Origin: Thraustochytrium aureum
Lineage: Eukaryota
Reading direction: 5' to 3'
Assembly: GCA_012862495.1 (NCBI GenBank)
Contig: BLSG01000092.1
Coordinates: 101,776 to 137,260 of the forward strand
DNA: 35,485 nucleotides
The position numbers and the translations under genes were made by a program. This document shows, in pieces, positions 1 to 35,485 of the stretch. The notes under the pieces are model-generated. The model was not told the origin of the DNA and did no database searches. It saw only the letters and a program-made list of their open reading frames with translations. How positions within the stretch are numbered: the stretch's first letter is position 1; each line of letters begins with the position of its first letter.

Positions 1-2
1 TG

Positions 3-2066
3 GCCAAGCTGAAAGTGCTCGACGACCAAGTCCTCGGGCGCGGCGCGTTCGGCGAGGTGGTCGCTGGCTTGTACGACGGCAAGCACGTCGCGGTGAAGCG
101 CGTGCAGCCCACCAACAGCGTCGCCTTTTTCAGAGCCCAGGAGGACCTCTTGCTCGAGGCCGAGCGATGGCAGGCGCTGCAGCACGAGAGCATCGTGTGC
201 CTCTTTGGTACGGCCGTCGTGGACAACCGGCTCGCCCTCGTCATGGAGCGCTGCGACACGACGCTGTTCGATCTGCTGCACAGCGCGCAGCGCGAGATTG
301 CGCTAGAGGACAAGGACCTGCTCATGCGCGGGGTAAGCCGCGGCCTGGTGTACTTGCACGACAACAACATCATTCACCGCGACATCAAGTCGCTCAACGT
401 GCTGCTGAGCGCCGACCTCGGCAAGGTCAAGCTCGCTGACTTTGGGCTCGCCACGGTCAAGGACGAGCTCAGCAGCTTCGCGCAGACATCTGGCGGCGTC
501 AAAGGCTCGTGGCCGTACATGGCACCCGAGGTGCTTGACGACCCGCCAAAGTGGACAACTCGCGCCGACGTGTACGCCTTTGCGATCCTGTGCTGGGAGA
601 TCGTGCACCAGGTTTTGCCCTGGGAGGGGCAGTCCAGCCCCGTGTTCTTCCTAAAGCAGGTCCCCAAGGGCGCGCGGCCCGCGATTGACCCCAAGGTCCC
701 CATCAGAAAGTGGCACATCGACATGATCGAGGCGGCCTGGGAAACCGACTACAGGAAGCGGCCGTCAGCGGCTGAGACGTACAGGATCATCCAGTCCAAC
801 GTCGGGTCGACGCGGCGCTCCACCGATTCGCTCAAGAACCTCTTGAGCTTCCTGCCCAAACGATCGGCCGAGGCAAGCGACGAAACCAAACCAGTAGCCG
901 GGCCGCCGCCGCCGGAAAAGGCGGTCATGCCGAAGGCGCTGCCCAAGGATACGGCAGTGCCCAAGTCGCTGGGACGCAACGCGAGCGATGTCCTTGCATT
1001 CCTGCCGTACCTGGAACACTCAAAGACCTTCGACGAAGGTCTCGCGGTGCTCGTGCGGGCCATTGACGGGCAGCTCGCCCCAATCGCGGGCATCCCTGTC
1101 GCACTCAAAGAGTTGCGACACCTCGCTTTCGATATGGGCGTGCACCTCCAGGTCTTGCGGGGCATGAAAGACGGCGAGGGCGACCCGAAGCGCCAAGAAA
1201 TGGGACTCCGGTCGCTCGCGTACTTGTGCGCCACGGATTCCTTTTCCGAGAGCAGCGCGGCCCTCGAGTCGAAAGGTGCGGCGGAAGTCGCCTTGGCTGC
1301 CATGCGAACGCATTCAAAGCACGCCGGCGTCTGCAGGTGGGCCTGCGCGGTGCTCTTCGCTTTGGCCGTGAACGACGACGGCCAAATCAAGCTCATGCGC
1401 AAGGGTGCCGTTGACGCGATTCTCCAGACCATGACCGTGCACAAGACGGACCCGAGGGTCCAAGAGAACGCGTGCTGGGCGCTGTTTAACCTCGCGAGCA
1501 ACGCCGACAACCGACCCGCGATGGTCCGCGACGGGGCGGCGGACGCTGTGGTGCTCGCAATGAGCAGCCACGCGGCGGACGCCAGGCTCCAAGAAAAGGC
1601 CTGCGCGACGCTGTGGTTCCTTGCGTTGAAGAACGACGGCAACCAGAACGACCTGATGAGCAAGGGGGCCGCGGACGCGGTCTTGCGGGCTTTAGGCGAC
1701 CACGCGGCAGACGCGCGGGTCCAAGAGTACGGGTGCGCCGCGCTGGGCAGCCTTGCGTCCGAGAACGCCAGCAACCGGGCCACCTTGGTGAGCAATGGCG
1801 CTGCGGACGCGATTATGCGGGCCATGTCCGGCCACAAGTTGGACGCGCGTGTCCAAGAAAGCGCGTGCAGGGCGCTTCGAAAACTGGCTCTGGGCTCGGC
1901 AAACCTTCGAGCCCTGGGTGCTGACGCAGCAGCTCGCCAAGCCAAAGTGCGCCATTCGGAAGATGCGCAAGTCGTGCTCCAAGCCAACCGCCTTTTGGGC
2001 ATCAAGCCGAAGGTGCGCCAAGCTGGCCGCCCGGGTGACAAGCGAAAGGGCTGCGTCCTGCAGTAG
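3..2066 (+). CDS. TKL-family protein kinase with C-terminal armadillo-type repeats and CaaX box (5'-partial)
   Basis: Kinase motifs GRGAFG, VAVK, HRDIKSLN, DFG and APE. About six ~43-aa ARM-like repeats follow (e.g. GAADAVVLAMSSHAADARLQEKACATLWFLA). Ends KRKGCVLQ*. The frame is open to the window edge, so the true start lies upstream. Confidence 0.9.
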   Translation, partial: AKLKVLDDQVLGRGAFGEVVAGLYDGKHVAVKRVQPTNSVAFFRAQEDLLLEAERWQALQHESIVCLFGTAVVDNRLALVMERCDTTLFDLLHSAQREIALEDKDLLMRGVSRGLVYLHDNNIIHRDIKSLNVLLSADLGKVKLADFGLATVKDELSSFAQTSGGVKGSWPYMAPEVLDDPPKWTTRADVYAFAILCWEIVHQVLPWEGQSSPVFFLKQVPKGARPAIDPKVPIRKWHIDMIEAAWETDYRKRPSAAETYRIIQSNVGSTRRSTDSLKNLLSFLPKRSAEASDETKPVAGPPPPEKAVMPKALPKDTAVPKSLGRNASDVLAFLPYLEHSKTFDEGLAVLVRAIDGQLAPIAGIPVALKELRHLAFDMGVHLQVLRGMKDGEGDPKRQEMGLRSLAYLCATDSFSESSAALESKGAAEVALAAMRTHSKHAGVCRWACAVLFALAVNDDGQIKLMRKGAVDAILQTMTVHKTDPRVQENACWALFNLASNADNRPAMVRDGAADAVVLAMSSHAADARLQEKACATLWFLALKNDGNQNDLMSKGAADAVLRALGDHAADARVQEYGCAALGSLASENASNRATLVSNGAADAIMRAMSGHKLDARVQESACRALRKLALGSANLRALGADAAARQAKVRHSEDAQVVLQANRLLGIKPKVRQAGRPGDKRKGCVLQ

Positions 2067-3045
2067 TCGGCCGACGCTCTCGTAGTGCTCGGCCTGGAAA
2101 CCGGCGCAGGCCACGGCAAAGCGAGCTTCCGGCCGGGATCCAGGCAACGCGCAAACTCTTTGAAGGCTAAAATATACACGAGGCTGTTTCTGGTCCTGCT
2201 CTTGTCTTGCAGGACATGCTGTGCATGTGCCTTGTGTTTTTGACTGAACGCCTTGCATACGAAAACTGTTTTTGTTTTAAATTCACAACTTCGGGGGCGC
2301 TCGCTCTTGCAAGGCTCGCGCCTCCAGCAAGCACTTGGTAGCTNNNNNNNNNNNNNNNNNNNNNNNNNNNNNNNNNNNNNNNNNNNNNNNNNNNNNNNNN
2401 NNNNNNNNNNNNNNNNNNNNNNNNNNNNNNNNNNNNNNNNNNNNNNNNNNNNNNNNNNNNNNNNNNNNNNNNNNNNNNNNNNNNNNNNNNNNNNNNNNNN
2501 NNNNNNNNNNNNNNNNNNNNNNNNNNNNNNNNNNNNNNNNNNNNNNNNNNNNNNNNNNNNNNNNNNNNNNNNNNNNNNNNNNNNNNNNNNNNNNNNNNNN
2601 NNNNNNNNNNNNNNNNNNNNNNNNNNNNNNNNNNNNNNNNNNNNNNNNNNNNNNNNNNNNNNNNNNNNNNNNNNNNNNNNNNNNNNNNNNNNNNNNNNNN
2701 NNNNNNNNNNNNNNNNNNNNNNNNNNNNNNNNNNNNNNNNNNNNNNNNNNNNNNNNNNNNNNNNNNNNNNNNNNNNNNNNNNNNNNNNNNNNNNNNNNNN
2801 NNNNNNNNNNNNNNNNNNNNNNNNNNNNNNNNNNNNNNNNNNNNNNNNNNNNNNNNNNNNNNNNNNNNNNNNNNNNNNNNNNNNNNNNNNNNNNNNNNNN
2901 NNNNNNNNNNNNNNNNNNNNNNNNNNNNNNNNNNNNNNNNNNNNNNNNNNNNNNNNNNNCTCCGCATTCGCTCATTTCACAGTCATACAAGGTGAATTAG
3001 AGTAGAGTACATTCGTTCATTCATCGACTGCTCCACGTCACACAG

Positions 3046-3402
3046 TGCCCTCTGTTGTACTCCGATGAGGCCAAAACCACCTGCAGCAGGTGTTTAGCGG
3101 GTGATTTACTGACCCTCTATTACTGTGACGTATAAGCATTTCGCGCGGGGTGTGTAAAGTAGAGGGGACGCGCTATTCGCTACGAGGAAAGGCACAAAGA
3201 CCCTCTATTCATTTGATGTACATGAGAACTGCACGTTGTGCGTAAAGTAGAGGGTCCGCGCGCTATTTGTACTACTGCCTTGCTGAAACAATTCATAGCC
3301 AAGTATAGAGGGTCAAGCACGGATTCTACAACCATAAACAGAGGGCCGATCTCAGGCAAACGAGTTTAGGGGTCAAGGGCGGGTCAAGGGCGGGTTAGGT
3401 TA
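3046..3402. repeat. Cluster of short dispersed direct and inverted repeats (AGAGGG/CCCTCT core) in lower-GC DNA
   Basis: GACCCTCTATT at ~3111 and ~3199. GTAAAGTAGAGGG..CGCGCTATT at ~3154 and ~3242. AGAGAGGGTCAA at ~3307. (GGGTCAAGGGC)x2 then GGGTTAGGTTAG at ~3370-3403. Confidence 0.55.
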
Positions 3403-3437
3403 GCGCCGGAGGCAGAGAGCCGTTGAGATCGGACGAC

Positions 3438-3490
3438 GCAATGCATGCAAAGCGATGCGATGCAATGCGATGCGATGCGAAGCGATGCAA
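3438..3490. repeat. Imperfect (GCGAT/GCAAT)n microsatellite
   Basis: gcaatgcatgcaaagcgatgcgatgcaatgcgatgcgatgcgaagcgatgcaa. Confidence 0.8.
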
Positions 3491-3540
3491 CTGGAGGAAG
3501 GAGGGAGGGAGGAATGGGGAATGAGGAAGGAGCGGCGTGA

Positions 3541-3568
3541 GTTGTTGTTGTTGTTGTTGTTGTTGTTG
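3541..3568. repeat. (GTT)n microsatellite
   Basis: About nine perfect GTT units. Confidence 0.95.
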
Positions 3569-4618
3569 TGCCCATGCGCCTTGAGGCGAGCGAGGGCTGG
3601 CTCGTGGTCGAGCTCGCGCTCGTGGTCGAGGTGCTCGCGGTGCCGTTTTTGGCTCTCGCGCTCGCGTGGAAGCGGCCCATCGAGCGGCTCGCGGCTCGGA
3701 TTCGCCGGGTCTGACTGGCTGGCTCGCTGGCTGGCTCGCTCGCTCGCTCGCGCGACGCAGCTACTCACCGACGTGCTCCTGCGCGGGTGCTGGCAGTGCT
3801 GGTTTCGGGGTTGAACGCATTAGGGGCAGATACGCGCTGGGCCGCCGGGTTGTCGAGGCTGCGCGTGGCGCCGGCGCGGACGTGCTGGTGGAATTGATGN
3901 NNNNNNNNNNNNNNNNNNNNNNNNNNNNNNNNNNNNNNNNNNNNNNNNNNNNNNNNNNNNNNNNNNNNNNNNNNNNNNNNNNNNNNNNNNNNNNNNNNNN
4001 NNNNNNNNNNNNNNNNNNNNNNNNNNNNNNNNNNNNNNNNNNNNNNNNNNNNNNNNNNNNNNNNNNNNNNNNNNNNNNNNNNNNNNNNNNNNNNNNNNNN
4101 NNNNNNNNNNNNNNNNNNNNNNNNNNNNNNNNNNNNNNNNNNNNNNNNNNNNNNNNNNNNNNNNNNNNNNNNNNNNNNNNNNNNNNNNNNNNNNNNNNNN
4201 NNNNNNNNNNNNNNNNNNNNNNNNNNNNNNNNNNNNNNNNNNNNNNNNNNNNNNNNNNNNNNNNNNNNNNNNNNNNNNNNNNNNNNNNNNNNNNNNNNNN
4301 NNNNNNNNNNNNNNNNNNNNNNNNNNNNNNNNNNNNNNNNNNNNNNNNNNNNNNNNNNNNNNNNNNNNNNNNNNNNNNNNNNNNNNNNNNNNNNNNNNNN
4401 NNNNNNNNNNNNNNNNNNNNNNNNNNNNNNNNNNNNNNNNNNNNNNNNNNNNNNNNNNNNNNNNNNNNNNNNNNNNNNNNNNNNNNNNNNNNNNNNNNNN
4501 NNNNNNNNNNNNNNNNNNNNNNNNNNNNNNNNNNNNNNNNNNNNNNNNNNNNNNNNNNNNNNNNNNNNNNNNNNNNNNNNNNNNNNNNNNNNNNNNNNNN
4601 NNNNNNNNNNNNNNNNNN

Positions 4619-5790
4619 GCCAACAAGCAGGTCGCCCGCATGCGCGAGCGCAAGGCGGCGCGAGCTCGCGGCCCTGGCCATCCAGCGCCAGTTGCGCATG
4701 CGCTTGCGCGCAAGCGCGTCAGGGCACGCCGCGTGCAAGTCGCCAAGCAGCGCGAGCGCGAAGAGGCGGTCGCGCTCCGCCTCCAAGCCGTGTACCGCGG
4801 ACACCGAGGCCGCATTGTCTTTATGCTCAAGCTCCAGGCCAAGTACGCCAAGCTGGAGCAGGAGGCGCAGCACATCAACAAAATCCAGGCCGCCTACCGC
4901 GGCAAGCTCGGCCGCCAGCGCGCAGCGCAGCGCCGCAAAGAGTACTTTGGCGAGCTCTGCTCCTGGGCGCGCGCCTGGACCGAGACCTTTGACGACGACT
5001 CGCAGCAGTGGGTCTTCTTCAACGCCTACACGCAGCAGCTGCAGCACGAGCCCCCGGCGGACGGATACACCAAGCGCGACGGCATGCTGGCGCTGCTCGA
5101 CGGCCGCGTCGTTGAAGACCCGCTCGTTGCCGAGCGCCGCGAGCGCGAAAAGCACCTCCTCAAGTGCGTCGAGTGCGAAGGGCCGCGGCGACCCGCAAGT
5201 GCGCAGAGTGCGACGACATCTTCTGCGACAGCTGCTATGACGCTATCCACCTCAAGGGCAAGCTGGCGGCGCACAGCTTTGAGTGGTACCAAGACGGCGC
5301 GCCGCAGCCAGACCCAGCCGAACAGGTCGCGCACGCCGCTCCATCCTGGGACGCGTCTGCCTCACACACAGATTACACTGCTAGTACCGCGTCGAGTGCG
5401 GCACTCGCGGAGGGCTGGGTTGAGCTCTTCGACAACGAGCACCAGCGCCCGTACTGGTTCAACGCCTCGACGCAGGAGACGCAGTGGGAGCCACCACTGG
5501 GCGACGCTGGCGCAGACCCGAACCCTCTCCTGGGCGGCGGGGCGGATGACCGCGAGTATGAAGAGCACTGGGCGGGCGATTCAAGGTACTTTGTGCATCG
5601 CAAGACTCGCATGTCGGTCTGGGAGGTGCCCGTCGACGCCATTGTCGTCGCGCCGCACCTTGAGCCGGTGCTATCAGAGCCCTCGGCTGGGGAGAGCGAG
5701 TGGCAAGAGTTTTTCGACGACGCTGGCACACCGTACTACTACAATGCACTTACGGGGGAGACGGCCTGGGAGCCGCCCTTCTCTAGCTAG
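4619..5790 (+). CDS. IQ-motif / B-box zinc finger / WW-domain protein (5' part in gap, apparent frameshifts)
   Basis: IQ motifs AIQRQLRMRL(A)RK, LQAVYRGHRGR and IQAAYRGKLGR. A WW-like segment, then a B-box CVECE..AATRKCAECDDIFCDSCYDAIH..H joined across a 1-nt shift at ~5180. C-terminal WW domains GWVELFD..YWFN..TQWEPP and WQEFFD..YYYN..TAWEPP. Confidence 0.8.
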
Positions 5791-5896
5791 CTAGCGAGCG
5801 AGCTGGCAGTAGCTACACGGATTGTGCGTTGTCTGACAGTGAGTCTGGCTCTGGATCAAGATACCGAAATCCAACCACCCTGCCTTCCTCCCTGCC

Positions 5897-6979
5897 TCAG
5901 CTGCCGCCTTCGCCCTCTGGCGCAGCACCCTGCTGCGGCTCAGCCGCGCGCGCCTTTGCCTTGGGTCGCACCTCGGACTCCTTGAGCGGCCGAACAGCCA
6001 AAAAGTTGCGCGCCTCGCGTTCCGGTTGAGGGCCCTCCTCAAACGTGTATGAAACGGCCACCAATAGGCGAGTGCCGTCGGCCGAGAAGTCGATAGAGGA
6101 AACAGAGTTGCCAAACCCTTTGAAAATGGCGGTGCGCCGGTGATTGATGTGGTCCCACACGCACACCGTCGCGTCGCAGCCCCCCGTCGCAAACGTGCCG
6201 TGCACCGGGTGAAACGCGAGGGCGTTCACGGGGTAGATTGCAGTCGCAGACCGGTGGCACTTGAACTTGAAGGGGGTGCGCCGCGCGGCTGCGGGCTCCT
6301 CGCCCGCACCCCGGGGCGCCTCAAAGTAGTCCACCACAACGCGGCCAGCGATGCAGCCAAGCGCGTACCCGGCTCCGTCGGGCGTGAAGCGCACGGCCCT
6401 GGTCTGGTACTGGAGCGAAGAGTCGCGCTCCTCGAGCGGCTTGGACATGTCGCGCACGTCGTACAAGCGCAGCGTGCGCCCGGCGTGCGCGACCAGTATC
6501 TGCCCCGTGTTGTCGCACGCGTCCATCGCAAAAACCTTGTTGGGCTCTGTCGTGGTTGCAGTGGCCCCGTCGCCGACGCGCGGGTCCCAGGTCTTGACAG
6601 CGGCGTCCCAGCCACCGGACACGACGATGCCGCGCTCCGCAAGGAACGCGACGCACCGGACAGCGTCGTTGTGGGTCCCCAGCGGCGCCGTGGTGATGCC
6701 CGCGCCCAGGTCCTGGTAGTGAACAGCGCGGTCCAACCCGCCGCTCACGCCGCGCACCTCTGCGCCCCCGACGCGCCCAAAGCAGCACGTCAGGGCCGCC
6801 GCTGCGTGGTGGTAGCTCCTGAGCGTTGCGCCCGCGTCGCAGTCCACCAAGCTCACGCCGCCGTCCCAGCAGCTCACCAGCGCTTTGCCCGAGTGTTCCC
6901 CATGCGGCTCTGGGGCGGCTCGAGCGCAGGACACGGCCTCGCCAAACGCGACCCGCGTCTCGCCGCCTGGGGCGTCCAT
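5897..6979 (-). CDS. BUB3: Mitotic checkpoint WD40 protein Bub3
   Basis: WD40 protein with SSLQYQTR, GRVVVDYF, FKFKCHR, YPVNALAFHPVHGTFATGG and SYTFEEG. These match Bub3 rather than the Rae1 YDWSKG signature. Likely ATG at 6979 gives ~360 aa. Confidence 0.88.
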   Translation of the reverse strand: MDAPGGETRVAFGEAVSCARAAPEPHGEHSGKALVSCWDGGVSLVDCDAGATLRSYHHAAAALTCCFGRVGGAEVRGVSGGLDRAVHYQDLGAGITTAPLGTHNDAVRCVAFLAERGIVVSGGWDAAVKTWDPRVGDGATATTTEPNKVFAMDACDNTGQILVAHAGRTLRLYDVRDMSKPLEERDSSLQYQTRAVRFTPDGAGYALGCIAGRVVVDYFEAPRGAGEEPAAARRTPFKFKCHRSATAIYPVNALAFHPVHGTFATGGCDATVCVWDHINHRRTAIFKGFGNSVSSIDFSADGTRLLVAVSYTFEEGPQPEREARNFLAVRPLKESEVRPKAKARAAEPQQGAAPEGEGGS

Positions 6980-7245
6980 CCCGTCGCCCGTCGCGAGGAG
7001 GAGCTCTGGCTGATCCGAAACGCGTGTTCCAGCGCCCCGAGCGCGGCCGAGCGAGCCAGCCCGCAAACCACCAGTCTTACAACCGAAAGCCGCCAGATCC
7101 CTCCCCTCCGGCGCCCAACTCCAGCAGCGCCGGGACCGCGGCCTCGAATGCGATCTGCTGCTCCTCGCCGGCCTCCTCGACCTCCGAGTCGCTCGCACTC
7201 GTCCTCTCCGGTGGTCCAAAATCATGAAACGAAGTCATCTTTGTT

Positions 7246-7347
7246 CGTCCTCGTCGACAGAATCCTTCGTTGTACGTCATCATCAAGAGAATCCTTCGTT
7301 ATTCGTCCTCATCGACAGAATCCTTCGTTGTACGTCATCGTAAAGAA
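7246..7347. repeat. 29-bp minisatellite, ~3.5 copies in A-B-A-B' order
   Basis: cgtcctcgtcgacagaatccttcgttgta / cgtcatcatcaagagaatccttcgttatt / cgtcctcatcgacagaatccttcgttgta / cgtcatcgtaaagaa. Confidence 0.85.
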
Positions 7348-8544
7348 CCTACTCTTTGTTCCTCGTACACTGTTTACCAGCCGAATCGCGAAACGGTTCT
7401 ATTTGTTCTTCAGAAAAGCTCCACGACGTACTGATCGTTGTTCTCGTGGAACAGGGCGAACAGGGCAAGGGTGAAACCAAACAACTTGGAGCGGCGGCGG
7501 CGGCGAGGCAGAACCCCATCGCGACGCGGCGGGCGGGCGGGCAGGCGGGCGGGCACGCGGGAGGGCACGCGGGAGGGCGCGCAGGAGCGAGGTCGGCTGC
7601 TGCTCTGGTCTCGTCGCTCGGCTCGCGCTTGCTTGCTTGCTTGGGGTGCGCCGTGCTTCCTNNNNNNNNNNNNNNNNNNNNNNNNNNNNNNNNNNNNNNN
7701 NNNNNNNNNNNNNNNNNNNNNNNNNNNNNNNNNNNNNNNNNNNNNNNNNNNNNNNNNNNNNNNNNNNNNNNNNNNNNNNNNNNNNNNNNNNNNNNNNNNN
7801 NNNNNNNNNNNNNNNNNNNNNNNNNNNNNNNNNNNNNNNNNNNNNNNNNNNNNNNNNNNNNNNNNNNNNNNNNNNNNNNNNNNNNNNNNNNNNNNNNNNN
7901 NNNNNNNNNNNNNNNNNNNNNNNNNNNNNNNNNNNNNNNNNNNNNNNNNNNNNNNNNNNNNNNNNNNNNNNNNNNNNNNNNNNNNNNNNNNNNNNNNNNN
8001 NNNNNNNNNNNNNNNNNNNNNNNNNNNNNNNNNNNNNNNNNNNNNNNNNNNNNNNNNNNNNNNNNNNNNNNNNNNNNNNNNNNNNNNNNNNNNNNNNNNN
8101 NNNNNNNNNNNNNNNNNNNNNNNNNNNNNNNNNNNNNNNNNNNNNNNNNNNNNNNNNNNNNNNNNNNNNNNNNNNNNNNNNNNNNNNNNNNNNNNNNNNN
8201 NNNNNNNNNNNNNNNNNNNNNNNNNNNNNNNNNNNNNNNNNNNNNNNNNNNNNNNNNNNNNNNNNNNNNNNNNNNNNNNNNNNNNNNNNNNNNNNNNNNN
8301 NNNNNNNNNNNNNNNNNNNNNNNNNNNNNNNNNNNNNNNNNNNNNNNNNNNNNNNNNNNNNNNNNNNNNNNNNNNNNNNNNNNNNNNNNNNNNNNNNNNN
8401 NNNNNNNNNNNNNNNNNNNNNNNNNNNNNNNNNNNNNNNNNNNNNNNNNNNNNNNNNNNNNNNNNNNNNNNNNNNNNNNNNNNNNNNNNNNNNNNNNNNN
8501 NNNNNNNNNNNNNNNNNNNNNNNNNNNNNNNNNNNNNNNNNNNN

Positions 8545-11500
8545 GAAGACGGCGGCGACGACGATGACGACGGCAGCGGCGGCAGCTTTGCACTCCCAGG
8601 GGACGCGGAGCCCGCCCTCCTGGCGGACGTCCCGCTCTCGACAGAGTCGACCCAGAACGGGCTGCTTCTTCTGTGGGCTCCAGAACCGTTCAATAAGCGT
8701 TCAGGGGTGACGCGCAGGTGCTTGGACGTGCCCCTGGTTGGCGCCTGGTTCAAGGAGCAATGCCCCAGCGACCTGCCGGTCAAAGTTCGCGTGAGTTACC
8801 AAAAATTGCTCAAAGGGTTTGTGCTCAACCAGCTCCACGCGAAAAAGGGCGAGTCCTCGCAAACCAAGCGGAGCCTTCTCCAGAGCCTCAAAGCGACAAA
8901 GTTCTTTCAGTGCACCGAAATCGACTGGGTCGAGGCCGGCCTCCAAGTGTGCAGGCAGGGGTTCAACATGCTCCAGCTGCTGATCCACAGGAAAAACCTC
9001 GACTTTCTACACCTGGACTACAACTTTAACCTGAAACCGACCAAGACACTGACGACCAAGGAGCGGAAAAAGTCGCGGTTCGGGAACGCGTTCCACCTGC
9101 TCCGCGAGATCCTCCGCCTCACCAAGCTCATCGTGGACGCACACGTCCAATACCGGCTCGGGAACGTCGACATGTTCCAGCTGGCGGACGGGCTCCAGTA
9201 CGCTTTTGCGCACGTCGGCCAGCTGACCGGGATCTACCGGCACAAGTACCGCGCCATGGCCCACATCCGCCGCTGCAAGGACCTCAAGCACCTGATCTAC
9301 TATCGGTTCAACGCGGGCCCGGTGGGCAAGGGGCCCGGCTGCGGGTTCTGGGCGCCCGGGTGGCGCGTCTGGATGTTTTTCCTGCGCGGGATTGTGCCCA
9401 TCCTCGAGATGTGGCTCGGCAACCTTTTGGCCCGCAACTTTGAGGGGCGCCAGTCCCAGTTCGCCGCCAAGCGGGTCACCAAGCAGCGGGTCGAGTCGCA
9501 CTACGACCTACAGTTGCGGGCGGCGGTGGTGCGCGACATCCTCGACATGATGCCCGAGTCTGTGCGCGCGAACAAGACGCAGGCCGTGCTTGCCCACCTC
9601 AGCGAGGCGTGGCGCTGCTACAAGGCCAACGTGAGCTGGAAGGTCCCGGGATGCCGCAGCCCATCGAAAACCTCATCCTGCGGTACGTCAAGGCCAAGGC
9701 GGACTGGTGGGCCAACGTGACCCACTACAACCGCGAACGGATCAAGCGCGGCGCCACCGTGGACAAGACCGTTGTGATCAAAAACCTTGGCCGCCTCACG
9801 CGGCTGTGGCTCAAGGCCGAGCAGGAGCGCCAGCACAACTACCTCGCCGAAGGCCCCTACGTCTCGGCCGAGGAGGCCGTGGCCATCTACACCACGTGCG
9901 TGCACTGGCTAGAGTCGCGCAAGTTTAGCCACATCCCCTTCCCGCCGCTTTCGTACAAGCACGACACCAAGCTGCTCATCCTCGCGCTAGAGCGCTTCAA
10001 GGAGCGCTACACCTTTACGCTGCGCCTGACGGCGCGCGAGCGCGAGGAGCTCGCCCTGGTCGAGCAGGCCTACGACAACCCGCACGAGGCGCTGAGCCGC
10101 ATAAAGCGCCACCTGCTCACGCAGCGCGCGTTCAAGGAGGTCGACATTTCCTTCCTCGACCTCTACAGCCACCTCGTGCCCATCTACAAGGTGGAGCCCT
10201 TGGAAAAGCTCACGGACGCCTACCTCGACCAGTACCTCTGGTACGAGGCCGACAAGCGCCACCTGTTCCCGAACTGGGTCAAGCCCGCCGACTCGGAGCC
10301 GCCCCCGCTGCTCGTATACAAGTGGTGCCAAGGCGCAAACAACCTGCAGGACGTCTGGGCCACCGACCAGGGCCAGTGCGTGGTTATGCTCCAGTCCAAG
10401 CTAGACCGCGTCTACGAAAAAATCGACCTCACGCTGCTCAACCGCCTCCTGCGCCTCATCGTGGACCACAACATCGCCGACTACATCACCGCCAAGAACA
10501 ACGTTCTGCTCTGCTTTAAGGACATGAGCCACACCAACTCGCTCGGGATCGTCCGGGGGCTCAACTTTTCCTCGTTCGTGTTTCAGTTTTACGGGCTCGT
10601 CCTGGATCTGCTCATCCTCGGCCTCGGGCGCGCCTCCGAGCTGGCAGGGCCGCCACAAGTGCCCAACGAGTACCTCTGTTTCAAGGACGTCGCGACGGAG
10701 ACGGGGCACCCGATACGCATGTATACGCGGTACGTGGACAAGGTCTACATTCTGTTCCGGTTCGACCGCGAGGAGAGCCGCGACCTGATCCAGCGCTACC
10801 TCACCGAGCACCCGGACCCGAACACGAAAACGTGGTCGGCTACAACAACAAGCGGTGCTGGCCTCGCGACGCGCGCATGCGCCTCATGAAGCACGACGTC
10901 AACCTTGGCAGGGCGGCGTTCTGGAGCATCAAGAACCGCCTGCCGAGGGCGCTCACCACCGTCGAGTGGTCCGACTCGTTCGTCTCGGTCTACTCGAAGG
11001 ACAACCCCAACCTGCTGTTCAGCATGTGCGGGTTCGAGGTGCGCATCCTGCCAAAGTGCCGCGCCGCCGACGGCGGGCTCGCCGCGCTCAGGGACGGCGT
11101 GTGGTCGCTACAGAACGAGGAGACCAAGGAGCGAACAGCGCAAGCCTACTTGCGTGTCGAGCAGGAGGCCATGGACAGCTTTGAAAACCGGATTCGCCAG
11201 ATCCTCATGAGCTCGGGCAGCACCACGTTCACCAAGGTGGCCAACAAGTGGAACACGACGCTGATCTCGCTCATGGTCTACTACCGCGAGGCGGTCATCC
11301 ACACCCAGGAGCTCCTCGACCTCCTCGTCAGGTGCGAGAACAAGATCATGAACCGCATCAAAATGGGCCTCAACTCGAAGGCGCCCGAGCGCTTCCCGCC
11401 CGTCGTGTTCTTCTGCCCCAAAGAGCTCGGGGGCCTCGGCATGCTCTCCATGGGCAATATCCTCATCCCACAGGCTGACCTGCGCTTTGCCAACCAGACC

Positions 11501-12877
11501 GACGCGGCCCCCTCGCACTTTCGCGCGGGCCTCAACAGCGGCGACAACCCCATTCCCAACCTGTACAGGTACGTCCTGCCGTGGGAGTCCGAGTTTGTGG
11601 ACTCGCAGCGCGTCTGGGCCGAGTACGCGCTCAAGCGCCAGGAGGCCAGCGCGCAAAACCGGCGCCTCACGCTGGAGGACCTCGAGGACTCGTGGGACCG
11701 CGGCGTGCCTCGCATCAACACGCTCTTCAGCAAGGACCGCCACACGCTCGCCTACGACAAGGGCTGGCGCGTGCGCACGCACTTTGAGCAGTTCCAGATC
11801 GCGCGACCCAACCCGTTCTGGTGGACCAACAACCGCATGGACGGCAAGATGTGGAACCTGAGCAACTATCGCACCGACGTCATCCAGGCCCTCGTGGCGT
11901 CGAGGGCATCCTGGAGCACACGCTCTTCAAGGGAACTGGGTTTCCCTCCTGGGAGGGGCTGTTCTGGGAGAAGNNNNNNNNNNNNNNNNNNNNNNNNNNN
12001 NNNNNNNNNNNNNNNNNNNNNNNNNNNNNNNNNNNNNNNNNNNNNNNNNNNNNNNNNNNNNNNNNNNNNNNNNNNNNNNNNNNNNNNNNNNNNNNNNNNN
12101 NNNNNNNNNNNNNNNNNNNNNNNNNNNNNNNNNNNNNNNNNNNNNNNNNNNNNNNNNNNNNNNNNNNNNNNNNNNNNNNNNNNNNNNNNNNNNNNNNNNN
12201 NNNNNNNNNNNNNNNNNNNNNNNNNNNNNNNNNNNNNNNNNNNNNNNNNNNNNNNNNNNNNNNNNNNNNNNNNNNNNNNNNNNNNNNNNNNNNNNNNNNN
12301 NNNNNNNNNNNNNNNNNNNNNNNNNNNNNNNNNNNNNNNNNNNNNNNNNNNNNNNNNNNNNNNNNNNNNNNNNNNNNNNNNNNNNNNNNNNNNNNNNNNN
12401 NNNNNNNNNNNNNNNNNNNNNNNNNNNNNNNNNNNNNNNNNNNNNNNNNNNNNNNNNNNNNNNNNNNNNNNNNNNNNNNNNNNNNNNNNNNNNNNNNNNN
12501 NNNNNNNNNNNNNNNNNNNNNNNNNNNNNNNNNNNNNNNNNNNNNNNNNNNNNNNNNNNNNNNNNNNNNNNNNNNNNNNNNNNNNNNNNNNNNNNNNNNN
12601 NNNNNNNNNCGCTGGCTGCGCTCCCTGGCGCTGGGGTTTACGATTCTCTGGAGGGGTCGATCACTTCTGTCGAGCTGCTCGAGCAGCCCGAGGAGTACGT
12701 CGGCCTCCTGGTGGACGGCAACCAGCGGTTCCTGCGCGACGACCTGATGGTCGTGCACAACAGCGGGTTCGAGACGAGCATGGTGTTCAAGAAGCTTACC
12801 AACGCGCAGCGTGCAGGGCTCAACCAGATCCCCAACCGTCGGTTCACGCTGTGGTGGTCGCCAACCATCAACCGAAG

Positions 12878-12910
<33 letters not shown>

Positions 12911-15248
12911 CCTGACGGGGATCTTTATGCACGGCAAGATCCCGACGCTCAAGATCTCGCTGATTCAGATCTTTCGTGCGCACCTGTGGCAAAAGATTCA
13001 CGAGTCGCTCACGATGGACCTGGCCCAAGTCCTCGACCAGGAGGTCGACGTGCTGGCCATCGAGACGGTGCAGAAGGAGACGATCCACCCGCGCAAGAGC
13101 TACAAGATGAACGTCTCGTGCGCCGACATCCTCCTCCTGGGGACGCACAAGTGGCAGATAAGCAAGCCCGCGCTCCTGCACGACAACCGCGACTCGTACG
13201 AAACCGAGGTGACCTCAAACAAGTTTTGGCTCGACGTCCAGCTGCGCTGGGGCGACTACGACTCGCACGACATCGAGCGGTACTGCCGCGCAAAGTACCT
13301 CGAGTACACCACGGACGGCATGACGCTCTACCCGTCGCCCACGGGCCTCCTCCTGGGCGTCGACCTGGCCTACAACCTGCACGGCGGGTACGGAAACTAT
13401 TTCCCCGGGCTCAAGCCGCTCATGCAGCAGGCGATGGCCAAGATCATGAAAGCCAACCCGGCGCTCTATGTGCTGCGCGAGCGCATCCGCAAGGGCCTCA
13501 GCCTTTTCTCCAGCGAGCCGACCGAGCCGCACCTCTCCAACCAAAACTACGGCGAGCTCTTTTCGAACCAGAACGTGTGGTTCCTGGACGACAGCTCGGT
13601 GTACCGCGTGGTGGTCCACACCACGCTCGAGGGGAACACAACGACCAAGCCAGTGAACGGCGCAATCGTTGTCTTCAACCCGCGCAGCGGGCAGCTCTTC
13701 CTCAAGGTGGTCCACACCTCGTCCTGGAGCGGGCAGAAGCGCCTGTCGCAGCTGGCGCGCTGGAAGACGGCCGAGGAGACGACGGGGCTCGTGCGCTCCC
13801 TGCCCATCGAGGAGCAGCCCAACCAGATCATCGTCACGCGCCGCGGCATGCTCGACCCGCTCGAGACGCAGATGCTCGACTTTCCCTCGATCGTGCTGCG
13901 CTGCAGCGAGCTGCAGCTCCCCTTCTCGGAGCTCTTGTCGCTGGAGCGCATCGGCGACCTTGTCCTCCGCGCCACCGACCCGCAAATGTGCCTCTTCAAC
14001 CTCTACGACGACTGGCTCTCGACCATCTCGAGCTTTACGGCTTTCTCGCGGCTCATCCTGATACTGCGCGCCATGCACGTCGACCTCGACCGGGCCAAGG
14101 TGATCTTGCGNNNNNNNNNNNNNNNNNNNNNNNNNNNNNNNNNNNNNNNNNNNNNNNNNNNNNNNNNNNNNNNNNNNNNNNNNNNNNNNNNNNNNNNNNN
14201 NNNNNNNNNNNNNNNNNNNNNNNNNNNNNNNNNNNNNNNNNNNNNNNNNNNNNNNNNNNNNNNNNNNNNNNNNNNNNNNNNNNNNNNNNNNNNNNNNNNN
14301 NNNNNNNNNNNNNNNNNNNNNNNNNNNNNNNNNNNNNNNNNNNNNNNNNNNNNNNNNNNNNNNNNNNNNNNNNNNNNNNNNNNNNNNNNNNNNNNNNNNN
14401 NNNNNNNNNNNNNNNNNNNNNNNNNNNNNNNNNNNNNNNNNNNNNNNNNNNNNNNNNNNNNNNNNNNNNNNNNNNNNNNNNNNNNNNNNNNNNNNNNNNN
14501 NNNNNNNNNNNNNNNNNNNNNNNNNNNNNNNNNNNNNNNNNNNNNNNNNNNNNNNNNNNNNNNNNNNNNNNNNNNNNNNNNNNNNNNNNNNNNNNNNNNN
14601 NNNNNNNNNNNNNNNNNNNNNNNNNNNNNNNNNNNNNNNNNNNNNNNNNNNNNNNNNNNNNNNNNNNNNNNNNNNNNNNNNNNNNNNNNNNNNNNNNNNN
14701 NNNNNNNNNNNNNNNNNNNNNNNNNNNNNNNNNNNNNNNNNNNNNNNNNNNNNNNNNNNNNNNNNNNNNNNNNNNNNNNNNNNNNNNNNNNNNNNNNNNN
14801 NNNNNNNNNNNNNNNNNNNNNNNNNNNNNNNNNNNNNNNNNNNNNNNNNNNNNNNNNNNNNNNNNNNNNNNNNNNNNNNNNNNNNNNNNNNNNNNNNNNN
14901 NNNNNNNNNNNNNNNNNNNNNNNNNNNNNNNNNNNNNNNNNNNNNNNNNNNNNNNNNNNNNNNNNNNNNNNNNNNNNNNNNNNNNNNNNNNNNNNNNNNN
15001 NNNNNNNNNNNNNNNNNNNNNNNNNNNNNNNNNNNNNNNNNNNNNNNNNNNNNNNNNNNNNNNNNNNNNNNNNNNNNNNNNNNNNTCCGCTTCCCCCGCG
15101 CGCTCGACTTTTCGCTGTCGTACGGCCACCCGCTCGAGTTTTTCCACCCGCAGCACCGCCCGCAGCACTTGCTTCCTTCCTGAGCGGCGGCAGCGGCGAC
15201 ATCGACGAGCTCGCTCCCCAAGAAGACCTCGACAACCCGCTGGCCTAG
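8545..15248 (+). CDS. PRP8: Pre-mRNA splicing factor Prp8 (N-terminus in gap, intein-containing, apparent 1-nt frameshifts)
   Basis: Collinear Prp8 signatures: [83 protein letters not shown] and C-terminal [14 protein letters not shown]. Frame breaks at ~9650, ~10826, ~11895 and ~15168 are each repaired by adding one base. Confidence 0.97.
11974..12761 (+). mobile_element. Intein at the PRP8-a site (only the last ~50 aa visible; the rest is in an N-gap)
   Basis: Non-Prp8 sequence lies between GLFWEK (ends 11973) and SGFE (starts 12762). It is in frame with the downstream extein and reads ...[35 protein letters not shown]. This matches intein blocks F/G with penultimate His, terminal Asn and +1 Ser. 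Confidence 0.92.
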
Positions 15249-16343
15249 GCTGTTCCGATCGCCCCTGGCCCCAAGCGACGCGGGACCCAACCAAGAAGCC
15301 AATCTGCTCTTTCCTTTTACTCGTTTTCAAATCAAGCAAGACTCAGGGACAGCAAGCGAGCCCTCCGCGCGCCGTTCCTGGTCCGGTAGGGGCACGAAAG
15401 TCGCGTGATTGACAACACCGCCGCAGTCGCCACGCTTCTCTCAAGACCGCACGACTATCTCAGAAAAGATTGCTCAACAAACGGTCTGCCGCATTTTGGA
15501 CCTCGGAGTCGCCCAAGTGCTGACGCTTCGCCCGCCGCACTGCGGCAGCCGCGCCCAGCTTTTGCAGCGTAACTTGGTTGTCANNNNNNNNNNNNNNNNN
15601 NNNNNNNNNNNNNNNNNNNNNNNNNNNNNNNNNNNNNNNNNNNNNNNNNNNNNNNNNNNNNNNNNNNNNNNNNNNNNNNNNNNNNNNNNNNNNNNNNNNN
15701 NNNNNNNNNNNNNNNNNNNNNNNNNNNNNNNNNNNNNNNNNNNNNNNNNNNNNNNNNNNNNNNNNNNNNNNNNNNNNNNNNNNNNNNNNNNNNNNNNNNN
15801 NNNNNNNNNNNNNNNNNNNNNNNNNNNNNNNNNNNNNNNNNNNNNNNNNNNNNNNNNNNNNNNNNNNNNNNNNNNNNNNNNNNNNNNNNNNNNNNNNNNN
15901 NNNNNNNNNNNNNNNNNNNNNNNNNNNNNNNNNNNNNNNNNNNNNNNNNNNNNNNNNNNNNNNNNNNNNNNNNNNNNNNNNNNNNNNNNNNNNNNNNNNN
16001 NNNNNNNNNNNNNNNNNNNNNNNNNNNNNNNNNNNNNNNNNNNNNNNNNNNNNNNNNNNNNNNNNNNNNNNNNNNNNNNNNNNNNNNNNNNNNNNNNNNN
16101 NNNNNNNNNNNNNNNNNNNNNNNNNNNNNNNNNNNNNNNNNNNNNNNNNNNNNNNNNNNNNNNNNNNNNNNNNNNNNNNNNNNNNNNNNNNNNNNNNNNN
16201 NNNNNNNNNNNNNNNNNNNNNNNNNNNNNNNNNNNNNNNNNNNNNNNNNNNNNNNNNNNNCCTGGCGAATTGCGAGCGTTCAAGGTCATCGCATTGCGGA
16301 GCTTGCTCCCGGGACCTGGCTTTGGGTCTCCCCTGCGGGCGCA

Positions 16344-18220
16344 CTAGTCGTCAAAAAGGCGGGGCTTGGCGGTACCTCGGGGATCGCGCGGCTTGCGGGA
16401 ACCTCGGTTGAAAATCGCGTTGCCTTCGCTGTCGTCAGAGTCAGAGTCGAACAGGCCCTTTACAGCGCCAAAGCGCTGGCCAGCGCTAGACCTTGCGCTT
16501 GCCCCGCGCCGAACCGAGCCGGAGTCCGCCAAAGCAGAGTCACCAGCCACGCCTCCAGCTTGCGGTTGCGCCAAGTACGCGAAGAGGCCGCTCCCGTCAT
16601 CGTCCGAGTCAGAGTCAGCGAAGAGCGCCGCGAGCTGCTCGGCCTTCGAGACCGTCGTCGTGATTGGCCCATCGGCGCCGTTGGCCTTGGCTGGCGCGAC
16701 CAACTGCAAGTCATCCTCGCCCTCGCTGTCGGCAAAAGGCAGCTTTGACGTGTTCGGCTCGCGTTGCCCCGAACTCGTCCCGTGAGAAGGGGAGGCCGCC
16801 CCAGCATGGCTTTCGTCGTCGCTTTCGAAAAGATCTTCGCGACGGCCTGCGGCCGAGGTGATTGCTGGGGCAGGCGCTGGCGGACACGCTTGCTCGCCAA
16901 GCGGCCCACCGCCTGTCGTGGCTGAATGTCTTGCTTCCTCTGCTACGTGCTCGNNNNNNNNNNNNNNNNNNNNNNNNNNNNNNNNNNNNNNNNNNNNNNN
17001 NNNNNNNNNNNNNNNNNNNNNNNNNNNNNNNNNNNNNNNNNNNNNNNNNNNNNNNNNNNNNNNNNNNNNNNNNNNNNNNNNNNNNNNNNNNNNNNNNNNN
17101 NNNNNNNNNNNNNNNNNNNNNNNNNNNNNNNNNNNNNNNNNNNNNNGCTGGGGCGGCGCGGGGCTTGCGCGAAGCATTCGAGGGGGCCGCGGGGGCGGCG
17201 CGCCAGGCTCCGCCCGTGTAGGTGGTGTAGGTGAAGCAGCAGAATTTTGCGGCGGCAACGGCGGCGGCGTGCCAGTCTCGAAGCTCTTTGGTCGCTCGGC
17301 AGAATCGCGGGGCGACGGTGAGAGGGGCGCCGGGGCGGGGAGCGCCAAGTCTGCACGGGCTTGCGGGGGGCTGCCCGTCTTGGGCCCCGGCCGGGCAACC
17401 CGCGTCTGGCGACAGCTGCAGCAAGCGCTGCTTTAAACGCCATTGCGGTGTCCTCGCCACGCGCCTCGCTTGTGCTGACCAAGCCAGCAGGGCCATCGCC
17501 GTGCGCGTCCAGGGTTGCCGAGTCACGCCGTGGCCGAGGCGGTGAGTCTTGTGCTGGCAACGTTTCACTCCCTCCACCGGCGAGCCCGGAGTGTTCGGCG
17601 GCTTCATCGGCAGGCTGGGGCTGTCGATCAGAAGTAGACGCGCTTGGGGTTTCCCCGAGCTCTTTGGCGTCTTGCTCCCGCGCAGGGAGCTCGCCTTGGC
17701 TAGCGTTGTCCTCTTGGATACCGAGCCCGACTGCAGGGTCCTCCTCAAAGGCCCGCGTTCCAATTACAAGCGGCAGCCGTCGATCATCATACACAGCGCG
17801 GTCGATCGGGCCAGCGTCGATCGCCGAGAGGCCGTCTCGCGCCGCAGCAGCGGCGTCGAGTACGCCAAGCTCCGCGTCGAAATCGATAGAGAGGGGGCTC
17901 GGCTGCCTCGCTCCACTCTCGTCCTCTTCGAACACGCGGCTCTCCACGAACTGCGTGTTCGACAAGAGCCTGAGCTCATTGTTGGCATTTTCCAGCGCGA
18001 TCCCTGCGGCGGCGGCTTCATTCTCCACCGCGGCGAGCTCCCGTTCCACCCGCCGTGCGCCGTCCTCGAACCTGCGCACCAACGCCACGAGCGCATCCGC
18101 GAGCGCGGCATCAGCGGCCCTCGACCACCCAAGCCTCTCGACGTTCCTCGCGCTCGCCGCAGTCTCCCTGGCGTTGCGCGTCTCGTCTCGGAGCCGGCGG
18201 AAAGCTGCGTCCACGCCCAT
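16344..18220 (-). CDS. WASHC2: WASH complex subunit 2 (FAM21-like)
   Basis: N-terminal head motifs WSRAADAAL and LRLLSNTQFVESRVFEED match FAM21 WSLAAD and LSNTQFIENRVYDE. A Pro-rich linker and several LF-acidic motifs follow (LFESDDE, LFADSDSD, LFDSDSD, LFDD*). One apparent frameshift at ~17350-17430 and an internal gap. Confidence 0.82.
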
Positions 18221-18673
18221 CGTCACGGCAAGCAAACCCACCACGCCAGGGCCCGGCACCGCCCGGCGCAGCAGCACAGGCCGCAGCAGGACAGCCGACG
18301 CTCGCTCGAGGGCCACGGGGGCGCGCACGCAGCAGTGCGCCTACGGAGTGGAGTTGAGCTCGAGCAAGGAGTCCAGCTCGACCGCCACCACGCCAGGTCG
18401 CCGTCCCAGCGCACGTCACCAGCAGCGAGCGACGCAGGCCGGCCGGGCGAACAAACAACGCAGCCGCGCAGGCTGCTGACGCAGGCTGACGCAGGCTGAC
18501 GCAGCTGCGCCGAGCGAACAGCGCGAGCGCCGCCTGCGAGGAACGTCGACTGCGTGTCCGACGTTAAAGGGCGAGAAAGCGCGAGAAAGCGCGAGAAAGC
18601 GCGGGCGTGCTCGGAGGAACGGAGCGCTCCTGACGAGGTCTGCGAGGCGCAGGCCGAAGACGCCGCTGCATCG

Positions 18674-18676
<3 letters not shown>

Positions 18677-18703
<27 letters not shown>
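18677..18703. repeat. (GCT)n microsatellite
   Basis: About nine GCT units. Confidence 0.9.
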
Positions 18704-18704
<1 letters not shown>

Positions 18705-19587
18705 TGCTGTTGAATGAAAGAATGCGCTGTTTTTTGTTGCATTTTCTTTGATCAAGATGATGGGCTGGCAGAGCGCTGTGCAGATAGATGTCCAGATGGC
18801 ACTCGTGAGCTGGTTGCAGCGGTGAGCTGGTTAGCGGGTGATAGTAACACGGCTTTCGCTCTCGTCCCGAGAATAACTGTGAATAACTGGGTAACTGTTG
18901 GAGAGTTTGAGGTGGGTCGTCACCGCACTGGACAACGGAGGATTGGAGCGCGGACGCGAATCGCAGCATCGCAGCGTACAGCGCCAGAGCGCCTACGGCA
19001 AGCAAGACAACTCCTCCTCACAGCCAGCCTGCATGTCTCTACCTACAGGTGGACCGCGTCACTCGCGGCCTTGGCGTACAAGGAGCTGAGCAGCACGCCC
19101 GCGCCGACCATGCAGCACCGCTCGCACCTTGGCCGGCGCAACCTCGCTGAGATCGTTCGCCTCGAACTCAAGCTCTAGCTAGCCAGAGAGCCACTGCAGC
19201 GCCGTCGAGCTGCAGCGCTTTCGCCGCAGGGCAGCGCCAAAGCAGAGGCTGATCGGCTCGCCAAACTTCCTCCTGTCCGGTGAGTGAACGAACGGTAACC
19301 ACCTACTGGCCTACAATCGATGGAGTAGCCCAAGACAACTTAAGACAAGAGTGCCCAGTGAAGTCTGTCAGAATCCTCAGAGCTTCTCGCGACAGTAACA
19401 GACCACCAAACGCGTTGGACGCTGGCTTGCTGTTGATCGGCGAACGGCCGCACGGGCTACAACGTTGCTGTGCTCAAGGCCTTGGCCTGCACGGCCGAGC
19501 GTGCTGCCACTCGCTGGACCTCAGTTCATGCTGATACGTGCCAAAGGCTGGCCCTGCCGTGTTGAAGAGCCGCGCCGCCGCTGCGCG

Positions 19588-21953
19588 ATGATCGGGGACG
19601 CGTCGGGTGAGCAAGCGAGGTGGGGGGCCAATGGCGAGGCTGCCAGTGTCTCGATGGACATGAAGGATGCCGAAGCGCCGGACGCTGCTGCTGGAGAGAG
19701 AAGCGGCGGGGAGTCGGCTGGCGCGCCAGGGCTGCGCGAGCTGCTCGGCATCGAAACGTGCGACGTTGTGCTCAACAACGTGGCGATGGAGAAGCTGCTC
19801 CACCCGGTGAGCCTCACGCTGGAGAGGGGCAAGGTCGTCCTTGTGACCGGCCCCAAGATCGAGAAGAAGAAAAGCGGCGCGTCTGTTCTCCTGCAAATCG
19901 TTTCGGGTCGCAAGCAAATGCACGCCGCAAGCGGGGCTGTGACAGGCGAGGCCTTCGCGCTGGGGCACAAGCACAAATTCGACTTGCTGAAGACCAGAAC
20001 ACCAATGCTCCTGAACAAGACCACGCTCTACCGGAAGACGACCCCGGCCGAGACCCTGCAAGCCGCGCTGGTCATGGACGGTCAGTGCGATGCAACGGAG
20101 AGAGTCCGCGCGTTGAAGCTTGCCGAGGACGAATTCGGGCCGATGATGCAGGACGGGTTGCTGCTCAAGAAAGGAGTCCACGTCGGAGACAAAGAGGTGG
20201 ACACAGGCGGCATCACGCGGGGACAAAATTTGTGCTGCCAGTCCATGAGAGAAATCAGCTCCCTGGACCGTCGCAAGCTCGAGTTCGTGGCTCACTTCCT
20301 CCAGGGGCGCCGACCCGACACAATGACCATGGTAGAATCCAAGGAGCTCGTGTACACCGAGATGGTCAAGTACCTCGCGTTCATTCGCGACGTTTGCACT
20401 TCTTCCCGCAGGACGAGTGCGCTAGTTCGCATCAAGGCGCTGCATGGCCGATTCCTGCATCTGTGCGACACCCTCGTCATCCTCTCGGGGCCAAGCGTGG
20501 TTTACATTGGCCCTCCGGGCGCATTTCGGCGCCATGTGGACAACGTCCTGCTGTTGCCGGTGCCGGACGCTTTTAGCGCGACCGAGTTCGTTATTGATCA
20601 CACCGACAAGATGCTACACCCGGACTGCGACCTTGATGCGATCGAGGCAAAGTTCTGGGAGACGAGCGACGCGCAAAGCATCGCGCAAGAGGCCACGGCG
20701 CGGGCTGCCCAATTGGAAACCTTGGAGCCCAACGACCCCCAAACGTTTCGAGAGGGGTTCGAGCTGTGGTGGATGCAGGCCATCGAGGTATTCTGGCGCA
20801 CGCATCGCAATTACGTGCGTACGCCGGGTCTCACTACGCTACGTTGGCTGCTCTATGTTACGTTCGCGGTGATGACGGGGATTATCGCCATGTCTCCGAG
20901 CGCGCTCGCTGCGAGCGACCGCATCTGGTTGCTCATCGCAGGCTTCGACTTTACTGTTGCAGGTAGGTGTCTCCCTTTGCTTGGCGTGGCTTGCTTGGCG
21001 TGGCTTGGCGTGGCTTGCTTGGGGGTGGCGTGGCTTGCTTGGGGTGGCGTGGCTTGCTTGGGGGTGCTTGCTTTGCTTGGAGGTGGCGTGGCTTGGCTTG
21101 GCGCGGCGTGGCTTGCTTCGCTTGCGGATGTTTTTTTCGCTCGCCCGTTGCCGTCTCTAACATCCATCTCCTCTCGCTGCGTTTCGACCGCTATGGCAGC
21201 CAGCTTATTCGGCATGTACGCACTGCGCTTGGAACGCAAGACGCTCTTCCGCGAGTGCCAAAACAGGCGCTTGTACTTGTCCGCCTGGCACGTGGGCCAC
21301 TTCCTCGGCTCTGTGCTTGGCGTGCTGTACATAAGCATCGTGCCGGGGCTCCTCTTCTTTTACTTGATGCAGCTTGACACGTTCTCGCGCTCTTGGGAAG
21401 CAGTGGCCGGGTTCGTTGCGACCTACTACTTTATGCTATTGCTCTGCGAGGCGCTCTGGACCATGGTCGCGTTTGCCATTCCGCAAAAGAAGCGGAGCAC
21501 TGTAATCGCCTCGTTCTTTGCCCTGGCGTTCGTCCTCGGCCAGGGCGTCTTCACCAAGCTGGCCAACTTGCCAGCCAACCGCTATGTGATGTTTGTCACG
21601 ATTTTCCGGCCCGCCATGACATCGTTCTTCGCCAGGCAGTTCGCTGGCGTCGAGCCCGTGTACTACCTGCCGCAGGTGTGGCAGGCCGATGTGGATGCGT
21701 GCCAGCTTCATCCGACCGACTCGAGAAACTGGACCTCGCCGCAGGTGCTGGGATGCCTCAATGTTACCGTGTGGAATGGGAAATGTCCTGTTGAGCCGGC
21801 GAACGGTCTTCGGTGGACTGGCGACGAAGTTCTGAGTGCCTTCAATTCAAGTCGAATGGCGTGCTTGCGATGGAGCTCATCACCATTCTCATCATCATCT
21901 TCATACGAATCATCACCTACTTGATCGTGCGATGGCAAATCCGCAGAATCTAG
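19588..21953 (+). CDS. ABCG-like half transporter with degenerate nucleotide-binding domain (two exons)
   Basis: NBD-then-TMD order. LLHPVSLTLERGKVVLVTGP, LCDTLVILSGPSVVYIGP and ERKTLFRECQN..Y match ABCG landmarks. Intron at 20963-21199. The last TM helix (LAMELITILIIIFIRIITYLIVRW...*, stop 21951-21953) is reached by a 1-nt shift at ~21843. Start codon is uncertain (19588 or 19654). Confidence 0.75.
20963..21199 (+). other. Spliceosomal GT-AG intron, 237 nt, filled with a (GCTTG/GCGTG)n repeat
   Basis: Donor G|GTAGGT, CTAAC branch-like motif at ~21157, pyrimidine tract, acceptor GGCAG|. Removal keeps the frame and gives FDFTVAASLFGMYALRLERK. Confidence 0.85.
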
Positions 21954-22305
21954 CTCACCTGTTTGCACGTGGGCTCCACTCGGCGCCTCTGAATAAAGCC
22001 GTGCATCGACCACAACGAGGTTCGGCCAGTCCGCGTTGCCAAGCCTCGCCGCGGGCATGCATGGATGGCCTCATGGCCCGAGGCCTCTTTCGTCTCTACA
22101 ACAAGAACCAACTTCAGACTTTGATTTGTTACGGACAAATGCCTGCCCACTCGCCCGCCCGGCCAACCTGGCCGGTCATTGCGCTTTCTCCCGCGAGCCC
22201 CTCAAATGCGTCCGCGCTGGTTGAGCGAAATCATCTACTCTACAATAACATTCGCTGTTTTGGGCCAACACTCTACTCTCTCTCCAGAGGCTAGCCAGGG
22301 CCAGT

Positions 22306-25300
22306 TCAACTTGTGGCCGGGGATGCTTGCGCCGCCACCAGCATCTGCACCAACCTCGTTAGCTCGGTAACTTGCTTAGTAAGGGCTTGGACGTCCTCTG
22401 CGGTTCCCTGCTCATTGGAACGCTTCTTGGCGCCAACTGCGCGCTCTTCGTCAACAACGTCACCATTCCGCTCGCTATCGGGGCGATAACTGGAGTGCAG
22501 AGCAGCCGGCTTCTTCCAATGCTTGATGCCGTCCTTGCCTGTGAGCAGCACATGCGGGTGCCAATACTCGATGTTGAAGGCGTTCTTCTTGGTTAGTTTG
22601 CCATAGACTGCGTGTCTGAGGCTCTCTTCGATTCCCTGCGTGATAATCTCCTCCCAGAGCCTGTCGCTCGCCGACCTGCAGTTTGGGTAGACGTCCGTCA
22701 CGACGGCAATGAGAAGGTTGAGCGTGATCGTGGCAAAGAGAGTAAAGAAAACCGACAGAAAGGCCCCGAGCGACCCTCCCTCGTCGACTTGTTCCATGAT
22801 GCCCCAGGTCTCCACAAAGGGCGTGAGGAAGAGCGACTCAAAGGTGGCCAACGTCGTCGAAAAGCCGGTACATTGGCCCCAAATCCGACATGGAACGTCA
22901 GGGCGAGCAAAAAGTAGGCGGAAGCCACCACCATGAGGTATATCAGAACCGCTGGGTGCGACATGGTGTTTAGCAGCGCCACGACGACAGGGCCGATGCT
23001 CGGGATCGTCCGAGCCGCATTGAGCAGCGGCAACATCGAGATGAAAAAGTAGACTGCAAAGGTGCGGCGCTCTACCTCCAAGAGTCGGTGCACGTGGCTG
23101 AGCTTGGTGACCTCGCTCGTCACGTAGTCGCGGGCCACGCTTCGTGTGACCTCGTAGATATACATGTCCAGCACGAGGATACCCACGAGCAACAGCGCGG
23201 TGAGCCAATCGGCAGGTTTGCCGCGGTTGCGGTTCCTTCTGGAGAGCCAGCCGCGAAGCTTGGAAAAGCAAAACGCCATCACGATCACAGTGAGGACGAG
23301 CTGAAACGTGCGCGAGGGGGGGAAGCGCCCATACCCGAGCCGAAAGGGCAAAACCCTCACCGTAATCGTGGGCACCCCAACAAATGACGAGACAAAGTTG
23401 ACCTGGGCCACCCCGTACACCTCAAGGAAGGGGTTGTAGAGGTTGAACTCCAGGTCGAGTTGCTGCACGCCGCCGTTTTCAAGCAAGCTCTGCGAAAAGG
23501 CGTCCATATCGGTCAAGTTTGACGCTCGCTTCACCACAAACGTGGTCACGTTTGGGCTGAGGTCCATGTCCACCTCTGCGTCAACGTCGGCGTAGTCGTC
23601 GCGAAGTGCGTAGTGCGTGTGCGCCTCGAGCGTCAGGCCGCCAAACACCAGGTTGCGCCCCAGGAGTGTCGTGCGGTTGTGCTTGAGCGCGAATTTGCCC
23701 TCCACCAAGCCGTGCTCTAGCCAGCCGAGAAACGAAGCAGGGTCCTCGATCGCCTGTGTGGACTCGCTCAGGTGGTTTGACATGCGCTCGGCCCATTCGC
23801 GCTCTGCGGCGAGGTTGTAGTCGGGCGCGAGCTGGACCACAAAGATAAAGCTCAGGATCATGGCGAGCAAGAGCGAGGTTTCGCGCACAAACATTTTGAT
23901 CGCGCACTTTCTGCGCCAGGCGCGCACTTTGGCGCTCTCATTGAGGACGGCAACCATGCGCGAGGCATGCGTGCGCTCCAACTCGGCCTTTTCAAGCAGC
24001 TCATCGAGTTCACGCGTGCTTGCGTGGACCTGCTTGTCGTCGTTGCGGTGAAACCCGAAAAAGTTGGTCAGCCTGCTGTCAGCCCTTCCCATGAGCTTTA
24101 GCCGCTTGCCGAGGATGTGCCCCCCCCCTCGGTGCTTTGCGTTGCCTTGGCTGAGGCCCGCCTTGGCCTCACCAGGCCCATCGAGTGCGCCGGGCGGGGC
24201 GGCCTGGTGGCCGCCAGAGGCAGCCTCGTTCACGTCAACGCCCTCCTCGTCCGTAAAGTACGCCAGGCCAGATCCTTGGCGCCCAGACGCAAAGCGCGGG
24301 GCATTTCCGGGNNNNNNNNNNNNNNNNNNNNNNNNNNNNNNNNNNNNNNNNNNNNNNNNNNNNNNNNNNNNNNNNNNNNNNNNNNNNNNNNNNNNNNNNN
24401 NNNNNNNNNNNNNNNNNNNNNNNNNNNNNNNNNNNNNNNNNNNNNNNNNNNNNNNNNNNNNNNNNNNNNNNNNNNNNNNNNNNNNNNNNNNNNNNNNNNN
24501 NNNNNNNNNNNNNNNNNNNNNNNNNNNNNNNNNNNNNNNNNNNNNNNNNNNNNNNNNNNNNNNNNNNNNNNNNNNNNNNNNNNNNNNNNNNNNNNGATCC
24601 ATGTCGAAGAGGACGCGTCGGCTGATCTGCTCCTGCAGGTATTGCACCTTCTCCGTCAGCTCGATATGCCTGAACAGAGCGCGAACGTAGGGACTAAACA
24701 TGCTGCCCCGCGTCCGGTTCCCGTCGGCCTGCATTGGGTTTCCGCCGTGCTTGATGAGCATCGCCACAACAGCGATATTGTTGGAGCGCACTGCCAGCGA
24801 GAGGGGCGAATAGTCGCCCAACTTGAGGTCGCTCAGGTTGTCGGTGACGTGGCGCGCTGCTTCGGAGGCGCCAATTTGCGTCCCGTCCGAGTTGGCGCTC
24901 ATGAGACTAAAGCGCGGCGTGCTGGCGTCGCTGCGACCCGCCGAGCCGCGCGGGGGACCGAGGCGTCTCAGAGAGCCCCGTTGCTGGAGCCGTGAGCTGG
25001 GCGTTTGAAAGGTCCAGCGGATTGATCTTGGCAAAGGTCCGCTTGGAGACCGAAGCCTGGACGAAACTGCGAAGCAAGCCGATGGGGCGGATCCCAGGCG
25101 CTGGGTTTGACTTTGACGCGTCGCGCGGGCTCGTCCTGCTTCGCGGCTCCTCGGTGGGCGAGAATGCCTCGCCCTTGCTTAGAAACCCGAGAATGTTCGA
25201 GTTGAGGTCGACAATCTCGTTCGTCTGGTGCTCCTGCTGCAGCCGCTCGGTGAGGTATCTGCACACCTCGTCGTGGCCTTGCATTGCCGCATGGTGGAGC

Positions 25301-28300
25301 GGCGTGAACCCCATATTGTCGTTGACGAGGATGCGCGCAGAGTTTTGCACGAGTTCCTGGCAGAGACGAAGGTTGCCCAGGTAGGCGCACATAGAGAGCG
25401 GAGTGAGCCCGTTGATGTCGCGGATCTCCACGTTGGCCCCCAGGTGAAGCAGCCGGCGCGCAGTCTCAAAGTGGCCGCGCTTGATTGCGATGTACAGCGG
25501 AGTGTGCCCAAACTCGTCGATCGCGTTCAAGTTGGCGCCAGCGTGCATGCTTGTCCGCTTGCTGAGGAGGATGTTGACAGAGTTGATCTGCCCGCGGCGC
25601 ACAGCCGCAAAGAGGTACTGGTTGAACAATTTGCGCCGGATGTGCTTGAGCTGCCGGAAGGCAAAGTTGCGCTTTGCTTGGCCATCAAGGGAGGTTCGCC
25701 GCGGCGCTACTGCCAAAAGCTGCGAAGGGTCCTCGTCGGGCTCCTCCGCGATCGTCTCCCGTGCACGCCGAGGCTGCAGCTGGGTGCCACGGCCTTGCCC
25801 CGAGCGGGCCGGTTCCAGCGCCGAGTCCACTGTCTGCAGTTGGGGCGACTTGGGCGGGGGCGGGATCACCTCCCATCCAAAGTGCAGGATAGCTTTCAGC
25901 GTCTCTTCTGCGCCGAGCAAGAGCTGCGCCTTTTCATGCTTGTCCAAGACGTCGTACGGAACGAGCGACGAATTTAGCTTGAGGCCCTTTTTGATGTTGC
26001 GCGCCGGCGCGTACCTGAACCCTTGGCGGATCTTCTCGCTCGCCCACACCTCGTGGCTGTTTGCCGCCAACATGTTGACAAGTTTGGTCAGCTCGGGAGG
26101 AACGGGCACGGCAGACGTTTGGATAGTGGTGCACTCTGGGAGCTCGGGGCGCCAAGCGATCTCGGCGTACTTTGCCCCTGAGGGGCCTCCGCGGCCCTCT
26201 TCGCCCCCGCTCGGCCCGCTGCCGCTCCGCCGCCGTGGCGTCGAGCTGTTGTTAGTGTTGGCCATGAGCATAGCCACGACGCTCTCCCGCTTTTGCTTGT
26301 TGAGGTCAGCGACCTTGGTCAGCAGACTGGTCGGCGAAGCCTCGCCGCGGTCCTTTTGCTCCTCTTCCAAGACAAGGGGGCTTGCTGGAGCAGGGACGCC
26401 AGGGAGTGCGCCTAGCGGCGGGGGCGACATCGAGGCGCGCTGGCCGGGCCGTTGCAGCTCGTAGCCGAGCGCCACGATCACCTTGATGGTCTCGCTGGCC
26501 ATGTCGAGGTTGTACTTGGTGCCCTCGTACGAAAGCGAGCTGAACGGGAGCAAATGCGGGTGGAGCTTGGCCTCTTCGTCCTTGTCGCGCCCGTACGCCC
26601 ACCCTTCGTCAATCTTGGACTTGGCCCACACATTGTGATTGTTTCGAGCGATCATCGTGCACAACTGCGCCACGCTGTTCGCGATGACCACCGCCGAGGT
26701 GCTGATCGGATTGGGCAGAAACCGGTACCCCTCGAGCTCGCGCGTGTCGGTTGCAGGCGTTGCGCAGCACCTGTCCCGGTTGCACTCGCAGTGCGTGTTG
26801 ATGCTCCCGCAAAACGTCCAGCCCTTGTCAGGGTTGTGCTCGCGGTCCAGCGGCGAGAGGTGCTTGCGACACGACTGCTCGCCATGGCACCGGTCCTTGC
26901 AGACGAGACAGACGCTTTGGCCGCAAAACTCGCACTTGTACAAGAACTGCGTCACCGTGTTGTTGTAGCTCGCAAAAGAAAACGTGCACGTCTCGGGGTG
27001 CTCCATGCGCTGCGTCATTTCCACGAGGGTGTCGTCGATCGTGATACCGTTCTCGTCGGCAAAGTTGAGGATGCTCTCGCACGCCTCCACGTCGCCCATC
27101 AATCAAGGCGTGCAAGANNNNNNNNNNNNNNNNNNNNNNNNNNNNNNNNNNNNNNNNNNNNNNNNNNNNNNNNNNNNNNNNNNNNNNNNNNNNNNNNNNN
27201 NNNNNNNNNNNNNNNNNNNNNNNNNNNNNNNNNNNNNNNNNNNNNNNNNNNNNNNNNNNNNNNNNNNNNNNNNNNNNNNNNNNNNNNNNNNNNNNNNNNN
27301 NNNNNNNNNNNNNNNNNNNNNNNNNNNNNNNNNNNNNNNNNNNNNNNNNNNNNNNNNNNNNNNNNNNNNNNNNNNNNNNNNNNNNNNNNNNNNNNNNNNN
27401 NNNAGGTCGAGCTCGGTGTCGTTGGTGGTCCGCACGGGGAACGTTGACGCGTATTTTGTGCCGCAAGCCCTTTTTTCAGGACCGCGCTCAGCAAGAGCTT
27501 TTTCTTGTGCCCGTTGGAGACGGGCTGGTGGCTGTCCAGCACTGCGCGAACCACTTCGGACTTGCCATTGAAGGCAGCAAGGTGCAGGAATGTGACGCCA
27601 GAGTTGGTGATGGAGTTGATCGGAAGCTGCGCCACGTTTTCGTACCCGTCGAGGCAGCGGCTCCAGTCCACGCCTGCAAAGCAACCCGACTTTGCCGCAA
27701 AGTGCAGGCTGTTCCAGGCCTCGCTATCGCGCTGTGCGAGCAGGGCGAGGCGGTCTTCAACGTCCCGCTGCGAGCGAAGAATGACCTCGACTGTGGCGGC
27801 GTGCTCTTGCGAGTCGCTCATGCAGGCAAACATCACGGCGGTCTTTCCGTACGTCGACTGGGTCTGAAGCAGCGACATTGAGGGCTCGTAGGAAAGCAGC
27901 ATTTCGACGCAGTCGCAGTCTCCGTCTCGCGCGGCGTACATGAGTGCCGTTTTTCGAGACTGGCGCGTCTGGCCGTACAAGAGCTCGCGCTGCTGCTCTT
28001 CCGTGGCGGCATCTAGAATCATCTCGATCATCTGCAGGCGCACGTGCCGTTTCTTGCACGAAATAGCCAGAATGACGGCGTTCTCGTCCTTTTTCGTTCG
28101 CGCGCAAAGGTCGAGGGCGCCTTTGGCATGCTCAAGGAGCAGCTCGAGGATGTCCACATTGCCAGTCTCGCAGCAGGCGTGCAAGGCGTTTTTGCAGCTC
28201 CATGAGCACAGCTCGTTGATCGAGCCCTGCGCGATGAGGGCGTCCAGCTTGGCCCGGTCAAACGTCATCGCGGAGAACACGAGCGACTCGTACAGGTCGT

Positions 28301-29063
28301 CGACGTCTTCGAAGATCGCGTCTGTCCAGCCAACTGCGCGCCGTGTGAGCTGCAGGCTGCCGTTGATGGTCAGTTTGCGGTCCTCCAACGAGCCGATTTC
28401 GGGCCCGTCCGAGCGCACGACGTGGATCTTCTCAAACTCGAATTTCTTCAGCGCGCCCGCGACGCTGTCGTCTTGGATGCCACGGCAGCCGTCCTCCACG
28501 AAAAAGACTTCGACCCCTTGCATCAGGATCTTGGCGTCCAGCACGGTGTATTGGACGCAAAAGTCTGTGGCCAGTCCGACGGCGTAGATTTCGGTGACTT
28601 TGTTCTCCTCCAGAAGGTCGCGCATCTCCGTGAGCTGCGAGCTCCCGTTGTCCTTGAATACTGAATAGCTGTCGCGTTGCGGGTTGCAGCCCGCGTAGGT
28701 CCAGATGTCGCTGGTTTCGGTCAGCAGGTCTTTGTGCAGCTCGGCGCCGCGAGTCCCTTGCACGCAGTGGTCGGGCCACATGATCTGTGCGTCGCCGGTC
28801 GTAGGGAGGTGGATAACCTGGAACACGGCTGACCCGGGGTTGTTGGTCCTGAACGAGCAGTGGTTGCACGGGTGCCAGTCCAAACACATGTAAATGTAGT
28901 CGAACGCCTTGCCGCGCAGCCGGTTGATCACGGGGATGATCGCCTCTGCGTTCGGCACGGCCAGGCTGCCGTCAATAAAGTCATTCTGCACGTCGATGAT
29001 CAGCAGGGCGCGTACAGGCTCCCTCTGCTGGGCTCCTTTGCCGTTCTGTGGCAAGCCGGCCAT
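22306..29063 (-). CDS. Large multidomain cation channel: nicotinamidase-like + ankyrin repeats + UBR-like Zn finger + 2 RyR domains + ankyrin repeats + polycystin (PKD2/TRPP-like) channel; PKDRR-like
   Basis: PncA motifs IIDVQNDF, LDWHP, WPDHCVQGT and GLATDFCV. Ankyrins (KTALMYAA, HTPLYIA, FTPLHHAA). Cys/His finger (YKCEFC..VCLVCKDRCH..HCEC). Two RyR domains (IARNNHNVWAKSKIDEGWAYG..HPHLLPF; LAANSHEVWASEKIRQGFRY..LVPYDVL). PKD-type FNLYNP and S6 LNLLIAVVTDVY. Joined across two gaps and about four apparent frameshifts, so the single-gene model is inferred. Confidence 0.8.
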
Positions 29064-29426
29064 GTCGCTCGCCGTTGGGGGGACGGGAAACCCGCACCTG
29101 GCCCGCTGCGGCGCGCAAGCCGAAGCGACTTGCGCAGTCGCAGCGCCAGGATGTGCCTCGAGACCAAAGGCCAAAACCCAGCGAGGTCGATGCGCCCCGA
29201 ACACCTCGCGCGCTCGCCTTGCGTGTCTGCCTGCTCACCGCCAAGTCGAAAATTTACCGTTACAGAAACAATTCTGTTATGGAATATCAATACTCGGTGT
29301 CTGTTCTGGTTGATCTCAATCAAGAGAACAGAAAAGCCTCAAGAGAACAGAAAAGCGTTGAATCTGCCTTCTTTGCTTTTATCGCGAGCAGAATCCTCCC
29401 TCGAGATGCAGGTACGTATGGCTAAG

Positions 29427-29761
29427 CCATCCATCCATGCATCCATGCATGCATGCATCCATCCATCCATCCATGCATGCATGCATGNNNNNNNNNNNNN
29501 NNNNNNNNNNNNNNNNNNNNNNNNNNNNNNNNNNNNNNNNNNNNNNNNNNNNNNNNNNNNNNNNNNNNNNNNNNNNNNNNNNNNNNNNNNNNNNNNNNNN
29601 NNNNNNNNNNNNNNNNNNNNNNNNNNNNNNNNNNNNNNNNNNNNNNNNNNNNNNNNNNNNNNNNNNNNNNNNNNNNNNNNNNNNNNNNNNNNNNNNNNNN
29701 NNNNNNNNNNNNNNNNNNNNNNNNNNNNNNNNNNNNNCCATCCATCCATCCATCCATCCAT
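29427..29761. repeat. (CATC/CATG)n microsatellite flanking an assembly gap
   Basis: ccatccatccatgcatccatgcatgc... before the N-run and ccatccatcc... after it. Confidence 0.85.
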
Positions 29762-29803
29762 CTGTAGAGTACACAAGAGAGCACGGTTGCGGATTCAGGC
29801 CGC

Positions 29804-31774
29804 TCAGACCTCCCCCAAATTCAACGTGCGCCCCGACGCGCCGGATACAGGCCGAAATGTGAAGCGAGGCGTCACGAAACGAAAAATCACGCTCGAGAAA
29901 CGGTTGTACCGCGATGACGGTGGGGGGGCAGGGCTTTCGCGCGGAGACCCCGGCCACGCAACAGGGTTTGCCGCAGGCGCGCGATGCTGATTGTCACGGC
30001 CGTACCCGCTACCTTCAACCTGCCCAGGTGCCGCACTACGCCCGAGCGTCGAGGATGAGGTAATGGACATGCTCGAAAAGGAGTTGTGCGACATGCGCCG
30101 TGCCACCATGACCGCGGTGGGTGGTGGAGCGAGTCCATCGGCAAACTTGCCTTTGCCACCCCCGTAGGGGTTGGAGGAAGCGAGCTCCAGCGCCTCCAGC
30201 GCGGCCATCTCCTTCATTCTTTTCCGCGTGACCAGCAGAACAGCCCCAGCAAGGATGACGCAGACGCCGCCGATGCTCCCCAATCCGATGTACAGATAGT
30301 TGAGGTCATCGCTGCTTCCTTCCGGTTTGGGGTCAGTGTCTGTACCGCCGCCGCCACCAGCATCTCCGCCATCTCCGCCGCTGCCGCCGCCTCCTGGCTC
30401 GCTCGGTCCTGGCGTTGGCTGCAACGGGGAAACTGTCGGTGAAGCGGTCGGCCTTGACGTTATGGGCAGGCGGCTGACAAACATTGACACCACTCCAGGT
30501 GCCTCTGGCGCGTTCTCTCCCTCCCACATCGAAATGCAGCCGACGCCCGAAACGCATGCCAAATCGACGTCAAGCGACTTGAGACCGTTGTGGCCGCCGA
30601 AAGCCTGGGGAGTGCTCCAATTGAGACCTTTGTTCGCCGAAACCGAGAAGGCAGGGGCGTATCCGCCATTCGAGTCGATTTCCCACACCAGCACGCAGTA
30701 CGTATTGTCAAAGCAGGCGATTGCAGACTCGTCCTCGTGAAGTCCGCCAAGCTGAAGCGCGAGGCGTTGCAGCTGCCCGAACGTCTGGCCCCCGTCGGCA
30801 GAATGAGCATACTCGACAAACGGGCGTGACGCTTGGCCAGAAGCAATGTCTTTTGTCCTAGCATCGCATGAAACCGTGCACGCGGACCCATCTTCCACGC
30901 AAGCCACGTCAACCTCGTCGGCCAAGAGCAGGGTGCCGCTTCCTTGCCCACTGAGGTGTTCTGCTGAGCGCTTCAAAGCAGTTGGAGTCGAAAATGTTGC
31001 GCCACGATCTGTTGACCGCACTGTGGCCACGAAAGTCGTGCCATCGCCCGAGTTTGAGGCGTCGCCGTTCACGACAATACCAATCAAACACACAGCGCCG
31101 TACTCGGCGCAAGCAATGCGCGCCTTGTGCACGGCGAAACCGCCGCCTTGCGTCGTCACAGGCTGCGGGGCCACAGCGAAGGTTCGAGCACCGTTGACGG
31201 AGCGCAGCAGAAGCAGCCTCTTGTCCGGAAGCGTTGTGCTCACGACGACGAGGCATGAGAATGCGTCTTTCTGGGGGCCCACCACGCCAGGAATAGCAAA
31301 ACAGGCGATATCGGGCATCCAGAACTTGCCGTGGTCGGCGGCAGCAACGGGAGCGCGCTCTGGGGCGGTCCACTGCTTGCCTGCATTCACCGAGCGCGCC
31401 GTGAATATTTCCTGGTCGTTCTTTGGGCTCCACACGGCGCCGCAGAGTCGCTCGGTGGCGGTCTCAAAGCACGACAGTTTTGGCAACTCGTTGTACACGA
31501 CGTCTGAGGCGAGCACGGAGGCAGCCGACCAGGTCACGCCAAAGTCGTTCGAGGTGCCAAACATGATGTTGCGGTTCGTGGACGATTCCGAAGCCTTCTC
31601 AAACAGCGCGACGCATTCCCCGTTGGAAAAGCAATGGAGCACGGGCTCCTCCAACGTGAGCGTGTTGGGGCCCTCGCGAAACACAATATCGCTCCCCGAG
31701 AAGCCTTCCACGGACCGCCAGAGCCCCGTGGCAGCCACAATCGCGCCAACCAGCGATGCGGCCCGAGGCCTCAT
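29804..31774 (-). CDS. Type I membrane protein with Cys-rich BNR/Asp-box repeats (sialidase-like propeller)
   Basis: Signal peptide MRPRAASLVGAIVAATGLW. Asp boxes SNDFGVTW, SVNAGKQW, SVNGARTF, STDRGATF, SADGGQTF and SANKGLNW. Pro/Thr stalk PTASPTVSP, TM helix YLYIGLGSIGGVCVILAGAVLLV, then a cytoplasmic tail. Confidence 0.85.
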   Translation of the reverse strand: MRPRAASLVGAIVAATGLWRSVEGFSGSDIVFREGPNTLTLEEPVLHCFSNGECVALFEKASESSTNRNIMFGTSNDFGVTWSAASVLASDVVYNELPKLSCFETATERLCGAVWSPKNDQEIFTARSVNAGKQWTAPERAPVAAADHGKFWMPDIACFAIPGVVGPQKDAFSCLVVVSTTLPDKRLLLLRSVNGARTFAVAPQPVTTQGGGFAVHKARIACAEYGAVCLIGIVVNGDASNSGDGTTFVATVRSTDRGATFSTPTALKRSAEHLSGQGSGTLLLADEVDVACVEDGSACTVSCDARTKDIASGQASRPFVEYAHSADGGQTFGQLQRLALQLGGLHEDESAIACFDNTYCVLVWEIDSNGGYAPAFSVSANKGLNWSTPQAFGGHNGLKSLDVDLACVSGVGCISMWEGENAPEAPGVVSMFVSRLPITSRPTASPTVSPLQPTPGPSEPGGGGSGGDGGDAGGGGGTDTDPKPEGSSDDLNYLYIGLGSIGGVCVILAGAVLLVTRKRMKEMAALEALELASSNPYGGGKGKFADGLAPPPTAVMVARRMSHNSFSSMSITSSSTLGRSAAPGQVEGSGYGRDNQHRAPAANPVAWPGSPRESPAPPPSSRYNRFSSVIFRFVTPRFTFRPVSGASGRTLNLGEV

Positions 31775-32852
31775 CGTCAGGTGCCTTCTGCTCTCGCGTC
31801 CGCGCCTTCCGCCTCGGATGCGCGACGGCGCGGCCAGAGACGAAAGGGAACTGCCTGTGTGGCCTACGCGTTCGGCGACCGCGCACACCCTGCATGCGCT
31901 TGGCGTGGGCGAGTGCCGTCGGCCCATGCCAGCCACTGGCATGCCAAAGAGAGAGAGCTGCGGCGTCGTGAAATCTCAAACGAGCGCCCTCTGGCACTCG
32001 CTGGTTGCTGGGCGAGGCGTGGAGGCCTGCCCGAGTAGCCGCGTTGTCGGTCGGTCCTGCCTTGCGGGTCGAAATGAAGGAGCGTGGGCCTTCTGGAAAG
32101 CAGGACGAGGTGCCACCGCGTACGGTACTCTGCCANNNNNNNNNNNNNNNNNNNNNNNNNNNNNNNNNNNNNNNNNNNNNNNNNNNNNNNNNNNNNNNNN
32201 NNNNNNNNNNNNNNNNNNNNNNNNNNNNNNNNNNNNNNNNNNNNNNNNNNNNNNNNNNNNNNNNNNNNNNNNNNNNNNNNNNNNNNNNNNNNNNNNNNNN
32301 NNNNNNNNNNNNNNNNNNNNNNNNNNNNNNNNNNNNNNNNNNNNNNNNNNNNNNNNNNNNNNNNNNNNNNNNNNNNNNNNNNNNNNNNNNNNNNNNNNNA
32401 GTAGGAGCCTACTCGAGCTACTCTCGAGTAAGCAGCTGAGTATGTCCGCCAGAAGACCTGGGTGCTCCGTTCACGGTTGGTCTGGCGTGCGACCAATTTG
32501 TGCACGTGGACGCGTTGATTGATTGAGCACCGGTCCAAAAGACTGCAGGCTCGGAGCAACCGGTTTCGCCGTCAATGAACCGTTCAGTGTGGATTTGGCG
32601 TTTCCACGTCGCGAGGCCGAATGGCACGGGGAGTCAACACTGGCCGAAACGAGCTTCGCGCAAGACGCACTGGTTTGTGTTTCTGGTCGGCTCGGCACGC
32701 TGGCGAAGAAGCGAGCGACGAACTTCAAGAAAGAAGAAAAGCAAACCAAACGACACGCGATTTACCACCTTCTGTTCTGATTCTCATGAGGCTGAGGTCG
32801 AGCCCCTTCGCGGTTCGCAGGAACGACTTTCGCTCGCGACGAAGAAAACAGT

Positions 32853-33070
32853 ACGACAACCATCGCAACTCGTTGTGCGCGACGCCAGAGACGAGCACGG
32901 AGGCAGCTGACCAGGACACGCCAAAGTCGCTCGCGGGACCAAACATGAAATACAGTTCGCACGCTGTACCGAGTCCTCTCTTTTTGCAGCCCCCGCGACG
33001 CCGTGAGCGCGCTGAGCCCGCGCGAAGCACTTTCTCGCTTCCCGTCTACGGACCGCCAGAGCTGCATGGC
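32853..33070 (-). pseudogene. Decayed partial duplicate of the 5' region of the adjacent BNR gene
   Basis: 32853-32948 aligns without gaps to 31471-31566 (80/96 by hand count; MFGPASDFGVSWSAASVL vs MFGTSNDFGVTWSAASVL). ACGGACCGCCAGAGC recurs at ~33048 and ~31710, but in a different frame and with shorter spacing. Confidence 0.75.
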
Positions 33071-34203
33071 TGCGACGATAATGCAGCAAAGGTCCCTTGG
33101 CAGTGGCTCCCCCGTCGCTCCACCATGCTTGCTCTAGCGACCCCAGTTTTATGGGTTTGACAATCGCGAGGCAATCGAGGACTGCCTTTCGCTTATTCGA
33201 TGTGTCAGGTTCGAGCTGCGGCCCGCGTCGGGCGAACGACAAGAGAAAAGCAGGTATTCGTGCTCGACGCGTCCCTGCGGTAGCCGAGGTTGAGATTGTC
33301 AGCCTGCAAAACCCGCAGCTTGCCTTCTCGTTGTTGGAAGCGAGCATCCCAATCCTGCCGCAGCATCTTCTCATCGCCCATGCAAGCNNNNNNNNNNNNN
33401 NNNNNNNNNNNNNNNNNNNNNNNNNNNNNNNNNNNNNNNNNNNNNNNNNNNNNNNNNNNNNNNNNNNNNNNNNNNNNNNNNNNNNNNNNNNNNNNNNNNN
33501 NNNNNNNNNNNNNNNNNNNNNNNNNNNNNNNNNNNNNNNNNNNNNNNNNNNNNNNNNNNNNNNNNNNNNNNNNNNNNNNNNNNNNNNNNNNNNNNNNNNN
33601 NNNNNNNNNNNNNNNNNNNNNNNNNNNNNNNNNNNNNNNNNNNNNNNNNNNNNNNNNNNNNNNNNNNNNNNNNNNNNNNNNNNNNNNNNNNNNNNNNNNN
33701 NNNNNNNNNNNNNNNNNNNNNNNNNNNNNNNNNNNNNNNNNNNNNNNNNNNNNNNNNNNNNNNNNNNNNNNNNNNNNNNNNNNNNNNNNNNNNNNNNNNN
33801 NNNNNNNNNNNNNNNNNNNNNNNNNNNNNNNNNNNNNNNNNNNNNNNNNNNNNNNNNNNNNNNNNNNNNNNNNNNNNNNNNNNNNNNNNNNNNNNNNNNN
33901 NNNNNNNNNNNNNNNNNNNNNNNNNNNNNNNNNNNNNNNNNNNNNNNNNNNNNNNNNNNNNNNNNNNNNNNNNNNNNNNNNNNNNNNNNNNNNNNNNNNN
34001 NNNNNNNNNNNNNNNNNNNNNNNNNNNNNNNNNNNNNNNNNNNNNNNNNNNNNNNNNNNNNNNNNNNNNNNNNNNNNNNNNNNNNNNNNNNNNNNNNNNN
34101 NNNNNNNNNNNNNNNNNNNNNNNNNNNNNNNNNNNNNNNNNNNNNNNNNNNNNNNNNNNNNNNNNNNNNNNNNNNNNNNNNNNNNNNNNNNNNNNNNNNN
34201 NNN

Positions 34204-35474
34204 GTCCTGCAAACCCAGTTCGCAGGGTAATTGCTTTGCGTTCGTCGGACGGGGCGAGAACGTTCACGCTCGTCACAGAGCTTGCAAGAGACGCGCCAGG
34301 GACCAGCGGCCCCACTAACCCACGCGTGTCTTGCACGAAGAATGGGTCGACCTGTGTGGCAGTATTTATGGCGGGAGAGTCGGACGGCAGCTGGGTGACG
34401 CAAACAAGCCAGTCGTCAGATGGCGGGCGCACCTGGAGTGGGCTGGCCAAGCTCGCCCCGTCGCTCCTGTCGCAAAGCCGCAAAGCCGCAAACAGGATCG
34501 AGTACTGGAACGCTCGGGTCAGCTGCTTCGCGACCACGTGCAATGTTCTTGCAGAGTCTTGGGTCTGGGTGCAGGAACAAGGCGACTGGTTCAGTCCGTG
34601 GATGGAAACCGCACGATCGACGGATGGAGGCCGCAGTTGGTCGACCTACACTGTTTTGCACCAGCCGACCGGTTTGGTGGAGGTGACGGACTTGGAGTGC
34701 TTCGGCTCGTCATTCTGCGCCGGGATCTGGATCGGGACGTCCAGCGTGGAGCGACGAGCGTATTTTGCCACCTCCACCTCGCTTGGGGAAACATGGAGTG
34801 CTGTTGCAGCCGTCACAGACATGCCGGTCGTCGACAGTTTCCAGACAAACTACGTCGAGCCGAGCGTGAGCTGCTCTGTGGGCTACGGTTGCCTCGTGGC
34901 GCTGCAGCGCATTTTGCCGTCACCCAACTCGTTTTGGATCGCGAAGTACGTTTTCGTTTCTGGGACTCCGACGCCGGACCCAGAAGTCTCGCCGACGAAG
35001 GCACCGACGCAACTTCCGAGCCCTGCCGGTGCCTCCATCGCGCCAACACCGGCACCTCGCGCCTCCGAAGAAAACTTTGACTCTGCCGCGCCAACGACGG
35101 CTTCCGAGAGCGACAGCTCGACGCTCGTCATTGCCAGCGGCGGCGCAGTCGGCGGCGCAGTGGTGCTTTTGGCTCTCGCCGTCACGACCAAGCGCCACTG
35201 CCGCGACAAGTCGAACGATTTGGGCGTTCTCCCGCACGGCCGAATCGCCCTCAGTACGGACAAGAGCGCGTCTCAAACGCGCTCTGCAGAGCCTGCTGAC
35301 GATGGTGCGGTCAGCGCCGACGTCCCATACGCGGTGCCGCTGGCGCAGCAATCACCAACGGCCAGCCAGGTCTGGGCAAAGTCACCACTCATTTTTCTGG
35401 CCCGCGCTGCTGCGACAGGGTTTGCAACCCGCCCGGTGAGCAGGGGCACGACTTTGTCAGGCCTCGACGTGTAG
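34204..35474 (+). CDS. Second BNR/Asp-box repeat membrane protein (5' part in gap)
   Basis: Asp boxes SSDGARTF, SSDGGRTW, STDGGRSW and STSLGETW, paired Cys per blade, PTKAPT/PTPAP stalk and TM segment VIASGGAVGGAVVLLALAV. Same architecture as 29804-31774. Confidence 0.8.
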
Positions 35475-35485
35475 TGATGTTCGTC

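Follow-up and report, generated by a model that had tools for sequence, protein, structure and literature searches.

A site-a PRP8 intein, likely a mini-intein, in a likely labyrinthulomycete host

The window, by which we mean the whole stretch of 35,485 nucleotides that was analyzed, carries on its plus strand a Prp8 gene whose coding sequence is interrupted by foreign in-frame sequence, with a Bub3-like gene on one side and a large channel gene on the other. Its sequence is broken by 12 N gaps, three of them inside Prp8, which spans from before 8587 to about 15240 and whose 5' end falls within the N gap at 7662-8544. The features on which the argument turns are the following:

5900..6979, minus strand: Bub3-like WD40 gene, divergent from Prp8, without taxonomic placement
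8587..11973, plus strand: visible part of the Prp8 N-extein, with PROCN, RRM, U5-binding and the start of the U6-binding region
11974..12609, no strand given: gap of 636 N, the place of the N-terminal splicing region, of a linker and of the expected block B, of which only the first 10 codons are read
11974..12003, plus strand: Ala(-1), Cys1 and block A, N in the window and taken from loose contig ends of runs X1, X2 and X3
12612..12761, plus strand: visible 50 aa of the intein tail, comprising a 16-aa linker, block F and block G
12762..14108, plus strand: Prp8 C-extein, opening with Ser+1 (SGFETSM), Pfam U6-snRNA_bdg and PRP8_domainIV
15103..15174, plus strand: C-terminal end of Prp8, past the gap at 14111-15085, from tblastn against Podila residues 2868-2891
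22330..29033, minus strand: isochorismatase-ankyrin-RyR-ankyrin-channel gene (Pfam), with a homologue in Hondaea fermentalgiana (GBG29206.1), gaps and frame changes

The Prp8 N-extein contains a PROCN domain matched at E 5e-181 (Pfam) and, with Podila Prp8 as the tblastn query, shows 73-75% identity; the C-extein, made up of the U6-binding region and the RNase H-like domain IV, aligns from residue 1578 of yeast Prp8 and residue 1506 of human Prp8. The protein is divergent, at 69-80% identity to all sequences compared, and its frame changes three times, near 9650, 10820 and 11894. Both features speak for a decayed second copy of Prp8 with a dead intein, a reading that we nevertheless consider very improbable: the frame change near 11894, the one covered by the read check, is an assembly error, corrected by one additional base in all three runs whose contigs span it; the neighboring channel gene has frame changes likewise; the three Prp8 segments measured (358, 340 and 449 codons) are free of stops; and the catalytic Cys1, the penultimate His, the terminal Asn and Ser+1 of the intein are all intact.

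Several further elements of the window may be recorded here. The presumed shared promoter region of the Bub3-like gene and Prp8, which separates the two, contains direct repeats, imperfect and about 65 bases long (7225-7345; core GAATCCTTCGTT). An ABC transporter gene contains a likely in-frame intron at 20964-21200 (plus strand) that opens with GTAGGT, includes serial GGCTTG-like repeats and CTAAC, and closes with CAG. The genes at 29807-31975 (minus strand) and 33294-35474 (plus strand), which point away from each other, encode two predicted membrane proteins that resemble each other and have BNR-like repeats (the Pfam check covered the 29807-31975 protein only) and Pro/Thr/Ser-rich stalks.

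As the preliminary description had it, Prp8 stops at GLFWEK, which reads to 11973, and restarts at SGFETSM from 12762. The insert begins at 11974 as described there; its end, which had been set at 12764, belongs at 12761, since 12762-12764 encodes Ser+1 of the C-extein. The claim of about 50 foreign in-frame codons is matched by a run of 50 stop-free codons at 12612-12761, in frame with SGFETSM, which starts LAALPG and ends VVHN at 12761. Block F runs from ITSVE at 12660, and the His and Asn of block G occupy 12756-12758 and 12759-12761. Cys1, a block-B His, a terminal Asn and Cys, Ser or Thr at +1 are the features common to inteins (Green et al., 2019; PMC6805012), and the residue required at +1 is present here as Ser.

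The other end of the insert is seen in read contigs from four public runs (two studies), each of which holds at least half of the sampled words, out of nine runs. Ala followed by Cys1 had been named as the mark of block A to look for, and past FWEK the contigs of three of the four runs read Ala-Cys-Phe-Ser-Arg-Asp-Thr-Arg-Leu-Leu, with Cys at block A position 1 directly after Ala; the fourth run is without coverage there. Contigs of three runs also join blocks F and G to the C-extein. The insert is in frame on either side of the gap, with the C-extein in the window tail and with the N-extein in the read contigs. Contigs of X2 and X3 extend some 330-355 letters into the insert. No contig of the four runs spans 11974-12609, and none covers 12610-12690; block B (TxxH), which in relatives lies at residues 61-76, would fall here within the 636-N gap.

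We attach almost no weight to a reading of the insert as intron or as artefact of the assembly, even though the gap starts exactly at the junction and three of the runs (X1, X2 and X4) are RNA by guess only; among the contigs of the runs so guessed both junctions are present, and the insert may be retained in mRNA. The contigs that join block A to the N-extein and blocks F and G to the C-extein are independent, and what is visible of the insert has homologues among Prp8 inteins of solved structure. The insert starts TG and ends AC, rather than with the GT-AG or AT-AC of a spliceosomal intron, and a joint that would mark an empty allele or a spliced form appears in none of the four runs, whose contigs drop rare variants.

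When the tail is compared with the PDB at E<=10, only three entries match, all of them Prp8-labelled intein chains (6MX6, 6OWU and 6MWY, which we take to be Cryptococcus Prp8 mini-inteins), with E values of 7e-4 to 3.5e-3 and the best of them aligned through His-Asn-Ser. The last 30 residues of the tail agree at 20 positions with the PRP8-a terminus that scores best in the set of representative matches, as against a maximum of 10 and a mean of 4.3 identities in 2000 shuffles of this terminus; the likeness is therefore not due to chance. The search with a Hint-type profile that had been suggested gave a lesser result, in that a match to Pfam Hom_end_hint was obtained but is weak taken alone (E 0.06, below the cut-off). 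With both junctions, blocks A, F and G, the PDB matches and the shuffle test all bearing out the original reading, the PRP8 insert is a genuine intein.

The site, too, was correctly named as PRP8-a, judging by the FWEKA / SGFE junctions, the alignment and the spacing to site d. In the alignment with yeast Prp8, Ser+1 falls on residue 1579, the start of the C-extein is that given for the Salpingoeca site-A intein (PMC5784728), and the +1 position of site d, which is empty, lies 87 residues downstream of site a, the same distance as that of Monier et al. (PMC3749507). Site a itself is located in the 1585-loop linker of Prp8 (Green et al., 2019; PMC6805012).

At site d, the +1 residue in the window's Prp8 is Ala, as it is in P0004; it is Cys in 9 of the 11 fragments covering the position. 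In the window's Prp8, TLF-S-KDR holds a Ser that 16 of 114 fragments share, and FFCPKE is present as well; a Prp8 fragment with three inteins, P0003, has inteins at both of these positions. All three states, TLF-S-KDR, FFCPKE and the site-d Ala, which lie within 12762-13025 and 11400-11740 of the window, may reflect former inteins since lost, or they may be chance.

The preliminary description likened the insert to the fungal PRP8-a inteins of Cryptococcus and Aspergillus. The likeness stands as regards the site-a type but not as regards this particular kind, a non-Dikarya “Cys-Phe” group of site-a inteins being closer; by the similarity of its ends, the window's intein is assigned to that group. 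Its tail is identical at up to 23 of 34 ungapped positions to Cys-Phe site-a inteins, compared with 13-15 of 34 for four Dikarya-type tails, and Dikarya-type site-a inteins among the matches start Cys-Leu, whereas the window's starts Cys-Phe. The presumed Cryptococcus mini-inteins resemble it in site a, Cys1, His-Asn and Ser+1, with block F/G aligned over 35 residues (E 7e-4), but differ in having a more distant tail. Block A has 8 of 9 residues in common with P0133, P0134 and P0136 and also, by eye, with the Mortierella elongata intein (PMC5784728 supplement). The site-A inteins of M. elongata, Salpingoeca rosetta (a 201-aa mini-intein) and Acytostelium subglobosum show by eye the same start and tail pattern (PMC5784728), while that of Batrachochytrium dendrobatidis was compared by its start only (PMC5784728). 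The pattern common to the non-Dikarya group and the window is a block F/G of the form Y-x-G-x-x-V-D-G-N-(Q/K)-R-F-L-R-x-D-x-x-V-x-H-N, with Ser+1. The hosts of these non-Dikarya PRP8-a inteins are fungi, a choanoflagellate and an amoebozoan; the host here, by contrast, is a likely stramenopile.

Wider searches give the same family picture. Searching with the tail found four proteins among 20 candidates, each a Prp8 that carries a Cys-Phe site-a intein. One of the four falls in a cluster with Podila horticola Prp8 (KAF9311715.1), and the intein of that cluster is identical to the window's at 22 of 34 tail positions. A profile was built from five Cys-Phe site-a sequences. Among its best 150 matches, 23 had a Prp8 match to the reference, the 15 termini nearest to the window's were all PRP8-a (the profile itself having been built from site-a inteins), and the best terminus from another site reached 16/30, as against 20/30 for site a. 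RNA polymerase, topoisomerase II, PIF1 and DnaB proteins were among the top non-Prp8 matches to this profile. In all, about 20 relatives of the window's intein are found in public data, many of them metagenomic.

A scan of metagenomes for the junction motif returned 26 loci, three of which are genuine Prp8 inteins (L001, L006 and L023) and the other 23 chance matches; none of the three stems from the window's host. The L001 intein is 586 aa long; L006 and L023 are one organism, with a 381-aa site-a intein. L023 (3864-5006, minus strand, and downstream), which comes from a metagenome of freshwater type, has a further long intein in its Prp8, at site d. P0003 (ENA, 1959 aa), one of whose three inteins lies at site a and has 314 aa and a decayed endonuclease, is by our impression diatom-like, and L023 green-alga-like; in the extein tree described below, L023 falls near the plants and P0003 does not. 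The Kickxella alabastrina Prp8 records (P0174 / P0292 / P0296) reach up to about 4700 aa and hold several inteins.

At face value the insert measures 785 nt, or about 262 aa. The gap estimate can be calibrated at two places, the Prp8 3' gap, which is 17-38 nt shorter than homologue length predicts, and the channel-gene gap, which is about 190 nt longer, and from these two calibrations the insert would be roughly 195-275 aa. Cys-Phe relatives with both ends (n=19) range from 175 to 698 aa. A pattern search finds the endonuclease motif in 8 of the 19, all at 314 aa and above, and a homing (LAGLIDADG) intein of this group, with blocks C, D, E and H, has about 366 aa or more. A basic tail precedes block F in 7 of the 8 relatives with the endonuclease motif, its pattern matching 2 of the 11 others as well; the window's 16 residues before block F are unlike this endonuclease-associated tail, the regular expression for which is also without a match in several long relatives.

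Based on the two gap calibrations and on the 16 residues adjoining the gap, in a stretch without contig coverage, the window's intein is likely a mini-intein or a decayed one, without an intact endonuclease. A full-length mobile intein, its LAGLIDADG endonuclease hidden in an underestimated gap, seems to us quite unlikely. Many of the relatives are long, and all contigs break inside the insert and so leave its length free; the gap would, however, have to exceed its estimate by more than 300 nt, when the calibrations run from -38 to +190 nt, and the residues before block F point the other way. At 0.94, GC3 in blocks F and G (34 codons) is close to the 0.92-0.93 of the extein on either side, an agreement that fits long residence of the intein in this genome.

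That the neighboring genes point to a stramenopile-like host was a further claim of the preliminary description, and it probably holds, on the strength of the channel gene, which lies 8-15 kb downstream of Prp8 across scaffold gaps. From 3754 candidate homologues of this gene, 5 passed and 4 are close; Hondaea fermentalgiana GBG29206.1, from a labyrinthulomycete (PMC10710043), is the only one of the close homologues that bears a species name, and an MMETSP transcript is among the others. The channel gene matches the Hondaea homologue along its whole length and domain order, at 61, 54 and 51% identity over three segments. The closest match, P0127 (JGI; 65/58/49%), stands above Hondaea in two of the three. 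In combining RyR and channel domains the gene also resembles the oomycete PKDRR proteins; a term search of the PKDRR paper (PMC7399828) met with no labyrinthulomycetes and no isochorismatase domain, and that paper was for this reason not used for host placement. The isochorismatase-ankyrin-RyR-channel gene may be a labyrinthulomycete-type variant.

The host was also to be confirmed from Prp8 and Bub3. Bub3 yielded no taxonomic placement, the ESM Atlas returning generic WD40/Bub3 clusters for the Bub3-like gene and no usable match for the channel gene. Prp8 was informative in that an extein tree (22 rows, 1162 columns; named taxa Podila, Kickxella and three plants, with no named stramenopile Prp8) places the window's sequence outside Podila, Kickxella and the plants, on a long branch with P0004 and with supports of 60-87. 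P0177, P0136, P0137 and P0241 (fewer than 200 aligned columns; 4 of 27 rows) were left out of this tree, as was P0163. P0004 (JGI) is a metagenomic Prp8 with a 175-aa PRP8-a mini-intein identical to the window's at 22 of 34 tail positions; its extein is sister to the window's Prp8 (UFBoot 87), a pairing that could be long-branch attraction. A search for the host's own junction fragment, in the range of 110-350 aa, gave 174 matches among 556 candidates, and the window's own fragment is not among the matches listed (120 of the 174).

It is unlikely, in our estimation, that the intein is real and the host not a stramenopile, either because the Prp8 contigs are misjoined or foreign or because the channel gene misleads. 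The 12 N gaps leave room for such an error. A named homologue is at hand for one gene only, the ESM Atlas gives a usable taxon for neither Bub3 nor the channel gene, and among the same 120 listed matches no Prp8 fragment exceeds 85% identity save for short partials (89% over 57% of the query). On the other side, the 11 coding segments measured all have high GC (0.59-0.69) and GC3 (0.69-0.93), the window's Prp8 does not group with the named fungi or plants, and the channel gene follows the whole domain order of its Hondaea counterpart. With one neighboring gene and the exclusion from fungi and plants as its grounds, the assignment of the host to the labyrinthulomycetes is, on sequence evidence, quite probable.

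Taking these lines together, we favor the reading, with a probability of about 0.68, that site a of the window's PRP8 is occupied by an in-frame intein, that this is likely a mini-intein (about 195-275 residues) lacking a working endonuclease, and that the host is likely a labyrinthulomycete stramenopile. Its excision would follow class 1 intein chemistry. The whole precursor would be translated, whereupon Cys1 would attack the carbonyl of Ala(-1), the N-extein would be transferred to Ser+1, and the terminal Asn, aided by the penultimate His, would cyclize; an O-N shift would then join FWEKA to SGFE in the 1585-loop region, as needed for Prp8 function. As to history, an endonuclease-bearing ancestor of the Cys-Phe group may have homed into this conserved site, probably from another lineage, the endonuclease then being lost from the lineage of the window's intein, which would persist because an essential gene would be broken by any imprecise loss of it. 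In view of the near-identical ends found in fungi, a choanoflagellate, an amoebozoan and the window's host, passage from one lineage to another is plausible, 43 residues being comparable for this purpose. Two scans of viral contigs produced 36 and 2 pattern matches, none of them confirmed; since their reach is limited to close relatives, they are silent on a viral vehicle.

PRP8 inteins are mostly fungal by description and have been pursued as antifungal targets. The published range is wider: Green et al. (2018; PMC5784728) list 104 Prp8 inteins from fungi, Amoebozoa, Choanoflagellida and Chlorophyta (with Capsaspora in the supplement), and Gallot-Lavallee et al. (2023; PMC10710043) describe five inteins, one of them at site a, in the Prp8 of Anaeramoeba ignava BMAN. 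Anaeramoeba, set beside the present case by description rather than by sequence, is alike in having site a occupied outside Opisthokonta and Amoebozoa and differs as a metamonad host with many inteins. The surprise about host range that the preliminary description voiced is accordingly moderate. A new host supergroup is likely, in line with the wider host range that it suggested, but publications had already put site-a inteins beyond the fungi, namely in Anaeramoeba (Metamonada), an amoebozoan and a choanoflagellate. Inteins, too, are on record from stramenopile genomes, namely plastid DnaB inteins and one in Hyaloperonospora SF3b1, like Prp8 a spliceosomal protein (PMC5784728), those of Hondaea in a viral-like DNA polymerase (PMC10710043) and a viral-relic intein in Phytophthora ramorum (Goodwin et al., 2006; PMC1635734). 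These differ from the window's in that none lies in Prp8, two being in viral-like genes and one set in plastids. The literature on stramenopile, protist, diatom and thraustochytrid inteins, as far as it lies outside subscription, for the most part, yielded no stramenopile Prp8 intein, nor did the titles and abstract openings of the greater part of the PRP8-intein literature since 2019.

The site, the chemistry and the group are thus already known, as is the occupation of site a in three supergroups (Opisthokonta, Amoebozoa and Metamonada), and the window's intein adds no new site, chemistry or architecture. What it probably adds is a new host for a known kind of selfish element, likely a thraustochytrid-like protist, and with it the first stramenopile on record as carrying a PRP8 intein. 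The broader statement, that among PRP8 inteins this one is the first for stramenopiles and for SAR as a whole and that it belongs to an unrecognized spread of Cys-Phe site-a inteins across distant protist supergroups, we regard as having slightly better than even odds. P0004, with its sister extein and mini-intein, and P0003, with its three inteins, may be further SAR cases.

A labyrinthulomycete site-a intein would add a further eukaryotic supergroup to the hosts of this element, and, if P0004 and P0003 are SAR, site a would count as a homing target throughout eukaryotes and not only in fungi. Comparison of intein with extein trees would then allow a clean choice between ancient inheritance and movement across supergroups. 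Should the host be a thraustochytrid relative amenable to culture, conditional Prp8 splicing would become testable in a non-fungal cell.

Follow-up and report, generated by a model that had tools for sequence, protein, structure and literature searches.

A predicted polycystin-type channel with a lysine-less nicotinamidase-like domain and a pair of RyR repeats in Thraustochytrium aureum: a possible sensor of NAD+ breakdown products

The window analyzed here, 35,485 nucleotides of Thraustochytrium aureum, contains on its minus strand a row of domains (nicotinamidase-like, ankyrin, zinc finger, RyR and channel pore) scattered over several reading frames and two stretches of N. The locus raises the question of whether these domains form one protein and, if so, what such a protein might do. 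The first-pass annotation had proposed a single polypeptide that couples the handling of NAD metabolites to cation flux. The reading frame and its interruptions are as follows.

22306..29063, minus strand: whole coding sequence, about 2136 aa once two gaps are bridged and four single-base assembly errors corrected
27471 and 27436, minus strand: one-base errors within the first ankyrin block
27104..27403, minus strand: gap 1 with its unreliable edge, filled in frame by run X1
24952, minus strand: one-base error in a homopolymer run of a low-complexity linker
24312..24595, minus strand: gap 2, a poorly conserved linker, filled in frame by 131 letters of run X1
22863, minus strand: one-base error in the stretch from S5 to the pore helix

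The domains were found in the order originally proposed (nicotinamidase-like, ankyrin, UBR-box fold, two RyR repeats, ankyrin and an S1-TOP-S6 pore with a polycystin fold), between a start ATG at 29063 and a stop TGA at 22306, and tblastn alignments with three single-ORF relatives were collinear across the entire region. The ORF junction placed at ~22860 in the first-pass annotation corresponds to the one-base break at 22863; the three further breaks had been missed. In addition, a replaced stretch adjoins gap 1 at its edge, and the RyR-bearing frame of the window contains a stop codon (24907-24909). In contigs of run X1, a public sequencing run that may come from the source sample itself or from a closely related strain (contig depth 4.3-5.5), indels fall exactly at all four breaks and restore the frame, giving a corrected coding length of 6408 nt, or 2136 codons. 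The 14 X1 substitutions in the coding sequence, seven synonymous and seven nonsynonymous, were uninformative.

Both gaps have in-frame lengths in X1. For gap 1, X1 supplies 108 letters between 27103 and 27404, which together with three flanking bases make 37 codons, as in relative P0001. The gap-2 joint in X1 has a short side of only 27 letters, below the 31-letter threshold; the region 24150-24800 received no coverage from runs X4 and X6, and only short pieces from X2, X3 and X5. X1 provides the gap lengths alone, and in-frame stops inside the gaps are excluded via the relatives only.

An intron at the frame breaks was rejected, since single-base indels account for them, and separate genes were rejected on the basis of the single-ORF relatives and the in-frame continuity of the X1 contigs. 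Interruptions of this kind, four shifts of frame and two runs of N, might also be expected if scaffolding had joined separate genes or if the locus were a decaying copy, but the breaks all vanish in X1, both gap lengths are in frame and 13 relatives carry a single ORF. Moreover, the control gene PRP8 in the same window is likewise split over four frames (its PROCN domain being broken at profile position ~340), and GC3 remains at 0.72-0.81 along the whole gene. An artefact or pseudogene is thus largely refuted and almost certainly the wrong explanation; a single, real fusion gene encoding one polypeptide is confirmed.

The complete architecture, from nicotinamidase to S6, occurs in one ORF in 13 distinct relative proteins, including two from Hondaea and one complete MMETSP transcript, while Cantina and Platysulcus contain partial versions of the fusion. 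The gene family is conserved in several early-branching stramenopile protists, and its closest named relatives (Hondaea, Cantina, Platysulcus) are not oomycetes, as had been suspected. A metagenome scan reduced 49 pattern matches to two loci: L002, a split fragment of the family, probably intron-bearing, and L001, a bacterial RyR protein unrelated to the fusion family. The architecture was not described anywhere in the literature found, although domain tables S2 and S3 of the PKDRR paper might list an unusual member. The modules of the encoded protein, in coding order, are listed below.

28401..29018, minus strand: nicotinamidase-like (PncA/Naam-like) domain, Pfam PF00857 E 1.9e-19
28692..28694, minus strand: codon for Ala124 at the catalytic Lys position, from alignments to 2wt9, 9u8m and 29iv
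27404..28220, minus strand: first ankyrin-repeat block, continuing through gap 1
26755..27009, minus strand: UBR-box-fold Cys/His zinc finger, from a structure model
26461..26730, minus strand: RyR repeat 1, with His/Trp/His kept at 26637, 26628 and 26562, and Asn (26511) at the RyDEP catalytic Asp
25867..26136, minus strand: RyR repeat 2, with His/Trp kept and Asn replacing the second His
25201..25671, minus strand: second ankyrin-repeat block
24651..24809, minus strand: third ankyrin block, short
23823..23879, minus strand: predicted transmembrane helix S1, preceded by a long pre-S1 helix
23331..23820, minus strand: TOP/polycystin-type beta-sheet domain in the S1-S2 interval, predicted extracytosolic (model pLDDT 78.9)
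22881..23300, minus strand: predicted helices S2-S5
22810..22860, minus strand: pore helix, then a filter candidate that has no glycine and ends in Glu, by alignment (Ion_trans profile 171-239)
22696..22752, minus strand: predicted S6 helix lining the pore; a cytosolic tail follows

The C-terminal part is predicted to be a polycystin-type (group-2 TRP) cation channel with six transmembrane helices, the first two separated by a TOP-type domain, in keeping with the polycystin pore first annotated. This assignment is made because of the fold search and the relatives, and not the window's own Pfam matches. In a Foldseek search with the S1-S5 model, PKD2/PKD2L1 ranked at the top (E 7e-9); the Atlas neighbours were PKD_channel clusters (score 0.96); and Pfam PKD_channel was above cut-off in P0003, P0040, P0041, P0051, P0075 and P0086, with a weak Polycystin_dom match in P0037 (E 2e-4). 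On the window's own pieces, Pfam PKD_channel gave no match, and only Ion_trans was detected (E 0.0009-0.007). The structure model covers S1-S5; the pore helix was placed by alignment, and S6 by alignment together with hydropathy. The glycine of PKD2 and PKDRR filters is missing from the filter candidate, and Pfam channel scores are weak in the thraustochytrid-like group, as might be the case for a scaffold or accessory subunit whose membrane part adopts the polycystin fold without conducting ions by itself. However, S5, the pore helix and S6 align to channel rows without large gaps, the filter candidate ends in an acidic residue in most family rows, and S5-S6 identity reaches 46-66% in P0001-P0004, such that a non-conducting role appears highly improbable.

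At the other end of the protein, the nicotinamidase-like domain matched PDB 2wt9 (E 2e-44) and NCBIfam PRK11609 (167.4 bits, under the cut-off of 174), and its best matches were all nicotinamidases. Asp24, Cys169 and the metal ligands Asp62/His64/His99 are retained, and an Asp/His/His metal site and cis-peptide motif are recognizable from sequence. The Asp-Lys-Cys catalytic triad is nevertheless incomplete, Ala124 occupying the position of the Lys; an X1 contig spanning 28535-28769 has no differing letter at this codon. The Lys was present in none of the 20 family rows aligned at that column, and four additional rows have no residue there. In 7 of the 20 aligned rows, including the distant P0094, Ala occurs at the Lys column with Asp, Asp, His, His and Cys intact, while the other 13, the second Hondaea paralogue among them, retain the fold but have lost additional catalytic or metal residues. 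The earlier "channel-enzyme" label is therefore not supported in that form. Because the Lys is absent in 20 of 20 rows and the other site residues are kept in 7, a binding or slow-turnover pocket appears likelier than a working enzyme. In the nicotinamidase of O. iheyensis, the corresponding replacement (K104A) reduced activity to 1.45%, a figure obtained with protein refolded from inclusion bodies, as its authors point out (PMC3581539), and in the related enzyme BiuH a Lys-to-Ala replacement traps an acyl-Cys adduct (PMC5806882).

Useful hydrolysis of nicotinamide might still take place if the part of the Lys were played by water on the metal or by a residue of another domain; the domain would then deplete nicotinamide locally and so close the channel. 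The intact Asp, Cys, metal ligands and cis-peptide motif would allow this, Zn-bound water takes over the Lys role in one proposed mechanism (PMC5531466, PMC6271260), and P0010, a separate TRPV-like channel, is fused to a Lys-intact nicotinamidase. In the alignment, however, the seven intact rows show no conserved basic residue beside the Ala column, and Lys mutants of related enzymes are almost inactive (PMC3581539, PMC5806882); we consider a true channel-enzyme quite unlikely. A change of specificity, in which the Ala cavity would accommodate some other pyridine or amide ligand, or a larger one, or in which a redox or acylation switch would be provided by the exposed Cys, would fit the Ala in 7 of 7 members of the intact subgroup and the extra Cys residues beside the site in most of them. 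This is very unlikely, given that the best matches are all nicotinamidases and that the extra Cys pair is absent from P0035 and P0094.

The zinc finger is UBR-like in its modelled fold and Cys/His pattern, its 8 Cys being invariant in 26 of 26 rows. Compared by VIA, the finger model gave Z 7.2 with the UBR4 UBR box (8j9q; rmsd 2.5 over 66 of 73 residues) and 6.5 with UBR5, values below 8 being moderate; these were the best non-RyR rows, the next scoring 5.2. The Foldseek search of the finger and RyR model returned RyR rows only, the UBR-box match having come from VIA, and Pfam zf-UBR had no match in the window and only sub-threshold ones in 4 of 9 proteins (E 0.004-1.6).

The invariant UBR-box Cys residues, together with the retention of the nicotinamidase-like domain after decay of its site in 13 of 20 aligned rows and the lack of any residue at the Lys column in four more, would suit a domain that serves in structure or protein binding and has no part in handling small molecules, in a channel gated by Ca2+, force, lipids or N-terminal peptides bound to the UBR box. 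On the other hand, the same Ala occurs with an otherwise intact site in seven rows from distant branches, and the window's domain shows 72-80% identity to those of P0001-P0004 (versus 26-66% for the channel parts). The Lys-to-Ala module also recurs in P0006/P0007, fused to a NUDT9-type ADP-ribose pyrophosphatase, the nicotinamidase tree being compatible with a position of this version inside or outside the channel family. A purely structural role is thus rated as unlikely.

Both RyR repeats of the first-pass annotation are present, but their potential as candidate ADP-ribose or adenine-nucleotide pockets had been missed. RyDEP-family proteins bind cADPR (PMC13232231, a 2026 preprint), and RyR3 Repeat12 holds AMP-PCP/ADP, although binding of AMP-PCP or ADP alone to RyR Repeat12 was not detectable by ITC (PMC12627627). 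Repeat 1 of the window has three of the four ligand residues of RyDEP, a phage cADPR-binding protein, and across the family H75, W78 and H100 are kept in 33/33, 33/33 and 32/33 rows, respectively. The Asp117 position is Asn in the window and Asp in 10 of 33 family rows, and the RyDEP glycosidase set (His75 + Asp117 dyad, Trp78, His100) is incomplete in both window repeats. Because the catalytic Asp117 is replaced by Asn, binding appears likelier than hydrolysis at repeat 1. The His/Trp pocket residues are also kept in all 24 PKDRR-like repeats checked and consequently are a general mark of RyR domains and not evidence for ADP-ribose. A tblastn search of phages with repeat 1 yielded two unannotated records, RyDEP not being among the matches.

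Our tentative proposal, which we hold at slightly less than an even chance, is that this ~2,136-residue channel senses NAD+ breakdown products through its likely cytosolic N-terminal part, and not by means of a working nicotinamidase; by analogy, a TRPM2-like channel gated by the products of NAD+ cleavage would be the best reading. Everything before S1 is predicted to be cytosolic. The nicotinamidase-like pocket would bind free nicotinamide or nicotinate through its metal, with slow hydrolysis or a thioester (in nicotinamide, the free ring nitrogen binds metal; PMC6271260), and the RyR pair would bind an adenine nucleotide, for example ADP-ribose, its cyclic form or ADP/ATP. The ankyrin blocks might relay occupancy to the pre-S1 helix and gate of a tetramer that would conduct cations, possibly Ca2+, and paralogues with a dead pocket may be ligand-blind or modulatory subunits. 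The proposed sensor is supported because the Ala subgroup keeps Asp, Cys and metal ligands, because the domain is highly similar in P0001-P0004, because the Lys-to-Ala module recurs on a NUDT9-type enzyme, because P0010 pairs a TRPV-like channel with a nicotinamidase and because RyR repeat 1 retains RyDEP pocket residues. The link to NAD metabolites originally envisaged is thereby supported, whereas its enzymatic component is not.

Several observations argue against such a sensor. The loss of further site residues in 13 rows that keep the fold is consistent with a structural role, His/Trp also occur in PKDRR-like repeats, and Repeat12 gave a null ITC result for AMP-PCP or ADP alone. The filter candidate has no glycine, and the second ankyrin block (83-85% identity to P0001-P0003) is as conserved as the pocket domain. 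Finally, catalysis is uncoupled from gating in Nematostella TRPM2, according to the available portion of PMC6461439, and the K104A figure stems from refolded protein.

A more specific form, which we regard as doubtful but worth stating, is a coincidence detector: nicotinamide, one half of the cleaved NAD+, would sit in the Lys-less pocket, perhaps as a thioester whose slow decay acts as a timer, and the other half, ADP-ribose or cyclic ADP-ribose, would be bound by the RyR pair. If true, the TRPM2 principle would have arisen a second time, independently, in an old stramenopile family, which would also be a simple eukaryotic test case for the ligands of RyR repeats.

Among the eukaryotic channels examined in PMC7399828 and PMC4820453, R domains were confined to RyRs and PKDRRs; the present family is a third eukaryotic channel setting for RyR repeats. 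Its conserved, naturally Lys-less nicotinamidase is a candidate nicotinamide receptor module, found on a NUDT9-type enzyme as well. The reading of cADPR by RyR repeats is an old open question, revived by the RyDEP preprint (PMC13232231). A RyR pair and an NAD-salvage-type pocket share one chain here, and because the pair is compact and protists such as Hondaea are culturable, the question is testable with small soluble domains.

With the PncA/Pnc1/Naam nicotinamidases, the window protein shares the fold, metal ligands, catalytic Asp and Cys, and cis-peptide motif, but it has Ala for the catalytic Lys and is fused to a channel. With polycystin-2/PKD2L1 (TRPP), it shares the S1-TOP-S2...S5 fold at 11-17% identity, but has a different filter and ~1,500 N-terminal residues of ankyrin, UBR, RyR and nicotinamidase-like sequence which, to our knowledge, TRPP channels lack. 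In common with RyR Repeat12 and RyDEP, repeat 1 has the His/Trp/His pocket, and mammalian RyR repeats 1 and 2 likewise carry Asn at the RyDEP Asp and at the second His, respectively. In contrast, the pore differs from the RyR/IP3R type: no RIH or MIR Pfam domains and no GGGxGD filter were found in the window protein.

The oomycete PKDRR channels (PMC7399828, PMC4820453), with which the locus had initially been compared, resemble it as stramenopile proteins with a polycystin-type pore and tandem RyR pair. In PKDRR, however, the pair is C-terminal, whereas here it is N-terminal, ~700 aa before S1; the window protein adds nicotinamidase-like, ankyrin and UBR-box domains, and its filter is neither LGA nor AG(D/E). 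In a quick tree, RyR sequences of 24 family rows separated from those of 11 channel-then-RyR rows (SH-aLRT 86; the window's own repeats not included). PKDRRs are described in the same papers as restricted to oomycetes, unlike the named relatives here. Membership of PKDRR was rejected on the basis of the domain order and filter, and the resemblance alone stands.

Nicotinamide is also tied to a TRP channel in the nicotinamide-gated TRPV systems (OSM-9/OCR-4 and Nan/Iav with Naam/PNC-1); in the accessible text of PMC5064019 and PMC9683716, invertebrate TRPV channels are opened by nicotinamide (PMC5064019), and the enzyme is separate and active. By analogy, the window protein most likely works like TRPM2, the NUDT9-H chanzyme, in which a TRP channel is likewise fused to an enzyme domain for an NAD metabolite, inactive in some lineages; the human NUDT9-H domain is catalytically dead (PMC6461439, in the portion available). 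No homology is claimed: TRPM2 is a group-1 TRP channel with a C-terminal Nudix domain reading ADP-ribose, whereas the window protein combines a group-2 fold with an N-terminal cysteine-hydrolase pocket and a RyR pair.

The channel gene (22306..29063, minus strand) opens with the first Met codon that follows a stop in frame, ATG 29063, and its homologous reading ends at TGA 22306; two N gaps and four shifts of frame interrupt this reading within the window. These breaks are assembly errors. In Logan contigs of X1, a public sequencing run, one-base indels were found at 22863, 24952, 27436 and 27471, exactly the frame-change sites. Contig depth was 4.3-5.5, and X1 could be either the source sample or a close strain (18 substitutions are listed versus the window). 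Gap 1 is filled by 108 letters between 27103 and 27404, which with the flanking bases make 37 codons, the same count as in the relative P0001; gap 2 is filled by 131 letters between 24311 and 24596, the short side of that joint being just 27 letters. By these gap lengths the corrected gene sums to 6408 nt, or 2136 codons, as against 2101-2148 aa in the three closest relatives. Three single-ORF relatives match the pieces collinearly (tblastn, 36-64% identity). The pieces thus almost certainly form a single gene, and the one-polypeptide reading of the first-pass annotation holds, given the indels at all four breaks, the in-frame gap lengths and the single-ORF relatives. As a control, PRP8 in the same window is also split over four frames, and such errors are therefore common here. 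Genes noted in the window are as follows.

3-2063, plus strand: protein kinase with ARM repeats
4619-5791, plus strand: B-box/WW protein, gene split by a frame change
5900-7234, minus strand: WD40 protein, presumably Bub3/Rae1-like
8545-14111, plus strand: PRP8 (control gene), its reading broken across four frames and by gaps
16347-18340, minus strand: ORFs with acidic Leu-Phe repeats
19399-21921, plus strand: ABC-2-type membrane domain (E 4e-4)
22306-29063, minus strand: channel gene
29807-31975, minus strand: BNR-repeat protein
34206-35471, plus strand: BNR-repeat protein, divergent paralogue of the preceding (26% identical, 344 columns)

The gene at 19399-21921 converges on the channel gene and resembles a degenerate half-transporter of the ABCG type; the part N-terminal to its membrane domain had zero Pfam matches. 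The Leu-Phe repeats recall FAM21/WASHC2, an assignment for which Pfam gave no support. One TM helix was predicted for the BNR-repeat paralogues.

In the first piece of the channel gene, Pfam places an isochorismatase domain over residues 19-209 (E 1.9e-19), alongside ankyrin repeats; the second piece carries two RyR repeats (E 6.6e-47) and further ankyrin repeats, one additional ankyrin match follows, and Ion_trans matches the end weakly. Sequence searches, and region profiles run over 177 collected proteins, recovered 13 distinct proteins in which a single chain runs from a nicotinamidase-like domain through ANK, (finger), two RyR repeats and ANK to S5-S6. These are P0001-5, P0009, P0032-34, P0040, P0075, P0086 (missed by the finger profile) and P0094; many further members are partial. 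The named ones among those looked up are Hondaea fermentalgiana GBG29206.1 and GBG24003.1, CAK9073272.1, Cantina marsupialis, Platysulcus tardus and a complete MMETSP transcript; the named hosts are early-branching stramenopiles. No oomycete occurs among the named members, which are few, so that the family may also extend to oomycetes. P0008 and P0009 (Logan) have an RGS domain inserted after the first RyR repeat and before the second, which might tie them to G-protein signalling. P0034 (Hondaea GBG24003.1), P0032 and P0033 make up a branch of paralogues whose nicotinamidase-like pocket is dead and which share a C-terminal extension, also present in P0004; Hondaea carries both this dead-pocket type and the other.

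The enzyme domain of the first-pass annotation was recovered, but without its catalytic Lys: it aligns to A. baumannii PncA (E 2e-44) and to the 357-residue nicotinamidase 9u8m (E 7e-34), but Ala124, its codon confirmed by X1, stands opposite the Lys of their Lys-Gly motif. Lys occurs in none of the 20 family rows with a residue in this column (4 of 24 aligned rows have none). Seven of the 20 (window, P0001-4, P0035 and P0094) combine Ala with intact Asp, Asp, His, His and Cys, while the other 13 have lost further site residues. Identity between the window and P0001-P0004 is 72-80% in this domain, 46-62% in the first ankyrin block, 61-85% in the second and 26-66% in the channel parts. In the cited studies, the nicotinamidase triad is Asp-Lys-Cys and a refolded K104A protein kept 1.45% activity (PMC3581539), Lys142Ala in BiuH trapped an acyl-Cys adduct (PMC5806882), and nicotinamide binds Zn via its ring nitrogen, the role of the Lys being under debate (PMC6271260, PMC5531466). 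Since metal binding needs a free ring nitrogen, the ligand would be nicotinamide or nicotinate and not NAD+, and we lean slightly towards a pocket that binds nicotinamide without normal turnover.

According to the 2026 RyDEP preprint (PMC13232231), RyR-domain proteins of phages use H75, W78, H100 and D117 to bind or cleave 2'/3'-cADPR. These residues were confirmed in gp78, translated from MN234187.1, before alignment. Repeat 1 of the family keeps His (33/33), Trp (33/33) and His (32/33) at the first three positions, with Asn in 19, Asp in 10 and others in 4 at D117 (Asn in the window); repeat 2 keeps His (24/24) and Trp (23/24), the second His in none. PKDRR-like control repeats equally retain His and Trp (24/24), with Asp in 23/24; this conservation thus reflects an intact RyR pocket and says nothing on its ligand. 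RyR3 Repeat12 crystals hold AMP-PCP or ADP, but no ITC signal is reported with nucleotide alone (PMC12627627).

Eight Cys of the zinc finger are invariant in 26/26 rows. The UBR-type assignment made earlier gained moderate support: Pfam zf-UBR gave only sub-threshold matches (4/9 proteins), and the finger model (pLDDT 85.5) resembles the UBR4 UBR box (Z 7.2, rmsd 2.5 A, 66/73 residues) and UBR5 (Z 6.5), suggesting a UBR-box fold.

The membrane part was modelled with AlphaFold over 22866-23987 (16 rows; pLDDT 78.9, pTM 0.72): a helix ahead of S1 is followed by S1 itself, a beta-sheet domain and a further four helices. All Foldseek matches shown were chains of PKD2, PKD2L1 or the PKD1 family (best E 6.8e-9, TM 0.40-0.53, 11-17% identity), and the same region of P0004 adjoins PKD_channel clusters in the Atlas (0.96); a group-2 TRP fold is very probable. 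S6 aligns well to other channels, the model itself covering pre-S1 to S5. The candidate filter is without glycine in close relatives, and Glu is its last residue in most family rows. Hydropathy found no TM segment upstream of S1 in the four full-length relatives tested, and the N-terminal domains are therefore predicted to be cytosolic.

Taken as a mechanism, the protein would be a ligand-gated, polycystin-type channel responding to NAD+ breakdown products: the Lys-less pocket would take nicotinamide, the RyR pair an adenine nucleotide, and the ankyrin blocks would act as a lever. The gene, its domain order and its residues are established here, and the folds and topology are predictions. We hold the whole model, with its ligands, coupling and conductance, only tentatively, at somewhat under even chances, and coincidence detection of two ligands is unlikely. 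What weighs most against the model is that 13 of the 20 rows have retained the domain although its site is wrecked. Two other fusions point the same way as the Lys-less domain. P0006 and P0007 (JGI) fuse the same Lys-to-Ala nicotinamidase-like module to a region that resembles the NUDT9 ADP-ribose pyrophosphatase. In P0010, a TRPV-like channel is fused to a 9u8m-like nicotinamidase whose Lys is intact; this protein is a candidate nicotinamidase-TRPV chanzyme by its sequence (with P0031), or else a gene-calling fusion, the contigs being short (about 6 kb).

Among these proteins, P0006 and P0007 also carry a SMODS-associated NUDIX or cNMP-binding domain. In P0010/P0031 (Logan, ENA; 1749 aa) the channel part matches TRPV3, Drosophila Inactive and TRPV6, and the nicotinamidase is C-terminal with Asp-Lys-Cys kept. 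P0165 (1299 aa; Ion_trans, cNMP-binding and two RyR repeats) is another channel type with RyR repeats. In metagenome locus L001, a bacterial protein (7905-10283, plus strand) carries an RyR repeat at its N-terminus and ends, judged by eye, in a cyclase-like region; a membrane protein with a putative TIR-like tail is encoded upstream of it.

Among the papers listed, the literature searched (PKDRR, nicotinamidase/RyR/polycystin and thraustochytrid TRP topics, with most subscription journals outside coverage) gave no description of this architecture, and that on isochorismatase, TRP or RyR domains in stramenopiles yielded oomycete reports only; the gene represents a real, conserved and apparently undescribed channel family. 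PKDRR, described as oomycete-only in PMC7399828 and PMC4820453, carries its RyR pair after the pore and LGA or AG(D/E) filters; the window protein differs in both domain order and filter, which rules out membership. A quick tree of 119 RyR pairs groups all 24 rows of the family (one being a near-duplicate) on one side of a branch whose SH-aLRT of 86 is short of the starred level; 11 rows labelled PKDRR-like by architecture alone lie apart from them. The protein recalls the nicotinamide-gated TRPVs (PMC5064019, PMC9683716) but is not one of them. It would work most like TRPM2, again not as a member; the enzyme domain of that channel is active in invertebrate species but dead in those of vertebrates (PMC6461439).

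Follow-up and report, generated by a model that had tools for sequence, protein, structure and literature searches.

A gene on the minus strand of a 35,485-nucleotide stretch of Thraustochytrium aureum DNA (hereafter the window) encodes a predicted ion channel of the polycystin type that opens with a nicotinamidase-like domain, and this domain has an alanine where nicotinamidases carry their catalytic lysine. A reading of the sequence alone had proposed that the domain may bind nicotinamide or nicotinate, turn it over poorly and act as a gating sensor. The question raised by the locus is whether such a domain still works as an enzyme, binds a ligand on behalf of the channel or serves the protein in some other way. 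Nicotinamide is a by-product common to NAD+-consuming signalling enzymes.

Architecture of the channel gene

The frame starts at the ATG at 29061–29063 on the minus strand, and the nicotinamidase (PncA)-like domain and the channel form one reading frame (Table 1). Four orthologues of 1959–2148 aa align with the window gene collinearly from end to end. The nearest orthologue that carries a species name, GBG29206.1, is from Hondaea fermentalgiana, a thraustochytrid, and reaches 76% within the domain, which fits a labyrinthulomycete origin of the window. In the window the gene is broken by four 1-nt differences and two N gaps. The frameshifts coincide with four 1-nt differences in the public run X1 (22863, 24952, 27436 and 27471), which also supplies 108 letters across the N gap at 27104–27403, equal to the 36 residues that the orthologue has there, and the frame breaks look like assembly errors. 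The Prp8 gene of the window (8590–14110, plus strand) is likewise spread over several frames with frameshifts and N gaps, probably through assembly errors of the same kind. Extra X1 contigs match 28954–29003 and 25285–25321 and diverge on both sides; they possibly come from a paralogue or from a relative in the sample.

Table 1 Features of the channel gene, with positions in the window.
Feature	Position	Strand	Basis
Whole channel gene: PncA-like domain, ankyrins, Cys-rich finger, RyR ×2, ankyrins, polycystin-type pore (predicted)	22306..29063	−	collinear orthologues
Nicotinamidase (PncA)-like domain, residues about 14–222	28398..29024	−	Pfam Isochorismatase, E 1.9e-19
Asp24, triad catalytic Asp (GAC), kept	28992..28994	−	alignment
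Cys60, specific to the family, where most controls have the Thr/Ser that hydrogen-bonds the catalytic Asp	28884..28886	−	alignment
Asp62 (28878–28880) and His64 (28872–28874), metal ligands, kept	28872..28880	−	sequence only
Trp96 (ring cage) and His99 (metal ligand, 28767–28769), kept	28767..28778	−	alignment
Ala124 (GCG) in place of the catalytic Lys	28692..28694	−	alignment, run X1 contig
Phe168 (ring cage) and Cys169 (nucleophile, TGC, 28557–28559), kept	28557..28562	−	alignment
First ankyrin-repeat block, approximate limits	27534..28196	−	Pfam Ank_2, E 1.9e-26; helical repeats, pLDDT about 90
Cys/His-rich finger, conserved, probably zinc-binding	26722..27030	−	Cys pattern kept in five orthologues
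RyR domain 1	26452..26721	−	Pfam RyR, 2 stretches, E 6.6e-47
RyR domain 2, approximate limits	25860..26125	−	Pfam RyR
Second ankyrin-repeat block, approximate limits	25243..25605	−	Pfam Ank_2, E 1.4e-22
Six-helix polycystin/TRP-type membrane region (predicted), approximate limits	22686..23880	−	assigned via orthologues

The membrane region gave no Pfam match on the window's own pieces and no meaningful phmmer match in the PDB. In the orthologues, PKD_channel is matched with E 1.1e-6 in P0004 and with E 3.1e-14, plus Polycystin_dom, in P0206, and a PKD channel domain is seen in P0004, P0135, P0206 and P0300; from these weak profile matches a polycystin-type pore is predicted, with the RyR pair ~900 residues ahead of it. 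The Cys/His-rich finger, for which the profile matches are also weak (IBR, E 0.009; zf-UBR, E 0.26 in P0300), probably binds zinc. A single-chain model of the domain with the ankyrins, built from 14 sequences, reached a pTM of 0.65.

Elsewhere the window encodes a kinase with armadillo repeats (3–2066, plus), a protein with WW and B-box domains in two frames (4640–5794, plus), a WD40 protein that we take to be Bub3/Rae1-like (5897–7225, minus), a membrane protein that looks ABCG-like by eye, with a low-complexity insert and no Pfam match (19465–21924, plus), and tandem or diverging copies of BNR/Asp-box repeat proteins that are predicted to be secreted and single-pass (29804–31942, minus; 32575–33400, minus; 34236–35474, plus), with a decayed-looking partial copy near 32600–33000.

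A nicotinamidase fold without the catalytic lysine

Pfam, phmmer, AlphaFold2 and Foldseek all place an isochorismatase-like fold with a nicotinamidase lid at the N-terminus of the channel. The domain matches 2wt9 with E 2.2e-44 (phmmer), and its AlphaFold2 model (pLDDT 93.9, input of 86 sequences) resembles 2wta with TM scores of 0.83/0.89 (Foldseek) and A. baumanii PncA and Drosophila Naam with 0.83–0.85. With the PncA/Pnc1/Naam group (PF00857; 2wt9, 9u8m, 2h0r and 3pl1) it shares the fold, the Asp-His-His metal site, the Phe/Trp/Phe cage, the catalytic Asp and Cys and the cis-peptide motif; unlike that group, it is without the catalytic Lys, has Cys in place of Thr/Ser beside the Asp and is fused to the N-terminus of a channel of roughly 2000 residues. 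The triad Asp and triad Cys lie at exactly the coordinates that the sequence-only reading gave, and the metal ligands that it had described as kept are present.

PncA holds its substrate with a metal on the pyridine nitrogen and a cage around the ring; the Cys attacks the amide, and the Lys bridges the two aspartates and stabilises the thiolate (excerpt of PMC6271260). Ala124 falls in the column of this triad Lys in phmmer alignments to 2wt9, 9u8m, 29iv, 1ilw and 2h0r, without gaps in the first three, so that the proposed comparison with PncA/Pnc1 confirms the claimed absence of the lysine at the GCG codon. In the AlphaFold2 model Ala124 ends the strand 120–124, and Lys96 of the Mycobacterium tuberculosis enzyme (MtPncA) likewise stands at a strand end (excerpt of PMC3025910). 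Judged by this motif, the domain is not an active nicotinamidase of the PncA/Pnc1 type. A second change in the catalytic network had gone unnoticed: Cys60 occupies the place of the Thr/Ser that hydrogen-bonds the catalytic Asp, which is Thr47 in MtPncA (same excerpt).

Lysine loss across the channel family

Relatives were collected by three word-based searches and one full scan, the latter covering the best 150 of 7385 matches and thereby missing more degenerate members. Among the matches listed, eleven proteins have ankyrin and RyR domains behind the nicotinamidase-like domain (the window protein, P0002–P0006, P0132, P0135, P0152, P0206 and P0299; P0132 is partial and ends in RyR 2), and the catalytic Lys is found in 0/11 of them, replaced by Ala in eight (hereafter the Ala-type channels) and by Ser, Ile and Thr in one each. 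In the databases, members are entered as 'ankyrin repeat domain-containing protein 1' or as 'ryanodine receptor 3'. P0300 was rejected as a channel without the domain: it is the same channel, its sequence begins behind the domain, and by eye it starts with an apparent domain tail, although a domain match is lacking. A protein atlas queried with the domain returned ordinary nicotinamidase clusters only, and the finger-RyR query gave no usable match there.

The lysine is present in 119/119 stand-alone nicotinamidase matches, in 118/119 single-domain representatives of at most 450 residues and in 79/79 other metagenome loci, the 80th locus (L001) being the family member P0006. The set of single-domain representatives left out clade members and multi-domain and longer matches, among which P0201, P0237 and P0134 are also without the Lys. 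Wherever the metal site is intact in the clade, the position of the Lys holds Ala (12/12: the eight channels, P0012, P0174, P0007 and P0008). In a tree of 50 domains, computed without the columns of Asp24, Cys60, Lys124 and Cys169 and without the near-copies P0004 and P0270, a single branch sets the 16 Lys-less rows apart from the others (97/91, with a bootstrap that had not fully settled); in a quick tree of 103 rows, 17 Lys-less rows likewise lie on one branch (SH-aLRT 96). Going by these comparisons, the lysine loss is real, ancient, specific and clade-wide, and a single loss at the base of the clade is the simplest reading.

Two proteins of this clade, P0007 (1120 aa) and P0008 (1061 aa), carry a NUDT9-like ADP-ribose pyrophosphatase domain (E 5e-14 to 1q33) in front of the Lys-less domain. 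P0008 also has a cNMP-binding domain; in P0007 a channel-like linker follows the domain, and P0007 may belong as one exon to a larger channel gene. A scan for a contig carrying P0007 found none.

Nicotinamidase domains are also joined to other partners. P0139 (848 aa, Rigifila ramosa) and P0010 (1129 aa, Salpingoeca urceolata) are TRPV-like channels with ankyrin and Ion_trans domains and a C-terminal nicotinamidase, in which P0139 has an intact Asp-Lys-Cys triad and P0010 keeps the Lys and has lost the Cys. Both domains fall outside the Lys-less clade in both trees, and the two look like fusions independent of the window family; P0139 would be a candidate channel-enzyme. Unrelated Lys-less domains occur in P0237 (fused to PDZ domains, Thr at the Lys position), P0201 (fused to a protein kinase, Met), P0230 (stand-alone, Met) and P0134, which consists of four degenerate nicotinamidase repeats.

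Conservation of the pocket and degenerate paralogues

To describe what surrounds the missing lysine, we used 33 columns that are at least 90% identical in the controls, of which controls keep a median of 32. The window domain keeps 32/33, the Lys being the sole loss; P0002–P0005 and P0135 also keep 32, P0006 keeps 30 and P0132 keeps 29. All eight Ala-type channels have intact metal ligands, Ser70, cage (Phe29, Trp96 and Phe/Tyr168) and cis-peptide motif, so that the pocket is intact in 8/11 channel members. Ten columns are Lys or Arg in at least 6/8 Ala-type channels, and none of them is a pocket position as mapped from MtPncA, a check made on sequence positions rather than distances; P0007/P0008 lack two of these residues, Arg72 and Lys137. 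Among the five orthologues, the domain is the best conserved of eight regions (mean pairwise 70%, against 33–62% elsewhere), and by comparison with the window it ranks first or second in the Ala-type members. In the two closest orthologues, ankyrin block 2 stands above the domain (85/83% against 78/75%).

P0006 has Thr (codon ACA) in place of the nucleophilic Cys and keeps all metal and cage residues, which suggests that at least one lineage can do without hydrolysis; P0277 likewise has Thr. In contrast to the Ala-type channels, the triad and metal site are largely destroyed in P0152, P0206 and P0299, which keep 16–21 of the 33 columns. These three proteins have kept the domain nonetheless, so that the fold either has a ligand-independent role too or decays slowly. 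In P0152 and P0299 it is the least or second-least conserved of seven regions by comparison with the window (38%, against a range of 30–62%); high conservation in the Ala-type channels and low conservation here suggest that constraint follows the pocket and not the fold. The domain of P0299 is invisible to Pfam and was found by the family profile (E 1e-39). The fragments P0155, P0207 and P0270 contain the domain likewise without the triad and metal ligands.

A sensor, an enzyme or a structural part

The reading that we prefer, with a probability of about 0.55, is that the domain is a binding-competent pseudo-nicotinamidase that serves as a cytoplasmic sensor for nicotinamide, nicotinate or NAD+ and regulates the predicted channel. 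The pocket would bind a metal and hold the ligand through its pyridine nitrogen, as in PncA, with little or no hydrolysis, and the binding signal would reach the pore, to open or to close it, by way of the ankyrin and RyR domains. As a candidate ligand, NAD+ stands level with nicotinamide and nicotinate. The contrast in the lysine (0/11 against 118/119), the 32 of 33 columns kept, the alanine in 12/12 and the top rank in conservation count for this reading.

Published mutants bear on it from both sides. That the Lys is important for PncA turnover, as had been claimed, agrees with the loss of all or most activity in nicotinamidase Lys mutants: MtPncA K96Q has no detectable activity (excerpt of PMC3025910) and Oceanobacillus iheyensis K104A retains 1.45% (PMC3581539); folding is impaired in both mutants. 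In Entamoeba ERM-BP, K150A abolishes turnover and keeps NAD+ binding, whereas C198A loses both (excerpt of PMC6207428). The natural pattern of Lys out and Cys in is what ERM-BP predicts for binding without catalysis, and from it we infer a metal-dependent sensor. The fusion to a NUDT9-like ADP-ribose domain within the same clade ties the clade to NAD+ breakdown products, and, with the TRPV channels that nicotinamide gates (excerpt of PMC5064019) from a cytoplasmic site (excerpt of PMC12808645), it supports the ligand class of the candidate sensor.

Several observations count against a sensor. The published Lys mutants are partly unfolded and K104A retains some activity, the three paralogues keep the fold without the pocket, ankyrin block 2 exceeds the domain in conservation in the two closest orthologues, and the profile matches behind the predicted pore are weak. 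A Lys-to-Ala change in yeast Pnc1, which is said to leave measurable activity, counts on the same side. In Nematostella TRPM2, moreover, gating is not coupled to the catalytic cycle that the fused domain runs (excerpt of PMC6461439).

Retention of Asp24 in 8/8 and Cys169 in 7/8 Ala-type channels would be equally expected of a slow but real enzyme, in which Asp, Cys and metal turn nicotinamide over slowly or hold a long-lived thioester, and which would act as a timer or a local sink by the pore. The intact oxyanion-hole motif, the roughly 1.5% activity of K104A and the computed role of the Lys as stabilising rather than acid/base (excerpt of PMC6271260) agree with such an enzyme. It is opposed by P0006, where the pocket outlives the nucleophile, by the absence of turnover in MtPncA K96Q and ERM-BP K150A and by the replacement of the Thr/Ser partner of the catalytic Asp as well, and we regard it as unlikely.

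Retention of the domain in P0152, P0206 and P0299 after destruction of the site would be explained if it were a structural or assembly module only, packed on the ankyrin or RyR domains or between subunits, with pocket residues that serve folding; active-site mutations do destabilise MtPncA (excerpt of PMC3025910). The same source reports limited folding effects of Cys138Ala, His51Ala and Phe13Leu, residues whose equivalents are kept here, and the conservation of the domain drops where the pocket is lost and ranks first or second where it is present, which makes a purely structural role rather improbable.

We give still less credit to a remodelled site, in which the cavity that the missing Lys leaves between Asp24, Cys60, Asp62 and Cys169 would take up a cation, an amine or a second metal, or the cysteines would sense oxidation; its consequence, that activity or gating would depend on ammonium, metal or redox state and not on nicotinamide alone, seems just as doubtful. 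The loss of the Lys does coincide with the change at position 60, which is Thr/Ser in 115/119 controls and Cys in 0/119, as against Cys in 7/8 and Ala in 1/8 Ala-type channels, and an intact pocket always goes with Ala at the Lys position. Yet position 60 is Ala rather than Cys in P0135 and P0174. Cys126, present in 7/8 Ala-type channels and in 2% of the single-domain representatives, is weakened as a special feature by its frequency in the first control set (44/119).

That Ala124 is a sequencing or assembly error, or the mark of a decaying pseudogene, as the four frameshifts and two gaps might suggest, is refuted by the run X1 contig, which has the same codon without the frameshifts, and by the channel relatives, seven of which have Ala at this position, one of them (P0005) from a transcriptome assembly. 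The X1 sequence, which consists of contigs and not reads, shows 0 differences from the window over 28535–28769; X1 is possibly the source of the window itself, and the comparative evidence is the stronger for that reason. Runs X2–X4 gave small shares, and an X6 contig over 28641–28710 is divergent. The earlier claim that the Lys-to-Ala change is not an error thus holds.

Relation to known systems

The sensor reading fared unevenly against known systems: the lysine loss, the kept pocket and the mutant literature support it as first proposed, whereas the homology to oomycete PKDRR channels assumed with it fails in the architecture. PKDRRs share the polycystin-type pore (predicted here) and the tandem RyR pair; they are described as oomycete-only and have the pair near the C-terminus (PMC4820453 and PMC7399828, in excerpt), an order seen in Pythium P0301. 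In the window channel the pair precedes the pore, and ankyrins, a Cys-rich finger and a PncA-like domain are present as well, so that membership of the PKDRRs was rejected. The RyR pair is 35% identical to that of P0301 and is the only part that aligns by BLAST; the pores of the window family match P0301 weakly (26 bits).

By inference, the channel would work on the principle of the inactive NUDT9-H domain of vertebrate TRPM2. That domain, too, is an enzyme-derived cytoplasmic domain with a degenerate catalytic motif on a TRP-superfamily channel, its catalysis was lost by mutation of the motif, and its ligand comes from NAD+ metabolism (excerpt of PMC6461439). The window family has the corresponding combination of an enzyme-derived domain and a predicted TRP-type pore in one chain, with a degenerate catalytic motif and a kept pocket. 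The fold, ligand, terminus and channel subfamily differ, and gating by the domain is only a proposal here. Membership of the TRPM2 family proper was rejected, as full-length members gave no Pfam matches to MHR or a C-terminal NUDT9-H.

Entamoeba ERM-BP is likewise a eukaryotic regulator with an NAD+-binding nicotinamidase domain, whose engineered Lys-to-Ala form binds without turnover (excerpt of PMC6207428); it is a transcription factor with an active triad, whereas the window family lost its Lys in nature and would act through a pore. The nicotinamide-gated TRPV channels Nanchung-Inactive and OSM-9/OCR-4 also have nicotinamide as the ligand of a cytoplasmic domain, but in these systems it is the ankyrin domain that binds it, and an active nicotinamidase exists apart from the channel. 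All nicotinamide-gated channels that we found in print bind nicotinamide in an ankyrin pocket.

Implications

A polycystin-type channel family with an N-terminal, Lys-less nicotinamidase domain is apparently undescribed: a literature search, largely outside subscription journals, found no description of this architecture among the matches listed, and the body of PMC7399828, together with one of its supplementary files, mentions neither nicotinamidase nor isochorismatase. In that paper RyRs and oomycete PKDRRs are stated to be the only eukaryotic channels with RyR domains; the present family speaks against this statement, as it puts RyR domains on a predicted polycystin-type pore outside oomycetes and in a different order.

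At less than even odds, and as a tentative generalisation, undescribed polycystin-type cation channels of protists would use a pseudo-nicotinamidase as a ligand-binding domain and be gated by nicotinamide or NAD+, their fully dead paralogues being ligand-blind subunits, and nicotinamidase folds, fused independently to TRPV-like channels (Rigifila and Salpingoeca) and to NUDT9-like, kinase and PDZ domains, would form a recurring eukaryotic read-out of NAD+ consumption. The soluble domain of 210 residues could be a scaffold for a nicotinamide or NAD+ biosensor. If the sensor reading is true, the domain would be a counterpart of the ADP-ribose sensor of TRPM2, and protists would have a second way of coupling ion flux to NAD+ turnover.
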